In this document: positions 1 to 64,000 of the stretch, piece by piece | How positions within the stretch are numbered: the stretch's first letter is position 1 | How the letters are laid out: every line of letters starts with the position of its first letter | Assembly: GCA_044229975.1 (NCBI GenBank) | Contig: JBGARZ010000007.1 | Span: 320,001-384,000 of the forward strand | DNA: 64,000 nucleotides | DNA from: Polyangiales bacterium | GTDB lineage: Bacteria; Myxococcota_A; Polyangia; Polyangiales; Ga0077539 | Direction: 5' to 3' | Position numbers and translations under genes: made by a program | The notes under the pieces: model-generated | Told to the model about the DNA's origin: nothing | Database searches by the model: none | The model's input: the letters and a program-made list of their open reading frames with translations, nothing else

Positions 1-616
1 TGACGCCGAGCACGGGCACGCGGGGCACCGCCGCGACGAGGGGCGCGAGCGCGGCGCGGAGGTCGTCGCCCGCGGCGGGGAAGTTCTCCGCGACGGTGAT
101 GAGCGTCGCGATGGTGGCGGGATCGCGACGCGGGAGGCCGTCGAGCGCGGCCTTGAACTCCGCGGGCCGCTTCTCGAAGTCGCACTGGCGGAGGAGGTCG
201 TCGATCATGCCCTGGAGGCCGAGCGCGCGGCCGTCGTCGGGCGAGTAGATGCGGGCGACGCCGTAGCGGTGCAGCTCCTCGATCTCGGTGGGGAGGATGG
301 TTCCGCCGCCGCCGCCGAAGACGCGGGTGTTGGCTCCGCGCTCGCGGAGCAGGTCGATCATGTACTTGAAGTACTCGACGTGGCCGCCCTGGTACGACGT
401 GATGGCAATGCCCTGGACGTCCTCCTGGATGGCGCACTCGACGATCTCGGAGACGGAGCGGTTGTGCCCGAGGTGGATCACCTCGGCGCCCGACGCCTGC
501 ATGATGCGGCGCATCACGTTGATGGCGGCGTCGTGGCCGTCGAAGAGCGAGGCCGCCGTGACGATGCGAACGTGGTGGCGCGGCTTGTACGGAGCGGGCG
601 CGTCGATGGTCTTCAC
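1..616 (-). CDS. icmF: Fused isobutyryl-CoA mutase/GTPase (methylmalonyl-CoA mutase family), N-terminal B12-binding part; runs off the window
   Basis: Manual translation from GTG at 616: [55 protein letters not shown]...[18 protein letters not shown]...VFGGGGG, the characteristic IcmF N-terminus. Absent from the ORF track because its stop lies outside the window. Confidence 0.88.
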
Positions 617-682
617 GCGCGGAGAGTAGGAGGGCGGGCGACGGGGAGACAAGCCCGACGCATTGTCGCGGGGCGCCGTTTG

Positions 683-2203
683 CTACAGAGCCAGCAGGCG
701 CGCGATTCGTCCGGGCTGCGCCCAGTTGCAGGTGCCTTCCATCCGGTGGGCCCGGAGGAGTGGTTCGATCACATCCGGTGCGAGCGCGCGGAGCGCACGA
801 TCGCCCTCCGCGCGGCTTCGCACCGGGACATAGGCGTGGAGGGCCTGGTTGCCCTGCCACGGCGCGCCGTCGACCGACCCGAGCAGCACCGGTCGAAACG
901 TCGATCGGCCATACGCCTCCCAGGCCACGCGGTACGGCGAGAACGAATACGCTCCGACGCCGAGCAGCGCCCACCACGCGCCCCGCTTCAAGTGGGACGA
1001 CAGCATGGTTCCCCGACGCGCACGGAGTCGCTCACCATGCGCGTCGAGGTAGCGGGCGAGGTCGGGCTCGGCGTCGATTGCGTCTCGATCGAGAGGGTGT
1101 CCCGTGACGCAATCGTGGGGGACGAGAACCCACCGGCGCGGCGTGGTGTCGCCGTCGCGCAGGGTCGACGCCGTCATCAGTGGGAGCACATAGCGGCGGG
1201 GCAACCTCACCCCGTTGAGTGCTGCATTGCCCACGACCACGCTCTCGCCCTTGCGCTCCAGTCGGTCGAAGACGAACAGCTCCGTGGCTCCGCCAGTGTT
1301 CACGCCCTGTCGCGGGCGCCAGAGGTCACGTTCGCCGCGGGTGGCGCCAGGGTCGCGCACCTTGATTGCAGCCGGTGGTTCTTCGTGGATGCCGAGCGGC
1401 CCGACGCCGCCGTCGGTCGGAGCAGCATGGCGTCGCACCCATCGCTCGCCCTCGCGCACATGCCAGGGCACCGGCCAGCGTGTCTCCGCGTCGCGCTCGA
1501 AGGTCACCAGTCCGTAGCGGGTCGCGACGTCCGGGAAGAGCGGAGCGTCGCGGTGGTCCCAGACCTCGCGCAGCGCGTACCGAACGCCCTCGACCTCGTG
1601 GCGACGAAAGCCTTCGTGGGCGCCGTCGTTGAGGTAGAGCGAGAGTGGCGCCAGAAACACCGCCCGACCGCCCTCGCGCAGGTGATGGCGCATCGAGCGT
1701 GCGATGACGAGCGCGGCGAGGTCGATGCGCGAGCCGCCGAGCAGGAGCCTGCGTGGGTCACCGATGAGCCCGCACGAGTGAAACAGGGGACGGAGGCGCG
1801 CCCGCTCCGACTCTGGGAGGTCGACGTAGTTCACCCACGGAGGGTTGCCGACGAGCAGGTCGACGACGGGGCCGTCGCGCAGGTCGAAGAGGTCGCGAGC
1901 AATCAGGTTGCGCGCTGGGAGCTTCACCCCGAAGCGGTCGCGCAGTCGGGTGGCTAGCGAGGCGAGCTGGGCGGCGTCGCGCTCCACCGCGAAGAGGCGG
2001 TTGAGAGGTAGTCGGTTGTGGGCCAGACCGCGTTCGACGGCGAGGGACACCAGCGCCTCCAGGAAGCTGCCGTCGCCCGCGGTCGGGTCGAGCACCGAAG
2101 CCCCGGCGAGCCAGGCCGACAGGATGCCGTGCGTCTCGACGATGTCGCGTGCGACCGCGAGGGGCGTGAAGACCTGACCGATGTGCGTAGTGCGCGGGCT
2201 CAC
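683..2203 (-). CDS. N6-adenine DNA methyltransferase (gamma-class motif order)
   Basis: GQVFTP (motif X), VLDPTAGDGSFL (motif I), VGNPPW (motif IV); start overlaps the stop of the upstream gene. Confidence 0.85.
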   Translation of the reverse strand: MSPRTTHIGQVFTPLAVARDIVETHGILSAWLAGASVLDPTAGDGSFLEALVSLAVERGLAHNRLPLNRLFAVERDAAQLASLATRLRDRFGVKLPARNLIARDLFDLRDGPVVDLLVGNPPWVNYVDLPESERARLRPLFHSCGLIGDPRRLLLGGSRIDLAALVIARSMRHHLREGGRAVFLAPLSLYLNDGAHEGFRRHEVEGVRYALREVWDHRDAPLFPDVATRYGLVTFERDAETRWPVPWHVREGERWVRRHAAPTDGGVGPLGIHEEPPAAIKVRDPGATRGERDLWRPRQGVNTGGATELFVFDRLERKGESVVVGNAALNGVRLPRRYVLPLMTASTLRDGDTTPRRWVLVPHDCVTGHPLDRDAIDAEPDLARYLDAHGERLRARRGTMLSSHLKRGAWWALLGVGAYSFSPYRVAWEAYGRSTFRPVLLGSVDGAPWQGNQALHAYVPVRSRAEGDRALRALAPDVIEPLLRAHRMEGTCNWAQPGRIARLLAL

Positions 2204-2892
2204 GGGTCACTCCGCGAGCTCGTAAAGTCACGGTAAGCCCTCGCGGCGAAGGCAGCGAGGTGGTCGCGTCGTCGCGTCGCTACAGCCGCGACGGTCTCAT
2301 AGTGCGACTGCGCCTTGGCCACGAACTCCTTCAGGAACGCGCCGAGCGATCGGTCCCACTCGATCTCCGCCACGACCTCTGCGATGCGACGATCAAGGCG
2401 CACCTGACCGGTCCCGAGGTTCTCAATACGCAGGTCAGCGGTTGGCAGGCAGTGGAGGGGCGCGGCGATGATCGAAGAGACCTTGCGGACATCCGTACGA
2501 CCCGAGATCGCCTCGTGGGTCAGTTCGAGCACGATCAGGGTGCCGGTCTTGGTCGCATCCTTCCCAGCGAGGAATCGCAACAGATTTTCGACCGAGCACA
2601 CTCCTCCGTCCGAGTACTTCGCCTCGTCGGCATCGGCCGTCTTGACGTCGACGCCGTAGAAGGTCGATCCCACTCGACACGCCAGATCGTAGAGCGTGCG
2701 CCTCCCCGGTCGCGCCACGGCGACCCAGTTCTCGGCCGCGCAGATCGCCTCCCAGCGATCGACGATGAGCTTCTCGGCCTGACCGCCGAACGCTCGCGAG
2801 TCTTCACGCGCCGGGAGTTGGCCATCGTGCGGAAGGCACCCGCGCGCGACGAGTTGCAGGCGGTCGCAGAACTGCTTGGAGGAGTTGCTCAT
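2200..2892 (-). CDS. Putative PD-(D/E)XK restriction endonuclease
   Basis: AFGGQAE...LYDLA...YGVDVKT pattern; 230 aa; 4-bp overlap with the methyltransferase gene; GGA upstream of ATG. Confidence 0.6.
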   Translation of the reverse strand: MSNSSKQFCDRLQLVARGCLPHDGQLPAREDSRAFGGQAEKLIVDRWEAICAAENWVAVARPGRRTLYDLACRVGSTFYGVDVKTADADEAKYSDGGVCSVENLLRFLAGKDATKTGTLIVLELTHEAISGRTDVRKVSSIIAAPLHCLPTADLRIENLGTGQVRLDRRIAEVVAEIEWDRSLGAFLKEFVAKAQSHYETVAAVATRRRDHLAAFAARAYRDFTSSRSDP

Positions 2893-2938
2893 GGAAGGCG
2901 AGCGTCGATGCTACCCCGTCGAGGCCAGAGCGGGGCCT

Positions 2939-4936
2939 CTACGACCAGCGTCGACCGAACCATCCCAACCACGGCCACGTGCACCAGCTCGCCACCGCGC
3001 CGCCGAAAAGATCGCCGTCCGCAGCGCCGACGGAGACCCACGACGCGGTCGCCGCGATGCCCGACGCGCTCCCCATGAACAAGTGGGCGGAGCCGTCGAA
3101 GTTGCGACTGGCGGAGTGGGTGTTGGGCGTTCCGACGATGAGGTCGTCGTAGCCGTCGCGGTTTACGTCGCCCGCACCGGCCAACGACAGGTTGTTCCAG
3201 TTGGCGCCCGTGAGGACCCGCGCGGCGGTCGTGGTGACACCCATCGAGCCGCCGTGAAACACCTGCACGCTGCCGCTCTGCGCTCCCACGGCGAGGTCGC
3301 CGTAGCCGTCGCCGTTGACGTCGCCCGTCGTCGCGACGGCGCTGCCGAGGAGGTCGCTCGCTGCGCCGCCGAGGACGCGCACCGCGCTCGCCGACAGGCC
3401 CGACGATCCGCCGTGGAAGACGCTCGCGGTGCCCGCCGCGACGAGCCCGCCCGGGCTGGCGCGCGGTGCCCCGACCACGACGTCGCTGTAACCGTCGCCG
3501 TTGAGGTCGCCCGCGCTCGCCACGCTGCTGCCGAGGAGGTCCTCCGCATCGACGCCCTCGATCACCCTCGGCACCTCTCCGACGCCTTCGCTGCTGCCCA
3601 GGAACACGCTCGCCGTCCCCGCGTGGGTGCGTGCGCCGACGGTCGCGTACGCCGCGCCGATGATGACGTCGTCGTAGCCGTCGCCGTTGATGTCGCCCGC
3701 GCCCGCCACCCTCTGGCCGAAGAGGTCGCCCGCCCCGCCGCCGTTGAACACCCGCGCCGCGAGCGGCACGACCCCGTCGGCGCTCCCGAGAAATACGCTC
3801 GCCGAGCCCGCCTCCATGCGCCCGTCCGGGTCTGCGTAGGGTTCTCCGACGACGACGTCGGCGTATCCGTCGCCGTTGACGTCGCCGACGCCCGCCACCG
3901 ACTGCCCGAACTCGTTGCCTCGCGCGGAGCCTCCCAACACACGCGCCGCCGTCGTCGCGACGCCCGACGCGCTCCCGTGGAAGACGTACGCCTCACCCGC
4001 CAGGCCGAGCCCTCGCGGGCTGCCGCCGATCGCGCCGACGATGAGGTCGGCGTAGCCGTCGCCGTTGACGTCACCCGCGTTGGCCACCGAGAAGCCGAAC
4101 GCGAATCCACCCGTCAGGCCGGGGCTCTCCAGCACGCGGTCGGCGCTCGCCGCGAGGCCCGACGGGTTGCCGTGGAAGATGCTCACGGCGCCCATCTGCG
4201 CGAGCGATCGGACGGAGACGTTCTTCGCCGCGACGACGAGGTCGTCGACGCCGTCGCCGTTGACGTCGCAGTGGGGCGCGGCGCTGGTGTCGACGCTCGT
4301 GCTCGCGCTGGTGGCAGGCACGTGAAACAGCCAGGTCGGGCTGTACGCGGCGTCGGTCGTCGCGCCCCTTCGCCCGCGCAACCGCCAGAACACCACGCTG
4401 CGCGCCGGCAGGTCGGTCAACGGCCGAGCGCTGCTCCCCGTCACCGAGCGCGTCTCGATCACCATGGTGCACGCACGATCGCGGCACAGCTCCAGCACGG
4501 CGCCGTCGTAGCCCGGGGGGAGCTGCCACCGCAGGGTAGGACGGCGTTGCGTCACGTTCCCGAGCGAGATGGGCGCGATCGGTCGGGGAGCCGTGAGCGC
4601 AGGAACGTCGGCCGCTGGGACGTCGACGGGCACATCCGCGCGAACATCGGCGAAAGGGACGTCGATCGTGGGGACGTCGATCGTGGGGACGTCGATCGTG
4701 GGGACGTCGACCTGTGCGTCCGCAGGAGCGTCGATCGCTGGGACATCGGTCGGCGCGTCAGCGGGAGCATCGATCGCCGCGACGTCGGTCGAAGCGTCGA
4801 TCGCGGGGACGTCGACTGTGACCTCACTGGTGTTCACATCGACTCCTGCGTCGTAGGCCCAGGTGTCCCGAACGCACGCCGGGGCGCACGCCAGGACCAC
4901 CAGCACACCGAGCCAACCACCCGCGACAGGAGACAT
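2939..4936 (-). CDS. Secreted FG-GAP (integrin-alpha-like) repeat protein
   Basis: About seven GD(V/I/L)NGDGYxD(L/V)xxGA repeats; N-terminal signal/lipobox and a D/V/P-rich linker. Start at ATG 4936 is inferred. Confidence 0.88.
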   Translation of the reverse strand: MSPVAGGWLGVLVVLACAPACVRDTWAYDAGVDVNTSEVTVDVPAIDASTDVAAIDAPADAPTDVPAIDAPADAQVDVPTIDVPTIDVPTIDVPFADVRADVPVDVPAADVPALTAPRPIAPISLGNVTQRRPTLRWQLPPGYDGAVLELCRDRACTMVIETRSVTGSSARPLTDLPARSVVFWRLRGRRGATTDAAYSPTWLFHVPATSASTSVDTSAAPHCDVNGDGVDDLVVAAKNVSVRSLAQMGAVSIFHGNPSGLAASADRVLESPGLTGGFAFGFSVANAGDVNGDGYADLIVGAIGGSPRGLGLAGEAYVFHGSASGVATTAARVLGGSARGNEFGQSVAGVGDVNGDGYADVVVGEPYADPDGRMEAGSASVFLGSADGVVPLAARVFNGGGAGDLFGQRVAGAGDINGDGYDDVIIGAAYATVGARTHAGTASVFLGSSEGVGEVPRVIEGVDAEDLLGSSVASAGDLNGDGYSDVVVGAPRASPGGLVAAGTASVFHGGSSGLSASAVRVLGGAASDLLGSAVATTGDVNGDGYGDLAVGAQSGSVQVFHGGSMGVTTTAARVLTGANWNNLSLAGAGDVNRDGYDDLIVGTPNTHSASRNFDGSAHLFMGSASGIAATASWVSVGAADGDLFGGAVASWCTWPWLGWFGRRWS
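4656..4710. repeat. 15-bp tandem repeat (GGGACGTCGATCGTG) x3+ encoding a DVPTI linker
   Basis: Directly visible inside the FG-GAP gene. Confidence 0.8.
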
Positions 4937-5089
4937 GCGCGACTCTCGCCCTACGGCATCCTTCGGTGTCAATGGCCGAGCGATGGCGCCCCCTGGACGG
5001 CGTCCTTGACGCTCGGAGCGCGCGTGCGGTAACCGTGAAACGCGGGATCGGACACGTCACAAACCCCCCACTGCCTACCGGTGAGCGCG

Positions 5090-5635
5090 ATGAGCCGAGA
5101 CGACGGTGACGAGGTTCTGGAGGCGCTGGAGGTTCGCGGGACGCTGACCACCGAGACGGGCATCTCGGCGTCCATCACGCGGAGCCACGAGGCCGAGGTG
5201 CTGCGGGTCGTCGACGCCGACGGTCGCCTGCTCTTCGAACACCACACCGGCACCCGCGTCACGGTCATCGTGGCGCCCGAAGGCGACCTCGAACTACGGG
5301 CGCCGCACGGCAAGGTGAAGATCGTCGCGTCGGGCGGGGTCGAGGTCGACACACCCACGCTCGACGCGCGGGTCGGCGAGGCGCGCGTCGAGGGCCGCAC
5401 GCTGAGCACCACCTTCGACCGGGTGCGCTCGGTGGTGGGCGTGCTGGAGACGCGCGCGGGGCGGGTGCTGGAGCGGGCGAAGAGCGTCTACCGCGAGGTG
5501 GAGGGGCTCTCGCAGACGCGCGCCGGTCGGCTACGGCTGGTGGCCGAGACCACGGCGAGTCTGTTGGGGCAGCGCACCGTGGTGAAGGCGAAGGAAGACG
5601 TGAAGGTCAAGGGCGACAAGGTCTACCTGGCCTGA
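5090..5635 (+). CDS. DUF3540-like T6SS/CIS-associated protein
   Basis: C-terminal LERAKSVYREVEGLSQTRAGRLRLVA...VKVKGDKVYLA is typical of DUF3540; adjacent to DUF4150 and DUF2169 genes. Confidence 0.75.
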   Translation: MSRDDGDEVLEALEVRGTLTTETGISASITRSHEAEVLRVVDADGRLLFEHHTGTRVTVIVAPEGDLELRAPHGKVKIVASGGVEVDTPTLDARVGEARVEGRTLSTTFDRVRSVVGVLETRAGRVLERAKSVYREVEGLSQTRAGRLRLVAETTASLLGQRTVVKAKEDVKVKGDKVYLA

Positions 5636-5657
5636 CGGGCGGAAGAGGAGAGAGCGG

Positions 5658-6065
5658 ATGTTTCCAGCGTCGTCCAAGGGTGGTGGTCAGTGCATGGCGT
5701 TTCCGGACGTGTGCAAGGTGCCCGCGCCGCCCGCGCCCTTCGTGCCGGTTCCGTTTCCCAACATCTCGATGGTGATGCAGGCGTCGGGCACGGCCAGCAA
5801 GGTGAAGATCTGCGGCAAGGACGCGGTCACCAAGTCCAGTGACGTCCCGCGGTCGCAGGGTGACGAGGCGGGCACGCTCTTCGGCATGATGAGCCAGGTC
5901 AACATGAACAAGACGACCTACAAAGTGGGCGCGTCCAACGTGAAGTTCCAGGGCGCCGACGCCGTCACGGTGCTCAAGCCCACGGGGCAGAACGGCATGA
6001 GCGCCAACGCCCCCGCCGGCGCGCAGATCGCCCCCAGCCAGACCACCGTCATCATCGTCGGCTGA
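5658..6065 (+). CDS. DUF4150 PAAR-like spike-tip protein
   Basis: AFPDVCKVP..PVPFPN, SQGDEAGT, PSQTTVII motifs; SD GAGGAG. Confidence 0.88.
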   Translation: MFPASSKGGGQCMAFPDVCKVPAPPAPFVPVPFPNISMVMQASGTASKVKICGKDAVTKSSDVPRSQGDEAGTLFGMMSQVNMNKTTYKVGASNVKFQGADAVTVLKPTGQNGMSANAPAGAQIAPSQTTVIIVG

Positions 6066-6105
6066 GCGCCTTCGCGCTCCCTAATCCCACCAGAGCTCAA
6101 TCAAG

Positions 6106-8415
6106 TTGCGGATCATCAAAGAGACTCCCTTCGAGTTCGGCTTCCTCCCGTGGCAGGTCAGGCCCCCGGAGGGGGCGCTGATGGTGTTCGTGAAGGGCAC
6201 CTTCGATCTCGTTCATGACGGCGTCTGCACCGTCGCCGCCGAGCAGTCGCTCATCACTGGTCCGCTCCACTGGGATGACGACCCCAACCAGTCGCTGCGC
6301 CTCGACGGCGACTTCGCCGTGCTCAAGCCGCGCGGCGAGTGCCACTTCGTCGGTCACGCCTACGCCCCCGGCGGAGAGCCCGTCGGCAGCGTGCTCGTCG
6401 GCTTTCGCGTGGGCCAGGTGTCGCGCAACCTCGCCGTCTTCGGCGACCGCACCTTCGACGGCTATGGCGCCGTCACCGCTCCCGTCCCCTTCGAGCGCAT
6501 GCCCATCCGCTGGGAACTGGCGTTTGGCGGTCCGAGCTACGCGCGCAACCCGCTGGGTCGCGGCATCGCGGCCGTCGACACCGAGCAGGGCCGCCGGGTG
6601 GCGCTGCCCAACCTCGAAGACACCTCGGAGCCCATCACCAGCACGAGCGATCGGCCGCGGCCCGCGTGCTTCGGCCCCGTCCCACCGAGCTGGGTCGAGC
6701 GCACCCGCAAGGCGGGGACCTACGACCAGCGCTGGCTGAAGACCCGCTGGCCCTGGCTGCCCGACGACTTCGACTTCTCGTATTACCTGAGCGCTCCGTC
6801 GGCGCAGCACATCGAAGGGTACTGGCGCGGCGACGAGGCCGTCGGGTTGCAGCACCTCGCGGCGTCGCAGACGGTGATCCGATCGAAGCTGCCGGGCCTG
6901 CGCGGGCGCTGCTTCGCGGAGGTGCGGCGGGGCGGGGCGGTGGAGTTCGTGGAGGTTCCGCTGCGGCTCGACACCGTGACGCTCGATGGCGACAAGGAGC
7001 AGGTGCAGTGCGTCTGGCGCGGCCTGCTCGAAGGCATCTCGGAGAAGCACACCGAGGTCGAGACCTTCTTCTTCATCCATGAGTCCATCGATGTCGGGTA
7101 TCCGCTCGACCATTATCGACAATGGATGGAGCGCAAGCGCGCCGAGGCCGTCGCGCTCGACGACGACCTCGAAGCCGAAGCGCCGCCCGCGGAAGAACCC
7201 CTCGCGCTGCCACCGTCACCGCCGACGCCCACCGCGGCGCTGCTGCTCGCGGGTCTCGCGCTGTCCATGGAGGAGAACGGTCCGACGCCAGGGGTCGATG
7301 CGGCCGCCCACGCGGCGCAGGTCGCGCAGGTGAAGGCGCTCGCCGCGGCGCCGCCCGAACCGCCGATGCCGAAGCCTTCCGAGGTGCGTGCGGGCATGGA
7401 CGCGCAGGGCATCGAGGTCCCCGACGAGCTGCGTGAGCTGCCCGACGACGAGCCCGCGGAGCCCGAGACGGAAGAAGAGCCGCCGGGGCTCACGCGTGAA
7501 GACGTGCTGCGGTTTCGTGCGTACGGGCAGCCCCTCGCGGGCGCCGACCTCACCGGGGTCGACCTGTCCGAGCTCGACCTGTCGGGGCAGGACTTCACTG
7601 GCGCCGTGATGAGCCGCGCCGACCTGCGCAACTGCGTGCTGCGCGAGGCGGTGTTCACGGACGTGGTGCTCGACCACGCCGACCTCACGGGGGGTGATTT
7701 CGTGGGCGCCAACTTCGACGGCGCCGACCTCACGGGCGCCGCGGCGGTGCGCGTCAACGCGGAGGGCGCGAGCTTCGAGGGCGCGACGGCCGAGGGCTCG
7801 GCGTGGACGGGGTCGCGGTTCTTCCGGGCGAACCTGAAGGGCGCGGAGTTCGTGGGCTGCACGCTCAACGCGTGCGACTTCCGGGAGAGCACCTGCGACG
7901 AGGCGGACTTCAGCCGCTCGCGCGGAGAGCAGGCGCATTTCGAAGGGGCCTCGCTGGCGTCGGCGACGCTGGAGGCGGGGCAGTTCGCGCGGGCGGTCTT
8001 CGATGATGCGGTGCTGACCAACCTGCGCGCGGACGAGGGCGCGGACTTCACCGAGGCGTCGTTTCGGAGGGTGAAGGCGGCGGACGCGCACTTCGAGCAG
8101 GCGACGCTGCGCGGGGCGCAGATGGGCGAAGGGGACTTCGACAAGGCGGAGTTCGCGCGGGCCAACCTGGAGCGGGCGACGCTCACGGCGGCGTCGCTGA
8201 AGGGCGCGCGGTTCCACGAGGCCAACCTGACGGGCGCGGTGATGCTGAGGGCCAACGCGATGGAGGCGAGCTTCGAGGCGGCGCTGCTGGTGGAGACCGA
8301 CCTGCGCGGGGCCAACCTGACGAGCGCCCAGTTGTGGCGGGCCCGCACCGAGCGCGCGCAGATGGAGCTCGCGCTGCTGCACCGCACCGTCCTCGACCCC
8401 GCCATTCAGGGATGA
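6106..8415 (+). CDS. DUF2169 adaptor fused to pentapeptide repeats
   Basis: VKGTF, VFGDR, WELAFGG, NPLGRG, LPNLE, AGTYDQRWLKTRWPWLPDDFD, LRLDTV, VWRG; C-terminal A(D/N)LxxA repeats. Confidence 0.9.
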   Translation: MRIIKETPFEFGFLPWQVRPPEGALMVFVKGTFDLVHDGVCTVAAEQSLITGPLHWDDDPNQSLRLDGDFAVLKPRGECHFVGHAYAPGGEPVGSVLVGFRVGQVSRNLAVFGDRTFDGYGAVTAPVPFERMPIRWELAFGGPSYARNPLGRGIAAVDTEQGRRVALPNLEDTSEPITSTSDRPRPACFGPVPPSWVERTRKAGTYDQRWLKTRWPWLPDDFDFSYYLSAPSAQHIEGYWRGDEAVGLQHLAASQTVIRSKLPGLRGRCFAEVRRGGAVEFVEVPLRLDTVTLDGDKEQVQCVWRGLLEGISEKHTEVETFFFIHESIDVGYPLDHYRQWMERKRAEAVALDDDLEAEAPPAEEPLALPPSPPTPTAALLLAGLALSMEENGPTPGVDAAAHAAQVAQVKALAAAPPEPPMPKPSEVRAGMDAQGIEVPDELRELPDDEPAEPETEEEPPGLTREDVLRFRAYGQPLAGADLTGVDLSELDLSGQDFTGAVMSRADLRNCVLREAVFTDVVLDHADLTGGDFVGANFDGADLTGAAAVRVNAEGASFEGATAEGSAWTGSRFFRANLKGAEFVGCTLNACDFRESTCDEADFSRSRGEQAHFEGASLASATLEAGQFARAVFDDAVLTNLRADEGADFTEASFRRVKAADAHFEQATLRGAQMGEGDFDKAEFARANLERATLTAASLKGARFHEANLTGAVMLRANAMEASFEAALLVETDLRGANLTSAQLWRARTERAQMELALLHRTVLDPAIQG

Positions 8416-8472
8416 GGGTCTAAGGGTGCGAGCCCCCAGGCGTCTCGTACCATCTCGCCCGCGAGAGCCGCG

Positions 8473-10221
8473 ATGACCGACACCCTCGCGTCCGTCCTCG
8501 AACGCTGCCGCGCCCACCGCGCGGGCCTCACGCGCCACCTCGTGCTCGCGCCCGACAGCCTGCACCGCGTGCTGCGCTGCCTCCGTTGTCAGCAATGGAG
8601 CATCGACACCCGCGTCTACGAGGGCTTCCTCCAGGTCGCCGACGGCGGTCAGCGCCCGTGCTGGAGCCTCGATGAGCTCCGCGCCTTCGTCGAGACCCAG
8701 CACCTCGCGCTGCACACCGTCGACCGCCTCGACCCGTGCCGCTGCGGTGCGCCCGCGGTCAGCCTCTCCCTCGTCGCGGCGCGCTTCCTCCACGCGATGC
8801 CCGGCAGCGGCGCCGAGCTCATAGTAGAAGTGTCCTACGAGCGCGATGAGGTCGTCTCGGTCAGCCTCGGGCGGGCCGTCGTGGGCGGCCCCGTGCTCGG
8901 CATCGACGAGCGCTCCGAGGAGGCGATCCATGGAGCCTTCGGGGTTCCGCTGACGGTGTGGGGTGCGTGGCGGAAGGTGGTGGCCGCCGAGCAGGGCGGG
9001 CTCATCGCGCTCGAAGAGGGACTCGCGCTCGCGGCCTTCCCCGTCGGGGCGGAGGACTTTCGCGCGGAGTTCGACGCGGGCCTCGCGGAGGAGCCCGAGC
9101 TGCGCGCCTACGGGCTCTCCACGCGCGTCACCGCCGACCCCTCCTGGCAGTGGCTCCGCACCAACCCCGACCTCGTCGCGCGGCCCGACACCGTGCTCGT
9201 GATGATGCTTCGCCACGACGTTCTTGCGGCACGCCTCGCCGCGCTCGCCGCCGCGCGCGGGGTCGATGCGCGACGCGATGGCGACACCGTCTGGTTCGAA
9301 GACGCTCCCGTTCGATGGCCCGTCGAGCTGCCCACCGTCGCCGAGGAGGGGCTGCGTCGCGGCTTCACCCTCTCGACCATGGCCGCCGCGGCGACCACCC
9401 ACGCGCTCGATCGATTGGAGACCCTCAAGACCTTCCTCGGGGCCATCGAGAAGCTGCGACCCGGCGTCTCCCTCGCCGTCGACGCGATGACCCTCACCGC
9501 CTCCGTCGATGGCGGCGCCGGTCGACCGATCGACCTCCGCGTCGCTCCCTTCGGACCGATCCCCGACCCCGCCACGCTCGACCGCGACCTGCGCTTCCAC
9601 CTCGACGAGGCGCCCGCCTGGAGCGACCCGTGGCGCGTCTGTCCCTGCGGCGCCGCGCGCTCCGTCGCCCTGCACCGCTGGCGTCGCGACGACCTCCCGA
9701 CGCTCGGACCACAGTCGTCCGATCTCGTGCTCGCGGACGATGACGACGAGGGCACCGTGCGGGTCTTCGCCGTCGCCTGTGATCGCCACGTCGAGTACGC
9801 GCTCGCGCCCCTCGTAGCCGCGCATCCTCGCACCCGCGAGGCACTCACGATGCAGGCCGAGCGCGACCTCGATCGACAGCGCTACGTCCTCAAGGTCGCC
9901 CCCTACGTCGACGCCGCGGGCAGGGTCGCCGCGCTCGTCGAGGGGGAGCACCTCATCGACGCCACGACGCACCCGGCGCTCGTCGCGGGCCTCGCGATGG
10001 CTGCCCTTGGTGGCGACGGTGCGGCCGTCATCACCACGCTCTCCCGCGAGCTCGCGGTGGTGGCCGCCGATGGGGTCGACGCCGAGCTCGTCGCGCGACT
10101 GGAGGAGGTCGGTCGGGTGCTCTGGACCCTCCAGCGAGGAACCTCCCCGACGCCCCTTCGCGTGACCTTCGCGACCGCGGCGGGAGCGGCGCGGGCGGGG
10201 GTCTTCGCGCGGGCGACGTGA
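8473..10221 (+). CDS. Hypothetical protein with CxxC/CxC Zn-binding-like motifs
   Basis: 582-aa ORF with genome-typical codon usage; CLRC...CRCG and CPCG...CDRH; lies inside the spike-accessory gene run. Confidence 0.7.
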   Translation: MTDTLASVLERCRAHRAGLTRHLVLAPDSLHRVLRCLRCQQWSIDTRVYEGFLQVADGGQRPCWSLDELRAFVETQHLALHTVDRLDPCRCGAPAVSLSLVAARFLHAMPGSGAELIVEVSYERDEVVSVSLGRAVVGGPVLGIDERSEEAIHGAFGVPLTVWGAWRKVVAAEQGGLIALEEGLALAAFPVGAEDFRAEFDAGLAEEPELRAYGLSTRVTADPSWQWLRTNPDLVARPDTVLVMMLRHDVLAARLAALAAARGVDARRDGDTVWFEDAPVRWPVELPTVAEEGLRRGFTLSTMAAAATTHALDRLETLKTFLGAIEKLRPGVSLAVDAMTLTASVDGGAGRPIDLRVAPFGPIPDPATLDRDLRFHLDEAPAWSDPWRVCPCGAARSVALHRWRRDDLPTLGPQSSDLVLADDDDEGTVRVFAVACDRHVEYALAPLVAAHPRTREALTMQAERDLDRQRYVLKVAPYVDAAGRVAALVEGEHLIDATTHPALVAGLAMAALGGDGAAVITTLSRELAVVAADGVDAELVARLEEVGRVLWTLQRGTSPTPLRVTFATAAGAARAGVFARAT

Positions 10222-10283
10222 GCGCGGCGGGAGTGTGATACATCGGTAGGACAGCGCCGCGAGAGGCGCGCGCGGAGGTGGCG

Positions 10284-11450
10284 ATGACGGCGCAGCTCTT
10301 GTCGGTCGAGGTTCCGTTCAGCAGTACTGCCCTCAAGCTGGGGTCGTCGGTGGGCGGTCCCGGGGCGAGCCTCCAGACGGCGGGTGACGTGCTCCTCGAC
10401 TGCGTCGGGGTGATGGACATCCAATCGGCGGCCGCGTTTGTCGGGCAGACCAGCGCCGCGATGTCGATGCTGTCGGCGGCGATCCAGAAGATCCACTCGC
10501 AGGCGAAGGTCGAGCTCTTCGCGGGCGGTGGCATCTCGCCGAGCGCGTGCGGCCCGTCGGGCCCCGTGTCGGCGCCCGACCATGGTCCTCCGGGTGCTGC
10601 CTCGGAGAAGGTGACCGGCCTGGCGACGGCGGCGCTCTCGGCGACCAGCGCGAGCTACGGGTTGAAGGACGCGTTTTCGCCCAACCTCGCCATCGAAGCG
10701 GCGGGGAAGGGCGCCAAGGTCATCGCCGTCGCGGTTGGTGGTATCGCGGCGGTTGGTGGTGTGAGCGCGATCGGCAACGCGGCCTCCGGGTCGGGCTCCG
10801 GCGGAGCGGCGGCACCCGCAGGGGCGGGGGCAGGTGCAGGGGCGGGCGGAGCGAGCAGCTCGGGCGAAGGCGGATCGCACGGAGCGAGCAGCGGCAGTGG
10901 CGGGGGCGGCGGCGGTGGGACGCACATCGAGGAGCGCGCGTCGGCCAACATCAAGATGGTCGCGGGGAAGAAGATCTCGGGCATCGCTCCGGCCATGATC
11001 AGCTCGAAGACCCTGGGGAAGTTCGAGGTGAAGGCGCTGCTGGTGACCGACTTCACCACGGTGCTGTTCACCAACTTCGCGCTGGCGAAGTTCGAGGTGA
11101 AGGCGCTCGATGCCTTCAAGACGGTGTCGGGGAAATTCGAGGTCGAGGCCGACGTCGCGGTGGACATCAAGACCAAGGACTTCAAGGGCAAGGCCCCGGC
11201 CGTCACGATGGACGGCCACACCAAGGTCACGAAGGTGACCGACGTGAAGGGCAAGACGACGCTGAAGGACGACCTGGAGGTCGAGCGCAACGCCCTCATG
11301 AAGGACAAGCTCACCGTGAAGAAGAAGGTCGAGGTGAAGGGCACCCTCACGGTGAAGAAGAACACCAAGGTCACCTCGACGGCCACCATCGACGGCGACG
11401 TGAAGACCAAGACCGTGACCTTCAAGTCGCGAGTGACCTTCGGGCTCTAA
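10284..11450 (+). CDS. Stand-alone VgrG-C-terminus/spike-like beta-helix protein, paralog 1
   Basis: SD GGAGG; N-terminal beta-repeat ending ELFAGGG, Gly/Ala insert, HIEERA, C-terminal hexapeptide repeats (KLTVKK KVEVKG TLTVKK...TIDGDV). Confidence 0.6.
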   Translation: MTAQLLSVEVPFSSTALKLGSSVGGPGASLQTAGDVLLDCVGVMDIQSAAAFVGQTSAAMSMLSAAIQKIHSQAKVELFAGGGISPSACGPSGPVSAPDHGPPGAASEKVTGLATAALSATSASYGLKDAFSPNLAIEAAGKGAKVIAVAVGGIAAVGGVSAIGNAASGSGSGGAAAPAGAGAGAGAGGASSSGEGGSHGASSGSGGGGGGGTHIEERASANIKMVAGKKISGIAPAMISSKTLGKFEVKALLVTDFTTVLFTNFALAKFEVKALDAFKTVSGKFEVEADVAVDIKTKDFKGKAPAVTMDGHTKVTKVTDVKGKTTLKDDLEVERNALMKDKLTVKKKVEVKGTLTVKKNTKVTSTATIDGDVKTKTVTFKSRVTFGL

Positions 11451-11474
11451 GGGCCACCACCAGAGGGAGAGCCG

Positions 11475-12617
11475 ATGACCACGCCGCAGACCTTTGCTGT
11501 CACTGTTCCGCACGCGTCGAGCCAGCTCGCGCTGGGGCGCTGCGCCTGCCCCGACGGGGCCTCGCTCACCACCGTCGGGAGCGTGCTCGCCGACGCCGCC
11601 GGAACGCTCACCGCGCAGTGCGACGGGGCGTTTCTGGCGCAGACCAACGCGGCCATGTCGTGGCTCTCGACGGCCGGGACGCAGGTTCACACGGCCGCGG
11701 GGATCACCGTCTACGCGGGCGGCGGCGTGGCGCCGGGCGCGGCCGGGGGAGGGGTTCCGGCGAGCTCGCCGGGGTCGTCGAAGCCAGGGGCGGTGACCGA
11801 GAAGGTGGTCAACCTCACGCTCATCGGGGCCAACCTCGCGCGCAACGCCGTCGACGCGGCGGGCGCGGAGTCGGCGGTCGGGGTCGCGGCGCAGGTCCTC
11901 GACGCGGCGAAGAACGTGACCGCGGCCACCGCGGAGGTCGGCGCTGGGGGGGCGAAGCTCTCGGCGGCGACGGAGATGACGGGCGGCGCTCTCACCCTGG
12001 CGGAGGGCATGGCGAAGGGTGACCTCGCGGGCGTGGTCGTAGGGGCCGCGGGCATGGCGAGCGGCGCGTCGGGCGTGGCGAGCGGGTCGGACATCGAGCA
12101 GCGCGCGGTCAACGAGATCAAGATGGTGGCGGGCACCATGATCACGGGCTCGGCGACCGTGGGCTACGACTACAAGACGCTCAACAAGTTCGGCGTGACG
12201 GCGGGGGCGCTCACGAGCTTCACGACGACGGTGTGGGGAGCGTTCTGTCTGTTGAAATTCGAGGTGAAGGCCGGGGCCGCGGTGAAGGTGAAGACCAAGC
12301 TGGTGACGGTCAACGCGACGGTGTCGGCGACCATGGACGCGAAGACCGCGCTGAAGGTGATCAGCCCGAAGATCGAGTACGTGAGCAAGCTCGAGGTGAG
12401 CAAGACGCTGAAGGTCGTGAAGAAGACCAAGGTCAACAGCCTCGAAGTGAAGAAGAAGTCCGACCTCGACGGCACCCTCACGGTCGACAAGAACATGACC
12501 ATCGAGATGAACCTCGCGGTGAAGAAGAACCTCGACGCCAAGAAGGACGCCAAGGTGACGAAGGCCACCACGGCGAAGGGCGCGGCCACGGTGAGCGGCA
12601 AGACGAAGGTCGCCTGA
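11475..12617 (+). CDS. Stand-alone VgrG-C-terminus/spike-like beta-helix protein, paralog 2
   Basis: Same layout: VPHASSQLALG, TVYAGGG, DIEQRA, LDGTLTVDKNMTIE repeats. Confidence 0.6.
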   Translation: MTTPQTFAVTVPHASSQLALGRCACPDGASLTTVGSVLADAAGTLTAQCDGAFLAQTNAAMSWLSTAGTQVHTAAGITVYAGGGVAPGAAGGGVPASSPGSSKPGAVTEKVVNLTLIGANLARNAVDAAGAESAVGVAAQVLDAAKNVTAATAEVGAGGAKLSAATEMTGGALTLAEGMAKGDLAGVVVGAAGMASGASGVASGSDIEQRAVNEIKMVAGTMITGSATVGYDYKTLNKFGVTAGALTSFTTTVWGAFCLLKFEVKAGAAVKVKTKLVTVNATVSATMDAKTALKVISPKIEYVSKLEVSKTLKVVKKTKVNSLEVKKKSDLDGTLTVDKNMTIEMNLAVKKNLDAKKDAKVTKATTAKGAATVSGKTKVA

Positions 12618-12630
12618 GGGAGCCCCTGCG

Positions 12631-14199
12631 ATGCCCAACAACAACATCACGGGTGAGCTCAACAACACCGACCCGGTCTGCCTGCCCGGGGTGGACAACC
12701 AGGGCGCGACGGTCGAGTCGGACAGTGATCTCAGCGACGGGATGATGTGCGCGACCGGGTACGTGGACGTCGCGAAGTTTCCCGCGACCGCGCCCGGCAT
12801 CGATGAGCAGAAGAAGGCCGCCAACGCGCGGGCGGCGAAGTCTCCGAAGGGCGACGACGCGACGGCGCAGACGTACCGGGCAGAGGTTCCGTTTTCGGGG
12901 ACGGCGTTGCAGCTCGGGTCGGGCAGCTCGGCGGGCGGCGCGGGCGCGGCGCTCACCACCGGCGGCAACGTCTTCGTTGGCGCGACGGGCAAGATCACCA
13001 TGCAGTCGCTCGCGGCCTTCACGGGTCAGACGACGGCGACGATGGGGCTCTACGCGGGGGCCGGGGTGACGGCGCACTCGCAGGACAAGTTCGAGATCTA
13101 CGCGGGCGGCGGCGTGGCGCCGGGCAAGTGCGGGAGCGGCGGTCCGGCGGGGAGCGCGGGGACGACCAAGCCCGCCGAGGCGGCCGAGAAGTGGACCAAC
13201 GTCGGCTGCAACGCCCTCGGCGTGGTGAAGGGCCTCAACGACATGAGGAACGCCAACACCTGGTGGAAGGGCACCGCGTCGGACAAGGTGACGATGCTCA
13301 AGGGCGCCACGGACGCGTTGGGCAAGGGCACGCAGGCGGTCATGGGCGGCATCGGCACCGACAAGGACACGTTGAAGACCACGTCGAAGGTGGCCGACAC
13401 GACGTCGGGCGTGCTCAACGTGATCGGCGGCCTCACGAAGCTCAAGGAAGACCCCGTGGGGGCCGCGTCGAGCATCGTGTCCGGCATCGGCGGCGTCTCG
13501 GGCGCTTTCGGCGGGTCGCAGTTGATGAACTCCGACGGTCCCGTCGCGGGTAGCGATGGCGCGACGGACAGCGTCCCCGGCAACAAGGAGAAGAAGGCCA
13601 AGGCGAAGGCCGCGGGCGGCGGCGGCGGCGGTGGCGCTGGCGGCGGTGGTGGGCCGTTGGACATCGAGAAGCGCGCGGCGACGAAGATCCACCAGTGCTG
13701 CCCCTTGAAGATCTCGGGCAACGCCCCGGAGGGCATCGACTGGAAGGTGGGCGGCGCCTACCTGGTCAACGCCGTCGCGCTGGTGGACTTCCAGACGACC
13801 AACTGGGGTGCGTTTGCGGCGGCGATCTTCAAGGTGCGCGCGGTGGCGCTGGTCGACGTGAAGTGCCGACGCTTCGAGATGAAGGCGGTGGGCACTGGCA
13901 CCGTGAAGACCGTGTCGACGACCATCACGGCGTCGACGCTGAGCCTGCTCGACGGGGTGACGGACGTGACCGAGACGCTCACGGTGCTCAAGCACACGAC
14001 GCTGCACGACGAGCTGCACTGCGACAACGGCGGCAAGGCGAGCCTCGTGAAGGGCAACCTCACGGTGAAGAAGGACACCACCCACCAGGACGACGCCAAG
14101 ATCTACAAGACGTTCACGGTGAAGGACAGCATCACGATCAACGGTCGGTACGTGTCCAAGAGTCAGTTGAAGGCGGCCAGCGAGGGCAAGTTCGGCTGA
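12631..14199 (+). CDS. Stand-alone VgrG-C-terminus/spike-like beta-helix protein, paralog 3 (N-terminal extension)
   Basis: EVPFSGTALQLG, EIYAGGG, DIEKRA, VKGNLTVKKD repeats. Confidence 0.6.
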   Translation: MPNNNITGELNNTDPVCLPGVDNQGATVESDSDLSDGMMCATGYVDVAKFPATAPGIDEQKKAANARAAKSPKGDDATAQTYRAEVPFSGTALQLGSGSSAGGAGAALTTGGNVFVGATGKITMQSLAAFTGQTTATMGLYAGAGVTAHSQDKFEIYAGGGVAPGKCGSGGPAGSAGTTKPAEAAEKWTNVGCNALGVVKGLNDMRNANTWWKGTASDKVTMLKGATDALGKGTQAVMGGIGTDKDTLKTTSKVADTTSGVLNVIGGLTKLKEDPVGAASSIVSGIGGVSGAFGGSQLMNSDGPVAGSDGATDSVPGNKEKKAKAKAAGGGGGGGAGGGGGPLDIEKRAATKIHQCCPLKISGNAPEGIDWKVGGAYLVNAVALVDFQTTNWGAFAAAIFKVRAVALVDVKCRRFEMKAVGTGTVKTVSTTITASTLSLLDGVTDVTETLTVLKHTTLHDELHCDNGGKASLVKGNLTVKKDTTHQDDAKIYKTFTVKDSITINGRYVSKSQLKAASEGKFG

Positions 14200-14220
14200 C
14201 GCCCGACGACTGCAATTCCG

Positions 14221-16146
14221 ATGAGCGACATCACCACCGTCGAGGCCCTGGAGGCCGCCCTCGCGACCGGATCTCTCTCGGGCGCGCGCGTCCGCAATCT
14301 CACCGTGGAAGACCTCTCCTTCGAGGGCGTGACGCTCACCGCGGTGGCCTTCCTCGGGTGCGTCTTTCGGCGGCTGTCGCTGTCGCAGTCGTCGCTGACG
14401 GCGGTGGCCTTCCACGGCTGCCAGTGGGACGACTGCGCGTGGACGGAGCTCAGCGTCACGGGCGCCCTCTTCGCGGCGGGCGAGGGGGGCGAGGCGTCGT
14501 ACTTCGTGGGCACGCGCTTCGAGAGCTGGAGCGGCGAGAAGCTGACCTTCGAGACGTGCAGCTTCGAGGGTTCGACGCTGGCCGAGGCGGGGCTCAGCGA
14601 GGTGCGCTTCGCGGGCTGCGCGCTGCGCGACGTGGTGTGGCGCGAGGTGTCGCTGTCGGAGTTCTCGCTGGAGGCCGTGACCGTCGAGCGGGGGCAGTGG
14701 CTGGAGACGCGGCTCGAAGGCGGCGAGCTGGTGCGCTGCGAGCTGCACGCGCTCAGCGCGCCGGGTCTGGGCATCGAGGACACACGCTTCGATCACGTCG
14801 AGTGGGCGGGCGCCGACCTGACGGGCGCGAGGCTCGCGGGGCTCTCGTTTGCGGGCGTGGTGTCGATGCCCGCGACGCTTGACGGGGCGGTGCTCACGAG
14901 CGCCGACCTCACGGGCTGCGACCTGACGGGTGTCGCTCTCCGCGGGGCTGATCTGTCGGAGGCGGTGCTGGCGCGCGCGGTCTTCGACACGGCCGACCTG
15001 ACGGGCGCCGACCTCACGAGCGCGATGGCGGCGGGCGCGTCGTTCCAGGCGGCGATCGTTCGAGGGGCGAACTTCTCCAGCGCGGTGCTCCAGGGCGTCG
15101 ACCTGCGGGCGCGCGACGCGGAGTCGGTGGTGTTCTCGGGGGCCGACCTGCGGGCGAGCGACGTGCGCTACGCCGAGTTCAACGGGTGCCTCTTCGACGG
15201 GTCGCTGTGGGCCGAGGCGCGCACCGGGCGGGCGTCGTTTCGAGGGTGCAGCTTCGAGGGTGCGACGCTGGAGGGCGCCGTCTTCGACGGGTGCGCGCTG
15301 ACGGACTCGTCGCTCGCCGCGGCGCGCGCGGCCGGGGCGTCGTTGCGCGGGTGCGACCTGAGCGAGGTCGACGCGAGCGGAGCGCAGCTCGCGGGTGCGT
15401 TGCTCGCGGGTGCGCGATTGCATGACGCGGTGCTGACGGACGCCGACCTCACGGGGGCCGACCTCACGGGGGCGCAGCTCTATCGCAGCGACCTCGCGGG
15501 GGCGCGGCTCGCGGGCGCGGTGCTCCTGGGCGCCGACCTCACGCGGGTGGACGCGCGCGGGCTGCACCTGGGCGACTGTCGCATCGACCGCGCGACGGTG
15601 TGGGAGGGGGCCGACCTGCGGGGCGCGGCGGCGGTGGGGATGGACTTCCGCGGCGCCAACCTGCGCGACCTCGACGGGCGCGGCGGTGACTTCACCGGGT
15701 GCCGCTTCGACGAGGCGGTGGCGGAGGGCGCGACGCTGCACGAAGCGAAGCTCACGGGCTCGTCGTGGGTGAAGACGAAGGCGCGCGGGGCGGAGTTCGA
15801 CGGGGCCAACCTCGACGCGAGCGACCTGCGCGGGGCCGACCTGCGCGCGGCGACGATGGTGGGCGCGAGCGCGCTGCGGGCGCTGTTCACGAAGGCCGAC
15901 CTCGACCGCGCGCGGCTGGTGAAGTGCGACCTGCGCGAGGCCAACCTGGCGCTGTGCACGATGCGGTACTGCGACCTCTCGCACGCGAAGCTCGACCGGG
16001 CGGACTGCACCCACGCCGACCTCACGGGGTCGCTGCTGCATCGCACGACGGAGCTGGAGACGAAGTGGTTCGACGCGACGCTGGACGAGGTCGGGCGCAC
16101 CGACCCGAAGCTCGCCGCGGGCGAGGACTTCGTCCCGACGCGGTAG
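14221..16146 (+). CDS. Pentapeptide repeat protein (T6SS-accessory type)
   Basis: Continuous ADLTGA-type repeats ending TDPKLAAGEDF. Confidence 0.9.
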   Translation: MSDITTVEALEAALATGSLSGARVRNLTVEDLSFEGVTLTAVAFLGCVFRRLSLSQSSLTAVAFHGCQWDDCAWTELSVTGALFAAGEGGEASYFVGTRFESWSGEKLTFETCSFEGSTLAEAGLSEVRFAGCALRDVVWREVSLSEFSLEAVTVERGQWLETRLEGGELVRCELHALSAPGLGIEDTRFDHVEWAGADLTGARLAGLSFAGVVSMPATLDGAVLTSADLTGCDLTGVALRGADLSEAVLARAVFDTADLTGADLTSAMAAGASFQAAIVRGANFSSAVLQGVDLRARDAESVVFSGADLRASDVRYAEFNGCLFDGSLWAEARTGRASFRGCSFEGATLEGAVFDGCALTDSSLAAARAAGASLRGCDLSEVDASGAQLAGALLAGARLHDAVLTDADLTGADLTGAQLYRSDLAGARLAGAVLLGADLTRVDARGLHLGDCRIDRATVWEGADLRGAAAVGMDFRGANLRDLDGRGGDFTGCRFDEAVAEGATLHEAKLTGSSWVKTKARGAEFDGANLDASDLRGADLRAATMVGASALRALFTKADLDRARLVKCDLREANLALCTMRYCDLSHAKLDRADCTHADLTGSLLHRTTELETKWFDATLDEVGRTDPKLAAGEDFVPTR

Positions 16147-16167
16147 GCGGTCGAGCGGCCGGCGCGC

Positions 16168-17208
16168 TCAGCTCAACGTCGCGCCCGCGCGGTACGTCGA
16201 CGGCGACCGGCCGGTCCAGCGGCGGAACGCTCGCGTGAAGGCGGTCGACTGACCAAACCCGAGGTCGTGGGAGATCTGCTTCAGCGAGCGCGTGCGGTCG
16301 CCGATCCAGAGCAGCGCGAGCTCACGTCGCGCCTCATCCAACAGGTCCTGAAACGACGTCCCCGCGTCGCCCAGCGCGCGCTGGAGCGATCGCACGCTGA
16401 GGGCCATCCCAGAGGCGACGCTCGTCACCGACGGCGACGCGCCCTCCTTGAGCACCCGCTTGAGCTCGGCGCGCACGCGCTCTTCGATCTGGGGCCGCGA
16501 CGCGACCCGCTCCTTCCGGTCGACGAGATGGGCCTCCATCAGGTTGGCGAGCGCGGGGTTGGCGCTGCGCAACGGAGCGGTGAGGTACGACTCGTCGAAG
16601 GTCACGCAGTCCTCCGCGGCGGAGAACGACGGCACCGTGCCCAGCACGCGCGCGTGCTCCGCGAGGTCCGCCGGGGCCGAGTGGCGGAAGCACACACTCC
16701 GCGCAACAAACGGCCGATCGATGAGCGTCCGCGCCCGCAGAAACCAGACCGCGACCGCGAACTCGCAGAAGTGACGCGGCACCCGCGACGTCGAGTGAAA
16801 CACCACCCACACCCGCGCCTCGCCCTGCTCCACCGCCAGCCGGATCTCCGCGCCGTCGTGTTGGAGCCGCAGGTGACGCATCATGCGCTCCAGCCCGTCG
16901 CGCATCGTCGGCGCGCTCGTCACCGCGAAGTCGTACGCGTCGAACATGGCGTCCTGCATCGCCTCGGCGGCGTGCAGTCCGAAGTGCGGGTCCCCCAGGT
17001 GTTCGGCGACGCGGTCCCACGCGCGATAGGTGAGCTCCGCCGATACGCGCGCCTCGGGGTCGGCCAGCGTCTCCAGGTCGACCCCGATCAGCGCCGCGGC
17101 CTCGGTGAGTTCGAGGCCCGCGTTGGCGGCCACCAGGACGCAGCCACGCAAGGCGTTGACGCAGACGTTGGGCGCGTACGGGGTCGAGCGGGTCGAGGGG
17201 TTGGACAT
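16168..17208 (-). CDS. AraC family transcriptional regulator
   Basis: C-terminal SVRSLQRAL...GTSFQDLLD...LGFGQSTAFTRAFRRWTGRSPSTYR; DPHFGLH in the N-terminal domain. Start inferred. Confidence 0.92.
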   Translation of the reverse strand: MSNPSTRSTPYAPNVCVNALRGCVLVAANAGLELTEAAALIGVDLETLADPEARVSAELTYRAWDRVAEHLGDPHFGLHAAEAMQDAMFDAYDFAVTSAPTMRDGLERMMRHLRLQHDGAEIRLAVEQGEARVWVVFHSTSRVPRHFCEFAVAVWFLRARTLIDRPFVARSVCFRHSAPADLAEHARVLGTVPSFSAAEDCVTFDESYLTAPLRSANPALANLMEAHLVDRKERVASRPQIEERVRAELKRVLKEGASPSVTSVASGMALSVRSLQRALGDAGTSFQDLLDEARRELALLWIGDRTRSLKQISHDLGFGQSTAFTRAFRRWTGRSPSTYRAGATLS

Positions 17209-17403
17209 CGTCGGTAGCCTCGCGAGGTGCGGTGCCTCTGGCGCGTGGGGGTAGGTCGTGGGCGCCCCAGGGTAACGCCATCTCAGCGATGGCGCGGTAG
17301 CTGTGTCCGCCAGTCCTGGGACGGGCACTTCCCCTGCGTGATGGGCCAGGCGGGGGTGAGACGCCGCGTCGCAAACACGGAACAACCGACAAGGAGATCC
17401 CGC

Positions 17404-19719
17404 ATGACCAGCGTCTTGCAACACGGCTCGACAAGCGCCAACCCGCCTTCCGTCTTCATTCGACTTCTGGCGATTGCCTCAATGATCACGGCCGCCGCTG
17501 GGTGCAGTGACCCGGTGAGCGTCACCCCGACCGATGCAGGCACCGACGTCCCCGTCGCTCCGACCGACGCGCCCGTCGCCGATGCGCCCACCGACCAACC
17601 GCCTCCTGCCGACGCGCCATCCGCTGATGCGCCCATCTCTCCATTGAACTGTGGCGGTGTCGAGGTGCTCGACCTCAACGCGCTGGGCACCACGACCGAC
17701 GGCGTCCTCCGTTACACGGGCATGTCGCCCATGATGCAGGCGGCCGCAATGGTCCCGATGTGCACGGCGATGTTCAACGTCCCGCGCATCCTCCGGTACA
17801 CGGCGCCCGCCGCCGGTCGCGTGGCCTTCAGCACCGACAACATGGGGACCACCTTCGACACCACCCTGGCCGTGCTCACCGGCTGCCCGGGGCCGACGGC
17901 CACCTCCCTCGGGTGCGTCGACGACAACGGCGTCACCACGCGCCTCTCGTCCATCGTCCGTACCGAGCGTGCCCTCACCGCAGGCGAGAGCGTCTACGTC
18001 CTCGTCGGCGCCTTCGCCACGGGAGGCACCTTCGCCCTCTCCGTCACCGCGGTCAGTGAGGTCGCCGTCGGCGCGGCCTGCGACACCGATCGGGTGTGCG
18101 TGACCGGTGCGACCTGCATCACGCCCGCGGGCTCCACCGCCCGCTGCGTCGCCAACGGAACCTCCGGTGGCGCCTGCCGACCCGCGAGCGCCGGTGGCAC
18201 CCGCTGCGACGCGCCCCTGTCGTGCTCGGCCGCCGAGCGCTGCATCCCCACCATCGCCGCGGGCGCCGAGTGCGACGCCGCGGGCGCCGCCAACGTCTGC
18301 GTCGCCGGCACCTCGTGTCAGACCGCCGGCACCGCCCGCACCTGCGTGGCAGACGGCGCGCTCAACGGCCGCTGCCGCGCGACCGACAGCTCTTGCGACG
18401 CGGGCCTCGGGTGCGCGCGCGCCAGCAACCTCTGCCTCCCCGTGGTCGCGATCGGAGCCGCGTGCGACCTCGCGAGCAGCACCTCGGTCTGCATCACCGG
18501 ATCGTCGTGCCAGGGCTCGCCGGGTCTCTACCGCTGCGTGGCGGACGGCGTGCTGGGCGGGCAGTGCCGCGCGTCCATGGGCTGCGACACCGGCCTCGGT
18601 TGCAACGCCACCAACTACTGCGTCACGGGCATCGCCGCGGGTGCCACCTGCGACCCCTCGTCGTCCTCGTCGGTGTGCGTCTCCGGGAGCATCTGCGTGG
18701 GCTCGCCTGGCATGTATCGCTGCCAGCCTGACGGCGCCGTCGGTGGCCGCTGCCGCGCGGCGGTGCCCCGATGCGACACGGGCCTCGGCTGCGGAGCCGA
18801 CCGCTGCCTCCCGACCGTGGCCGCGGGCGCGGCGTGTGATCCGGCCCGCATGGCCAACGTGTGCGCCGACACGACGAGCTGCATCGCCGCGACGAGCGGC
18901 GCTGCGACCTGCGTGGCCGACGGCATCGCGGGCGGTCGTTGCCGCACGACGGCGATGCCCTGCGACACGGGCCTCGGCTGCGGCGCCGGCCAGCGCTGCA
19001 TCACGGCGGTCGCCATCGGCGCGACCTGCGACGCGACGGGTGTGACCAACGCCTGCGTGAGCCCGGCGCGATGCGTGGTGATGGGAACGTCCAAGGCGCG
19101 CACCTGCCAGCTCCCGAGCTACGTCGAGAGCGAGATCGCGTCGCCGACCTTCGTCGATGCGTGCACCGCGGACGCCACGCGCGTCACGTTCACGTCAATG
19201 GATGACGCCATCTCTGCGATGGTTCCGATCGGCTTCACGCTGCGCGCGTACGGCGCCGACTACACCGCGATGCTGGTCTCCACCAACGGGATGGTGGTGC
19301 TCGGCGATGCGGCGCTGCCGATGCCGCCGCCCTTCAGCACCGGGGGCGATCTCTTCCCCTGGGTCGGGGCACCGCGGCCGGTGTTCGCGCCCTTCTGGGA
19401 CGACCTCGTGCTCCGCACCGCTGGGAGCGTCTGCGTGCGCACCCTGGGCGCGGCGCCGTCGCGAACGACGGTGGTCGAGTGGTTCGACGCATCCCTCTAC
19501 CTCGGTGAGACGGCGCACCTGACCTTCGAGCTCGTCCTGCGCGAGGGCTCCAACCAGGTCGACTTCCTCTACCAGACGCTCACCCCTGGGATGGCGCCCG
19601 CCGCCCGACTGGAGGGCGGCTCCGCGGGCATCGGCGTGCAGGGCGCCATGGGCCTCGACGCCACCCGCCACGCGGCCGCCGTGAGCACCGCCCGCGGCAT
19701 CCGCTTCGCTCCGCGCTGA
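17404..19719 (+). CDS. Cys-rich repeat lipoprotein with C-terminal nidogen-like domain
   Basis: SD AGGAGA; lipobox AAGC; repeated CVADG..GGRCR..CDTGLGC units; C-terminal VSTNG...FAPFWDDL...TFELVL. Confidence 0.75.
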   Translation: MTSVLQHGSTSANPPSVFIRLLAIASMITAAAGCSDPVSVTPTDAGTDVPVAPTDAPVADAPTDQPPPADAPSADAPISPLNCGGVEVLDLNALGTTTDGVLRYTGMSPMMQAAAMVPMCTAMFNVPRILRYTAPAAGRVAFSTDNMGTTFDTTLAVLTGCPGPTATSLGCVDDNGVTTRLSSIVRTERALTAGESVYVLVGAFATGGTFALSVTAVSEVAVGAACDTDRVCVTGATCITPAGSTARCVANGTSGGACRPASAGGTRCDAPLSCSAAERCIPTIAAGAECDAAGAANVCVAGTSCQTAGTARTCVADGALNGRCRATDSSCDAGLGCARASNLCLPVVAIGAACDLASSTSVCITGSSCQGSPGLYRCVADGVLGGQCRASMGCDTGLGCNATNYCVTGIAAGATCDPSSSSSVCVSGSICVGSPGMYRCQPDGAVGGRCRAAVPRCDTGLGCGADRCLPTVAAGAACDPARMANVCADTTSCIAATSGAATCVADGIAGGRCRTTAMPCDTGLGCGAGQRCITAVAIGATCDATGVTNACVSPARCVVMGTSKARTCQLPSYVESEIASPTFVDACTADATRVTFTSMDDAISAMVPIGFTLRAYGADYTAMLVSTNGMVVLGDAALPMPPPFSTGGDLFPWVGAPRPVFAPFWDDLVLRTAGSVCVRTLGAAPSRTTVVEWFDASLYLGETAHLTFELVLREGSNQVDFLYQTLTPGMAPAARLEGGSAGIGVQGAMGLDATRHAAAVSTARGIRFAPR

Positions 19720-19739
19720 CACCCCCCCCACCGGCCAAA

Positions 19740-19767
19740 CGCCGCGGGCTGCGACAGCTCCGCGGCG
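19740..19767. terminator. GC-rich hairpin between convergent genes
   Basis: CGCCGCGG-GCTG-CGA-CAGC-T-CCGCGGCG; no clear U-tract. Confidence 0.45.
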
Positions 19768-19768
19768 G

Positions 19769-21241
19769 TCAGCTCTGGTCGTCGAAGGTCACGGTGATGC
19801 CGTGGCGCGTGCGGATCTGGCTCTGCGTGGGGTTGCCCGAGTTGACCGGCGAGGCCGTCTCGAAGTTGGGCACCGACGACATGATGAGCGGTCGGTCGGG
19901 GTCGCCGTTGACGTGGATGAGCGCGACCTCGGTGCCGATGTGCAGCGGAAACTGCACGCCGTAGCCGCTGCCCGAGGCGGGCTGCGCCATGCGAATCCAG
20001 CGCGACGCCTTGCCGCCGGCCTTGCCCGCGAGGTCCCACGGGAGGATGACCTTGTAGCGGCCGTGCTCGTCGACGGGCGTCGCGCGCACGCCATCATCGG
20101 GCGCGTCGATCTTGCCGTGGATCACGCCCGCGATGCGGGGCACCGGTGTCATCCGCACCGGGCGCCACGGCACCGCGGTGGGGACGGCGGTGAACTCGTT
20201 GCGGTACGCCTGCGAGCCGCCGCTCGTGCCGATGCCCGCCTGCTGCACCGAGTGGCGGATGTCGGTGACGAAGTACTCCTGCTCCATCGCGTCGAAGTAG
20301 TGCTGCTCGACGCTGAACTTGTGCCCCGGGTGCAGGCCCCGCAGCGCCGTGACGCCCGCGTAGGTCTCGCGGTGGGCGAACAGCTCCTGCGAGCGCAGCT
20401 TGGCGATGCGCGTGCCGCCCGCGTGATCCTTGAAGTGCTCGCCGTAGTAGACGTGCTCGCCGGTGCCGGTGGTGTCGACGTCCTCCTTGGCGACGAGCTC
20501 GGTGGACGGCGTGCGGTAGTTGTAGTCGCGCACCGTGACCTTCGTGGTGACCGTGCGACGCGTTCGCGAGAGGGCCGTGATGCGCTGCTCGCCGCCCGCC
20601 GTGCCGCCGCGCGGGTCGTAGGTGAGCACCTCGTAGCCGTCGAGGTTCTGGAAGTTGTTGTTGCCGTCCGCGAAGACCAGCTTCGACCCTTCGTCGCCGT
20701 GCTCGAAGAAGTAGAAGATCCCTTCGTACTCCATCACCCGCGACAGAAACTGGAAGTCCGTCTCCTCGTACTGGACCTTGTATTCGTAGGGCTTGTACGT
20801 CTTCGAGAGCCGCAGCTCGAAGTCGTCGCCGTCGGCAAAACCAGCCTCCGTCAGCACGTCCTTGATGACCTGCGGGGCTGAGAGTTCTTGATAGACCCAC
20901 GAGCCCGCGGTGAGGGTCGTGTCGAAGAACTTCGGCACCAGGCGCAGGTGGTAGAGCACGGGTGACGGCTCGTTCATCGAGAGCATCTCGACCTCGCGGA
21001 TGACCCCGTGGATCTTGTTCTCCTCCTGGTCGCCGAAGGCGATGTACGCGCTCTTCACGAGCAGCTCTTCGACCGTGGCGAAGGACAGCGGCGTGCCGGT
21101 GGAGGTCTCCACGATGAGGTCGAACGCGTAGAGCTGCGAGAGCCCCTCGTGTCCGTCCATCTGCCGAACGTAGAGGTCCGGCGCCGACTCCGCCGTGGTG
21201 CGAAACACGACCGTGTAGTTCGAGTGGTCCTGGTCAGGCAT
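19769..21241 (-). CDS. vgrG: VgrG/TssI (gp27-like hub + gp5 OB-fold), lacking the C-terminal spike
   Basis: GHEGLSQLY, VQYEETDFQFLSRVMEYEGIFYFFEH, VRDYNYRTP, YRNEF, VDEHGRYKV, SRWIRMAQP, FPLHIGTEV, NGDPDRPLI; stops at GITVTFDDQS. Confidence 0.92.
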   Translation of the reverse strand: MPDQDHSNYTVVFRTTAESAPDLYVRQMDGHEGLSQLYAFDLIVETSTGTPLSFATVEELLVKSAYIAFGDQEENKIHGVIREVEMLSMNEPSPVLYHLRLVPKFFDTTLTAGSWVYQELSAPQVIKDVLTEAGFADGDDFELRLSKTYKPYEYKVQYEETDFQFLSRVMEYEGIFYFFEHGDEGSKLVFADGNNNFQNLDGYEVLTYDPRGGTAGGEQRITALSRTRRTVTTKVTVRDYNYRTPSTELVAKEDVDTTGTGEHVYYGEHFKDHAGGTRIAKLRSQELFAHRETYAGVTALRGLHPGHKFSVEQHYFDAMEQEYFVTDIRHSVQQAGIGTSGGSQAYRNEFTAVPTAVPWRPVRMTPVPRIAGVIHGKIDAPDDGVRATPVDEHGRYKVILPWDLAGKAGGKASRWIRMAQPASGSGYGVQFPLHIGTEVALIHVNGDPDRPLIMSSVPNFETASPVNSGNPTQSQIRTRHGITVTFDDQS

Positions 21242-21325
21242 GACGAGCACGTTACCAAAATCGGTGGTGGGTGGGTGAGGTCATCCCCCCGCCGCGAGCC
21301 TGCGATAGAGTCGTCGCCCAACCCG

Positions 21326-22816
21326 ATGCTCATCCAGAACCGCCTCGGAACGCAGTTCGAGCTGATCCTTCATCCGGGCGCGTCGGTCGGCGCCGGAGTT
21401 CCTCCGCCGTACGCGAGCGCGGAGGCCTTCATGTCGACCTTCACCGCCGCGCAGCGCGCGGAGATGATGCGCTCGCTCGGCGGCAACGCGGCCTTCCCTT
21501 CGCTCGACCCCATCGCGCTGCGCAACATCAACACCGACGAGGGCGCCTCGACCACGCTGGCGCGCATGCTGCGAAGCCGGCAGATCGGGTTTCGTCACCC
21601 CGTCGCCGCGACGGGTCCGCGGGTGGCCTCCGCCAACGCTGGAGCGCAGGGTCAGCCGGCGAGCAAGGCGCCCGCGGCGCCTCCGCCCGCGGCGCGCCCG
21701 GAGGTGGTGTGCGAGCTGCTCACGGCCGAAGCCGCGTGCGCGCACAACGCCCGCAAGGCCAACCGCAGCGGTCTTCTGGAGGTGGTGCCGGGGCGCTCGG
21801 ACGACCTCATCCAGCTCAAGTCGACGCTGCGCGGCGGGTGCGGCAAGCACTCGCGCTGGGAGATCCGCGCGCCGTTTTCGTCGGAGACGAAGACGGGCGT
21901 GACGTCGTCCTTCGTGGCGAAGAGCTGGGGCCTGAAGACCATGGGCATCTTCGAGGTGCTGCCCAAGTCGTACTACGTCAACGCGACGGCCTGCTCGGGG
22001 GCGACGAAGCAGTTCGAGGTGCGCGCGTACCCCATCGACGAGTGGGAGCTGAGCTTCGCCATCGACCTGAAGAAGCCGCCGACGCAGTGGGACGTCGAGG
22101 TGAAGATCACCCCGTGGGAAGACACCTCGCTCACGCTGAAGACCGAGGCGCTGAAGCGATTCACCGACCGCACCGAGCGCATGCGGTGGGCGCTCGACAA
22201 GGTGATGGTCCCGCTGGTCGGCAAGCAGGGGGACTGGGAGTTCTTCAAGACCAAGCTGAAGTTCAGCGGCAAGTGGGTGGAGAACGAGAGCGACCACCGC
22301 GCCTACTACAAGTACACGGCGGGGCTCGAACTCGACCCGCTGCTGAAGGGCTACTTCCTCATCCCCTTCGGCCCCACCGCGGCCATCCCCGGGTGGATCA
22401 AGAAGTGGACGACCGACCTCATCGGCGACCTCTACCTGTATTTGAAGTTCGAGGGCGAGGTGAAGCTCTTCGGCTCGTGGAGCCGCACCAGCCCCGACGA
22501 GTCCAAGGCCCAGGTCGAGGGCTCCGGCAAGATCGGCGTGAAGGCAGGCGGCAACCTCTTCCTGATGAAGAAGGGCGCGCTCAACCTCGACGTCAACGGT
22601 GGCACCAGCATCACGGCCGAGGCGAAGGCGCCGGTGTCGAAGACGCCCGCCATCGAGTACGACCTGAAGTGGGGCGGCCTGGAGATCGAGCTCACCATCG
22701 AGGCCGCCTGGGGGCTCGTCGAGTACAAGCGCAAGTGGAAGCCCATCGACGGCTTCTCGCTCCTGGAGAAGATGCTCGGGCGCAAGCCCGACCCCTGGTA
22801 TCCGCTCGGCAAGTAG
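21326..22816 (+). CDS. Hypothetical protein divergent from vgrG, beta-rich C-terminal half
   Basis: Strong coding-like codon bias from ATG 21326; the upstream part of the track ORF overlaps vgrG and is not credible. Confidence 0.75.
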   Translation: MLIQNRLGTQFELILHPGASVGAGVPPPYASAEAFMSTFTAAQRAEMMRSLGGNAAFPSLDPIALRNINTDEGASTTLARMLRSRQIGFRHPVAATGPRVASANAGAQGQPASKAPAAPPPAARPEVVCELLTAEAACAHNARKANRSGLLEVVPGRSDDLIQLKSTLRGGCGKHSRWEIRAPFSSETKTGVTSSFVAKSWGLKTMGIFEVLPKSYYVNATACSGATKQFEVRAYPIDEWELSFAIDLKKPPTQWDVEVKITPWEDTSLTLKTEALKRFTDRTERMRWALDKVMVPLVGKQGDWEFFKTKLKFSGKWVENESDHRAYYKYTAGLELDPLLKGYFLIPFGPTAAIPGWIKKWTTDLIGDLYLYLKFEGEVKLFGSWSRTSPDESKAQVEGSGKIGVKAGGNLFLMKKGALNLDVNGGTSITAEAKAPVSKTPAIEYDLKWGGLEIELTIEAAWGLVEYKRKWKPIDGFSLLEKMLGRKPDPWYPLGK

Positions 22817-22843
22817 ACACCACCACGGCTCGCAACTGTCTAC

Positions 22844-22872
22844 TTGACACTGTAACTGTCACGATGCATTCT
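22844..22872 (+). promoter_or_regulatory. Sigma70-type promoter with overlapping TGACA-N7-TGTCA operator
   Basis: TTGACA (22844-22849), 17 bp, CATTCT (22867-22872); inverted repeat at 22845-22861; AACTGTC direct repeats at 22834 and 22854. Confidence 0.6.
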
Positions 22873-22879
22873 CCGCGTC

Positions 22880-23341
22880 GTGGTGGACCAACGACGACAG
22901 TCCCGATGGAAGCTGGACGAGCTCGCCGAGCGGGCCGGGGTCTCTCCCCGCACGGTGCGGTACTACGTTCAGCGGGGGTTGCTCCCGGCGCCTGAGTTTC
23001 GCGGGCCCGACACGGCCTACGGCGACGAGCACCTCGCGCGGCTCAAGGCGATCCGGGCGCTTCAGGAGAAGCACCTCCCGCTCGATGCCATTCAAGAGAT
23101 GCTCGACTCGCGCTCGGCCGCGGAGGTCGCTCGCATCGGCCGGGGAGAGCTACCCCCCGGTGTCGATGTGACAGCGCCGCTGTCGCGATCGCCCGCGGTC
23201 ACCACCCACACGGAGAACCTGACGCGCCACGTGATCGCGCCCGGGCTCGAACTCCTCATCACGGACACGGCGTCGCCCGAGGTTCGGGCGCTCGCCGAGA
23301 GGTTGCTGCGAGAGGCAGCGCGAAGGGAAGGCTCACGATGA
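22880..23341 (+). CDS. MerR-family HTH regulator
   Basis: WKLDELAERAGVSPRTVRYYVQRGLLPAP...YGDEHLARL. Confidence 0.88.
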   Translation: MVDQRRQSRWKLDELAERAGVSPRTVRYYVQRGLLPAPEFRGPDTAYGDEHLARLKAIRALQEKHLPLDAIQEMLDSRSAAEVARIGRGELPPGVDVTAPLSRSPAVTTHTENLTRHVIAPGLELLITDTASPEVRALAERLLREAARREGSR

Positions 23342-25851
23342 CCAGCGCAGGACTGTGTTCGAAGCAGGGCGACGCGATTCCGTTGAAGGGCGTCGAGGTC
23401 GAGGGCGAGGTGCTCGGCGCCCACGCGCGCGTTCGGGTGCGGCAGCGCTACTGCAACGAGAGGCGCACGGCGCTGGAGGCGGTGTACACGTTTCCGTTGC
23501 CCGCCGACGCGACGCTCACGGCCTTCGCGATGACCTGTGACGGGCGACGCCTCGATGGCACCGTGAAGGAGCGCGAGGCCGCGTTCCGCGCGTACGACGA
23601 CGCGCTCGTGGCGGGTCACGGCGCCGCGCTGCTGGAGCAGGAGCGACCCAACGTCTTCACCGCGAGCGTGGGCAACCTGCTGCCGGGCGAAGAGACGCTG
23701 GTCGAGGTCGAGTACGTGCAGCGGGTCGCCGCCGACGAAGGATCACTGCGCTGGATGATCCCGACACTCGTCGCCCCGCGGTACATCCCGGGCACGCCGA
23801 CGGGTGACCGCACGGCGCATGGGGAGAGCGCGCCGACTGATCGCGTTCCGGATGCGGATCGCATCACGCCGCCGCGGGTGGCGGAGGTTCCGTACGGGCT
23901 GCGGCTCGACCTGACCTTCGACCTCGGGCGGCCAGTGACGGTGGAGTCGCCCTCGCACGCCATCACCGCGACCACCGAGGGGGCGAAGGTGCGGGTGCGT
24001 TTCGCGCAGTCGGAGGTGGCGCTCGACCGCGACGTGGTGCTGACGGCGCGCGGTTCGGCGGCGGGGCTGAAGCAGGGCGCTGGCGTGGTGGCGCATCGGG
24101 CTGCGGGCAAGGAGGGCTACCTCTCGCTGTCGGTGGTGCCCGATCTGTTCGGTGACGAACGAAGTGCGATGCCCACGTCGACGGTGGTCTTCGTGGTGGA
24201 TGTATCGGGGTCGATGGCGGGCGCGTCGATCATCGAGGCGAAGCGCGCGCTGCGGCTGTGTCTGCGGCACCTGCGGGCGGGTGATCGCTTCAACGTGATC
24301 GCGTTCAACAACTCGCACTGGTCGTTTGCGCCGCGGGTGGCGGAGTTTACGCAGGACGCGCTGGCGAAGGCCGACCAGTGGATCGAGGCGCTCGCTCCCA
24401 ACGGCGGCACGGAGATGCTCGGTCCGTTGACGGAGGCGATCACGCTGGCGGAGGGCGGCGTGGTGATGCTGCTCACCGACGGCGAGGTGGGCAACGAGGA
24501 CGAGATCGCGCAGGCCGTGATGAAGCGCCGCGGCGAGTCGCGCTCGCGGGTGTACTCGTTCGGCATCGGAACCAACGTGAGCGAAGCCCTCCTGCGCGAC
24601 CTCGCGCGAGAGACGGGCGGCGCGGTGGAGTTCATCCACCCCGGTGAGCGCATCGACGAGAAGGTGGTGGCGCAGTTTGCGCGGGCGGTGGCGCCGCGGG
24701 TGACGGACGTGACGGTGCGCTTCGTCGGCGCGGACGTCGGCGAGCTGGCGCCGGGGCGGGTGCCCGATCTGGTGGATGGCGAGCCGTGGTCGGTGCTCGG
24801 GCGGTATGCGCGCGGTGGCGGCGGGACGGTGGAGATCGACGGGCGCTTTCAGGGGAAGGCGTTTGCGATGAGGGTTCCGCTCGACCTGCCGGACGAGGTG
24901 TCGCGGCCGGTGGTGGCGAAGCTCTGGGCCGCAGAGCGCATCCGCGATCTGGAGAGCGTGAAGGTCGAGGGGCGGCGGGGCGAGGCGATGAAGGCGCGCA
25001 TCACGGAGCTGGCGGTGGAGCACGGCATCGCGTCGCGGTTCACGAGCTTCGTGGTGGTGGAGCAGCGTACGGGCGACCGGCGCACGAGCGGGATGCCGGA
25101 CACCGCGGTGGTGCCGGTGGGGCTGCCTGCGGGGTGGGCGATGTTCGAGGGGGGCGAGCAGGAGCGTGGGGCGCCGTACGGCGGCGGTGGGGTGAGGAGC
25201 AAGCGCGCGGCACCTCCGATGGCGGCGATGAAGAAGATGGCCGCACGGCCGGTGATGGCGGCGGCGCCTGCTGCGATGCCTTCGCTGGGGCGTCGGGTGT
25301 TGGCGGCGATGGCACCGGGTGCGCCGCCTCCGCCGCCCGCAGCGGCACCGGCTCCCATGGCGCAGGCAGCGATGCCGGCGCCGAAGGGTGGGAGCTTCGA
25401 TCGGATGGAAGCCGATGAGGGCTTCGCCATGGCCGACGAGGCGGCGCCGAAGAGGGAGCGTGCGCGTGATGGTGGCGACCTCGGTGGGCTCTTCGGTCGG
25501 CAGCTCGCGTCGGGGCTGTGGGACGACACTTCGCTCGGCGCGGACGGCGACGTACGACGGTTGCGGGCGACCGTGGCGGTGCTGCGCGCGCTGCTGGCGG
25601 AGGGCGTCGACACGGCGCACGCGCTCTACGGAGCGCAGGTGCGGAAGGCGATCGAGGCGGTGGTGGCCGCGGCCGGAGTGACCGACCGCGCGCTGGTCGA
25701 GCAGGCCCTCGGACTCGCGTGGTTGCTGGCGACGGGAGCGCGGACGCGGAGCGCCGTCGAAGGGGCCGTCGCGAAGGCGGGGTTCACCGAGCTGGCCGCG
25801 CGGGTGAAGGAGCCCGCGAAGCTGCGCGAGTGGGTGGTAGCGGTGGCGTAG
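23338..25851 (+). CDS. VIT + vWA domain protein
   Basis: EAVYTFPLP, LLEQERPNVFTASVGNL, MIDAS DVSGSM, GGTEM, LLTDG, FGIG; ATGA overlap with the MerR gene. Confidence 0.92.
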   Translation: MTSAGLCSKQGDAIPLKGVEVEGEVLGAHARVRVRQRYCNERRTALEAVYTFPLPADATLTAFAMTCDGRRLDGTVKEREAAFRAYDDALVAGHGAALLEQERPNVFTASVGNLLPGEETLVEVEYVQRVAADEGSLRWMIPTLVAPRYIPGTPTGDRTAHGESAPTDRVPDADRITPPRVAEVPYGLRLDLTFDLGRPVTVESPSHAITATTEGAKVRVRFAQSEVALDRDVVLTARGSAAGLKQGAGVVAHRAAGKEGYLSLSVVPDLFGDERSAMPTSTVVFVVDVSGSMAGASIIEAKRALRLCLRHLRAGDRFNVIAFNNSHWSFAPRVAEFTQDALAKADQWIEALAPNGGTEMLGPLTEAITLAEGGVVMLLTDGEVGNEDEIAQAVMKRRGESRSRVYSFGIGTNVSEALLRDLARETGGAVEFIHPGERIDEKVVAQFARAVAPRVTDVTVRFVGADVGELAPGRVPDLVDGEPWSVLGRYARGGGGTVEIDGRFQGKAFAMRVPLDLPDEVSRPVVAKLWAAERIRDLESVKVEGRRGEAMKARITELAVEHGIASRFTSFVVVEQRTGDRRTSGMPDTAVVPVGLPAGWAMFEGGEQERGAPYGGGGVRSKRAAPPMAAMKKMAARPVMAAAPAAMPSLGRRVLAAMAPGAPPPPPAAAPAPMAQAAMPAPKGGSFDRMEADEGFAMADEAAPKRERARDGGDLGGLFGRQLASGLWDDTSLGADGDVRRLRATVAVLRALLAEGVDTAHALYGAQVRKAIEAVVAAAGVTDRALVEQALGLAWLLATGARTRSAVEGAVAKAGFTELAARVKEPAKLREWVVAVA

Positions 25852-25907
25852 GGGGCCGGTTGGGGGGGGACTGACTGCGAGAGAGCGTCGGGCGTAGCGT
25901 TCCGGGG

Positions 25908-27098
25908 ATGAGTGCTTATCGGTCGACGCTCGGGGCCTGGTGGTTGATCGCGGTCGTCGCGGGTTGCGACTCTCAGGCTTCCACCATTGTGGCAGCGGCT
26001 CCGAGCGATGCGTGGAGGAACGAGACACCAACCCAGGTACGAGTCGACGACTGCGACCCACGGTTGTTCGGCGCGGAGGTCGCCGACGCGGGTGTCAAAG
26101 GACCCGGTGATACCTACGACTATGTCCTCGATCGGGTGATCATCGACGAGCCCGCCGAGCCTCCGACCGCCCGCGGTTTCTACGGCTTCAATCTCGACGG
26201 TCGCAGTTCTCCCGAGGTCGCCAATCTCCAGCAGAACGCCGACTGCTCCTCCGGCGACTACCTCTCGGTCGTCGACCCCGACCAGAACGAAGTTACCTGT
26301 GGTGACAGCGTGCCCGGAGGCGGACGCGGTTGTCGCGGCGGCGTCGACAACCAGCTTCCCAGCTTCATCGGACTCATTCAGCTTGGAGAGGCGTTTGGGC
26401 ACCTCGGGACTGGTCAGACGTCCCAACCGCGCCTGAACGTGTCCGGCTTCATCAACCAACAGATCGACGCAGGGCGGTACGCGGCGCTCATCCGGGTCGC
26501 GGGCGTGCATGGGACGCTCGGGTCGTCGTTGAACGACCCGTCCGTGGTGATCCGCGTGTATCCCGTCGCGCGGCCTGCATTCCAGGACTGCGGGAGCCTC
26601 GAGCGGCCGGGGCAGGAATACGCAGTTGACGACACCTCGTTGCGCGAGCGTGGCAACGTCCAAGCGCCCGTGTTGGAGTACCCCGGCTGCATCCTGCGGG
26701 GGCGTCTTCGGCAGAGGACCTCGGGGCTGACACGCGCGGCGACACCGATGTTCCTGCCGCTGGCGGATGGCGTGCGTGTGCCGTTGCGTGACCTGCATCT
26801 GCGCATCGACCTGACAGAGGACGGCGGCGTGAGAGGCAACCTCGGAGGGGTCGTGCTCACGTCCGACCTTGAGCTGGCACTTGCCACGTTCTACCGAGGG
26901 CCGGAGCTCGTACCTCCGAATTGGGGGTCTCTCGCCAACGCATTCGCCGATCTTCCTGGTCCCTTCCAAGACGACCTGTGGTCATGTTGGAACGGCGTCG
27001 GAGCGATGAGCGTCGGCCTCGGCTTCACCGCCCTCCGCGCCAACGTCCAACCGACCACCGTCTCCGGTCCGATCCCTGGCGCCTGCGGCTCTCCATAA
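25908..27098 (+). CDS. Hypothetical lipoprotein
   Basis: Lipobox VAGC; GFNLDG and GGVDNQL motifs seen in myxobacterial lipoproteins. Confidence 0.65.
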   Translation: MSAYRSTLGAWWLIAVVAGCDSQASTIVAAAPSDAWRNETPTQVRVDDCDPRLFGAEVADAGVKGPGDTYDYVLDRVIIDEPAEPPTARGFYGFNLDGRSSPEVANLQQNADCSSGDYLSVVDPDQNEVTCGDSVPGGGRGCRGGVDNQLPSFIGLIQLGEAFGHLGTGQTSQPRLNVSGFINQQIDAGRYAALIRVAGVHGTLGSSLNDPSVVIRVYPVARPAFQDCGSLERPGQEYAVDDTSLRERGNVQAPVLEYPGCILRGRLRQRTSGLTRAATPMFLPLADGVRVPLRDLHLRIDLTEDGGVRGNLGGVVLTSDLELALATFYRGPELVPPNWGSLANAFADLPGPFQDDLWSCWNGVGAMSVGLGFTALRANVQPTTVSGPIPGACGSP

Positions 27099-27135
27099 AG
27101 CTGCATCCGCCGCGCGATGCGGATAGACCCAGCGC

Positions 27136-29472
27136 GTGACCCTCGGCCTCCCGCCAACCCCCGAAGACGAGTACCTCTGGGGCTGGGACGCCACCCCCGC
27201 CATCGTCTCCGTCTGGGCCGATCACGACGGCCGCGCCCACGTCTGGCGTCGCACGCCCACCGGCATCTCCTACGAGCCCGCGCGCTTCCGCCCGTGGGCG
27301 CTGCTCGCCTCGCTCGACGACATCGTCTCCCCGTCACTCCCGCGCGGCGTCACCTGGCGCGAGCTCCGCGGCGACGGCCCGCTGCGCTTCCTCGTCGAGG
27401 CCGATGCCTCCCGCGACCTCACCGCGGCCATCCTCCGCAACGCCTCGCGCCGCACCGGACGCACCCTCCAGCGCCTCTCCGAGCTCGATGACGGCACCGT
27501 GCTCTCGCTCCCACCCGAGGAGCAGTACCTCGTCGCCACCGGCCGAACCCACTTCCGCGACCTCGCCTTCGACGACCTCCACCGCCTCGCCTTCGACCTC
27601 GAAACCACCGGCCTCGACCCCGCCCACCATCGCGTCTTCCTCGTCGCCATCCGCGACAACCGCGGCCTCGCCACGACCCTCGAAGTCGCCGACGCCTCCG
27701 ACGCCGCCGAAGCACAGCTCCTCCGCGACCTCGTCGCGCTCATCAAGACCCGCGACCCCGACGTCATCGAGAACCACAACCTCCACGGCTTCGACCTCCC
27801 CTTCATCGCGACCCGCGCTCGCGCGCTCGGCGTCCCGCTCACCTTCGGTCGCTTGCCCAGCGTTCGACTCGCGCCTCGCCCCGGACCGCGCGGCAAGACC
27901 CGCTACACCATCCCGGGCAGGGAGCTCATCGACACGCTCGACGCCGTTCGCCGCCACGACTTCTCGGCGCGCGACCTCCCTGGTCACGGCCTGAAAGCCG
28001 TCGCGAAGCACTTCGGGCTCGCGGGTCCTGATCGCGAGTACGTTGCTGGATCGAAGGTCTACGCGACCTGGCTCAGCGACCCCGCGCGGGTGCGCCGCTA
28101 CGCCCTCGACGACACCGCCGAGGCCATGGGACTCGCGCGCGTTCTCGGTGGTGCGGCCTTCGCGTTGGCCCGCATGGCGCCGCGTCGCTACGAGCGCCTC
28201 GCAGACGCCGGCCCCGCCACGGGTGTGCTCGACCCGCTCCTGGTGAGGGCGTACGTGCGCGCCGACACCGCGCTCCCCGCGCGCTCCGAGGGCGACGGAA
28301 CCGTCCACACCGGCGCCGCCCTCTACCTCTTCGCAGCCGGCGTGGCGAAGCGCATCGTGAAGGCCGACGTCGCGAGCCTGTACCCCTCGCTCATGCGGCA
28401 GTACCGCATCGGACCGCGCGGCGACGGCCTCGGCGCGCTGCTCGCACTGGTCGATCGCCTCGTCGAGCAACGACTCGCGGCGAAGGCGCGCGGTCGCGCG
28501 GCGCCGCACGGCTCCAACGAGCGGTACACCGACGAGGCGCTGTCGGCGGCGATGAAGATCCTCGTCAACTCGGCCTACGGCTATCTCGGCGCGGTCGGGC
28601 TCACGCGCTTCGCGGACGTGCACGCGGCCAACGAGGTCACGCGGCGCGGTCGCGAGGTGCTCGATCGCGTTTGCGCGGCGCTGGCCGAGCGCGGCGTGAC
28701 GCTGCTGGAGGGGGACACCGACGGCGTGTACTTCGCCGTTCCCGAGGAGTGGAGCGAGGAGGACGAGCGGCGCGTGGTGCGCGAGGTCGGAGAACTGCTA
28801 CCGCCGCTGGTGCGGTTGGAGTTCGACGGGCGCTACGCCGCGATGCTCTCGCACGAGCCCAAGAACTACGCGCTGCTCGGCTACGACGGAAAGCTGCTGC
28901 TGCGCGGGGTGGCCTTCCGATCGAGCCGCTCGGAGGCGTATGGGGAGCGCTTCCTGCGCGAGGCGGCGGGCTGTCTGCTGGCGGGCGACGTGAAGGGCGC
29001 GCGGGCCGCGTACCGGGCGACGGTGACGGCGGTGCGGGCGCGGGCGCTGCCGACGTCGGACGTGGCGATGCGGGTGCGGCTGACGAAGGAGACGGCAGCG
29101 TACGTGGCGACGCGCCATCGCCGAAAGGAGCTGCCCTACGAGGCGGTGCTGACCAACGGGCGCACGACGTGGGCGGTGGGCGAGCGGGTGCGGATCTACC
29201 GGGCGACGGGTGGTCGCGCGGGGCTGCTGACGGAGGCGGAGGAGGGCGGCGACGAGGGCGCGGTCGACGCGAGGGACTACGACGTGGAGCACTACGTGCG
29301 GGTGCTGCGCGACGGGTACGCGACGCGGCTGGCGCGGGCGTTTTCGCCGGAGGGGTTCAGGGCGCTCTTCGACGACCCCGACCAGCCGTCGCTGTTTGCG
29401 CGGCTCGACGAGCTGGTGCAGCCGCGGCTGACGGTGTGTCGCGCGCCGCCGCGGTTGCGCGAGGGGGAGTAG
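27136..29472 (+). CDS. polB: Family B DNA polymerase with 3'-5' exonuclease domain
   Basis: ExoI FDLETTG, ExoII NHNLHGFDLPF, ExoIII YALDD; polymerase motifs DVASLYPS, KILVNSAYG, GDTDG, KNY. Confidence 0.9.
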   Translation: MTLGLPPTPEDEYLWGWDATPAIVSVWADHDGRAHVWRRTPTGISYEPARFRPWALLASLDDIVSPSLPRGVTWRELRGDGPLRFLVEADASRDLTAAILRNASRRTGRTLQRLSELDDGTVLSLPPEEQYLVATGRTHFRDLAFDDLHRLAFDLETTGLDPAHHRVFLVAIRDNRGLATTLEVADASDAAEAQLLRDLVALIKTRDPDVIENHNLHGFDLPFIATRARALGVPLTFGRLPSVRLAPRPGPRGKTRYTIPGRELIDTLDAVRRHDFSARDLPGHGLKAVAKHFGLAGPDREYVAGSKVYATWLSDPARVRRYALDDTAEAMGLARVLGGAAFALARMAPRRYERLADAGPATGVLDPLLVRAYVRADTALPARSEGDGTVHTGAALYLFAAGVAKRIVKADVASLYPSLMRQYRIGPRGDGLGALLALVDRLVEQRLAAKARGRAAPHGSNERYTDEALSAAMKILVNSAYGYLGAVGLTRFADVHAANEVTRRGREVLDRVCAALAERGVTLLEGDTDGVYFAVPEEWSEEDERRVVREVGELLPPLVRLEFDGRYAAMLSHEPKNYALLGYDGKLLLRGVAFRSSRSEAYGERFLREAAGCLLAGDVKGARAAYRATVTAVRARALPTSDVAMRVRLTKETAAYVATRHRRKELPYEAVLTNGRTTWAVGERVRIYRATGGRAGLLTEAEEGGDEGAVDARDYDVEHYVRVLRDGYATRLARAFSPEGFRALFDDPDQPSLFARLDELVQPRLTVCRAPPRLREGE

Positions 29473-29486
29473 TGGAGAGCGAGCGG

Positions 29487-30215
29487 ATGCGCTTGCTGGT
29501 CGTCGCGGTCGCGCTGCTGGGATGCGCCGCGCGGCCGCCGCTCGCGGTCGTCGCGCGGGACTCCCCCGACGTCGGCGCCGTCGTTCGCATCCGCGGCACC
29601 GGCGCGTGCCTCGCGGTGCGCGTCGCTCCGGGCACGCTGCTCACCGCGGCCCACTGTGTCGTCGGCGTTCGCTCGCTCGGGGACATCCGCGTCGGCGCGC
29701 CGCCCCGCGCCGTGCGCCCGCCCCGCGTGCTCTCGTGCGCGCTGCATCCGACCAACGCGCCGCGCTTCGACCGCTGCGACGTCGACGACCACAACGCCCG
29801 CGGTCACCTCGGTGACGTGTGGGGCGACCTCGCGATCCTGCGCGTGGGGGATGATCCCGCGGGTGCTCCGGTGCTCCCGTCGTTGGAGTCGCTCGCCGAC
29901 CCGGAGTCGCTGGTGGGCCTCGACGCGTGGGTGATCTCCGACGACGCGCCTACCTGGATCGACGCGTCCGCGCCGCGCCCGGTGCGCAACCGGGTGACCT
30001 TCGCCGAGCAGGGCGAGGTGCGCACGGCGGGCGCCGATCGCGCGGACATCTCGACGCGACCCGGCGACTCGGGCGGTCCGTTGCTGATGCGCCGCGCGGG
30101 GCGCTGGGTGGTGGTGGGTGTCCTGTCGGGCGGGGCGAGCGACTACTCGCCGGACTCGCGCTTCGCACCGACCTTCGCCGTCGAGACGTCGGCGTGGCTC
30201 GCACGCTCCCGTTGA
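29487..30215 (+). CDS. Trypsin-like (S1) serine protease lipoprotein
   Basis: LTAAHC, GDLAIL, GDSGGP; lipobox LLGC. Confidence 0.88.
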   Translation: MRLLVVAVALLGCAARPPLAVVARDSPDVGAVVRIRGTGACLAVRVAPGTLLTAAHCVVGVRSLGDIRVGAPPRAVRPPRVLSCALHPTNAPRFDRCDVDDHNARGHLGDVWGDLAILRVGDDPAGAPVLPSLESLADPESLVGLDAWVISDDAPTWIDASAPRPVRNRVTFAEQGEVRTAGADRADISTRPGDSGGPLLMRRAGRWVVVGVLSGGASDYSPDSRFAPTFAVETSAWLARSR

Positions 30216-30254
30216 CCCAAGAGGGTTGTCGGAAAGAAAATTGTCGATTGGGCA

Positions 30255-30282
30255 TTGACCCGATATGGAAGTGCTGTAAGGT
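30255..30282 (+). promoter_or_regulatory. Putative sigma70 promoter for the RNA cassette
   Basis: TTGACC, 16 bp, TAAGGT, preceded by an A-rich tract (GAAAGAAAATT); GTCGAT-N5-ATTGAC imperfect palindrome overlaps the -35. Confidence 0.5.
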
Positions 30283-30299
30283 CGGCCTCGGTAACTGCC

Positions 30300-30398
30300 A
30301 TGACGACCAGGCCACACACGCAGAGGCGAAGGCGAGATGGAGAGCGCGAGCCGTCGCGCCTCGATCGCTCGGAAACCTGCGCTCCGGCCGTCTCGTAG
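30300..30398 (+). CDS. Putative 32-aa leader peptide (MTTRPHTQRRRRDGEREPSRLDRSETCAPAVS)
   Basis: ATG 30300 to TAG 30398, just downstream of the promoter; contains AGG x3 and CGA x2; no SD. Confidence 0.4.
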   Translation: MTTRPHTQRRRRDGEREPSRLDRSETCAPAVS

Positions 30399-30441
30399 CA
30401 GTACGCGACACGACGGAGCGCCACCGGCCCGAGCCGGAACC

Positions 30442-30517
30442 GCCACCGTCTTCTAACGGTAAAGGATGCTGGGCCCTCGACCCGGCGATGAGGGTTCAAA
30501 TCCCTTCGGTGGCACCA
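30442..30517 (+). tRNA. tRNA-Glu(CTC)-like, atypical (C33, G37), CCA encoded
   Basis: Acceptor GCCACCG/CGGTGGC, D arm TTCT-AACGGTAAA-GGAT, anticodon arm CTGGG-CCCTCGA-CCCGG, T arm GAGGG-TTCAAAT-CCCTT, ends ACCA. Confidence 0.75.
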
Positions 30518-30547
30518 TCGGTCTCCCTTGTCGGGAGCACCGAGCGG

Positions 30548-30621
30548 GTTCTCATAGGTCAACCGGATAGACCGCTCGTTTCCTAAACGGGTTGTTGGAG
30601 GTTCGAATCCTCCTGAGAACA
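30548..30621 (+). tRNA. tRNA-Arg(CCT), CCA not encoded
   Basis: GTTCTCA/TGAGAAC, D arm GGTC-AACCGGATA-GACC, anticodon arm CTCGT-TTCCTAA-ACGGG, T arm GGAGG-TTCGAAT-CCTCC. Confidence 0.88.
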
Positions 30622-30632
30622 CTGCCTTGTAT

Positions 30633-30705
30633 CCCCTGATGGTCCAGCGGTACGGACGCTCGCTCGTCGCGTGAGAAGCCCACGGTTCGACTCCCGGTCG
30701 GGGGG
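30633..30705 (+). tRNA. tRNA-Asp(GTC)-like, atypical (C33, G37, mismatched T stem), CCA not encoded
   Basis: CCCCTGA/TCGGGGG, D arm GTCC-AGCGGTAC-GGAC, anticodon arm CTCGC-TCGTCGC-GTGAG, T loop TTCGACT with two T-stem mismatches, G discriminator. Confidence 0.65.
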
Positions 30706-30725
30706 CTGTCGATTGAATAGTGTGG

Positions 30726-30834
30726 GGAGAGGACATTGGCGTAGCGGTGAAGCGGACTTCAAGTGTCTTGAGTGACGTCGTGCCCGGCTGCCGTGGGTTT
30801 TCAACCCGCGGTAGCCGGACGCAATGACCCCTTT
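30726..30834 (+). ncRNA. Unassigned multi-stem (three-way junction) structured RNA
   Basis: Closing stem CATTG(G)CGT/ACGCAATG; arm GCGGTG..ACT(T)CAAG-TGT-CTTGAGT..CGTCGT; 16-bp hairpin CCGGCTGCCGTGGGTT/AACCCGCGGTAGCCGG. Confidence 0.45.
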
Positions 30835-30892
30835 GAAGGAGCATGACGTCCCCCATTGACCCCGAGGCCCCATCGCGAGTGCAATCACCCGC

Positions 30893-33800
30893 ATGGACAG
30901 CCGCCCTCCCGTCGTCGCGCGAGCCCTCACCTGCCTCGCCCTCTGCCTCTCGGTCGGCGTCGGCTGTGACGGTGGCAACTCCGTCGTCGGCGGCGCCGAT
31001 GCGGGTGACAACACCGTCGACGTGAAGCCCATCGACACCGGCTCCGTCGTCGACGTCACCGACCTCGGTGCGACCGACGTCGTGGTCGATGTCCCCGGCA
31101 TGGACGCCGCCCTCGATGTCCCCTTCGACGCGCCCACCGATGTCGCTGCCGACGTCGCCGCCGACACGCCCGATGTCCCCACGCGCTGCATGGGCAACGG
31201 CGACTGCGCCGGCGACGCCACCCGCCCGGTCTGCGACACCGTCTCGGGTCGCTGCGTGGTCTGCACCGGTGCCGACCCGGGCGCCTGCTCGACCGCCGAG
31301 CACTGCGACTCGACGGCCAACGTGTGCGTTCCGGGCTGTCGCTCTGACGAGGGATGCGTCGCGGGCGACGGTGGCGTCGGTCCCGACGGCGGAACCGGTC
31401 GCTGCGACACCGAGCGCCACGTCTGCGTCGAGTGCAGCACCAACGCCCAGTGCGGCGCCGGTCGCCTCTGCGTGGGCAACGTGTGCGTCCCCGGGTGCAA
31501 CGACACCCAACCGTGCTCCGCAGGGCAGACCTGCTGCGCCGGTGCGTGCGCCGACCTCCAGACCAACCTCACCAACTGCGGCACCTGCGGAACCGTCTGC
31601 CGCACCCCCAACGGCACCCCCACCTGCCTCAATGCGATGTGCCAGGCGGGGACGTGCGGTGAGGGCTACGCCGACTGCAACCGCTCCAACGCCGACGGCT
31701 GCGAGGTCTCCCTCAACACCGACCTCACCAACTGCGGCACCTGCGGAACGGTGTGCCCCACCCCTGCCAACGCCAGCGCCTCCACCTGCGTGAGCGGCCG
31801 CTGCGGGTACACCTGCGCGCCCTCCTTCGCCGACTGCGACACCACGGCCGCCAACGGCTGCGAGGCCGACCTGCGCGTCAACGTCGCCCACTGCGGCGCG
31901 TGCGGGGTCGCCTGCCCGCCTCGCGACCACGCTCCCACGGGCGTCTGCGCGGCGGGGCGCTGCGACGTGGTGTGCGAGGCCAGCTACGGCAACTGCGACA
32001 ACAACCCCGACAACGGCTGCGAGCTCGACCTGCGCGCCGACGTCAACCACTGCGGAACCTGCGCGACCGTCTGCCCCCTCCGCGCCAACTCCACGCCGAC
32101 CTGCGCCGCGGGCGCGTGCGGGTTCACCTGCAACCCCGGCTTCGGCGACTGCGACGGCAACCCCGCCAACGGCTGCGAGGCCGCGCTCAACACCGACGCC
32201 ACCCATTGCGGCACCTGCACCACCGCGTGCGCGACCCCGGCCAACGCCCAGTCCGTGTCGTGCGTCTCGGGTCGCTGCGACTTCACCTGCCGCGCGCCCT
32301 TCGCCGACTGCGACGGCCTCGACACCAACGGCTGCGAGACCGACCCCCGCGGATCGGTCGCCCATTGCGGTGGCTGCGGCCTCGCGTGCCCGACGCGCCC
32401 CAACGCCTCGCCGACCTGCGCGGGCGGCACCTGCGGCCTGCGCTGCGACACCGGCTTCGGCGACTGCGACGGCGACGCCACCAACGGCTGCGAGACCGAC
32501 CTGCGCACCACCGTGTCGAGCTGCGGCGCCTGCGGTCGGGTGTGCAGCGTTCCGGGTGGGCTGGCGGCGTGTGTGGCCTCGACCTGCGTCGTGGCCTCGT
32601 GCGGCAGCGGCGGCTTCGGCGACTGCGACGGCATCGCCGGCACCGGCTGCGAGACCGACCTGCGCTCCTCGCCCAACCACTGCGGCGCCTGCAACAACGC
32701 GTGCCCGGTGCGGGCCAACGCGATCCCCATCTGCGCGGTGGGCACCTGCGCGAGCGCCTGCCAGCCGGGCTACGGCGAGTGCGACGGAAACCTCACCAAC
32801 GGCTGCGAGACCAGCCTCGCGTCGAGCCCCGCGCACTGCGGGAGCTGCGGCCGGAGCTGCACGGCTCCCAACGCCGTCAGCGCGTGCGCGTCGAGCACCT
32901 GCACCCTCGCCTCGTGCAACCCGGGCTTCGGCGACTGCAACAGCAGCCCCGGCGACGGCTGCGAGGTCGACCTGCGCAACACCGCCACCTCGTGCGGAAC
33001 ATGCGGCCGCACCTGCACCATCGCCAACGGCGCGGCGGGCTGCTCGTCGGGCGCGTGCACCGTGGCGGCGTGCTTCGGCGGTTACGGCGACTGCAACAAC
33101 AGCCCGACCGACGGCTGCGAGACCAACCTCTCCAACACCGTCTCGTCGTGCGGCGCATGCGGGCGCTCGTGTGCGGCAGCCAACGGCACGGCGGGGTGCT
33201 CGTCGGGCGCGTGCACGGTGGCGTCGTGCAACGCCGGCTACGCCAACTGCAACGGCAGCCCTGGCGACGGCTGCGAGGTCAACCTCACCAACGATCCCAA
33301 CAACTGCGGCGGCTGCGGGGTGCGCGGCGTCGAGGTGTGCGACGGCCGCGACAACGACTGCGACGGCGCGGTCGACGAGGGCTGCCCGACGGGCCTCGCG
33401 GGGCTCTCGACCTTCGACGCCTACGGCCCGCCGTGGGGCGGCGGCGGCGGCGACGCCTACGACATGGCCTGCCCGTCGGGGCAGGTCGTGACGGGCCTCT
33501 TCGGCCGCTCGGGGAGCTACCTCGACAACGTCGGCTTCTACTGCGGCACCCCGACGCTCGTGGAAGACCGCTCGGTGACGCCCTACACCTACCGCGTCGA
33601 CGTGAGCGGCGGCTCGACGCTCGGCCCGGTGGGTGGCGGCGGCGGCGGGTACTTCTCCTTCGCGTGCCCGGCCAACACCGTCGCGATGCGCGTGCTGGGG
33701 CGAGGGGCCGGGTACATCGATCGCTTCCAGATCGAGTGCTTCCGCTGGGACGTGAGCGGCTCACCGACGGCGGGCTTCACCATCTCGCGCAGCAGCAGCG

Positions 33801-33961
33801 TCGGCGGCGGCCTCTCCGGGGCCTACGGCGGCACCGGCGGCAGCCCCTTCGACTATTACTGCCCCTCGTATGGTGCGCTGCGCCGCGTCTTCGGCGGCGC
33901 CACGCGCTACGTCGACCGCCTCGGCACCTGGTGCACCGCGCCGTCGCTCACGGTGCGGTGA
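30893..33961 (+). CDS. Cys-rich repeat surface lipoprotein with C-terminal jacalin-like lectin domain
   Basis: Lipobox VGC; ~10 x (GFGDCDG..NGCETDL....HCGAC) repeats; EVCDGRDNDCDG motif; three GGxGG beta-prism repeats. Confidence 0.8.
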   Translation: MDSRPPVVARALTCLALCLSVGVGCDGGNSVVGGADAGDNTVDVKPIDTGSVVDVTDLGATDVVVDVPGMDAALDVPFDAPTDVAADVAADTPDVPTRCMGNGDCAGDATRPVCDTVSGRCVVCTGADPGACSTAEHCDSTANVCVPGCRSDEGCVAGDGGVGPDGGTGRCDTERHVCVECSTNAQCGAGRLCVGNVCVPGCNDTQPCSAGQTCCAGACADLQTNLTNCGTCGTVCRTPNGTPTCLNAMCQAGTCGEGYADCNRSNADGCEVSLNTDLTNCGTCGTVCPTPANASASTCVSGRCGYTCAPSFADCDTTAANGCEADLRVNVAHCGACGVACPPRDHAPTGVCAAGRCDVVCEASYGNCDNNPDNGCELDLRADVNHCGTCATVCPLRANSTPTCAAGACGFTCNPGFGDCDGNPANGCEAALNTDATHCGTCTTACATPANAQSVSCVSGRCDFTCRAPFADCDGLDTNGCETDPRGSVAHCGGCGLACPTRPNASPTCAGGTCGLRCDTGFGDCDGDATNGCETDLRTTVSSCGACGRVCSVPGGLAACVASTCVVASCGSGGFGDCDGIAGTGCETDLRSSPNHCGACNNACPVRANAIPICAVGTCASACQPGYGECDGNLTNGCETSLASSPAHCGSCGRSCTAPNAVSACASSTCTLASCNPGFGDCNSSPGDGCEVDLRNTATSCGTCGRTCTIANGAAGCSSGACTVAACFGGYGDCNNSPTDGCETNLSNTVSSCGACGRSCAAANGTAGCSSGACTVASCNAGYANCNGSPGDGCEVNLTNDPNNCGGCGVRGVEVCDGRDNDCDGAVDEGCPTGLAGLSTFDAYGPPWGGGGGDAYDMACPSGQVVTGLFGRSGSYLDNVGFYCGTPTLVEDRSVTPYTYRVDVSGGSTLGPVGGGGGGYFSFACPANTVAMRVLGRGAGYIDRFQIECFRWDVSGSPTAGFTISRSSSVGGGLSGAYGGTGGSPFDYYCPSYGALRRVFGGATRYVDRLGTWCTAPSLTVR

Positions 33962-33964
33962 CGC

Positions 33965-34360
33965 TCAGCTCTTCAGGATGTTGTTGAGCGTGTTGAAGAT
34001 GTTGGCGCCGGTCGGGTCGGCGTTGACCACGGGGCCCGCCGCCTTGGCCGCCCGCTCGCGCTCGCGCTTGCGCTCGACCGCACCGTCGAAGGCCTCGTGG
34101 CAGCGCGTGCACTGGTGCAGCTCCAACAGCGAGACGGCGTTGCAGAAGATGCACGTCCGGGTGAGGGCGCCGTTGCACTGCGCGCACACCGCTCGCCCGC
34201 GAACGCTCAGGCTGGAGCACTTCGGGCACGAGCATCCTGCCTGGAGACCCGCGTAGGCTGCCTTGCAGTAGGGGCACGCCGCGAGGCCCGATACGGGGGC
34301 CGCGCCGCAGCTCGGGCAGTCGTGATCACATCCCTCGTCGTGGTCGTCGTCGTGCGCCAT
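33965..34360 (-). CDS. Multi-zinc-ribbon protein
   Basis: From ATG 34360: MAHDDDHDEGCDHDCPSCG...CPYC...CPKC...CAQC...CIFC...CTRC. Confidence 0.78.
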   Translation of the reverse strand: MAHDDDHDEGCDHDCPSCGAAPVSGLAACPYCKAAYAGLQAGCSCPKCSSLSVRGRAVCAQCNGALTRTCIFCNAVSLLELHQCTRCHEAFDGAVERKRERERAAKAAGPVVNADPTGANIFNTLNNILKS

Positions 34361-34479
34361 GGTTCGCGAGCGTACCCCACGGCACCGAAGGTTTCGAGCG
34401 TTGACACCGACCGCGCGAGGACAGCTACCATGAGCTGTCGGTCGGTCGTCGACCCGACCATTCACTGGAGGAGAGAGCA

Positions 34480-34902
34480 ATGAGCGGACACGTGCACGGC
34501 CCGGGCTGCAATCACGACCACGATCATGACCACGACCACGAGGACCCGGGCCACGACTGCGCCCAGCACCACCACAACCACGGCGACCACAAGCACGCCG
34601 TCGGCTGCGGCCACAAGGCCGTGGAGCACAACGGCCACGTCGACTTCCTCCACGATGGCCATCTGCACCACGTTCATGGCGACCACGTCGATGACCACAC
34701 GCTCGACGTCGGCGGCGCCAACCCGGCGGCCTGCACGCCCGACCACGCATGCGGCGCTCATGAGGCCGACCACACGCACGGCCCCGGCTGCGGCCACGAC
34801 GCGATCCCCCACGGCGACCACGTCGACTACATCGTGTTCGGTCACCTGCACCACCAGCACGGGCAGCACTGCGACGACCACGGCCCCGTGGTGACGCGCT
34901 AG
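34480..34902 (+). CDS. His/Cys-rich metal-binding protein
   Basis: SD GGAG; HGPGCGH and H(N)G(D)HVD..HLHH motifs repeated. Confidence 0.8.
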   Translation: MSGHVHGPGCNHDHDHDHDHEDPGHDCAQHHHNHGDHKHAVGCGHKAVEHNGHVDFLHDGHLHHVHGDHVDDHTLDVGGANPAACTPDHACGAHEADHTHGPGCGHDAIPHGDHVDYIVFGHLHHQHGQHCDDHGPVVTR

Positions 34903-34904
34903 TC

Positions 34905-36104
34905 ATGGGATTTTCCAGCACGTTCTTTTCGTTTCTGAAGGGTGAGAAGTCGCAGGCGGAGCTCGACGCGTACCGCCAGGCGATGAAGCACATCAACGAC
35001 CTCGAAGCCGCCCTCCAGGCGCAGGTCATCAACCGCCCGCTGGAGCCCGGCCAGGGCCCGTGGTCGCGCCCCAAGAACCACCAGCAGGCGATGGCGTACA
35101 CCTGGATCGCCCGCGCGCTCGCCACCATCGCGACGACGCTGCTCGACTCCGACGCGAAGGAAGATCCCGACACCGTCGGGTACCTTCCGCTCGTCACCTT
35201 CGGGCAGGTGAAGGAGCTGTACGCGCAGGTTCCGCAGTTCGTGCACATGGCCTGGGAGGCGCTGGCCAACCCGCGCTTCCAGGCGCCGCGCGCGCTGCCG
35301 CTGCCGCTCGGGCCGCGCATCGAAGCCGAGGGCAAGTGTCCCCTCGTGCACCTCAAGGGCATCCACGCGGCGGCCGTCGCGCTCGACCAGGTCGGTCAGG
35401 CCCGCCTCGGGGCGTACCTCCAGTCGGTGCAGGCGTCGGGCGTCTCGCCGCCCGACGACGTGAAGGGCTACCTCTCCGACCTCGCGCAGCTCTGGGCGCG
35501 CGCGCAGTCGAAGGTGGCCTTCAGCAACCAGCAGCTCATGGCGGTGGTCATGGGCGGCAACGTCACCATGGAGACCCACGAAGAGGCCGAAAACCGGCTG
35601 TGGGACGCCCTCGCCGACCACTTCCTCGTCGGGCAGTTCATCGCGATGCCCGAGCTGCTGACCTCGTCGGCGATGGCCGGCGCCAACGCCACCGGGCGGC
35701 TCGTCCCGCAGGAGGAGCGCTGGTTCATGTCCGACCCGGACGCGGTGCGTGATCTGCGCAACACGCAGTTCGGCGAGCAGGAGATCAGGGAGTTCTGGGT
35801 GCGCAAGGCGTGGCGCACGACCCCGCAGGAGGAGCGCTACCTCGCGCAGACCGCGGCCATGAAGAAGGAGGGGCTCATCTCGGTGGTCTCGCGCTGGTCG
35901 ACGACGCCCTTCGACGCCGTCTACCAGACGTTGCAGCCGGTGGTGATCCTCGACCGCCCGATGGACCGCGGGACGGAGTTCCATCTCAACATGGACGAGA
36001 ACCACGACGAGCTCGACGTGGGCTCGCCGCGCTTCCGCCGCACCAGCGGCTACCAGGAAGACCACGAAGAGGGTCACGTCGGCGACCCGTCTGGTCACCA
36101 CTGA
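34905..36104 (+). CDS. Hypothetical protein in metal-resistance operon
   Basis: 399-aa ORF 2 bp after the His-rich gene; strong codon bias. Confidence 0.78.
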   Translation: MGFSSTFFSFLKGEKSQAELDAYRQAMKHINDLEAALQAQVINRPLEPGQGPWSRPKNHQQAMAYTWIARALATIATTLLDSDAKEDPDTVGYLPLVTFGQVKELYAQVPQFVHMAWEALANPRFQAPRALPLPLGPRIEAEGKCPLVHLKGIHAAAVALDQVGQARLGAYLQSVQASGVSPPDDVKGYLSDLAQLWARAQSKVAFSNQQLMAVVMGGNVTMETHEEAENRLWDALADHFLVGQFIAMPELLTSSAMAGANATGRLVPQEERWFMSDPDAVRDLRNTQFGEQEIREFWVRKAWRTTPQEERYLAQTAAMKKEGLISVVSRWSTTPFDAVYQTLQPVVILDRPMDRGTEFHLNMDENHDELDVGSPRFRRTSGYQEDHEEGHVGDPSGHH

Positions 36105-36147
36105 GTCTCCGCCTCGCCCCGCCCACCGACAGAAAGAACACCCATCC

Positions 36148-38706
36148 ATGAGCGCCCAGCAGGGGACCGAGCACGACGACCACGGCCATGTGCACGGCCC
36201 CGGCTGCGGCCACGATCATGGCCACGAAGGTCACGACCACGCGAGCCATGACCACGCGGGTCACGACCATGGTCACGACCACGGCCATCACGGACACGAC
36301 CACGCTCCGCCGAAGGAGCGCCCGGTTGGCAAGCGCGACGCCGAGAACAACGGCGGCACCGCCTGCCAGATCGAGCTGCGCTCCCTCTTGCCCAGCGAGA
36401 ACAACGAGGTCGGCCGCTTCGAGAAGATGGAGGCGCTGGTCAACCGTCGCCTCGGCATCACGGACCTGCACCTCCGGCGCGACCAGGGCTACGCCGAGGT
36501 GTGCGTCCACTACGACCCGGCGAAGGGGTCGCACGACGAGGTCGTGGCGCTGGTGCGCGAGTGCGGCGCGGTGATCGCCAAGCGCTACAAGGCCAAGAGC
36601 TGGTTCGTGCGCGGGATGGACAGCCCCCAGTCGGGCTACCACATCGAGTACGCCCTCGGCCGCGCCAAGGGGGTGCTCGAAGCCAACGTGGCCTACGGCG
36701 CCGAGCGGCTCTTCGTCGAGTACGACACCGAGGGCGCGAGCCTGCGGGACATCGAGAAGCGCGTCGAGGCGCTGGGCTTCGAGCTCGAAGAGCCCGAGGC
36801 CGGACACGCCTGCTGCAACCACTCGCACTCGGGTGGTCTCGCGCCCAAGCTGGAGATCCCGCTGTCGGTCGTCGCGGGCGTGCTGCTCGTGGTGGGTCTC
36901 GCGATCGAGAAGATCGGGGTCGCGGGCGTTCCGGCGATCGTTCCGACGGTGCTCTACGCCAGCGCAGCGTTGCTGGCGGGCGCGTTTCCGCTGCGCGGGG
37001 CGCTCACGTCGGTGCGGCAGCTCCAGGTGGACATCGAGACGCTCACGGTGCTCGCGGCGGCGGGCGCGGCGGTGCTCGGGGCGTGGTTCGAGTCGGGGCT
37101 GCTGCTCTTCCTCTTCAGCCTCGGGCACGCGCTCGAACACCGTGCCCTGGAGCGCGCCCGCCGCGCCATCGACGCGCTCGGCAAGCTGCGGCCGGAGACC
37201 GCGCGGGTGCGCAAGGGGCCGGAGGTCGTCGAGGTCGCGGTCGCGACGGTGCAGCGCGGCGATCGGGTGTTGGTGCGGGCGGGCGATCGGGTTCCGCTCG
37301 ATGGGGTGATTCGCGAGGGGAAGTCGTCGCTCGACCAGTCGACGGTGACGGGCGAGTCGGTGCCGGTGTCCAAGGGCCCGGGCGACGCGGTCTTCGCGGG
37401 AACCATCAACGCCGAAGCGGCGCTGGAGGTGGAGGTCACCAAGCTCTCCACCGAGTCGGCCATCGCGCGGGTCATCGACATGGTGACCGAGGCCGAGGCG
37501 AGCAAGAGCAAGGCGCAGCGCTTCACCAAGCGCATCGAGCAGAAGGTGGCGCCGCTCATCATCGGGGCCGCGCCGACGCTCGCCATCGTGCTGCTGGCGA
37601 CGGGGCACTCGCTGCGCGACTCGCTGCTGCGGGCGATGTCGCTGCTGGTCGCGGCGTCGCCGTGCGCGCTGGCCATCTCGACGCCCGCGGCCGTGCTCTC
37701 GGCGGTGGCGCGGGCCGCGCGCGGCGGCGTGTTGATGAAGGGCGGCGCGCACCTGGAGTCGCTGGGCAACGTCACCACGGTGGCCTTCGACAAGACCGGA
37801 ACGCTCACCGTCGGTCGCCCCAAGCTGGTGTCCGTGTGGACGCCCGAAGGCGTCACCGAGGCCGACCTGCTGGCGACGGCGGCGGGCGTGGAGTCGCTGT
37901 CGTCGCACCCGCTGGCGAAGGCCGTGGTCGACGGCGCGAAGGAGCGCGGCATCGAGGCGGCGAAGGCGAGCGGTTGTGAGGCCGTGCACGGCAAGGGCAT
38001 CCGCTCGATGGTGGGCGGCAAGGCCGTGGCCATCGGGAGCCTCGATCTGTTCGACGCGGCGAAGATTCCTGATGCGGTGAAGGCGAAGGTGACGGCGCTT
38101 CAGGAGGCCGGGCAGACCACGATGGTGGTGCGACGGGGCCTGGAGTTTCTCGGGGTGATCGGCGTGGCCGACACGCTGCGCAAGGAGGCGAAGGACGCGC
38201 TCGCGCAGCTCCGCGCGCTGGGTATCACGCGCACGGTGATGTTGTCGGGCGACAACCTGAAGGTGGCCGAGGCCATCGCGAAGGAGGTCGGCATCGACGA
38301 GCCGCGCGCGCCGCTGATGCCCGAGGGAAAGGTGAAGGCCCTGAAGGAGCTGTCGAAGGAGGGCGGCGCCGCGATGGTGGGTGACGGCGTCAACGACGCG
38401 CCCGCGCTGGCGGCGGCCTCGGTGGGCATCGCGATGGGCGGCGCCGGGTCGGACGTGGCGCTGGAGACGGCGGACGTGGTGCTGATGGGCGACGACCTGA
38501 CGCGGCTGCCCTTCGCGGTAGCGCTCGCGCGGGCGGCGAATCGCACGGTGAAGGTCAACCTGACCATCTCACTGGGCGTGAGCGCGCTGCTGATTCTCGC
38601 GTCGATCTTCGGATGGGTTCGCATCAGCCACGCGGTGGTGCTCCACGAGGGCAGCACCATGATCGTGGTGCTCAACGGGCTGCGCTTGCTGCTGTTTCGG
38701 CACTGA
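36148..38706 (+). CDS. Heavy-metal P1B-type ATPase (SPC/HEG, P1B-4-like) with His-rich N-terminus
   Basis: TGES, ASPCAL, DKTGT, HP, GDGVNDAP, HEGST. Confidence 0.93.
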   Translation: MSAQQGTEHDDHGHVHGPGCGHDHGHEGHDHASHDHAGHDHGHDHGHHGHDHAPPKERPVGKRDAENNGGTACQIELRSLLPSENNEVGRFEKMEALVNRRLGITDLHLRRDQGYAEVCVHYDPAKGSHDEVVALVRECGAVIAKRYKAKSWFVRGMDSPQSGYHIEYALGRAKGVLEANVAYGAERLFVEYDTEGASLRDIEKRVEALGFELEEPEAGHACCNHSHSGGLAPKLEIPLSVVAGVLLVVGLAIEKIGVAGVPAIVPTVLYASAALLAGAFPLRGALTSVRQLQVDIETLTVLAAAGAAVLGAWFESGLLLFLFSLGHALEHRALERARRAIDALGKLRPETARVRKGPEVVEVAVATVQRGDRVLVRAGDRVPLDGVIREGKSSLDQSTVTGESVPVSKGPGDAVFAGTINAEAALEVEVTKLSTESAIARVIDMVTEAEASKSKAQRFTKRIEQKVAPLIIGAAPTLAIVLLATGHSLRDSLLRAMSLLVAASPCALAISTPAAVLSAVARAARGGVLMKGGAHLESLGNVTTVAFDKTGTLTVGRPKLVSVWTPEGVTEADLLATAAGVESLSSHPLAKAVVDGAKERGIEAAKASGCEAVHGKGIRSMVGGKAVAIGSLDLFDAAKIPDAVKAKVTALQEAGQTTMVVRRGLEFLGVIGVADTLRKEAKDALAQLRALGITRTVMLSGDNLKVAEAIAKEVGIDEPRAPLMPEGKVKALKELSKEGGAAMVGDGVNDAPALAAASVGIAMGGAGSDVALETADVVLMGDDLTRLPFAVALARAANRTVKVNLTISLGVSALLILASIFGWVRISHAVVLHEGSTMIVVLNGLRLLLFRH

Positions 38707-38788
38707 GCCTTCGTCTCCAACGGAGTCGTCGCGCCTGTCCGCTGCGGGTTGCGGCGTAGAGGGGCGGGGGTCTATCGTCAGGCGACCG

Positions 38789-39028
38789 ATGGGCGCCGCA
38801 GAGAAGATCTACGACGAGATGATCGACCTGTTCGCGCGCGGGGGCGGGGCCGGTTCGGTGCTGGCGTTTCGCCCGTCGGCGCAGGCCCAGACGCGGGTCT
38901 CGGAGCTCCTCGAACGCAACCGACAGGGGTTGCTGACGGAGGACGAGCGGCAGGAGCTCGATCGCTTCGTGGAGCTTGAGAGACTGATGCAACTGGTGAA
39001 GGCGCGGGCGCGTCGTCACCAGCCGTGA
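38789..39028 (+). CDS. Small helical protein coupled to an HNH nuclease
   Basis: 79 aa, FRPS..RVSELLERN...LTEDERQELD; GTGA overlap with the HNH gene. Confidence 0.7.
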   Translation: MGAAEKIYDEMIDLFARGGGAGSVLAFRPSAQAQTRVSELLERNRQGLLTEDERQELDRFVELERLMQLVKARARRHQP

Positions 39029-39438
39029 CGGCGCGAATCCACGCAGCGCTTCGCCGTGAGGTGCGTGAACGAGCCGATGGCCGCTGCGAGTACTGTCTGC
39101 TCGCGGAGGAGGACGCGTTCTTCCCACACGAGCCAGATCACATCGTTGCTGAAAAGCACGGTGGGGCGACCGACGCGGCGAACCTCGCGCTCTCCTGTCT
39201 GGAGTGCAACCGATTCAAGGGGTCGGACATCGCCTCCATCGACCCCGCAACGGGAGCGCTCGTCGCGCTCTTCCATCCACGTCAGGAGGCATGGTCGACC
39301 CACTTCCGGGGCACGAATGATGGGACGATCGTCGCGCTCACGCCGACCGGTCGGGTGACCGTGGCACTCCTGCGCCTCAACGCTCCAGCGCGGGTTGAGG
39401 TGCGGCACGCGTTGGCCGAAGTCCGACGCTGGCCGTAG
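39025..39438 (+). CDS. HNH endonuclease
   Basis: RCEYC, DHIVAEKHGG, NLALSCLECNRFKG, LFHPR. Confidence 0.9.
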   Translation: MTARIHAALRREVRERADGRCEYCLLAEEDAFFPHEPDHIVAEKHGGATDAANLALSCLECNRFKGSDIASIDPATGALVALFHPRQEAWSTHFRGTNDGTIVALTPTGRVTVALLRLNAPARVEVRHALAEVRRWP

Positions 39439-39485
39439 AGACATCGATCTCGATTTGGTCGAGACAGTACGCGGGGAGAACCTCG

Positions 39486-39872
39486 TCACCCCATCGGCGA
39501 GCACAGCTCGACCAGCACGCCGTCGCGGTCGCGCACGTACGACACCGTCTGTCCCCACGGCTTCTGCTCCGGCGCCGACACCTCCGTCGCGCCCGCGGCG
39601 ACGGCCTTCGCATGCGCCGCCGCGACGTCGTCGGTGACCAGCGCGAGCTCGACGCCCGCGGCCGCCTCGCCGGGTCGGTTGGGGCGCACCGTGAGCTTGT
39701 TGAGCGCCGCCATCTTGTCGTGCGCGAAGGCCAGCGCCGTGGCGCCGGTGTCGAGCTCCGCGTAGTCGTTGCTCTCGTGGACGAAGCGACGCGTCAGCCC
39801 GAAGGCCCGCTCGTAGAACTCCACCGCCGTGACGACGTCCGGCGTATACACGATCACGTACCCGAGCTTCAT
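39486..39872 (-). CDS. VOC/glyoxalase family protein
   Basis: MKLGYVIVY..FYERAFG..YAELDTG..KPWGQTVSYVRDRDGVLVELC. Confidence 0.9.
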   Translation of the reverse strand: MKLGYVIVYTPDVVTAVEFYERAFGLTRRFVHESNDYAELDTGATALAFAHDKMAALNKLTVRPNRPGEAAAGVELALVTDDVAAAHAKAVAAGATEVSAPEQKPWGQTVSYVRDRDGVLVELCSPMG

Positions 39873-39997
39873 GGGTGACTCCTCCGCGCGCGACCATTGG
39901 CGCGCGGTCGGCACCGTCGCACCGGGCGCTGCGGGTGTCACCCACACAGGTACCCTCGACGCTCGCTCGGCCGTTGCGGTACCTCTCCCGCGCCCCG

Positions 39998-41359
39998 ATG
40001 TCCGCACCCGCCGAGCGCCCCACAGCCCTGCATCCGACCCTCTTCGCCGCCGCGGTGCTTGGTCTCGGCATCGCCCTCTCTCGCGATCGCGTCGCCCTCC
40101 GCGCCATGCTCCGCCCGCGCCCCGTCGGCGCTGCCGCCATCACGCCCGTTGCGCCTGGTCGCGCTCCGCCGCCCGCGCCCGAAGCCCCGCTCCCGGCCCG
40201 CTGGGTGTCTCCGTCCGCAACGCCGCCGCGTGACATCGCGCACCTCGACAATCCCCTCCTCGCCGACGGAACCACCCGCGCCCTCGACGCCTTCGCCCGC
40301 CGCCTCGCAACGCTCCCGACGCTCGCGTCTCCGCTGCGCGTGCTGCACTTCGGCGACTCCATCATCGCCGACGACCGCATCACCGGCCGCCTGCGCCGAC
40401 GGCTCCAGCGCGAGTTTGGCGACGGCGGCCTCGGGCTCGTCTTCCTGCGTCCGACGGCGCGCTCGTACCACCCGGCGGGCGTTCGCTTCGAGGCGCGCGG
40501 CTGGTACCCCGGCTCGGTCGTCGGGCCGCGCTGGGACGACGGCCGCTATGGCGTCGGCGGAACCGGCTTCGAAGCCCCCGACGAAGGCCCCTCGGCGACG
40601 CTCTCCTTCGACCGCGGCCGACGCTTTGTCGTGCGCGCGCTCCGCGACCCCACCGGTGGAACCGTCTCCCTCCGCCTCGACGACGGCCCCGCGGTCACTG
40701 CGCGCGTCGACGCCGAACTCCCCGCCCTCACGGCCGACACCGATGGTCCGCATCGCGTGACGGTGCGTGCGAGCGGCGGGAAGGTTCGGCTCTTCGGCGT
40801 CGTTGCCACCCGCGTGGCACCGGGCATCACCGTCGACAACCTCGGAACCGTCAGCAGCTCCGCCCGCTCGCTCCTGCACCTCGACGCCGCGCACTGGGCA
40901 AGCGCCCTCGTCGACGAAGACCCGTCGCTGGTGGTGATCTCGCTCGGCACCAACGAGGCGAGCCACGGCGCTCTCTCACCCGCCGATCGCGCCGCCCTCG
41001 AACACGACGCGGGCGAGCTCTACGGGCGCGTTCGCGCGGCCCTCCCGCGCGCCTCGTGCCTGGTCGTCGCCCCGCCCGACTCCTCGGTGCTCCTGCAAGA
41101 CGGAACCATCGGCGCCCGACCCGCGCTGCCCTTCATCGTCGACGCGGAGGCCCGCGCCGCGCACGCCGCCGGCTGCGCCTTCTTCAACGCCTACGCCTGG
41201 ATGGGCGGCCGCGGATCGATCCTCCGCTGGCAGCGCGACGGTCTCGCCGACGGCGACCTCACCCACCTCACCGACGCGGGCGGCGCGCGCATCGGTGACG
41301 CCCTCGCCGACGCGCTGCTCCAGGCTCGCGACGAGGCCGTCGCGCGGGGCGTCCGTTGA
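39998..41359 (+). CDS. SGNH/GDSL O-acetyltransferase-like protein (PatB-like)
   Basis: HFGDS, FGDGGLG, LGTNE, DLTHLT. Confidence 0.8.
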   Translation: MSAPAERPTALHPTLFAAAVLGLGIALSRDRVALRAMLRPRPVGAAAITPVAPGRAPPPAPEAPLPARWVSPSATPPRDIAHLDNPLLADGTTRALDAFARRLATLPTLASPLRVLHFGDSIIADDRITGRLRRRLQREFGDGGLGLVFLRPTARSYHPAGVRFEARGWYPGSVVGPRWDDGRYGVGGTGFEAPDEGPSATLSFDRGRRFVVRALRDPTGGTVSLRLDDGPAVTARVDAELPALTADTDGPHRVTVRASGGKVRLFGVVATRVAPGITVDNLGTVSSSARSLLHLDAAHWASALVDEDPSLVVISLGTNEASHGALSPADRAALEHDAGELYGRVRAALPRASCLVVAPPDSSVLLQDGTIGARPALPFIVDAEARAAHAAGCAFFNAYAWMGGRGSILRWQRDGLADGDLTHLTDAGGARIGDALADALLQARDEAVARGVR

Positions 41360-42696
41360 AGCACCTCCGCGCGCTCGTCCTTCCGTTGGCGCTCGGCTGT
41401 GCGTCGAGTCCGCCGTTGCCGCTCATCGGCGAGGCGTCGCCGCCGGGCAGCCACCGCAACCTCGCGCCCGCCCGCACTGCACCATCGCGCGAGGCTGATC
41501 CCCCGCGAACCCATGAGTTCAGCGATCCGCTTCCTGACGCGGTGTTTCCCGACGCGGGAGCGCCCGCTGAGACGACCCCCGAGGCACCCGTCGCGGAGGT
41601 CGCGCCAGGGACGGTGTGGGAAGACCCGTCGGGCCGTCTCGCGCCGTGGCTCCAGTCGGTGCGCGCGCACCAGCAGGCACTGCGCGTGGTTCAGCTCGGT
41701 GATTCGCACACCGAAGGTGATGCGTTCACCGGGCCGCTGCGTCGTCGGCTGTGGGCGCAGCTCGGTGATGGCGGCCGTGGATTCGTCCCGGTGGCGGGCA
41801 CGCAGTGGGACGTCGCCCGCAGCCTCACCGGTCCGTGGCGCGTCCTACGTAGCGGCCTCCGTGCGAGCGACGGACCCAACGGCCTCGGGCTCGCCCGCGC
41901 CGTCGCCACGAGCCCCGCGGCGAGCCTTCGCGTGGCCACGTGCACCCGCTGTCCCGGTGGGCAGCGCGCCGACCGCGTGACCGTCTTCTTCCGCGTGCTC
42001 GACGGCGGCGGCCACCTCGTCGTCGACATCGACGGAACCTCGCAACGCATCTCCACCCGCGCCGACGGTAGCGTCGTCGTCACCGTCGCCGACGGACCTC
42101 ACGCCGTGACGGTGCGCCCCGCAGGTGATGGTCCCGTGGAGGTCTACGGCGTGGCCCTCGACCGTGGCACGACGGGGGCCCGCCTCGACGCCGCGGGCGT
42201 GGTCGGCGCGCAGGCCACGCACCTCCGCGACGAAGACTGGACCGTGCTCGCGCCACAGCTCGCCGCTCGCGACCCGACACTCGTGGTCTTCTCCTTCGGA
42301 ACCAACGAGAGCGCCTCCGCCCGCCGCGACCCGGCCGTCTACGCGACCGCCCTCACGACGCTGATCGAGCGCGTGCGAGTGGCTGTTCCGACGACGAGCG
42401 TGGCGGTCTTCGGCCCGCCGGACGTGGAGCTTCGCAGCGTCGCTCTGCCGGGGACGTTCATCCCGGCGCCGCGCCTCGACGGCGTGATCGAAGCGGCCCG
42501 CGCGACGGCCATGCAACAGGGCACCTGGTTCGTCGATCAGCGCGGGTTGATGGGCGGCGCCGGCGCGATGTCCGCGTGGGCGCTGGAGAGCCCGCCGTGG
42601 GCCGCGCCCGACCATGTCCATCTCACCAACCGCGGGTATGCACGACTCGCCAACGCGGTGGCCGACGGGCTCCTCGGAGCGCCCGCCGCGCCGTGA
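41356..42696 (+). CDS. SGNH/GDSL O-acetyltransferase-like lipoprotein (PatB-like)
   Basis: Lipobox LGC; QLGDSH, GDGGRG, FGTNE, DHVHLT. Confidence 0.8.
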   Translation: MKHLRALVLPLALGCASSPPLPLIGEASPPGSHRNLAPARTAPSREADPPRTHEFSDPLPDAVFPDAGAPAETTPEAPVAEVAPGTVWEDPSGRLAPWLQSVRAHQQALRVVQLGDSHTEGDAFTGPLRRRLWAQLGDGGRGFVPVAGTQWDVARSLTGPWRVLRSGLRASDGPNGLGLARAVATSPAASLRVATCTRCPGGQRADRVTVFFRVLDGGGHLVVDIDGTSQRISTRADGSVVVTVADGPHAVTVRPAGDGPVEVYGVALDRGTTGARLDAAGVVGAQATHLRDEDWTVLAPQLAARDPTLVVFSFGTNESASARRDPAVYATALTTLIERVRVAVPTTSVAVFGPPDVELRSVALPGTFIPAPRLDGVIEAARATAMQQGTWFVDQRGLMGGAGAMSAWALESPPWAAPDHVHLTNRGYARLANAVADGLLGAPAAP

Positions 42697-44732
42697 GCTT
42701 CGCCGACGCCGCCTTCCCGGTCTTCCTCTGGGCCGCGGTGATGCTCTGCGTCCTGCTCCGTCGCGGGGCGCGCAACGCTTCTGAGATGCTCCTCGGCGCG
42801 GTCGCGCTCGGGCTGCTCGCCGACCTCACATGGCTCACTGCGCTGCGACCGCACACGGCTCTTGCCTCGCCGTGGGGCTTCGCGTTGCAACACTTCGCCG
42901 GCGCGCCGCCCGCATCGGTGTGGAGGATGCTCATCGGGACGGCGTTGTTCGCGGGCGCGATGTTCGTTGCGCGGCGCTCGCTGGTGAGCGACGACGAGTC
43001 CGCGCGGGTGGCGCGCGCTCGGGCGTTGGGCCTCGCGACGGTGGTCTGTCTCGGGGCCTTCGTCGTGGGCGCGGCGACGCACCGGCTCGACGCCATCACG
43101 CGGTTGCTGGCCACGGTGGCGCACCCGCTCTGGCTGGCGCTGTGGGGCTACGCGTGGGGCGCGGCGCGCACGGCGGAGGGACGTCGCGCGGCGTTGCAGC
43201 TCGGGCTCTTCGCGCTGAGCGCGCTCTTCTATCAATCGTGGGCGGCGATGATGCCGGGGGCGTACCGCTTCCTGCTGGGGCTCATCGTCGCGACCATCGT
43301 GCTCGACTACTGGCTCGCGCGACTCATCGACGCGCGCACCGAACCCGGACCACGCCGGGCGATGCTGGTGGCCTCACTCGTCGCCAACCTCGGGGTGCTC
43401 GCGGTCTTCAAGTACGCCGACTTCTTCGGCGACAACCTCTTCTCGCTCGCCCACCTCTTCGGCGCTCACGCCCGCTGGAAGCCCTGGAACCTCATCCTCC
43501 CGGCGGGCATCTCCTTCCACACGTTCCAGTCGCTCTCGTACACGGTGGATGTGTACCGACGGCGGCTGCGGCCGACGGCGTCGCTCCTGGAGTTCGCGGC
43601 CTTCGTGCTCTTCTTCCCGCAGCTCGTCGCGGGGCCCATCGTGCGGGCCGACGAGTTTCTCCCGCAGATCGCGGCACCGCCCGCCGTGGACGAGGCCCGC
43701 GCGCTCGACGGCCTGTGGCGCATCGCGCTCGGTCTCGCGAAGAAGCTCTGGCTCGCCGACACCCTCGCCGTGACGCTCGTCGACCGCGTCTTCGCCCACC
43801 CGGAGCAGTTCTCCGCGCTGGAGAACCTCCTCGGCATCTACGGCTACGCCTTCCAGATCTACCTCGATTTCTCGGCGTACAGCGACATCGCGGTGGGCGC
43901 CGCGGCGCTGCTCGGCTTCACGCTCCCCGAGAACTTCCGCGCCCCCTACCGCGCCGGCGACCTCGCGGCCTTCTGGCGTCGCTGGCACATCTCGCTCTCG
44001 TCGTGGCTGCGCGACTACCTCTACATCCCGCTCGGGGGCAATCGCGACGGCGAGGCGCGCACCTACCGCAACCTCGCGCTCACCATGCTCCTCGGCGGCC
44101 TCTGGCACGGCGCCGCCTGGACCTTCCTCGTCTGGGGTCTCCTCCACGGTGGCGGCCTCGCCGTGACCCGCGCGGTGCAACGCCGATGGTCCCGCGAGTC
44201 GACCGCTCGCCCCGCCCGCGACGTCGCCGCGTTGGGTGCGCTCGCGCTCGCTGCGGGGGCGCTGCACCTGGCGCTGCGGTCGCTGCTCGGATCACTCGCG
44301 GCCACGGTCGGTGTCGACGTCGCGTGGCTGCACCTCGGGATCGGTTGGCTGTGGCTCGCGCCGTTCTGGGCGGCGCTCGGTGCCTTCGCGTTGCGCGCGG
44401 GCTGGCGTCGCGCGTCGGCGCTGGTGACCTTCCACTATGTGGTCTTCGCGTGGGTGTTCTTCCGGGCGCCGCGCTTCGCCGACGCGCGCGCGGTGCTGGG
44501 TCAGCTCGCGACGCTGAGCGCCGACGCGGCCAACGTCCCGCGCGCCTTCGTGGTCGCGCTTGCGGTGGCGGCCTTCACGCACGCGGCGCCCGAGGGCCCG
44601 CAGCGGTGGGCGAGGGAGGCGTTCGCGCGGGCTCCGTGGTGGGCGCGCGCGGTGGTGCTGGTGGCGGCGGTGGCGGCGCTGCGGGCGCTGGCGCGGCCGA
44701 CGGTGGTGCCGTTCATCTACTTCCAGTTCTGA
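42693..44732 (+). CDS. MBOAT O-acyltransferase (AlgI/PatA family)
   Basis: LPAGISFHTFQSLSY, FFPQLVAGPIVR, QIYLDFSAYSD, FWRRWHISLSSWLRDYLYIPLGG, GLWHGA, FIYFQF; GTGA overlap. Confidence 0.92.
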   Translation: MSFADAAFPVFLWAAVMLCVLLRRGARNASEMLLGAVALGLLADLTWLTALRPHTALASPWGFALQHFAGAPPASVWRMLIGTALFAGAMFVARRSLVSDDESARVARARALGLATVVCLGAFVVGAATHRLDAITRLLATVAHPLWLALWGYAWGAARTAEGRRAALQLGLFALSALFYQSWAAMMPGAYRFLLGLIVATIVLDYWLARLIDARTEPGPRRAMLVASLVANLGVLAVFKYADFFGDNLFSLAHLFGAHARWKPWNLILPAGISFHTFQSLSYTVDVYRRRLRPTASLLEFAAFVLFFPQLVAGPIVRADEFLPQIAAPPAVDEARALDGLWRIALGLAKKLWLADTLAVTLVDRVFAHPEQFSALENLLGIYGYAFQIYLDFSAYSDIAVGAAALLGFTLPENFRAPYRAGDLAAFWRRWHISLSSWLRDYLYIPLGGNRDGEARTYRNLALTMLLGGLWHGAAWTFLVWGLLHGGGLAVTRAVQRRWSRESTARPARDVAALGALALAAGALHLALRSLLGSLAATVGVDVAWLHLGIGWLWLAPFWAALGAFALRAGWRRASALVTFHYVVFAWVFFRAPRFADARAVLGQLATLSADAANVPRAFVVALAVAAFTHAAPEGPQRWAREAFARAPWWARAVVLVAAVAALRALARPTVVPFIYFQF

Positions 44733-44745
44733 TTGGCGCGAGATG

Positions 44746-45045
44746 TCACTCCGGGCGCGGTGACCCTGAAAGGGTTGGGGGCCGGGGGGCTGCGTGCCGG
44801 ACAACGTCGAGCGTTCGGTCGACCTCCGCCAGGATGGTTCGCGCGTGCGTGAGCAACGCCCGCCCCGCCGGGAGCAGGTTGACGCCGCGCGGGGTGCGCG
44901 TGAAGAGCGCGGCGCCGAGCTCGTCTTCGAGCTCGCGGATGCGGCGCGAGAGCGGCGGCTGCGAGACGTGGAGACGACGCGCGGCGCGGGTGACGTTCTC
45001 CTCCTCGGCGACGGCGACGAAGTAGCGAAGCTGGTCCAGGCTCAC
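44746..45045 (-). CDS. LysR-family HTH-only protein (no effector-binding domain)
   Basis: LRYFVAVAEEENVTRAARRLHVSQPPLSRRIRELEDELGAALFTR; ends after the linker helix (99 aa). Confidence 0.75.
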   Translation of the reverse strand: MSLDQLRYFVAVAEEENVTRAARRLHVSQPPLSRRIRELEDELGAALFTRTPRGVNLLPAGRALLTHARTILAEVDRTLDVVRHAAPRPPTLSGSPRPE

Positions 45046-45090
45046 GGCTCCGTCGCTACCGCATCGAGGCGACCGCGACAACCCGGCGCC

Positions 45091-45105
45091 ATACCAAGAC
45101 GGTAT
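45091..45105. promoter_or_regulatory. LysR operator ATAC-N7-GTAT
   Basis: ATAC CAAGACG GTAT, a perfect CatM/BenM-type palindrome between divergent genes. Confidence 0.7.
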
Positions 45106-45143
45106 TGGCCCATCGTCGTCATCGGGTGCCACCGTCGCGCCCG

Positions 45144-45893
45144 ATGCCCGTCGAGATTCTCTCCCCCCGTGAAATCGAACGTATGCGCCTCGCCGGCGAA
45201 GTAGCCGCCGCCACGTTGCGCGAAGTGGGCTCCCGCATCCGCGCTGGCATCAGCACCGCCGACATCGACCGCTGGGTGCGCGAGGACACCGCGCGCCGCG
45301 GCGGCAAGCCCAGTCAGCTCGGCTATCACGGCTTCCCCGCCGCCGTGTGCACGAGCCGCAACGAGGTCGTCTGCCACGGCATCCCTCGCGAGACCGACCA
45401 CCTCGCCGACGGGGACATCGTCAACGTCGACGTGACCACGGAGCTCAACGGCTTTCACGGCGACACGTCGGCGACCTTCGTCATCGGTGATGCGTCCGCC
45501 GAAGCGCTCCATGTCGTCGATGTGGCCCGTCGGTGCCGCGATGCGGGCGTGGCGGTGGTGCGCGACGGCGCCCGCCTGGGGGACATCGGCGCGGCCATCG
45601 AGGAGATCGCGCGCGCCGAGGGGTGCGGCGTGGTGGAGGCCTTCGGCGGCCACGGCATCGGTCGGCGCATGCACATGGACCCGCACGTCTCCCACCGCGG
45701 AACCCGCGGCGCCGGCCTGCGCCTCAAGGCGGGCATGGCCATCACCGTCGAGCCCATGATCACGCTCGGCAGCCCCGACATCCGCGAACTCGCCGACGGC
45801 TGGACCATCGTCACCGCCGACGGCCGCTGGACCGCCCAGTTCGAGCACACCGTCCTCGTGACCAGGGAAGGCCACGAGGTGCTCACCCGGTAG
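45144..45893 (+). CDS. map: Type I methionine aminopeptidase
   Basis: NEVVCHGIP, GDIVNVDVT, HGDTS, GHGIG, TVEPMI, AQFEHT. Confidence 0.95.
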   Translation: MPVEILSPREIERMRLAGEVAAATLREVGSRIRAGISTADIDRWVREDTARRGGKPSQLGYHGFPAAVCTSRNEVVCHGIPRETDHLADGDIVNVDVTTELNGFHGDTSATFVIGDASAEALHVVDVARRCRDAGVAVVRDGARLGDIGAAIEEIARAEGCGVVEAFGGHGIGRRMHMDPHVSHRGTRGAGLRLKAGMAITVEPMITLGSPDIRELADGWTIVTADGRWTAQFEHTVLVTREGHEVLTR

Positions 45894-46893
45894 CGTTGTC
45901 GTCGACGGTGACCACCACGCTGCCGCGCTTGCGACCGCTGTCGACGCGGGCGTGCGCCTCGGCGATGCGCGACAGCGGCAGCGACGCGTCGATCACCGCG
46001 CGGTAGGCGCCGTCGCGCGCGAGCTCGACCAGCAACCGCGCGTCGTCGGGGGTCTCCGCCGAGACGCCCGCGATCACCCGGTGACCCGACAGTCGGCCCT
46101 GTAGGGGGGCGGCGAACTGTCCGGCGAGCCCGCACACCACGCGCAGCAATCGCCCGCCCGGCGCCAGCACGCGGCGACAGTGCGCGTAGTGCGTGGCCCC
46201 GACGCAGTCGACGATGACGTCCCAACGCGCTTCGCCGCGGGTGAAGTCTTCGGTGTGGTAGTCGATGACCCTCGTCGCGCCGAGGCTCTGCACGAGCGCC
46301 GCGTTGCCCGCGCTGCACACCGCGGTGACCTCGGCGCCGTCGCGCCGCGCGAGCTGCACCATCGCGACTCCCACCGCACCCGACGCGCCGAGCACCAGCA
46401 CGCGTTCGCCGCGCTTCACCCGAGCGGCGCGAAGGTAGTGGAGGGCGGTCATCCCGCCGAAGAGGAGCGCGGCGGCGGCGTCCCAGGAGAGCGCCTCGGG
46501 CTTCGCTGCGACGGGGCCGTCCTCGCGGACGCAGACGTAGCCCGCGTGGGCGCCCATCGTCGCGCCCGGAAACGCAACCACCGCGTCGCCCGCCCGAAAG
46601 CGGGTGACCTCGGCGCCCACGGCCTCCACCACGCCCGCGCACTCGGTGCCGAGGATGGGCTGTCGAGGGACGTTCCAGCCCAGCGCGAGGCGCATCAAGA
46701 AGCCCATGCCCTCGGGGACGCGGCGCGCGCGCACCCGGGCGTCGCCCGACGACACGGTGGTCGCCTTCACACGGATCAGCAGGTCGCGCGGTCCAGGCGT
46801 CGGTCGCGCGACGTCGCGCAGCATCAGAACATCGGGTGCGCCGTAGCGGGTCACGACGGCAGCGCGCATCATCAACAGGTCGGGGTTGGTCAT
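45883..46893 (-). CDS. MDR-family NAD(P)-dependent oxidoreductase
   Basis: YGAPDVL, ILGTECAGVVE, GASGAVG, RKRGSVVV. Confidence 0.9.
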   Translation of the reverse strand: MTNPDLLMMRAAVVTRYGAPDVLMLRDVARPTPGPRDLLIRVKATTVSSGDARVRARRVPEGMGFLMRLALGWNVPRQPILGTECAGVVEAVGAEVTRFRAGDAVVAFPGATMGAHAGYVCVREDGPVAAKPEALSWDAAAALLFGGMTALHYLRAARVKRGERVLVLGASGAVGVAMVQLARRDGAEVTAVCSAGNAALVQSLGATRVIDYHTEDFTRGEARWDVIVDCVGATHYAHCRRVLAPGGRLLRVVCGLAGQFAAPLQGRLSGHRVIAGVSAETPDDARLLVELARDGAYRAVIDASLPLSRIAEAHARVDSGRKRGSVVVTVDDNATG

Positions 46894-46967
46894 GGCGAGG
46901 AGGGTGGTGGCGCGGCGTCGCCCGGGAAATCCGCGAATTCGTGCGCCCGCTGTGCGAAGATGCACAG

Positions 46968-47846
46968 GTGCACTGGGACGACCTCCGCTACGCCCTGGCC
47001 ATCTCCCGGGGGGGAACCCTGAGCGCCGCCGCCGAGGCGCTCGGCGTGAGCCACACCACCGTCGGCCGTCGGCTGCGCGCCCTCGAAGAGCAGCTCGGCG
47101 TCCGCCTCTTCGACGCCACCCCGGAGGGCTTCCGTCCCACCGCGGCGGGCGCTGACCTCGTGGCCGTCGCCGAGCGCATGGAGGTCGACACGCTCTCCCT
47201 CGAAGGTCGCGTGCTCGGACGCGACGAGCGGCTCACCGGCGCGCTGCGGGTGTCCGCGATGGAGCTTGTATTTCGGGCGTTTCGCGAGGCGTTCACGTCG
47301 TTTGCGGTGAGGTACCCCAGCGTGGCGCTGACGGTCACGGCGACCGACAACGAGGTCTCGCTCGCGCGCCGCGAGGCCGACGTGGTGCTGCGGCTCAACA
47401 ACCAGCCGCCCCCGCATCTCGTGGGTCGTCGCGTGGGTCGGATGCAGTTCGTCGCCTACGCCGCGCGCTCGCTGGTGGCGCGGGTCGGCGACGGGGCGCC
47501 GCTCGGAGCGTACCCGTGGATCCACTGGGACGAGCGCCTCAACGCGGCCTGGCTCGACGCCTGGCTCGCGCAGCACGCACCCGGAGCGTCCGTCGCGATG
47601 CGCGTCGACGTCAGCGCCGCGGCGATGCACGAGCTCATCGCGGCGGGCGCGGGCGTGCAGTTTCTGGCGGCCGTGGAGGGCGACGCCGACCCGTCGCTGG
47701 TGCGCGTCGGACCGGTCGATCCGTACGCGCGCCGCGACCTGTGGGTGCTCACGCTGCCGGAGCTGCGCGACACGCCGCGGGTGCGGGCGTTCACCGACCA
47801 CGTGGCCGAGCGCCTGCGCGCGACGCTCGGTGGAGTCGACGGCTAG
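46968..47846 (+). CDS. LysR family transcriptional regulator
   Basis: WDDLRYALA...LSAAAEALGVSHTTVGRRLRALEEQLG; LARREADV. Confidence 0.92.
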   Translation: MHWDDLRYALAISRGGTLSAAAEALGVSHTTVGRRLRALEEQLGVRLFDATPEGFRPTAAGADLVAVAERMEVDTLSLEGRVLGRDERLTGALRVSAMELVFRAFREAFTSFAVRYPSVALTVTATDNEVSLARREADVVLRLNNQPPPHLVGRRVGRMQFVAYAARSLVARVGDGAPLGAYPWIHWDERLNAAWLDAWLAQHAPGASVAMRVDVSAAAMHELIAAGAGVQFLAAVEGDADPSLVRVGPVDPYARRDLWVLTLPELRDTPRVRAFTDHVAERLRATLGGVDG

Positions 47847-48018
47847 TGTCGCATCGCAAAAGTTCTGACGGGTTGTAGGCCGCAAGGGCGCAAGGGTCGC
47901 AAGGATGAGATGAGATGAGATGAGGTGTTGGTGAGTCGCTCTGTTCGTTCATCCCTTGCGACCCTGGCGCCCTTGCGGCCTCTCCAACCCGTCAGAACTC
48001 TTGCGACGCGACACCAGC
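47842..48018. repeat. MITE/REPIN-like element: ~65-bp imperfect inverted repeats around a (GATGA)4 loop
   Basis: GCTAGTGTCGCATCGCAAAAGTTCTGACGGGTTG...GGCCGCAAGGGCGCAAGGGTCGCAAGG pairs with CCTTGCGACCCTGGCGCCCTTGCGGCC...CAACCCGTCAGAACTCTTGCGACGCGACACCAGC. Confidence 0.8.
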
Positions 48019-48037
48019 TACGCCGGCCCTCTCCGTC

Positions 48038-48991
48038 TCAGTCGGTGAGGGTGACCACGACCTTGCCGCGGGTGCGCCCCGCGGCGTTGGCCCGGTGCGC
48101 GTCGCTCATCCGCTCCAGGGGATAGGTCTCGTCGACGTGCGCCCGCAGCTTGCCCGCAGCGAAGAGCGCGTCGAGTGAGCGCAGGTCGTCGGCCGACGGG
48201 CGCAGCAGCACTCCGCGCACCCGGCGTCGGAAGGTGAGCGTGTAGAAGAGCTGCCACGCGAAGGTTCCGCCCCGCGGGACGCAGCTCGCGTACACCCCGC
48301 GCGCCGTGAGCCACGGCGTGAACCGCGACGTCGGAACGCCCCCCACGCAGTCGAGGATGACGTCGTAGTCGCCGCCCGCGTTGAAGTCGTTGGTCTTCGC
48401 GTAGTCGACGACGTCGTTCGCGCCGAGCGACTCGACCAGCGCCGCGTTGCGCGCGGAGCACACGCCCGTGACGTGCGCGCCCGCGGCCCGCGCGATCTGC
48501 ACCGCGAAGTGCCCGACGCCACCCGACGCGCCGACCACCAGCACCCGGTAGCCCTCGGCGCCGGTCTTCGGCAGCCGCGCCTCACGATGCAGGCCCTGCC
48601 ACGCCGTGAGCCCCGCGAGCGGGAGCGCCGCGGCCTGCGCGTAGCTCATGTCGGCGGGCATCGCCGCGACGGCCCGCGGGGAGACGGCGACGTACTCGGC
48701 CGCCGCGCCGCTGATGATGGAGGGGAGCCGCGAGTGCACGCGCGCTCCGACGGCGAAGTCGCCCGCCGCGGTGACGACCTCGCCTGCGATGTCGAAGCCA
48801 ACCACGAGCGGCAGGCGCGGTCGCACGATGTTGAAGGGGAAGGCGCCGTTGACCATCTTCCAGTCCACCGGGTTGACGCTGGTGGCGTGCACCTTCACCA
48901 GCAGCTCGCCCGCGCGCGCCACGGTCGTCGGCACCTCGACCACCTCGATGTTCTCGGGACCACCGTACTGCCGATACCGTGCGACCTTCAT
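48038..48991 (-). CDS. MDR-family NAD(P)-dependent oxidoreductase
   Basis: SVNPVDWK, GFDIAGEV, LPLAGLTAWQGL, GASGGVGHFAVQIA, RTRGKVVV. Confidence 0.9.
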   Translation of the reverse strand: MKVARYRQYGGPENIEVVEVPTTVARAGELLVKVHATSVNPVDWKMVNGAFPFNIVRPRLPLVVGFDIAGEVVTAAGDFAVGARVHSRLPSIISGAAAEYVAVSPRAVAAMPADMSYAQAAALPLAGLTAWQGLHREARLPKTGAEGYRVLVVGASGGVGHFAVQIARAAGAHVTGVCSARNAALVESLGANDVVDYAKTNDFNAGGDYDVILDCVGGVPTSRFTPWLTARGVYASCVPRGGTFAWQLFYTLTFRRRVRGVLLRPSADDLRSLDALFAAGKLRAHVDETYPLERMSDAHRANAAGRTRGKVVVTLTD

Positions 48992-49100
48992 GGCGTCGCG
49001 ACGCTACACCGCCCCGATTCCATTCACCCTCTGCCCGGTGGGTGTGACCGCCCCCCGTGGTTGAGAGCCCCGGCGCCCGATCGCCCCTCCGCCCATCCCC

Positions 49101-49577
49101 GTGTACGCTGACCTCCTCGAACTCGTCGTCGCGCTCGACCGCATCCCGCAGAACCCCCGCTACCACCCCGAAGGCGACGCCCTCTTCCACTCATTGCAGG
49201 TCTTCCAGCACGCCCGCCGCGAATCCACGGACCCCGCGCTCCACGCCGCGGCCCTCCTGCACGACGTCGGCAAGGCCCTCGGCTCGGCCGACCACGACGC
49301 CGAGGGCGCCGACCTCCTCGATGGCCTCGTCGCGCCTCGCATCGTCTGGCTCGTCCGCCACCACCTCGACCTGCTCCGCGAGCCCGGCGCCACCCGTCGT
49401 CGCCTCCACGACACCACCCTCCTCCGCGACCTCGAACACCTCCGCCGCTGGGACCTCGCCGGCCGCTCACCGCGCGCCGCCGTGTGCTCCCCCGAAGAAG
49501 CCGTGACCTTCATCACCCGCCACCCCGCCCTCGTCGGCCCCGACGCCCCCCATGGAAAGGAACCTCTCCCCCGCTGA
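49101..49577 (+). CDS. HD-domain phosphohydrolase (CCA-adding-enzyme HD-like)
   Basis: QNPRYHPEGDALFHS, ALLHDVGK, DH, HH, WDLAGR. Confidence 0.82.
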   Translation: MYADLLELVVALDRIPQNPRYHPEGDALFHSLQVFQHARRESTDPALHAAALLHDVGKALGSADHDAEGADLLDGLVAPRIVWLVRHHLDLLREPGATRRRLHDTTLLRDLEHLRRWDLAGRSPRAAVCSPEEAVTFITRHPALVGPDAPHGKEPLPR

Positions 49578-49902
49578 CCCCGCGCGCCTCCGCCTGCGCG
49601 CCACGCTCGACCACGTCCCGAGCACCGCCGCGCTGTGGGGCACCTCTGATGACGTCCGCGACGACAACCACGACGAGCGCTGCGACGCCGTCCGTCGCGC
49701 CGTCGACGCCGTGTTGACTGCGCGCCAGCGCGAGATCGTCGAGTGGCACTTCTTCGAGGGCGTCTCGCAGGGCGACATCGCGCGCCGCCTCGGCGTGACC
49801 CAGCAGGTGGTCCAGAAGTCCCTCTACGGGGTCAACCGTCGCGGTCGTCGCATCGGCGGCGCGCTCGGCCGACTGCGAGACGCGCTCGCGTCGCGGGTGT
49901 AG
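49552..49902 (+). CDS. Sigma-70 region 4-like HTH protein
   Basis: LTARQREIVEWHFFEGVSQGDIARRLGVTQQVV. Confidence 0.72.
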   Translation: MERNLSPADPARLRLRATLDHVPSTAALWGTSDDVRDDNHDERCDAVRRAVDAVLTARQREIVEWHFFEGVSQGDIARRLGVTQQVVQKSLYGVNRRGRRIGGALGRLRDALASRV

Positions 49903-49906
49903 CCCG

Positions 49907-50740
49907 ATGGCGCGCATGGGACCGGGTGGGCTGCGCGGGGCGATCGCCGCCGAGGCCGCGCGGCTGATGTACGAGGAGGGCGTGAAGCAGTACTTCACGG
50001 CCAAGCGTCTGGCGTCCAAGCGGATGTTCGGTCGCGTGGGCGGTCGTCGCATGCGCTACCGCCCGCAGGACCTCCCCTCCAACGGCGAGATCCGCGACGC
50101 GCTCCTCATCCTCGCGGAGTACGCCGAGGGCGACGGTCGCACGCGGCGTCTCTTCGCGATGCGCGTCGTGGCGCTGCGGGCGATGCGCGCGCTGGAGGAC
50201 TTTTCGCCACGGCTCATCGGCAGCGTGAGCACCGGGCACATCCGCCGCGGGAGCGACATCGACCTGCACGTCTTCTCCGACGACGAGGACGCGCTCATCG
50301 ACCACCTGAAGACCCTCGGGTGGCGGTGGGAGACCGAGCGCGTGACGATCCTGAAGTTCGGGGAGATTCGCGAGTACCTGCATGTCCACGTGCGCGACGA
50401 CTTCGAGCTGGAGCTCACCGTCTACGACCGCCGCGAGCTGCGCTTCCGCCCGCGCAGCAGCACCGACGGCAAGCCCATCGTGCGGGTGAAGAGCGCCGCG
50501 CTGGAGTCGCTGCTCGCCGCCGAACACGCCGACGCGTGGAAGCAGTACCTCGCCGACGGAATCATCCCGGGCCTCGATGCTGGAGACGACGAAGACGGCG
50601 ACGGCATGCGCGACCTCTCCCAGTGGGACGGCCTGCTCACCGACGACGACGACGACGACCCGGACATGGCGCCGCTGCCCGAGGAGCTCGCGATGGACGA
50701 CGGCGAGTACGACCCGCTGCCGGGCTTCGAAGCGGTGTGA
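49907..50740 (+). CDS. Pol-beta-like nucleotidyltransferase domain protein with acidic tail
   Basis: IAAEAARLM, LPSNGEI, LIGSVSTG...SDIDLHV. Confidence 0.8.
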   Translation: MARMGPGGLRGAIAAEAARLMYEEGVKQYFTAKRLASKRMFGRVGGRRMRYRPQDLPSNGEIRDALLILAEYAEGDGRTRRLFAMRVVALRAMRALEDFSPRLIGSVSTGHIRRGSDIDLHVFSDDEDALIDHLKTLGWRWETERVTILKFGEIREYLHVHVRDDFELELTVYDRRELRFRPRSSTDGKPIVRVKSAALESLLAAEHADAWKQYLADGIIPGLDAGDDEDGDGMRDLSQWDGLLTDDDDDDPDMAPLPEELAMDDGEYDPLPGFEAV

Positions 50741-50783
50741 GACTCTTGGCCGGGGTTCGGGCGTTGACCCTCACCACCGGTCT

Positions 50784-52085
50784 CTACCGCTCCACCCGCA
50801 GCGTGTACCCGCCGAAGTTGGCCCACGGCCCGTGCGTCATCGCGCGCAGCGTGTAGCGACCCGCCCGCGGCGCCACGAAGCGCACCCGGCTCGACCGCCC
50901 GCCCGCGCCGTCGTCGTCGTCCGCCAGCACCCGCGCGCCGTCGAGCACCCGCAGGTCGACGTCCATCGATCGGCACATGATCGCCTCTACCGCGTGCCCC
51001 ATCAGCGACAGCGTCACCGCCTCGCCCGCCCCGAGCTCCACCCCGTAGTCGTCGAAAAACGACCCGTCGTGCATGCGCCCGTCGCTCGCGCTGATCGCTC
51101 CCTCCACCGACTCGCCCACCCGCACCATCCGCGTCGGCGCGCCCACCGCGGGCTCTGGTGTCTTCGGGTCGTCGCCGACGTTTCGTCTCGGCAAGCCCAA
51201 GCCCAACAACACCTTGTCGAGGTACGCCGCGCCCATCCCGATGTGCTCGCAGTCCACCGTCGCGAAGACCGCGCGGTGGGTCCGCACGGCCTCGGTGATG
51301 GACGTCGCGGGCTGCTCCACCAGCGCGTCGCCCATGGTCGGCCGCAGCATCGTGAGCAGCGTCTCGACGTGCGGCGCCGTGAAGGGCAACCCCTCGTGCA
51401 GACACACCAGCCGTCGCGGATGGGCCGCGTCGCCACCGGTGATCCAGCGCGCGAAGGTCGGCTCCTGCGCGTAGAGCGCGTCGAAGAGCACCACGTTGCG
51501 AACGCGCCCGTCGAGGTCGTCGCGCTCCAACAGGTCGGCGATGGACGGACCACCTCCGCTCGACCCCACCAGCGTCACCGTCTCCACGTCGGCCAGCGTG
51601 TGCCGGCCCAATCGCGGCGCGAGCGTCTGCTCCAGCAGCTCCGTCACGAAGCGACGAAACCCACCCGGCGCCAGCCAGCGGCCCAGGCGCGGGTGACCCA
51701 GCCGGTCGTCGAGCTGCGGTGCGATGAGCAGCGTGCGTGTCCCCGCGAGGTCGTGGCGTTGCTGTCCGCCCCAGCTATCGAGCGGGCGACCCGTCCGCGG
51801 GTCGAGCAGACCGGAGCCCGCCCACCGCAGCGCCGAGTGACCCAGGCCGTGCAACACGATCACCAGATGCAACGGCGCGCTCGCGTCGTAGTCGGGCGGC
51901 GCGTGGACGATGACGTCGTTCATCGGCGCGAGGTCGGGGACGACGGCGCTGCGCACGTTGAACGCCGCGCTCCACTCTGCCGAGCGAACAGGCGCGTGCG
52001 ACCGGCTGTCGGCGTGCGCGGACTTGCGACGGCAGCCCGAGGCGACGACGGCAAGCGTGGCGAGCAGGAGGAGGGCGGAGCGCAC
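50784..52085 (-). CDS. Lipoprotein: alpha/beta-hydrolase-like domain + PPC domain
   Basis: Lipobox ASGC; VLHG, GSSGGG, LFDALY; C-terminal DDDGAG..SRV..GRYTL. Confidence 0.65.
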   Translation of the reverse strand: MRSALLLLATLAVVASGCRRKSAHADSRSHAPVRSAEWSAAFNVRSAVVPDLAPMNDVIVHAPPDYDASAPLHLVIVLHGLGHSALRWAGSGLLDPRTGRPLDSWGGQQRHDLAGTRTLLIAPQLDDRLGHPRLGRWLAPGGFRRFVTELLEQTLAPRLGRHTLADVETVTLVGSSGGGPSIADLLERDDLDGRVRNVVLFDALYAQEPTFARWITGGDAAHPRRLVCLHEGLPFTAPHVETLLTMLRPTMGDALVEQPATSITEAVRTHRAVFATVDCEHIGMGAAYLDKVLLGLGLPRRNVGDDPKTPEPAVGAPTRMVRVGESVEGAISASDGRMHDGSFFDDYGVELGAGEAVTLSLMGHAVEAIMCRSMDVDLRVLDGARVLADDDDGAGGRSSRVRFVAPRAGRYTLRAMTHGPWANFGGYTLRVER

Positions 52086-52122
52086 GGCGGCGCAACCTAT
52101 ACAAGACCACCCCGCGGATCGA

Positions 52123-52632
52123 CTACCCCGCCGCCATCTCCACCAGCTTCGCGACGGTGTTCATGTTGCGCGCGGTGCCCACCTTCGCGCCCGGAACCTT
52201 CAGCTTCGACTGACCCATCCCGTTGGCGTAGTGCACGTAGATCTCGCGCTTCCCCACCGCGAGCTCTTCGCCATCCGGCGCGACCACGCCCTCCAGCACA
52301 TCCTCCGCTGGCGCTTCGTCGAGGAACATCACGTACGTGTGACTGGGCTTCCCCTTCGGGTACGGATTGCCCGCCAGCACGGCGGCCATCTCCGCTGCGG
52401 TGCGCACCATCACGCCGACGGGCTTGCCCATCTTCGCGGCGAGCGCCTTCTCCAGCGCAGCCTTCACCTTCGCCTCGGAGCCTTTGCTCTCCAGCACGAG
52501 GTTGCCGCTCTGGATATAGGTTCGGGCGCCCTTGAACCCGAGCGCTTCGCACAGGTCGCGAAGCTCGCTCATGGGGAGGGCGCCCGTTCCACCGACGTTG
52601 ACGGCGCGTAGCAGCGCGATGAAGGCGGTCAT
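52123..52632 (-). CDS. DUF1697 family protein
   Basis: IALLRAVNVGG, TYIQSGNLV, TARNMNTV. Confidence 0.9.
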   Translation of the reverse strand: MTAFIALLRAVNVGGTGALPMSELRDLCEALGFKGARTYIQSGNLVLESKGSEAKVKAALEKALAAKMGKPVGVMVRTAAEMAAVLAGNPYPKGKPSHTYVMFLDEAPAEDVLEGVVAPDGEELAVGKREIYVHYANGMGQSKLKVPGAKVGTARNMNTVAKLVEMAAG

Positions 52633-52660
52633 GGTCTCGCGACCATAGACCAGTGCGCGC

Positions 52661-52807
52661 CTACAGGCGGCCGGTGAAGAACAACACCGCGAGGATGATC
52701 AGCAGGATGCCCGCCGGGCCCATGCCCACCGCGCCGAAGCGCGAGTAGCCCCAACCGCCGCCGCCGAGAGCGAGAACCAGAAGAACGATGATGAGGATGG
52801 TGAGCAT
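52661..52807 (-). CDS. Small membrane protein (DUF3309-like), 48 aa, not in ORF track
   Basis: MLTILIIVLLVLALGGGGWGYSRFGAVGMGPAGILLIILAVLFFTGRL; SD GGAGG. Confidence 0.8.
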   Translation of the reverse strand: MLTILIIVLLVLALGGGGWGYSRFGAVGMGPAGILLIILAVLFFTGRL

Positions 52808-52979
52808 GGGAGACCTCCGCCGATGCAATGAGTCGTGGTTTGAGCAGGCAATGTGCCTGACGACTCATTGAGCATCGGTCGTGCCGCGCAGCGCTTCTGC
52901 CGGGTTCTCTACGGAGTCGCGACACGGCCACAGCGTCGACGCGAGCGCGTGCGCCCACTGTGGCTGTCTTGCGTGAGCG

Positions 52980-55900
52980 CTACGGCATCACGACTTCGGC
53001 TGCGCGCGGCGTGTTGCCGGTGACGTTCGCGGCGAGCAGCGCGCCGTTGCCCGTCCAGCCCCAGCACATCGCGCGTCCGCCCGATCGCTCCAGCGCGCAG
53101 GGCGTCCCGTAGCCGCGACCGAGACGGATCATCGAAAACGCCCGCGAGATGTTCACGTACGACGCCACGGTGAAGCCGATGGAGCCGTCGCCGATCTGCC
53201 CGAACTCGTTGCGGCCGCGGCAGTACGTCTGCCCGTCCGTCCTGATCTCGCACTCGGTGTCGATCGGCTCGCCGAACACCTGCGTCCGCGTGTTGAACAC
53301 CACGTCCGCCAGCGCGGGCTGCACCGTCGCGCGCGCCTGCCAGGTCCAGCCCCAGCCCAGCGTGCTCGCGAGCGAGGTCTGCCCGTACGTGCGGAAGTGG
53401 TCGGTGTGCACGTTGGTGAAGCCCGTCGCCGAGATGAGCATCGTCGCCGTCGCCGACGCGCTCTGCACCGGAAACGGAATCGATCGGTTGGTCCTGAACC
53501 CGTCGCCGAGCTCGGTCTCCAGGTTGCGCCCCCAGCAGTGAACCTCCGTGTTGGCCAGCCGCACGCAGTGCGTGTCCGACCCGATGCTGAACTGCACCGC
53601 CGTCGTCACGCCCATCACCGGCACCGGGACGTTGCTGTCGATCATCGTCCCGTTGCCCAGGTTGCCGTAGTAGTTGCGCCCCCAGCAGCGCATCTGCCCC
53701 GAGGTCAGCCGCGCGCACGTCGTGTAGTCCGCCGCGTGGATCTCCACCACGTCGGTGAGCCCCACCACCGGCACCGGCAGCGAGCGGTTGGTGTTGCTCA
53801 TGTCACCGAGCTGCCCGAACACGTTGCTGCCCCAGCACACCACCGTCCCGCCGCGTCGCAGCGCGCACGCGTGCTGCCAGCCCACCGCGATCTGCGTCGC
53901 GTCCGTGAGCCCCGTCACCGGCACCGGCGTCGGACCCGGCGTCGTGTTGCCGCGTCCGAGCTGCCCCGCCTCGTTGCCGTTCACCCGGTTGCCCCAGCAG
54001 AACACCCGGCCGTCCATGTGCAGCGCGCACTTCCACTGCGCCGTCGCCATCAGCGCGCTGTTGATCGCCTGCCCCACCTCGATCTGCGTGAGCCCCGTGA
54101 GGTCGCTCCCGCTGTACTGGATCGGCTGCGGACGCGGAACCGACTCCGTCCCGCCGCCCGCCTCTCCAAACGGGTTGTTGCCCCAGCAGAACACCCGGCG
54201 ATCGACCCCCACCACGCACGAGTGGTGATCGTACGCCGCCAGACGAAATGCCTCCGACGCGATGCCCGGCACCGCCGTCGCCGTCGCGCGGTTGGTCGTC
54301 GTCCCATCCCCCAACTGCGCCAGCGCGTTGTCGCCCCAGCAGCGAACCGTTCCGTCGGTGGCGATCGCGCACACGTGACGGAGACCCGCGCGAATCGTCC
54401 GCGCCGCCGTGAGCCCGGTCACCGCCACCGGGACATTGCGCGCCGTCGTCGTGGTGTCCCCGAGCTGCCCCTCGGCGTTGCGTCCCCAGCACACCACGGC
54501 CCCGCTCGTGCGCCGCGCGCAGGCGAAGTCCCGACCCGCCGTGAGCTCCTCGGCGTCCGTCAGCCCGCGCACCACCACCGGGACGAGCGCGCTGTTGACC
54601 GACGCGCCGTTGCCGAGCTGACCCGAGGTGCCCGTCCCCCAGCACTGCACGGTGCGATCGGCGAAGCGCGCGCACGTAAACGTCCCGCCCGTGCGCACCT
54701 CCACCGCCCGTGCTCCGAGCGTCACCGCCGGCAGCAGCGCGGGCGCCGTCACCAGTCGTGCGAGACCGTCCCAGCAGTACACCTGCCCGTCGACGCCGAG
54801 CCCGCAGAAGTTGGTCTCGCGCCCGGAGATCTGCGTCACGTTGGGCAGGCCCGCGACCACGCCCATCGCCTGCCCGAAGCCCCAGCAGCGCACCGAGCCG
54901 TCGACGAGCCGCGCGCACCCGCGGTTGGAACCCATCGCCACCTGCTGGATGCCCTCCACCGGAACGCCCGCCGGGTCGAGCAACTGCACCGGCGTCGCGC
55001 GGTGCCCGTACGCCCCGCCCGCGGAGGTGAGCATCCCGTTGGCGAAGGTGCTGTTCTGCGCGTGCAATCCCCAGCAGAACACCCGCCCGCTCGTGTACCG
55101 CACGCAGTTGTTGGCGGTTCCGGCTTCGATGTTGTCGACGCGCGCGCAGGCGCCCTCGAAGCAGCCCGTCGGGCACACGTTGCCGCACGCTCCGCAGTTG
55201 TTGGGGTCGCGCGACAGCTCGGCGCACTCCGCGCCGCACACCACCTGCGGCGCCCGGCACGTCAGCGTGCAGCGACCCGCCATGCACTGCTCGCCTGCGC
55301 CGCAGGTGTTGCCGCACGCGCCGCAGTGCTGCCCGCTCGTCGCGAGGTCGAAGCAGTTGCCCGAGCAGAGCGTCTGTCCCGCCACGCAGGCCACGCGGCA
55401 TGCGCCCGCTACGCAGGCGTTGCCGGTGGGGCAGACGGTTCCGCAGGCGCCGCAGTTGTTGGGGTCGGTCTGCGTGTTGGTGCAGCCGCCCGCGCAGGTG
55501 ACCTGGCCCGTCGAGCACGTCGCCACGCAGCGACCATCGCCGCACAGCGCGCCGCCGGTGCACACGTTGCCGCACGATCCGCAGTTGTTGCGATCGTTGT
55601 CGAGCACGACGCAGCGCCCCGAGCAGGTCTCCTGCCCATCGGGGCAGGGGATGTAACAACGGCCCATGGCGCAGCGCAGGCCGGGGAAGCACGCGTTGCC
55701 GCACATCCCGCAGTGGTTGGTGGCCGTGGCAAGGTCGGTCTCGCAGCCGGTGTCATCGGCGCCGTCGCAGTTGCCGAAGCCCGTCGTGCAGCTCGCCACG
55801 ACGCACGCGCCCATGCGGCACGCGGCCGCGCCGTTGACGGGCATCGGGCAGGCGTTGCCGCACGCGCCGCAGCTCCCGAGGGTGGTGTTGAGGTCGGTCT

Positions 55901-56825
55901 CGCAGCCGTTGCTCGGGTCGCCGTCGCAGTCGCCGAAGCCGGTGGTGCACGCGTAGCCGCAGACGCTCGCGGTGCAGGTCGGCGTGGCGTTGGCGGCGCC
56001 CGGGCAGGCGCGCGCGCAGCCGCCGCAGTTGGCGGGATCGGAGCGCGTGTCGAGCTCGCAGCCGTTGGCCTGCGCGCCGTCGCAGTCGCCGTAACCTTCG
56101 CTGCAACGGGCGATGGCGCAGGCGCCGGCGCGGCACTCGGGGGTGCTGTTGGGGGCCGAGCACACGCGACCGCAGCCGCCGCAGTGGGCCGTGTTGGTGC
56201 GCGTGTCGACGCAGCCGAGGTCGCAGCAGGTGTCGGTGTTGGGGCAGCTCGTGACGGCGCAGCCGAACGCGCACATGTTGCCGCGGCAGACGCTCCCGCT
56301 GGGGCAGTGGGCGTCCATGGTGCAGCGGACGCACGCGTGGACGGACGTCTCGCAATAACTGAACGCCACCCCGCCATCGCCCGTCGCCGTGGTGCAGCCC
56401 TCGTCGCTGCGGCAGCCTGCGACGCAGGTGTTGGTGACGGTGTCGCAGTGCTGCGTGGCGGGGCACGCGTCGTCGACGAGGCACTGCACGCAGCGACCGG
56501 TGAGTCGGTTACATACGCGCCCGCCGGGGTCGGTGGTGCAGTCGGCGTCGCCGGTGCAGCCCATCGGGACATCGGCGGGGACGTCGACGGGCGTGTCGGT
56601 GGGCGCATCGCCGGGCGCATCGACAGAAGGAGCGTCGACGGTGTCCATGGTGGAGATGTCGACGGGGAGATCGAAGGTGGGGAGGACGAGGTCGTCGGTG
56701 GCAGAGGCATCGAGCGCGGCGTCGGCCCCAGTGGCGTTGTCGGGACCACCGACGACGGACTGACCGAGACAGCCAGCGACGGAGAGCGTCGCGGCGAGCA
56801 GGAGCGAGACGGTTGCGAGCCTCAT
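52980..56825 (-). CDS. Cys-rich repeat lipoprotein with C-terminal RCC1 beta-propellers
   Basis: Lipobox VAGC; NCGACG repeats; many VxCWGxNxxGQLG repeats. Confidence 0.88.
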   Translation of the reverse strand: MRLATVSLLLAATLSVAGCLGQSVVGGPDNATGADAALDASATDDLVLPTFDLPVDISTMDTVDAPSVDAPGDAPTDTPVDVPADVPMGCTGDADCTTDPGGRVCNRLTGRCVQCLVDDACPATQHCDTVTNTCVAGCRSDEGCTTATGDGGVAFSYCETSVHACVRCTMDAHCPSGSVCRGNMCAFGCAVTSCPNTDTCCDLGCVDTRTNTAHCGGCGRVCSAPNSTPECRAGACAIARCSEGYGDCDGAQANGCELDTRSDPANCGGCARACPGAANATPTCTASVCGYACTTGFGDCDGDPSNGCETDLNTTLGSCGACGNACPMPVNGAAACRMGACVVASCTTGFGNCDGADDTGCETDLATATNHCGMCGNACFPGLRCAMGRCYIPCPDGQETCSGRCVVLDNDRNNCGSCGNVCTGGALCGDGRCVATCSTGQVTCAGGCTNTQTDPNNCGACGTVCPTGNACVAGACRVACVAGQTLCSGNCFDLATSGQHCGACGNTCGAGEQCMAGRCTLTCRAPQVVCGAECAELSRDPNNCGACGNVCPTGCFEGACARVDNIEAGTANNCVRYTSGRVFCWGLHAQNSTFANGMLTSAGGAYGHRATPVQLLDPAGVPVEGIQQVAMGSNRGCARLVDGSVRCWGFGQAMGVVAGLPNVTQISGRETNFCGLGVDGQVYCWDGLARLVTAPALLPAVTLGARAVEVRTGGTFTCARFADRTVQCWGTGTSGQLGNGASVNSALVPVVVRGLTDAEELTAGRDFACARRTSGAVVCWGRNAEGQLGDTTTTARNVPVAVTGLTAARTIRAGLRHVCAIATDGTVRCWGDNALAQLGDGTTTNRATATAVPGIASEAFRLAAYDHHSCVVGVDRRVFCWGNNPFGEAGGGTESVPRPQPIQYSGSDLTGLTQIEVGQAINSALMATAQWKCALHMDGRVFCWGNRVNGNEAGQLGRGNTTPGPTPVPVTGLTDATQIAVGWQHACALRRGGTVVCWGSNVFGQLGDMSNTNRSLPVPVVGLTDVVEIHAADYTTCARLTSGQMRCWGRNYYGNLGNGTMIDSNVPVPVMGVTTAVQFSIGSDTHCVRLANTEVHCWGRNLETELGDGFRTNRSIPFPVQSASATATMLISATGFTNVHTDHFRTYGQTSLASTLGWGWTWQARATVQPALADVVFNTRTQVFGEPIDTECEIRTDGQTYCRGRNEFGQIGDGSIGFTVASYVNISRAFSMIRLGRGYGTPCALERSGGRAMCWGWTGNGALLAANVTGNTPRAAEVVMP

Positions 56826-56875
56826 CGACGAACCTCCACAGGCGGGGATGCCGCAGGGTATCGGAGGACGAGGCA

Positions 56876-56956
56876 GGGGACGGTTTCAACTTTTCAACTT
56901 GTTGCAAAGGCCGTTGTCGGCTGCGAGCGACAAGTTGAAAAGCTGAAACCGTCCCC
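56876..56956. repeat. REP/MITE-like palindrome with 30-bp arms
   Basis: GGGGACGGTTTCAACTTTTCAACTTGTTGC ... GCGACAAGTTGAAAAGCTGAAACCGTCCCC; AT-rich relative to the genome. Confidence 0.8.
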
Positions 56957-57018
56957 ACCCGTCGCTCCCCAGGCTGCTGCTAGCGGTCATTGGGGAAGGG
57001 CGGTACCCATCCGTCCCC

Positions 57019-58038
57019 ATGAGAGTTCAGATCGCGCAGTCGGTCGCGTCGGGCGAGCAGCTCCGGGGCTACCTCCAGTCGGTGATGCCGCAGTACGAGC
57101 ACTTCACCCGCGGGGGCAGCGCCTGTGTGGGCAACGGGCTGGCGACGGGCGTGGTGGTGAAGCCCGATGGTCCCAACGCGGTGAAGATGAGCTGGGAGAT
57201 TCCCAACCTCCCGGTGAAGCTGCTGCTCACGCTGTCCATCGTCTTCACGGGCATCCTGCCGGGGCTGTTGTTGTTCGGGCTGGTGTGGATGGTCATCAGC
57301 AGCGACGTCGAACGCCTCAAGCAGGAGGTCGCCCACGCGCTCACCAGCGGTCAGCCCATGCAGCCGGGCATGGCCATGGCCATGGCCTCGCGCCCGTCGA
57401 AGCCGGGCGGGGCGGCGCTGGCGTTCGGGATCGTCCTCGTGCTGGCGTCGCTCGCGGCGTTCGCGTTTTCGTACGACAACTTCGAGGGGGCGAACCGCGC
57501 CGACCGCTACGCCGCCGACGCGTCGAGCAGCTACCGCTCGAACTACGGTCTGAGCCCGTCGTTCTGGTACAGCCGCGCTCGCGTGCGTCGCGAGCAGGCC
57601 ACGATGTCCGCCGCCGTTGGGGTCATGGGGCTCATCGTCGCCGTCGGGCTCTTCCTGGCGCGCGGCTCGAAGGTGCGCGCGTGGGAAGCGCAGAACGCCA
57701 ACGCCGGACCGATGATGTCGATGCCGCCGCAGCAGCCGGGCTTCGGTCCGCCGCCGGGCTACGCGATGCCGCAGCCGCAGTACCCGCAACAACCGCAATA
57801 CCCCCAACAGCCGCAGTACCAGATGCCGCCGCAGCAACCGCAGCAGGCGCAGCAGGGCTACGGGATGCTGCCCCAGATGCCCGGCTACGGAAGCCTTCCG
57901 CCGCAGGCTGGCTACCACCAGCCGCCGGCCCACATGATGCCGCCCCAGCAGCCGCAGCCGCCGATGTCAGGGCCCAACCCGTTCGGGCCCAACCCGCAGG
58001 GCGGTTGGCCTCCCGGTGGAGGCAATCCGCAGGGCTGA
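57019..58038 (+). CDS. Membrane protein with Pro/Gln-rich C-terminal tail
   Basis: Three or four hydrophobic segments; PQQPQY repeats. Confidence 0.7.
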   Translation: MRVQIAQSVASGEQLRGYLQSVMPQYEHFTRGGSACVGNGLATGVVVKPDGPNAVKMSWEIPNLPVKLLLTLSIVFTGILPGLLLFGLVWMVISSDVERLKQEVAHALTSGQPMQPGMAMAMASRPSKPGGAALAFGIVLVLASLAAFAFSYDNFEGANRADRYAADASSSYRSNYGLSPSFWYSRARVRREQATMSAAVGVMGLIVAVGLFLARGSKVRAWEAQNANAGPMMSMPPQQPGFGPPPGYAMPQPQYPQQPQYPQQPQYQMPPQQPQQAQQGYGMLPQMPGYGSLPPQAGYHQPPAHMMPPQQPQPPMSGPNPFGPNPQGGWPPGGGNPQG

Positions 58039-58045
58039 CCCTCGC

Positions 58046-58672
58046 TCACCCCACCGGCGGCGGAGTCGCCTTGAACAGCGGCCCCGGCACCGCGAACACC
58101 GGCCGCCCCGCGGCGTTGTTCACCAGGATCGCGAAGGCCAGGTACAGCGCGATGAGCCCGAGCACGACCGTCGCCAGCGCGATGGGCATCGCGAAGGCCG
58201 TGCTGTGCGTGAGCTCCTTCAGCACGCGGCACGCGAAGAGCACCACGATGTCGGCGAGAAACGCGAACAGCAGCTTCGAGAAGAAGCCAAACGCGTAGCT
58301 GAGCACCACGAAGATCACCAGGAACAACACGTCGACGCTGAGCACGATGCCCGGGTCGGGGACGCGGCCCTCGGCGTAGCCGGAGAGGGTCTGGTAGTTC
58401 ATCAGCCAGTTGAAGGCGAAGGTGGTGAAGAGGGTTCCGCCGAGGAGGTTCTTGTTGGCGAGCGCCATGATGCCCGCGATGAACTGACACCCCGCGCCGA
58501 AGTACAGACAGTAGAACGCCGCCGTCCGAAACCCCGCGGCCGTGAGGCTGTGACCGAACGCGATGGGCAGCAGCGCCGCGCACCCCACCGCGAGCCCGAG
58601 CAGCCCCAGCGGCGTCGACTCGGCAAAGGGGTTCACGGGTGCGGCGGCAACGGCGGTCTTCGGGGTCTCCAT
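58046..58672 (-). CDS. GPR1/FUN34/YaaH (SatP-like) acetate transporter family
   Basis: FAESTPLGLLGLA, GAGCQFIAG, GTLFTTFAFNW; six TM segments. Confidence 0.82.
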   Translation of the reverse strand: METPKTAVAAAPVNPFAESTPLGLLGLAVGCAALLPIAFGHSLTAAGFRTAAFYCLYFGAGCQFIAGIMALANKNLLGGTLFTTFAFNWLMNYQTLSGYAEGRVPDPGIVLSVDVLFLVIFVVLSYAFGFFSKLLFAFLADIVVLFACRVLKELTHSTAFAMPIALATVVLGLIALYLAFAILVNNAAGRPVFAVPGPLFKATPPPVG

Positions 58673-58701
58673 GCCGCAGGAGGGTACACCCCAATCGGCG
58701 A

Positions 58702-60078
58702 TCACCCGCCGAGGAAGACGTCCTGCACCCAGCCGCACGTCCCGCCGTTGCGACACGGGTGGCAGTTCTCCGGGCGCGTGTCGGTGCACGACGCGCCGCC
58801 GCCGTCGCCGTCGCTCTCGGGCGTGAGAATCGGCGCGCCCGACGTGAGCACCTCGACGAAGTCCCACAGCACGCCCTGCGCGTCGCGGTTGTGGAAGTAC
58901 ACCTGCACCCGGTCACCGTCGTGGAGCCACGCGCGCGTGGTGCTGTTCTGCGCCCAGTAGAGGTACGCGCCGAAGGGGTAGACGAAGAAGAAGTCTCTCT
59001 CGCGACCGTTCTCCAGGCAGCGCACCGTCGGGTGCGGCGGGTCGCGCTCGGTGCACGCGTGACCGCGCGGCAGCGTCACCGTGCGCCGCCACGATCGCGG
59101 CGTCAGCGGGCCGCCGCTCATCGCGCCGCACGCCGTTCGGCCGCAGTCGTCGTCGCCCTCGTCGCAGCGGTTGACCGCGCCGCAGGTCGGGTTGGTCCCG
59201 CGGCACGACGTCGCGCGACCACACACCGAGCGCACCTCGTAGTCGGCGCCCGCCGGGCCGAGCGCGCACGGATGATTCGCGTCGTAGCCCGCGAACTCCA
59301 GCGAGCCCGGGGTGACGCCGATCCAGCCCTGCATGTGGCTCGCGCCCTGGTAGGCGTAGCCCCAGTAGAACGATCCGACCGGCGCGCGCAGCGCGGGGGA
59401 GTTGTTGCTGCACGCCGCGCGTGACGGGTTGCCGCAGGTCTCCACCTCGCACCCGGTCGGCGGATCGTAATTGCCAGGGATGGTGGAGAGCCCGACGTAC
59501 GCGCCCACCGGGATGGTCTGCAACACCACGCCGCGCCGCGTGGGGCCGCGCGAGAAGACGGCGCCCGTCCCGTCGTGGTCGCCCGAGTACTGAACCACCG
59601 GGCGCACCACGCGATAGGGGTAGTAGCCCGCGTTGACGCCGCGGGCGCTGAAGGCCTGGTCGATGCCGGAGCAGGTTCCGCCTGCGTTGCCGATGGCCGC
59701 GGTGGTGATGCAGGCCATCACCGACGGTGTCGGCGGCACGGTGATGGGGACATCGACCGCGGGGACATCTACACGCGGCTCGAAAACGTCGACACGGGGC
59801 TCTGGAAGGTCTGCACGGGCCTCGGAAACGTCGACACGGGCCTCGGAAATGTCTGCACGGGGGTCAGAAACGTCGACACGGGCCTCAGAAATGTCTGCAC
59901 GGGGGTCTGGAAGGTCTGCACGGGCGTCGAAAATGTGTACACGCCCGTCGGGGAGGTCGGCGTCAACGCTGGAGAATTCGTCGAAAGTGCCTCCGGCGTC
60001 GTCGGAGGGCGCGGTGACGGCCTCCCCGGCGCATCCGAGGGTGAAAACGATCGCGCAGAGGCAGCGGAGGGAGCGCAT
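58702..60078 (-). CDS. Hypothetical Cys-rich lipoprotein with heptad-repeat linker
   Basis: Lipobox LGC; (A/P)R(A/V)Dxxx repeats; GWI/GWV SH3-like motifs. Confidence 0.7.
   Translation of the reverse strand: MRSLRCLCAIVFTLGCAGEAVTAPSDDAGGTFDEFSSVDADLPDGRVHIFDARADLPDPRADISEARVDVSDPRADISEARVDVSEARADLPEPRVDVFEPRVDVPAVDVPITVPPTPSVMACITTAAIGNAGGTCSGIDQAFSARGVNAGYYPYRVVRPVVQYSGDHDGTGAVFSRGPTRRGVVLQTIPVGAYVGLSTIPGNYDPPTGCEVETCGNPSRAACSNNSPALRAPVGSFYWGYAYQGASHMQGWIGVTPGSLEFAGYDANHPCALGPAGADYEVRSVCGRATSCRGTNPTCGAVNRCDEGDDDCGRTACGAMSGGPLTPRSWRRTVTLPRGHACTERDPPHPTVRCLENGRERDFFFVYPFGAYLYWAQNSTTRAWLHDGDRVQVYFHNRDAQGVLWDFVEVLTSGAPILTPESDGDGGGASCTDTRPENCHPCRNGGTCGWVQDVFLGG
59762..59940. repeat. 21-bp degenerate tandem repeat (about 8 units)
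   Basis: ACACGGGCCTCGGAAATGTCT-like units encoding ARADLPD/PRADISE/ARVDVSD... Confidence 0.75.
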
Positions 60079-60156
60079 CGCGACCGAGGAGAGCCCCGCA
60101 GGGGGCTCCCGGTCAATCGCGCGTGCTGGGAGGGATCGAAGGGAGGAGGAGAGGGA

Positions 60157-64000
<3,844 letters not shown>

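Follow-up and report, generated by a model that had tools for sequence, protein, structure and literature searches.

A VgrG Hub Without a Needle and Three Stand-Alone Needle-Like Paralogs in a Polyangiales Bacterium: A Spike Probably Completed in trans

Introduction

How can a VgrG spike be completed when the needle is missing from the hub chain? This question is raised by a 64,000-nt stretch of a Polyangiales genome (hereafter, the window), in which a vgrG gene stops after aa 490 while three tandem paralogs (A, B, and C) are encoded elsewhere among accessory genes. A sequence-only reading of this DNA had proposed that the paralogs supply the needle in trans, either as a heterotrimer or as interchangeable needles. 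The comparisons presented here lead us to a trans-docked 1:1:1 heterotrimeric A/B/C needle on a split VgrG hub as the probable arrangement, to which we assign a probability of roughly 0.6.

The Locus and Its Accessory Genes

The genes of the locus are listed in Table 1. All four accessory genes of Class III Tvp clusters, as defined in PMC13373197, are present: TvpAB (DUF2169 plus pentapeptide repeats), TvpB (pentapeptide repeats), TvpC (DUF3540), and DUF4150. This makes the locus a Class III Tvp accessory cluster, with hub and needle as separate genes in place of the one full-length VgrG with a long β-prism that the definition includes. Another element of the definition is a TvpC pre-complex whose place the VgrG tip later takes. 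Class III Tvp corresponds to DUF2169 synteny type C (PMC11883445). Pfam bears out the earlier description of the DUF3540, DUF4150 (Tox-PAAR-like), DUF2169-pentapeptide, and pentapeptide genes.

Table 1. Features of the split-VgrG locus, in window positions.
Feature	Position	Strand	Evidence or remark
DUF3540 (TvpC-like) gene	5081..5635	+	PF12059 E 7.5e-18; role from PMC13373197
DUF4150 PAAR-like tip protein, without toxin extension	5658..6065	+	PF13665 E 9.7e-30
DUF2169 plus pentapeptide repeats (TvpAB-like)	6106..8415	+	PF09937 E 1e-90, PF00805
582-aa conserved gene, no family assigned	8473..10221	+	position kept in relatives
Needle paralog A, 388 aa: β-module, helical insert, 174-aa distal prism	10284..11450	+	
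Needle paralog B, 380 aa, distal prism 174 aa	11475..12617	+	
Needle paralog C, 522 aa, distal prism 178 aa	12631..14199	+	
Stand-alone pentapeptide-repeat protein (TvpB-like)	14221..16146	+	PF00805 E 2e-72
Needle-less VgrG, 490 aa: OB-fold and two strands behind a gp27-like hub; FDDQS precedes the stop	19769..21241	-	
Gene divergent from vgrG	21326..22816	+	adjoins several short and fused vgrG relatives

The 582-aa gene, for which Pfam and NCBIfam gave no match, immediately precedes the needle genes, as it does in the closest relatives. The gene divergent from vgrG, with no family match and nothing named in the ESM Atlas, may encode cargo. The vgrG gene lies on the strand opposite to the triplet, and between the two there is an AraC gene and a Cys-rich lipoprotein gene, both absent from this place in relatives. 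Elsewhere in the genome there are 13 full-length VgrGs, a tandem triplet of full-length vgrG genes accompanied by the same Tvp genes, and, on contig C39, a T6SS sheath gene (PF05943, E 4e-133; the sole T6SS core gene profiled). A search for the eCIS tube family PF06841 returned zero matches, as did its controls, and is therefore uninformative. No RNA run containing the stretch was found, and sequencing runs contained small shares of it only.

The Hub Ends at a Conserved Position

In the vgrG ORF, Phage_GPD spans aa 34-337 (Pfam, E 2e-71), the OB-fold is matched by Phage_base_V (E 6e-8), and the whole passes TIGR03361 with 339 bits against a cut-off of 186. The chain then ends at GITVTFDDQS, followed by TGA, so that a gp27 hub and gp5 OB-fold with a clean end were described correctly from the sequence. 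The β-prism needle of TIGR03361-type proteins is missing from this chain, and no needle-like ORF follows the stop in any frame. Joining of hub and needle by read-through or frameshift was considered and rejected because the genes lie on opposite strands here and on different contigs in two relatives (G020 and G021).

The stop is not a lesion of one strain. All fetched loci, selected for their resemblance to this hub or to needle genes, contain 77 distinct hubs, of which 70 stop between -1 and +4 residues from the window's stop. The same holds within a few residues for 24 of the 25 hub loci listed, the 25th being cut by a contig end. The split forms (42 rows, four of them duplicates) group in a single clade with 99% SH-aLRT, and the hub is 85-89% identical to those of congeners over its full length. 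On the evidence of these alignments, the hub split is old and conserved.

The Paralogs Continue the β-Prism of Fused Relatives

A, B, and C are 32-35% identical to one another and carry every one of the three motifs noted in the sequence-only reading; a tblastn search of the genome at E<=1e-3 turned up no additional copies. C has an N-terminal extension of ~80 aa that is common to single-copy relatives. Aligned with the post-OB region of fused VgrGs, the paralogs are in register from column 1 (hhalign 93%, E 3e-7), which upholds the proposed kinship with VgrG C-termini. For this register, three fused VgrGs from the bacterium's own order were compared. In L211, INIDDVAGSE runs directly into RIKLTVPFANTILQLG, and in L150, NFDDTEGS runs into HRLKISIPHSDTTFQLG; the split equivalent in the window is TFDDQS and a stop, plus MTAQLLSVEVPFSSTALKLG. 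The hub end has the form D-D-x-S/G, and every paralog opens with the next strand of the fused relatives, Q-x-x-x-V-x-V-P...LG. Since A, B, and C start where the fused relatives continue, they carry needle sequence, and their reading as a continuation of the VgrG β-prism is well supported at the level of sequence.

Profile searches agree with this reading. An independently found full-length VgrG on contig C13 is matched by the needle profile at aa 505, two residues past the end of the hub alignment, and four of the profile's seven matches among PDB sequences are Gp5/VgrG-type chains (best E 0.004). None of 142 representative needle matches carries a hub domain. With A alone as query no longer fused homologs appeared, the fused forms surfacing with the profile only, and the single fused sequence L150 gave a weak hhalign match to A1 (probability 10%, E 0.003).

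The resemblance to DUF2345 and gpV that had been noted by eye stood in part. In Pfam, A, B, and C have no DUF2345 match at E<=0.01 and no match to Gp5_C, a gpV family, or Phage_base_V, and they lack the OB-fold that accompanies the prism in a P2 gpV-type needle chain. DUF2345 does match stand-alone relatives, three of them over the cut-off; of 32 scanned representative hits it matches 19, several of these likely being unrelated repeat proteins. Other leads are weak: a Bactofilin match of A below the Pfam cut-off, PHROG matches to unnamed, structural, or fiber families, and, for B, ESM Atlas leads to Gp5_C/Gp5_trimer_C clusters at 0.82-0.83.

Split Hubs and Needle Genes Across the Order

Split hubs and stand-alone needle genes are common in the order of this bacterium, the needle module being found in 47 of 331 genomes. 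In families f1, f11, f13, f17, f22, and f24, needle genes have short hubs and Tvp genes as neighbors, which is the co-occurrence that the trans-needle proposal predicts, and short hubs nearly always have a needle-type gene nearby. The association of needle genes with truncated hubs in several families is well supported by gene neighborhoods. More widely, 345 clusters (50% identity) match the needle module at E<=0.001, some through generic repeats. The hub tree and the needle tree disagree.

One Needle Gene or Three

That there are exactly three paralogs had been taken as a pointer to a three-chain spike. As a rule for split loci this does not hold: 78 of 103 clusters have a single needle gene, 21 have three, and four were called as double, two of these (L089 and L169) being true doublets. 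One gene is the usual state and the triplet is therefore derived; what stands is that the triplet recurs, at many more loci than true doublets. When origins are counted instead of loci, triplets (2-3) are about as frequent as doublets (2). A single origin of all triplets is rejected (AU p=0.00012), and they have arisen at least twice. At most loci one gene is enough, and in the hub tree the hubs of G018 and G023, which have one needle gene each, fall within the group linked to triplets; the hub therefore does not demand three different chains.

Once formed, the triplet is kept. The A, B, and C sequences fall into three separate clades (support 99, 100, and 100), and their order is retained in 10 genomes and four metagenome contigs. 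Purifying selection acts on all three (N-module dN 0.11-0.19 vs dS 0.60-0.66), and their GC3 of 0.90-0.95 is like that of their neighbors. Of 23 triplet sequences, 22 have a distal prism of 174-178 aa, whereas the insert spans 43-186 aa. Seven further triplets occur in family f22, where same-position copies at four loci of one genome are just 28-41% identical and all three genes are retained. One member is broken in three draft-genome triplets: G021 (a stop codon in C), L162, and L167. A volume test of size complementarity between A, B, and C, biased by its shared reference, saw no compensation.

Much of this evidence also bears on an alternative in which the split and trans-docking are real and each of A, B, and C trimerizes with itself, or the chains mix at random, the resulting needles competing for a single hub with different cargo. 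Single-gene loci must use homotrimers, doublets exist, the inserts differ among the three chains, the hub and needle trees disagree, and equal prism length would also follow if every homotrimer fitted the same Tvp/PAAR set. Against such swapping, neither the number nor the order of the genes changes among genera or among the diverged f22 loci, no intact locus of A-B-C type among those fetched is down to two genes, and effector/immunity genes are absent between the paralogs. In the closest single-gene form every chain has the full N-terminal extension, which only C has kept, and the stems of A, B, and C exceed the single-gene stem in length. The comparative evidence favors a heterotrimer, and swappable needles seem unlikely.

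Structure Models and Further Alternatives

AlphaFold models of the monomer reached pLDDT 44 with 25 sequences and 67 with 96 sequences (B), and the B model folded as a single-chain solenoid. Foldseek with the monomer model against PDB and viral structures found nothing at E<=0.001, the R2 pyocin spike appearing only at E 4-6. VIA-align returned generic β-helices and helices, the best being adhesin β-helices (EtpA, Z 11.7) and bactofilin (Z 8.3). VgrG was not recovered by these fold searches, and the link to VgrG expected from Foldseek thus failed to appear for the B monomer model. The inserts have no consistent transmembrane segment (maximum KD19 0.8-2.1).

These models could be taken to mean that the paralogs are no fired needle at all and instead serve as TvpC-like placeholders, cargo, or single-chain β-solenoids, the stub hub being capped directly or non-functional without a full-length VgrG. 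The weak Bactofilin match points the same way, as do the 13 full-length VgrGs available in the genome, and Tvp systems are known to include mimics of VgrG (PMC13373197). We regard this as very unlikely: the locus already has its own TvpC, the paralogs begin exactly at the hub stop point and without an OB-fold, fused hub-needle forms exist, and a short hub seldom lacks a gene of this kind nearby. Moreover, monomer predictors tend to give single-chain folds for intertwined trimers. Finally, a draft genome of 39 contigs and a highest share of 0.14 of the stretch's words in any sequencing run might allow a vgrG stop produced by nonsense mutation or faulty assembly, with a triplet that is debris of a decaying duplication. 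This reading is effectively refuted by the shared stop, the full-length identity of the hub to congeners, and the purifying selection and neighbor-like GC3 of A, B, and C.

A Proposed Assembly

The heterotrimeric reading can be cast as follows. The VgrG gene is split right behind the OB-fold, at a β-turn, and A, B, and C, one chain each, are predicted to form a needle that docks on the hub trimer at its two-strand stub, the proximal β-prism of each chain probably extending the sheets of the hub. The variable Gly/Ala-rich helical insert would loop out as a possible cargo-binding or membrane-active part, and the distal prism of ~175 aa would present a flush end to the DUF4150 tip. Tip loading may be carried out by the Class III Tvp chaperones (TvpC as placeholder, TvpAB, and TvpB), as in Serratia (PMC13373197), and firing by the T6SS of the genome, encoded on another contig. 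The ancestral split form was likely a homotrimer from one gene; triplication could then have let the chains specialize, plausibly for an asymmetric TvpAB/TvpB/PAAR wrap or for different cargo.

More tentatively, an order-wide plug-in arrangement is possible, in which the needle-less hub would be a socket and separate needles would be exchanged between loci. The needle would have been triplicated at least twice to an obligate 1:1:1 heterotrimer, with a parallel full-length VgrG triplet in the same genome, and one shot would present three different chains and inserts.

Comparison With Known Systems

The nearest system is the Class III Tvp cluster of Serratia marcescens, VgrG1-TvpAB-TvpB-TvpC-Paar1, which has the same four accessory genes and a very long β-prism (PMC13373197). 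There VgrG is one chain, usually of 700-800 aa, while here a 490-aa hub is accompanied by three paralogous needle genes of their own. None of the words "split," "truncated," and "heterotrimer" appears in the main text of that paper, whose supplements include Myxococcota sequences.

Precedents for both parts of the proposal are known, a split spike in Francisella, missing from the sequence-only reading, and mixed VgrG trimers. According to PMC5924787 and PMC10653695, hub and β-helix needle of the Francisella T6SS-ii PdpA-VgrG are separate genes whose 3+3 complex forms the spike; the cut lies at a similar level to here, and the short VgrG reportedly lacks even the OB-fold. As described there, the Francisella needle has 164 aa and is homotrimeric, from one gene of a divergent T6SS subtype, whereas here a canonical TIGR03361 VgrG has fused close relatives, and the needles measure 320-1400 aa and carry inserts. 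The Francisella model NF041249 matched none of A, B, C, or the hub, and the fission here is likely independent of Francisella's.

In Vibrio cholerae and Aeromonas dhakensis, heterotrimeric VgrG spikes have three paralogous chains per spike, all full-length VgrGs (PMC8668125); here only the needle would be mixed, from one operon and on a homotrimeric hub. The same paper traces the Aeromonas heterotrimer requirement to effectors rather than VgrG chains, an observation that counts against the 1:1:1 reading.

The DUF2345-type VgrG of E. coli (PDB 6sjl) also has strands, a helical insert, and a second prism after the OB-fold, with weak profile matches; it is a single chain, in contrast to the window paralogs, which have no DUF2345 match and end in hexapeptide Lys/Val/Thr repeats. 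Phages T4 (gp27 and gp5) and P2 (gpD and gpV) likewise build the spike from two genes (PMC5924787), split before the OB-fold, whereas here the OB-fold stays with the hub. A literature search, covering few subscription papers, found no paper on split VgrG in myxobacteria.

Implications

If the proposal is correct, the canonical T6SS spike need not be one chain, and hub and needle would be recombinable modules joined by β-sheet extension. This would be the second known route to the split design after Francisella and, within the searches made, the first found in a canonical VgrG lineage. A gene-encoded 1:1:1 needle would offer a clean system for telling obligate, ordered VgrG heterotrimers from incidental ones, and the repeated passage from one gene to three would amount to a natural experiment on the change from homo-oligomer to hetero-oligomer. 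A split spike would also explain a large unannotated needle-module family, and the 490-aa vgrG genes of these bacteria are a warning against calling them pseudogenes.

The VgrG hub and its conserved stop

As the sequence-only reading stated, the window VgrG has the hub and OB-fold yet stops at GITVTFDDQS. It matches TIGR03361 with 339 bits, its alignment to P. aeruginosa VgrG1 spans aa 20-480, and no needle-like continuation lies behind the stop in any frame. The end point is shared by relatives: 24 of the 25 best hub loci (41 genomes) end in the same D-D-x motif, the remaining one being cut by its contig, and among the 77 distinct hubs of all fetched loci 70 end within -1 to +4 residues, a proportion that differs from the frequency among all VgrGs because loci were picked by likeness to the window system. 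A strain-specific nonsense mutation or assembly error is thus excluded. Three of the other hubs are fused to a needle and four carry 23-56 extra C-terminal residues; such extended hubs (L174, L214, L217 and the second locus of L030) overlap or abut the needle gene and represent a variant stub. Among 59 hubs in a quick tree, one clade (99%) unites 42 split rows (four of them duplicates); its sister comprises three split hubs and one fused hub, and full-length VgrGs fall outside.

The locus and its neighbors

On the plus strand, genes for DUF3540, DUF4150, DUF2169 plus pentapeptide, the unannotated 582-aa protein, A, B, C and a pentapeptide protein follow one another in an apparent operon. The cysteine motifs of the 582-aa protein are retained in many split loci, and a distant paralog lies on contig C38. 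The AraC and Cys-rich genes are likely a recent insertion because congeners lack them at that place; GC3 is 0.65 at the Cys-rich gene vs about 0.9 for its neighbors. Homologs (49-80% identity) of the gene divergent from vgrG also lie beside two fused VgrGs and beside short hubs that are less closely related, and its product is a candidate cargo. The window genome encodes 15 VgrG hubs, 13 full length and two short, with a T6SS sheath gene on a different contig. In its second split locus (L090), a short vgrG ending in YTNDDA is directly followed by one needle gene, which encodes 1106 aa including a long insert of Ala/Gly/Gln repeats.

Coordinates of features in the window and in related loci
Feature	Location	Strand	Remarks
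Unannotated 582-aa gene	window 8473-10221	plus	Cys-x-Cys/Cys-x-x-Cys motifs
A	window 10284-11450	plus	needle paralog
B	window 11475-12617	plus	needle paralog
C	window 12631-14199	plus	needle paralog
AraC regulator and Cys-rich, lipoprotein-like gene	window 16168-19719		between TvpB (pentapeptide) and vgrG
vgrG	window 19769-21241	minus	490 aa; GPD hub and OB-fold domains
Unannotated gene	window 21326-22816		divergent from vgrG
Family B DNA polymerase gene	window 27136-29472		exonuclease domain
Second split locus (L090)	G000 contig C20:218828-228859
Full-length vgrG triplet	G000 contig C32:1096564-1103595	minus	three tandem genes
Stand-alone needle gene	L155:8257-10122		N-terminal Ig-like domains

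The separate needle genes

A, B and C are 32-35% identical pairwise, contain the motifs already named for them from sequence, and match no family in Pfam or NCBIfam and no informative one in PHROG. Other short hubs adjoin different genes with a common Q-x-x-x-V-x-V-P...LG start, from which a 93-position module profile was built. This profile matches full-length VgrGs of the window genome directly behind the short-hub end point (C13 aa 505; C32 aa 490 and 510; domain E 0.002-0.006 among 15 sequences searched) and recovers fused VgrGs from the same taxonomic order, with junctions that read through the split point. When seven fused tails, three found with the module itself and four independently, were compared with it profile to profile, they aligned from its first column (93%, E 3e-7). 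Four of seven PDB sequence matches, all weak, are Gp5/VgrG-type chains, and several stand-alone members match DUF2345. Against 1.84 billion representatives the module retrieved 345 clusters; among 142 newly listed matches none has a hub and 54 end in LG or IG, as in TvpC-type tips. Alignment and monomer models describe a beta-module, a Pro-rich linker, a helical insert and a long run of short strands. Some stand-alone needle genes (in L155, and proteins P0090 and P0108) place N-terminal Ig-like (ASH/HYDIN-type) domains ahead of the docking module. Large inserts bring others to 1000-1400 aa; both kinds are possibly decorated needles.

Distribution

Of 331 genomes from the order, 47 carry the module, spread over six families. 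A phylum-wide set of 401 genomes gave no occurrence outside the order, and the single outside match in a class-wide sample is a repeat within a full-length VgrG. The proposed co-occurrence with truncated VgrG was borne out, as a short hub and Tvp accessory genes lie near the module at nearly all fetched loci, with varying gene order and strand. In two genomes (G020, G021) the closest hub is on a different contig from the needle genes.

One needle gene or three

The 101 fetched stretches contain 103 needle clusters: 78 single (including three fused VgrGs and one contig-cut triplet), 21 triple and four double, or 60, 15 and three with flanks in view. The A-B-C type accounts for 14 triplets, from 10 genomes and four metagenome contigs, three of the latter near copies of genome G004. 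Each of the three paralogs has its own clade, apart from a slowly evolving single-gene form. Purifying selection acts on all of them, most strongly on the docking module, in a comparison of five genomes whose GC content leads to an underestimate of dS. In 22 of 23 A/B/C sequences the distal prism measures 174-178 aa, while the insert ranges from 43 to 186 aa. Family f22 has seven further triplets in three genomes, one of which holds four; its same-position copies are 28-41% identical, with three genes retained in each. The AU test rejects one common origin for the whole set of triplets (p=0.00012), on an alignment of 30 rows and 141 columns that includes long branches. On C32, three full-length vgrG genes 36-50% identical precede DUF2169/pentapeptide, DUF3540 and DUF4150 genes, the same Tvp genes as at the split locus; C13 holds the single-vgrG version, and the pair is a parallel one-to-three transition.

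Several points count against an obligate three: single-gene clusters dominate (78/103), single-gene hubs nest among triplet hubs in the tree, two doublets are true (L089, L169; the other two are one damaged triplet and one triplet truncated in view), three triplets in draft assemblies have a broken member, the loci lack independence from one another, and no size complementarity was seen among A, B and C. Interchangeable homotrimers of A, B or C are a less likely alternative.

Proposed assembly and known systems

Beside the observed split position, register, conservation, co-occurrence and copy-number pattern, we propose, with a probability of about 0.6, that the needle chains continue the last hub strands through beta-sheet pairing, that the flush distal end would take the tip, and that each needle would contain A, B and C in single copy. 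A possible clamp on the hub-needle joint is the N-terminal extension of C, which all chains of the closest single-gene form also have. The earlier proposal that the paralogs supply the needle is supported by their register with the post-OB region of fused VgrGs. Monomer models did not confirm the fold: they collapse to single-chain solenoids with adhesins and bactofilin, and no VgrG, among their fold-search matches. Non-needle roles for A, B and C are improbable.

In established work, DUF4150 is placed on a long VgrG tip by the Class III Tvp proteins via a TvpC placeholder (PMC13373197). The window's accessory genes fit the definition of this class, or synteny type C (PMC11883445), except for its one-chain VgrG. 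The Francisella PdpA-VgrG pair has a short VgrG without hub and OB-fold seated on a separate hub (PMC5924787, PMC10653695). The window spike would likewise work with separate hub and needle, but it is not a member, as its hub belongs to canonical VgrG and has fused forms among its close relatives; NF041249, the Francisella model, did not match A, B, C or the hub. VgrG trimers of mixed composition have precedents, with a dependence on effectors in Aeromonas (PMC8668125). No hub/separate-needle arrangement was found in the accessible parts of PMC10210955 and PMC8651086, nor a description of split VgrG in myxobacteria in the limited literature searched. The split VgrG arrangement is real and conserved, and is apparently undescribed for canonical T6SS.

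Follow-up and report, generated by a model that had tools for sequence, protein, structure and literature searches.

Classical multivalent attenuators of E. coli (thrL, ilvL, hisL and pheM) comprise a leader ORF with a cluster of cognate codons and an intrinsic terminator, and their targets are enzymes. T-box riboswitches bind tRNA directly, thereby reading the supply of a specific tRNA and controlling genes tied to that tRNA. The hisL leader-peptide attenuator is described in PMC12360218. Attenuators that depend on Rho and are controlled by an upstream ORF (uORF) include tnaC, mgtL, corL and speFL/orf34 (PMC12360218, PMC6386406); the orf34 leader of speF has 34 codons, contains the Arg codons AGG CGG and alters RNA folding and stability (PMC6386406). 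The Streptomyces leaders leuL1, trpL2, metL and thrL carry cognate codons and lack a U-tract (PMC8079986). Long tRNA arrays (L-arrays) encode redundant reserve tRNAs and are induced by translational stress via a promoter repressor (PMC8421152), and the trn operon of Anabaena is under TrcR, a promoter repressor with direct repeats (PMC10272220). In the available text of these two array papers the words 'leader' and 'attenuat' do not occur (PMC8421152, PMC10272220), and a word search in the available text of a T-box survey (PMC2494555) and an attenuator survey (PMC2965389) returned no passage on the natural control of tRNA genes. No report of leader ORFs or leader peptides controlling tRNA genes was found in the literature searched, which consisted of main texts from mostly non-subscription papers.

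The locus described here is a cassette of three tRNA genes preceded by a leader ORF with cognate codons. It lies in a 64-kb window (the whole stretch of DNA analysed, G000:C33:320001–384000) of a 10-Mb genome (G000) with 71% GC. As judged from sequence comparison, this Glu/Arg/Asp leader is real, conserved and one of the codon-matched leaders that head spare tRNA cassettes across the genome. The arrangement resembles thrL, ilvL, hisL and pheM in that a short ORF follows the promoter, cognate codons are clustered, and mutually exclusive 1:2, 2:3 and 3:4 helices are predicted. In contrast to these attenuators, the putative targets are the very tRNAs by which the sensor codons are decoded, with a match down to the anticodon level, and segment 4 is the 5´ end of a tRNA without a U-tailed terminator. 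Two classical features, an intrinsic terminator at 3:4 and enzyme or synthetase targets, were thus not found, the downstream genes being three tRNAs. A uORF without an intrinsic terminator is shared with tnaC, mgtL, corL and speFL, whereas those leaders act on protein-coding genes in response to metabolites or Mg2+, and a Rho dependence is only presumed here. The Streptomyces leaders are similar in belonging to a high-GC bacterium and in combining cognate codons with hairpins that lack a typical intrinsic terminator; however, the genes behind them serve biosynthesis or transport or encode synthetases, and are not tRNA genes. The uORF-Rho, speF and Streptomyces leaders are therefore precedents for the missing terminator. 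As in L-arrays, the tRNAs of the window are redundant with the housekeeping set, but the window cassette has only three tRNA genes, and the reserve is distributed over small cassettes that each carry a codon-matched leader of their own. As with T-boxes, the supply of a specific tRNA would govern genes linked to that tRNA; in contrast, the sensor here is an ORF, and a match to the T-box consensus or its stem I specifier is absent. We conclude that the feature is real and that it probably represents a new form of leader-peptide attenuation, one acting on tRNA genes.

The cassette is read from the forward strand. A predicted sigma-70-type promoter, TTGACC-N16-TAAGGT, is located at 30255–30282 (−35 at 30255–30260, −10 at 30277–30282), which places the transcription start probably near 30289. 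An UP-element-like A/T-rich stretch (30233–30249), with a similar stretch in the homologs, precedes it; 14 of the 25 nt 5´ of the −35 box are A or T in this 71% GC genome. The pattern TTGACC-N16-TANNNT is kept in all four aligned loci, the window included, and the site is omitted by a consensus promoter scan, its score being under the 9-of-12 threshold. The leader ORF (30300–30398) comprises 32 codons and a TAG stop, starts in a GCC-ATG context without a Shine-Dalgarno (SD) sequence, and ends 43 nt 5´ of tRNA-Glu(CTC). Codons 9–17 (30324–30350) form the sensor run AGG CGA AGG CGA GAT GGA GAG CGC GAG, in which Arg, Asp and Glu codons prevail and AGG occurs twice; an additional AGG is codon 4. 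The stop codon sits at the top of a long hairpin (30377–30421) with the outer stem GCGCTCCG (30379–30386) paired to CGGAGCGC (30414–30421). The first-pass annotation had proposed the promoter, the 32-codon ORF with its AGG codons, the stop codon within a hairpin 5´ of the first tRNA, and the correspondence between leader codons and the downstream Glu(CTC), Arg(CCT) and Asp(GTC) genes; all of these were confirmed in position, and the codons are cognate. Its statement that AGG is rare also holds, with 2.72 per 1000 codons across 3802 long ORFs, where it makes up 3.0% of the Arg codons. SD-like motifs are found at just 239 of 978 unambiguous gene starts in the genome, and CGCC is the second commonest 4-mer 5´ of ATG. 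Since most starts are SD-free, the absence of an SD sequence from the leader is normal here.

The three tRNA genes are tRNA-Glu(CTC) at 30442–30517 (Rfam 48.7 bits), tRNA-Arg(CCT) at 30548–30622 (62.7 bits) and tRNA-Asp(GTC) at 30633–30706 (36 bits), all on the forward strand and above the Rfam gathering score. In a paralogous cassette, the homologs of the Glu and Arg genes are Glu(TTC) and Arg(ACG), respectively. Housekeeping duplicates are present elsewhere in the genome, with Glu(CTC) on contig C24, Arg(CCT) at C32:767505 and Asp(GTC) at C38:51445. Each window tRNA has a separate, higher-scoring housekeeping copy; the window cassette is therefore a spare set. The spare tRNA-Glu(CTC) (30474–30480) and tRNA-Asp(GTC) (30664–30670) have C33 instead of the near-universal U, plus G37; C33 was also found in Glu(CTC) of the long array L043. 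In an Rfam search of the window, only tRNAs exceeded the gathering score, with T-box, ribozyme and other families all below it. For the leader, T-box gave no match up to E=10, and the Rfam matches were at chance level. The RNA data comprised one run, with a single contig over the Asp tRNA alone, and speak neither for nor against expression of the cassette.

The surroundings of the cassette were also inspected. A family-B DNA polymerase-like gene (27136–29472) and a trypsin-like protease gene (29487–30215) lie on the 5´ side, a 1022-aa Cys-rich protein with no Pfam match is encoded downstream, and the genes flanking the Glu/Arg/Asp cassette vary among homologous loci. A REP-like short palindromic repeat (30778–30833) is located 3´ of the Asp tRNA, with at least seven further matches in the genome and many in G001. 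Upstream of the −35 box, a palindrome CATCGA-N9-TCGATG around an A-tract is present in L031 and L042, carries one mismatch in G005 and is degenerate in the window; it could be a protein-binding site.

The codon content of the window leader is only modestly biased when taken alone. AGG accounts for three of its eight Arg codons (binomial p=1.3e-3), and Asp, Glu and Arg (D/E/R) codons for 13 of 31 against 6.3 expected (p=0.005), with 10/30 and 8/30 in the remaining two frames. Because this enrichment is modest, the case rests on the homologs and on the sister cassettes.

Homologous leaders were obtained by a DNA search of 61 genomes, which yielded contig C2 of the same genome and G005, and by a metagenome scan, which yielded L042. 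The C2 and G005 cassettes consist of Glu(TTC), Glu(CTC), Arg(ACG) and Asp(GTC), and the L042 cassette is cut after the first tRNA. All four loci, including the window, retain the promoter spacing, the GCC-ATG start, a frame free of gaps as far as codon 31 and a stop atop the same hairpin, the outer stem of which is invariant in the four leaders. A 1-nt deletion at the extreme end of the C2 leader moves its stop two codons downstream; the remaining indels among the leaders all fall outside the ORF. Only 13 of 30 residues are common with the window leader, and substitutions (8/13/13, 8/12/15 and 7/12/15 per codon position) show little third-position bias, which indicates that the peptide sequence is not what is conserved. 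Codons 9–18, however, are mostly Asp, Glu and Arg codons in these leaders, so the codon class is kept; in the homologs the stretch covers codons 10–18, with CGN as the Arg codons. The two sequence-level checks named in the first-pass annotation both came out in its favour, as the ORF is kept in the three homologous leaders and AGG accompanies the CCT anticodon, with the refinement that only the cognate-codon class is conserved and the AGG run itself is not. None of the 18 Arg codons in the C2 and G005 leaders, both associated with Arg(ACG), is AGG; CGA, CGT and CGC are used instead. AGG is likewise absent from the nine Arg codons of L042, whose cassette is cut. Since the first two tRNAs of the window have Glu(TTC) and Arg(ACG) of C2 as their homologs, anticodons and leader codons appear to have changed together. 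This AGG/CCT co-change is, on the alignment, one event among four homologs that are close kin.

The window copy is the most divergent of the four, with 72% identity to C2. The Glu/Arg/Asp leader is rare. Leader matches were found in 2 of 31 family genomes, and no further leader was found in a 401-genome order sample and a 401-genome phylum sample, for which two candidates were scored per genome and many genomes are incomplete. Six matches involved the tRNA only, and a homologous leader was absent from them. The metagenome scan gave one locus and the species-genome scan another (L138), which was left out of the counts as a possible duplicate; a viral scan gave 10 matches, none with a tRNA.

Alternative structures were predicted by a consensus fold on the four homologous leaders and by blocking a ribosome footprint codon by codon in transcripts ending at tRNA nucleotide 20. 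Segment 1 (30294–30323) comprises ACTGC in the 5´ UTR, the start codon and CGCAG at codons 7–8. In the consensus fold it pairs with segment 2, formed by the 3´ end of the ORF and bases past the stop, when the ribosome is absent. This 1:2 helix has 17 pairs, with 98.5% of cells paired and two compensatory pairs, a count that is reached by 33 of 500 shuffles; the covariation is only suggestive. Segments 2 and 3 form the stop-codon hairpin, the predicted ON helix. The predicted OFF helix, 3:4 (30412–30450), pairs the 3´ end of the leader with nt 1–9 of tRNA-Glu, extending over the first 9–13 nt in the consensus fold of the four leaders, around a CCGGC-N4-GCCGG hairpin and has no U-tract. With the ribosome on codons 7–15, the 2:3 hairpin is predicted to form with a probability of 0.83–1.00, compared with 0.00–0.02 on codons 25–31; these stall positions were picked after inspection of the data. 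Masking of the tRNA 5´ end climbs from about 0.1–0.5 to 0.5–0.8 between the same positions. In the C2 leader, with its later stop, 2:3 re-forms when the ribosome is at the stop codon. The on-off amplitude is matched by 2/60, 0/60, 0/60 and 0/60 shuffled leaders for the four sequences, which are related to one another, and the local 3:4 fold beats 200/200, 200/200 and 198/200 shuffles in three Glu/Arg/Asp leaders. Mutually exclusive helices chosen by ribosome position, a feature of attenuators, are thus predicted, and the folding of alternative structures suggested in the first-pass annotation gave a 1:2/2:3/3:4 switch in the model. We lean, by a small measure, towards the view that this helix switch operates in the Glu/Arg/Asp cassette.

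This fold contains no U-tailed terminator. The stop-codon hairpin was rejected as a terminator, as it lacks a U-tract and is instead the predicted ON (2:3) helix. The bases after the 3:4 helix are UUCU in the window and AA in the homologs, and no intrinsic terminator was found in 30000–31200. Leader:tRNA duplex energies were ordinary in the eight leaders computed, with 77–253 of 300 shuffles equally strong. Masking of the tRNA was not supported as a general rule, as the local masking probability of other cassettes is reached by 13–135 of 200 shuffles, and clean unmasking at the sensor codons is absent from the Asn/Lys/Arg and Tyr/His leaders. Equilibrium folding of 11 sister leaders that bear a terminator-like hairpin likewise did not yield a consistent antiterminator switch.

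The Glu/Arg/Asp leader has counterparts across the genome. ARAGORN made 85 tRNA calls in 60 clusters, the biggest of which has at most four called tRNAs. In nine spare cassettes, a promoter-like site lies at a long distance 5´ of the first tRNA, and the rule that the leader begins at the first ATG past the predicted −10 box yields an ORF at all nine scored cassettes; two low-scoring single tRNAs (C21 Thr CGT and C2 Arg GCG) were excluded from scoring. Cognate codons are enriched in the Cys/Ser leader (20/41, p=1.5e-13), the Asn/Lys/Arg leader (9/15, p=2e-5), the Tyr/His leader (4/10, p=5e-4), the window leader and the Gly leader (7/30, p=0.013), and number 15/33 in the C2 Glu/Arg/Asp leader. 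The counts are not significant in the Leu leader (3/22, p=0.38), the Tyr-only paralog leader (1/10) and the Trp/Phe/Gln leader taken as a whole ORF (9/104, p=0.32). The true pairing of leaders with cassettes ranks 1/720 for six types and 1/5040 for seven types in a permutation test, which left out two paralogs and for which the cassettes were picked after inspection of the data. In each of the six leaders tested, the leader frame scores highest of the three, narrowly so for the window. G004 and G005 both retain the Tyr/His leader as well as the Cys/Ser one. No homologous leader turned up when the Asn/Lys/Arg, Leu, Trp/Phe/Gln and Gly cassettes were used as queries at the family or genus level. 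As a control, 36 housekeeping tRNA starts were examined; a −35 box was found in 16 and lies within 80 nt in 15 of these, leaving housekeeping tRNAs no room for a leader ORF. The tRNA-sensing reading of the first-pass annotation is supported at the level of sequence, with AGG accompanying Arg(CCT), CGN accompanying Arg(ACG), and the design recurring across the spare-tRNA cassettes of the genome.

Several of the sister cassettes exhibit features of their own. The leader of the Trp/Phe/Gln/Gln cassette (G000:C16:42026–42343, L038) is a 105-codon ORF that spans the whole tRNA-Trp gene and stops 12 nt 5´ of tRNA-Phe; it has a single Trp codon before tRNA-Trp and 7/31 Gln/Phe codons after it (p=0.0015). 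A degenerate tRNA-Cys(GCA)-like gene (G000:C32:448899–448970 in L037, also in L102 and L104), identified by eye and missed by ARAGORN and Rfam, precedes four Ser tRNAs, and the leader of this Ser cassette is rich in Cys as well as Ser codons. Three spare tRNA-Leu genes at G000:C19:132218–132612 (L033) are 73–76 nt long and apparently lack the long variable arm; the Leu codons of their leader number exactly three (CTG, CTT and TTG) and correspond one to one to the anticodons CAG, GAG and CAA. The excluded tRNA-Arg at C2:10385 (G000) is low-scoring and has the unusual anticodon GCG; Arg(GCG) is present in long arrays of relatives too. In the Tyr/His leaders (L050, L070, L051, L052), His-Pro-His codons show complementarity to the seven 5´-terminal nucleotides of tRNA-Tyr; in those of G004 and G005, CAT is changed to CAC and tRNA position 5 from A to G, one possible compensatory event. 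Short release-factor-like genes (Pfam RF-1, PCRF) are located downstream of Tyr/His cassettes and elsewhere (L034, L050–L070), and 15 of the 17 loci inspected, out of 22, are split by an early CTT-TGA or CTT-TAG. This split resembles the +1 frameshift site of prfB, and the gene may be a backup that senses release factor.

In relatives from the same family and order, 11–41 tRNA genes are gathered in a single array. Their leaders (L043, L044, L105–L110, L113 and L119) are ORFs of 69–124 codons located 400–1000 nt 5´ of the first called tRNA. All 20 amino acids are encoded in nine of these ten leaders, which represent about three lineages, each leader alone having P 0.04–0.39 by codon usage. The sole miss, L119, may start at GTG, and the rule considered ATG only. 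A terminator-like hairpin follows the long-array leader ORF, and a similar hairpin is kept in the Ser cassettes of this genus. We infer that the small cassettes descend from a long array, their leaders having become specialised. In a fuller scenario, which is plausible but which we do not quite favour, an ancestral long reserve array with one all-20 leader would have split into codon-matched cassettes across the genome, the cell would read which tRNA fails and switch on that replacement, and the tRNA would serve as the fourth attenuator segment in the Glu/Arg/Asp cassette. If such a panel of sensors exists, one example of a trigger would be tRNA cleavage by the anticodon nuclease of a rival or a phage.

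Sensing of cognate codons by the leader is, on the codon and anticodon patterns, very likely. We also consider it reasonably probable that the Arg/Asp/Glu-rich leader acts as a ribosome sensor in which stalling frees the first tRNA and transcription continues through the cassette. In this mechanism, when the ribosome is absent, segment 1 would pair with segment 2 and segment 3 with the 5´ end of tRNA-Glu, and the cassette would be off. A ribosome stalled on codons 7–15 would cover segment 1, so that the 2:3 hairpin forms and the tRNA 5´ end is free, the on state. A ribosome passing the last codons would melt 2:3, and segment 3 would trap the tRNA 5´ end, turning the cassette off again. The signal would be a shortage of usable cognate tRNA, more probably through tRNA loss or damage than through amino-acid starvation, because extra tRNA supplies no amino acid. 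As there is no U-tailed terminator, the off step is presumed to proceed through Rho or precursor decay: Rho would stop transcription after the ribosome leaves the leader, and misfolded precursor would decay. Rho is encoded in the genome (PF07497 at C19:59135, E=1e-34), and six of nine leaders are strongly C-rich at the 5´ end, with a C-G skew of at least 0.42, compared with values above 0.4 in 11.6% of 978 genes. The 5´ part of the window leader has a C-G skew of 0.0 and does not look rut-like. Rho as the effector of the off step, which ranks first among the possible off steps ahead of precursor decay, is a tentative assignment, somewhat doubtful in our view.

A cognate-codon sensor might instead have a purely post-transcriptional output, with the cassette always transcribed and the switch deciding between folding and RNase P cleavage of the first tRNA on the one hand and decay of the precursor on the other. 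The identity of segment 4 with the tRNA 5´ end itself, the lack of an intrinsic terminator together with a window leader that is not C-rich, and the partial action of the Salmonella speF Arg-codon leader via RNA stability (PMC6386406) agree with such an output. It is nevertheless unlikely: a misfolded first tRNA would not obviously silence the Arg and Asp tRNAs, whose codons the leader also carries, and the terminator-like hairpins in sister cassettes and long arrays point to control of transcription. What the ribosome senses might also be less specific. A translated leader could respond to general ribosome trouble, such as antibiotics or damaged ribosomes, the codon match being a by-product of cassette history. 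Induction of known long tRNA arrays by translational stress (PMC8421152), the all-20-amino-acid leaders on the long arrays of relatives and the modest enrichment in the window leader would fit this explanation. However, differing cassettes carry differing, matching codon sets, as the 1/5040 rank reflects, and a change of Arg anticodon was accompanied by a change of Arg codon; a general sensor would need neither, and we regard this explanation as quite improbable as an alternative, although general-stress and cognate-codon sensing are compatible and can coexist.

Two further explanations deny the leader a sensing role. The transcript could be an untranslated structured RNA that aids processing or folding, with an incidental ORF and control exerted at the promoter by a protein repressor, like the cyanobacterial trn operon. 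Conservation of the 3´ part of the ORF at the nucleotide level, third positions included, accords with this, as do the missing SD sequence and the palindrome-like CATCGA-N9-TCGATG 5´ of the −35 box in two homologs. Yet SD-free starts are the majority in this genome, and an untranslated RNA leaves unexplained why leader codons match the cognate tRNAs in seven cassette types, why the frame is free of gaps despite flanking indels, and why stop codons sit in hairpins; we consider it very improbable. That the window copy is merely a decaying duplicate of the C2 cassette, with a leader that is no longer functional, is extremely improbable. Its divergence, the greatest of the four at 72% identity to C2, and the low Rfam scores and C33 of its Glu and Asp tRNAs could be taken as signs of decay, but the promoter and the frame persist, as do the helices, which show two compensatory pairs, AGG codons were gained along with the CCT anticodon, and C33 also occurs in Glu(CTC) of the unrelated long array L043. 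Cognate-codon sensing by a translated leader is the reading that we prefer.

The regulation of individual bacterial tRNA genes has been called largely unknown (PMC8421152). Seven cassette types and natural anticodon swaps in one genome make the specificity of the proposed sensing testable, and codon-matched leaders could be portable reporters for the loss of a given tRNA. If the mechanism is true, decoding speed would exert direct negative feedback on the supply of the very tRNA that the ribosome awaits, at the level of the isoacceptor.

Follow-up and report, generated by a model that had tools for sequence, protein, structure and literature searches.

What is a cluster of three tRNA genes, two of which lack the U33 that is nearly invariant in tRNAs (PMC5041475), doing among the protein-coding genes of a Polyangiales bacterium? 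The cluster lies on the forward strand of the window (the whole stretch of 64,000 nucleotides that was analysed), in a genome (G000) of 10 Mb, 39 contigs and about 71% G+C. ARAGORN calls tRNA-Glu(CTC) at 30442-30517, tRNA-Arg(CCT) at 30548-30622 and tRNA-Asp(GTC) at 30633-30706, and all three belong to the Rfam tRNA family RF00005, with scores of 48.7, 62.7 and 36 bits, respectively, above the gathering score of 29. An earlier note, made from the letters alone, had recognized three cloverleaves and proposed scoring with ARAGORN as a check; the calls and the scores bear it out. The anticodon loop of the Glu(CUC)-type gene (Glu*) is CCCTCGA (30474-30480), with C33 at 30475 and G37 at 30479, and that of the Asp(GUC)-type gene (Asp*) is TCGTCGC (30664-30670), with C33 at 30665 and G37 at 30669, which is the double change that had been reported. 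The tRNA-Arg(CCU) gene, which decodes AGG, has a canonical loop, as had also been stated.

The stems are less regular than they had been described. Acceptor stems are fully paired in all three genes, as claimed, but a U10-U25 mismatch in Glu* and a bulge and a mismatch in the T stem of Asp* had gone unlisted. Glu* also has A73, followed by an encoded CCA; Asp*, for which CCA is not encoded, begins with C1-G72 instead of G1-C72, the first pair of the bacterial tRNA-Asp identity set and one that is strictly conserved in bacterial tRNA-Asp (PMC9976931). By its sequence Asp* is the most doubtful member of the trio, and the Rfam scores of both Glu* and Asp* are at the low end among the tRNAs of the genome. 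These defects favour the reading that the block is a decaying duplicate: its leader (the upstream open reading frame described below) would be real in the parent, here only tRNA-Arg(CCU) or nothing would work, and C33 and G37 would reflect relaxed selection. Against decay, Asp* has all five of the strong determinants listed for bacterial tRNA-Asp (PMC9976931), namely G73, G34, U35, C36 and C38.

A contig from sequencing run X4 shows no difference from 30354-30504, the Glu* loop included, at a shallow depth of 3-4. A contig of the same shallow depth from run X7 is about 94% identical to 30514-30709 (12 other letters and one gap); it lacks the extra T-stem base of Asp* and has no change listed in the Asp* loop, only 8 of the 12 differences being given by place, and this too speaks against decay. 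Because the first contig repeats the Glu* loop and the second lists no change in the Asp* loop, sequencing error is an unlikely source of the loop letters. In the public sequencing runs the matches were limited to small shares, no contig spans the unit, and no RNA run was confirmed to contain the sequence.

Seven window proteins were scanned against Pfam; the genes around the block encode a DNA polymerase of family B, a protease of the trypsin type and a large protein rich in Cys. The polymerase-like gene (27136-29472, two genes upstream of the block) is polII-related and falls below curated cut-offs, and the Cys-rich gene (30893-33961) encodes a 1022-aa repeat protein that has no Pfam match and belongs to a large family within the genus. 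No integrase or phage gene was found among the seven flanking proteins, in agreement with the remark in the earlier note that no integrase is adjacent, and so nothing in them marks a tRNA-targeting integrative element or prophage. The G+C content of the flanks resembles that of the genome. A dispersed palindromic repeat, which we take to be REP-like, adjoins the unit at 30783-30818 but lies outside it; it has matches elsewhere in the genome and in relatives, and its core pattern occurs in 25 copies genome-wide. A selC-like candidate at 30740-30770 was dropped, Rfam being empty there and the selC of the genome being elsewhere. In five genomes of the same genus, no tRNA was found within the loci examined around homologs of the downstream gene, which belongs to too large a gene family for this to date the insertion.

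The origin of the block can be traced within the genome. G000 possesses 44 housekeeping tRNA genes and 27 spare ones in about ten small dispersed blocks, the two labels having been assigned by eye after some of the leaders had been seen. Every one of the 27 spare anticodons is also present in the housekeeping set, as in L-arrays, whose model, the trn operon on plasmid delta of Anabaena/Nostoc sp. PCC 7120 (PMC8421152), likewise consists of supernumerary tRNAs that repeat housekeeping anticodons. A paralogous block (G000:C2), present also in G005 (G005:C498), consists of Glu(UUC), Glu(CUC), Arg(ACG) and Asp(GUC), and the window block has a mean column identity of 82% with these two across promoter, leader and tRNAs. 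The body of Glu* is homologous to the first gene of the paralog, Glu(UUC), with a replaced anticodon arm, and tRNA-Arg(CCU) is derived from the Arg(ACG) body through a change of anticodon arm; a spacer hairpin (30518-30545) occupies the place of the second tRNA-Glu gene, judging from the sequence and an alignment gap. Where Asp* and the paralog diverge in the acceptor, D and anticodon stems, the changes keep the pairs, which argues against decay. The Glu and Asp tRNAs, called unrelated in the earlier note, are neighbours in one duplicated block, and the paralog has U33. The parental block was found in just one of eight same-genus genomes and no ortholog of the exact window copy in 60 relatives; both results weigh against the leader switch proposed below, and the latter absence is in keeping with decay.

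With the spare Ser block as query, relatives were found to have these tRNA types in long, contiguous arrays that contain an HNH gene; arrays of these types occur in 12 relatives, and the intact ones reach 39 called genes. The spare set of G000 also has an HNH gene, not beside the window block but inside another block (C21). An array-type tRNA-Asp with G37 is a further likeness to the L-array model, and the embedded HNH gene may be another. The tRNA genes that are contiguous in relatives are dispersed in G000, with three of them here. By comparison of these sequences, the window block is a duplicated fragment of the L-array kind and not an intact member. The option that the trio might be stress-induced tRNAs fits such an origin; in Anabaena, 23 of the 26 array tRNAs are charged on induction (PMC8421152).

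Several wider searches were made for the block and its kind. A plasmid blastn search gave four short matches, confined to tRNAs. A pattern from the 5' end of tRNA-Glu was too unspecific in metagenomes (119 stretches listed; 2 of 80 loci tRNA-like), a one-mismatch pattern matched 401 genomes of the order about as often as its control, a Ser pattern found no tRNA at 20 non-self loci in 301 genomes of the phylum, and an Arg pattern found two loci among genome contigs and none in viral contigs. A release-factor-like protein was tried as an array marker in 351 genomes and abandoned, the matches being mostly ordinary RF1 and only one of four candidate regions holding an array; this search also led to G492, which has spare blocks elsewhere in its genome. 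The conclusions are drawn without the unpublished genomes G313 and G137.

Other unusual tRNA genes were noticed. An orphan array-type Arg(GCG) gene with G33 lies between palindromic repeats (L189:886; G000:C2:10385), and several tRNA-like remnants and a degenerate tRNA-Cys missed by ARAGORN are also present (L187:1620-1720, and L182 upstream of Ser). By eye, several array tRNAs of G032 (L268/L329; G032:C469) appear to be interrupted in the T arm by a repeated insert of about 60 nt with a common sequence, which may be a mobile element or a small intron. In G005 (L278:824 and L279:778; G005:C578), two odd tRNA bodies that are nearly identical and start with U are called Ser TGA and Gly TCC, and a metagenome contig (L116) has two tRNA-like genes with shortened anticodon loops that adjoin a tRNA with a CTA (amber) anticodon.

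If the block descends from an array, how unusual are C33 and G37 among array tRNAs? In a census of 171 distinct tRNAs from 12 L-arrays of relatives (ARAGORN default cut-off, which favours intact genes), C33 was present in 25 (about 15%); each of the 12 arrays has it, and so do 13 of the 40 anticodon classes. A control change, U55 to C, was present in 1 of the 171. A further array (G138) has C33 in 2 of 37 tRNAs and the Anabaena array in 0 of 24, and in G000 C33 occurs in 3 of 27 spare vs 0 of 44 housekeeping tRNAs. G37 was found in 5 of 11 array Glu/Asp genes, and also in the Glu(UUC) gene of the paralog and the tRNA-Asp of the Anabaena array. Genes for Glu(CUC) with C33 and a near-identical anticodon arm recur in two other families (G032, and G034 twice) and on three viral contigs, although the search pattern required C33 and so shows recurrence, not frequency. 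The canonical T loop is about equally common in C33 genes (20 of 25) and U33 genes (124 of 144). Individual tRNAs without U33 are known: a yeast tRNA-Leu(GAG) with C33 functions nearly normally (PMC13492127), and C33 occurs in the eukaryotic initiator tRNA and G33 in Candida tRNA-Ser (PMC5041475). In these, too, U33 is replaced in an otherwise intact tRNA, but they are single genes, whereas C33 in arrays spans 13 anticodon classes.

The earlier note had argued that the same double change in two acidic-amino-acid tRNAs indicates selection rather than decay. Simple decay is indeed not supported for the arrays, in which C33 recurs and T loops are kept, but neither is a special acidic role, because C33 is no commoner in Glu/Asp genes (1 of 11) than in other array tRNAs (24 of 160). 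In relatives, where a search for C33 and G37 had been recommended, C33 was found in Glu(CUC) genes and in none of the five array Asp genes, the latter a point that the decay reading can claim. It is very improbable that Glu* and Asp* serve acidic amino acids in particular as decoys or as non-ribosomal donors of aminoacyl groups, another option of the earlier note: the loop deviations and the departures at G10/G73 or G1-C72 could lower ribosomal use, but C33 is not acidic-specific, no aminoacyl-transfer enzyme was found among the seven window proteins scanned against Pfam, and the codon-sensing leader described below would be sensible only for decoding tRNAs. C33 and G37 are read here as recurrent, tolerated variants of array tRNAs, mostly with G34 or C34 anticodons, that are neither acidic-specific nor random decay; Glu* and Asp* likely still decode, and Asp* may do so weakly.

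C33 and G37 may instead have been selected to evade anticodon nucleases or modification-dependent toxins, the leader switching on resistant replacements once housekeeping tRNAs have been cut. This possibility, compatible with a leader switch, is a tentative one. It draws on the confinement of C33 to spare tRNAs in G000, on the rarity of the U55-to-C control change, and on the bias of C33 to tRNAs with G34 or C34 (24 of 126 vs 1 of 45 with other anticodons; Fisher p=0.006, kin not being independent). The same hypothesis has been published for phage tRNAs with anticodon-loop deviations, which are also accessory (PMC10264068), although the relevant part of that source does not treat tRNAs for Glu or Asp. 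No U33- or A37-dependent nuclease was identified here, the Anabaena array has no C33, and the G34/C34 bias equally fits tolerance, since strong codon-anticodon pairing needs the U-turn less.

The feature that the earlier account of the locus missed, while getting the tRNAs right, is a codon-matched leader upstream. A sigma70-type promoter (TTGACC-16 nt-TAAGGT, 30255-30282), preceded by an A/T-rich tract, is predicted by eye; its -35 hexamer is invariant in both homologous blocks, and similar elements precede other spare blocks, although a consensus promoter scan listed another site (30212-30241) and not this one. The leader ORF (30300-30398, forward strand) has 32 codons, MTTRPHTQRRRRDGEREPSRLDRSETCAPAVS, of which 8 are for Arg (3 AGG), 3 for Glu and 2 for Asp. 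Codons cognate to the tRNAs of the block (Arg/Glu/Asp) number 13 of 31, vs 6.4 expected (p=0.006), an enrichment of the kind seen in attenuators, and in the alignment both homologous blocks retain an ORF that begins at this ATG. No Shine-Dalgarno sequence was seen by eye. The three AGG codons of the window leader (AGG frequency 3.6 per 1000 genome-wide) accompany tRNA-Arg(CCU), and the paralog leader, whose tRNA is Arg(ACG), has no AGG and nine CGN codons. That AGG appears together with the CCU anticodon is suggestive only, as leaders seem to favour rare codons generally, but this tracking of the new anticodon is a further point against decay, which is on balance rather unlikely.

Matched leaders are found throughout the spare set, with starts chosen by eye after some leaders had been seen. 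For seven independent blocks, the true assignment of leaders to blocks was the best of 5040 at both the amino-acid and the codon level; for all nine blocks, it was reached by 4 (amino-acid) and 2 (codon) of 362,880 assignments. In an automatic scan of the 450 nt upstream, an ORF enriched in cognate codons at p<0.01 preceded 6 of the 10 spare units and 4 of the 36 housekeeping units (Mann-Whitney p=1.7e-5). Asn, Lys and Arg make up 9 of the 15 codons in the leader of the Asn-Lys-Arg block, Ser and Cys 20 of 41 in that of the Cys-Ser4 block, Gly 7 of 30 in that of the Gly2 block, and His and Tyr 4 of 10 in that of the Tyr-His block. Three of the nine blocks show no individual enrichment (Leu, p=0.36; lone Tyr, p=0.16; Trp/Phe/Gln, p=0.29); three Leu codons of the Leu leader match the three anticodons of its block, and the candidate ORF of the Trp/Phe/Gln block runs into the tRNA. 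Between genomes, which as kin are not independent in these comparisons, the His/Tyr leader ends in HHPHRY in all four copies from three genomes, Ser/Cys leaders are present in three genomes, and leaders occupy the same position in G004 and G005.

Similar leaders are present at a greater distance. G492, of the same phylum but another class, has four blocks with matched leaders (cognate fractions 0.65, 0.55, 0.62 and 0.41), each followed by a hairpin and U-tract terminator; the true assignment is the best of 24, the lowest p attainable, with 14 regions inspected and a GTG start required for the Ala/Gly/Thr leader. No leader was found for the Pro block of G492. Intact arrays have leaders of a different composition: each of the 11 arrays examined, from six genera, is preceded by an ORF of 48-124 codons that contains all 20 amino acids and stops a short distance ahead of a hairpin whose tail is rich in T, the count being of arrays with upstream sequence (two more begin at contig ends). 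Among ATG-to-stop ORFs of 45-100 codons in G000, all 20 amino acids are present in 5 of 4272, 12 of 3266, 16 of 2714 and 141 of 5307 (0.1-2.7%), figures below the true chance, several ORFs having been inspected per region and the longest leaders exceeding this range. A Lys/Gln-rich ORF just before some arrays was rejected as a leader because it overlaps a promoter-like stretch.

Several related loci have features of their own. A region of G000 (L187:355-670; G000:C21) resembles an ancestral-type array head, with a promoter, a 50-codon leader that contains 19 amino acids and a strong terminator, followed by the HNH gene and tRNA-Thr. A second ORF between the Asn and Lys-Arg genes (L181; G000:C19 323960-324130), which ends in Lys-Arg-Lys, is by eye a possible internal leader. 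In the Tyr/His blocks (L184, L185, L275 and L285), the first tRNA-Tyr has a 5' acceptor strand that is the complement of the His-Pro-His codons of the leader, and codons and strand co-vary between G000 and G005, with moderate support from an energy test. Spare Tyr/His blocks are followed by a short release-factor-like gene (L184:700-1378, reverse strand, G000:C4; L185, G000:C34; L275, G005:C498) with PCRF and RF-1 domains and GGQ, below the prfA, prfB and prfH cut-offs. It is split after 36 codons by CTT-TAG-C (one copy) or CTT-TGA-C (two copies), a site that we take to resemble the +1 frameshift of prfB; on its sequence, TAG vs TGA at this site would sense RF1 vs RF2.

Control might be exerted at the promoter only, by a repressor, with the leader ORF incidental. 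The Anabaena trn operon is a single operon under the control of repeats in its promoter (PMC8421152); no codon-matched leader was found there, and an A/T-rich tract with TCGA-like half sites was seen by eye upstream of several spare promoters. In contrast to that operon, the array of G000 is scattered over about 10 small blocks; every block has a promoter of its own, and most have a matched leader. Promoter-only control is improbable, as it leaves unexplained both the block-specific codon match and the all-20-amino-acid leaders with terminators. The block is instead probably a duplicated piece of a broken-up L-array, and its upstream leader likely acts as a stalling switch on the spare tRNAs.

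How might such a switch operate? Two hairpins are predicted between the leader and the first tRNA. In H1 (30379-30421), an antiterminator-like stem, the final leader codons form the 5' arm; H2 (30424-30437) is the core of an alternative stem, predicted from folding and three homologs, that would capture the first 9-12 nt of tRNA-Glu*. The outer 8 pairs of H1 and 5 pairs of H2 are invariant in all three homologs, among which no covariation or compensatory change was found in either stem. In the predicted folds, H1 forms when the upstream part of the leader is covered; when the leader end is covered, the 3' arm of H1 lengthens H2 and base-pairs to the first 9-12 nt of the tRNA, at -21 to -28 kcal/mol in all three Glu blocks. 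In folds of the whole transcript, just 4 of 32 ribosome positions let the acceptor stem of the window copy recover (0.7), and the predicted switch is weaker than in the paralogs. Leaders generally pair with their own first tRNA no more strongly than with about 40 control tRNAs (the window ranks 30, 18 and 20 of 40), so the idea that this pairing is specific is unsupported overall; moderate ranks were obtained for the Tyr units alone, in folds with no ribosome on the RNA (4/39, 5/40, 7/40 and 16/39).

No intrinsic terminator (hairpin and U tract) was found in 30000-31100 of the window. Terminators are present in eight related leaders, including that of C21; in ribosome-mask folding, run without a shuffled control, a ribosome placed at the stop gave the terminator in all eight, and for seven of them there was an upstream placement that weakened it. 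In the window, the leader ORF would be translated, and the ribosome would read the Arg/Glu/Asp run as a test track. A ribosome stalled in this run would leave H1 intact, allowing the first tRNA to fold and the trio to be made. One that reached the leader stop would melt H1, and the 3' arm of H1 would then trap the first 9-12 nt of tRNA-Glu*; the transcript would be ended or spoiled through Rho-type termination or failed processing, which are proposed because a U tract is absent. The putative sensor, a codon-matched leader, is well supported by the comparisons of leaders and blocks; what follows as output, be it termination by Rho, a misfolded RNA or failed processing, is a guess.

Leader-peptide attenuators such as trpL, hisL and the multivalent thrL and ilvL control amino-acid operons. 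As in pheL-pheA (PMC3082878), a short leader with cognate codons right after the promoter is followed by alternative hairpins that overlap its end, and the terminator predicted in the tRNA-array leaders of relatives when the ribosome is at the stop follows pheL-type logic (PMC3082878). The product here differs, being tRNA and not biosynthetic enzymes, and the switch would respond when tRNA molecules or decoding run short, not when an amino acid does; the window unit also lacks a U-tract terminator and a Shine-Dalgarno sequence, and the intact arrays use an all-20 leader. In the open-access literature, no publication was found on a leader peptide or attenuation at tRNA genes or arrays, and 'leader' and 'attenuat' are absent from the main text of PMC8421152. 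L-arrays and attenuation of amino-acid operons are known; an attenuator-like leader on tRNA genes, not found in print, would be new.

By themselves, C33 and G37 are of modest interest, as a recurrent trait of array tRNAs. A more speculative and doubtful extension would make the whole family a system of tRNA-supply feedback, in which an all-20 leader gates the intact array, broken blocks evolve leaders of their own codons that follow even the anticodon (AGG with Arg(CCU) here), the block in the window uses a terminator-free switch that traps its tRNA, and C33/G37 tRNAs escape a destroyer of housekeeping tRNAs. The matter bears on how bacteria sense that a given tRNA runs short and on the reasons for which some of them maintain a second, silent set; the one array that has been studied, that of Anabaena, is promoter-controlled. 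If the stalling-switch reading is true, a codon-matched leader would give tRNA genes a direct feedback sensor specific to the isoacceptor, and sequence alone would predict which stress each spare block answers.
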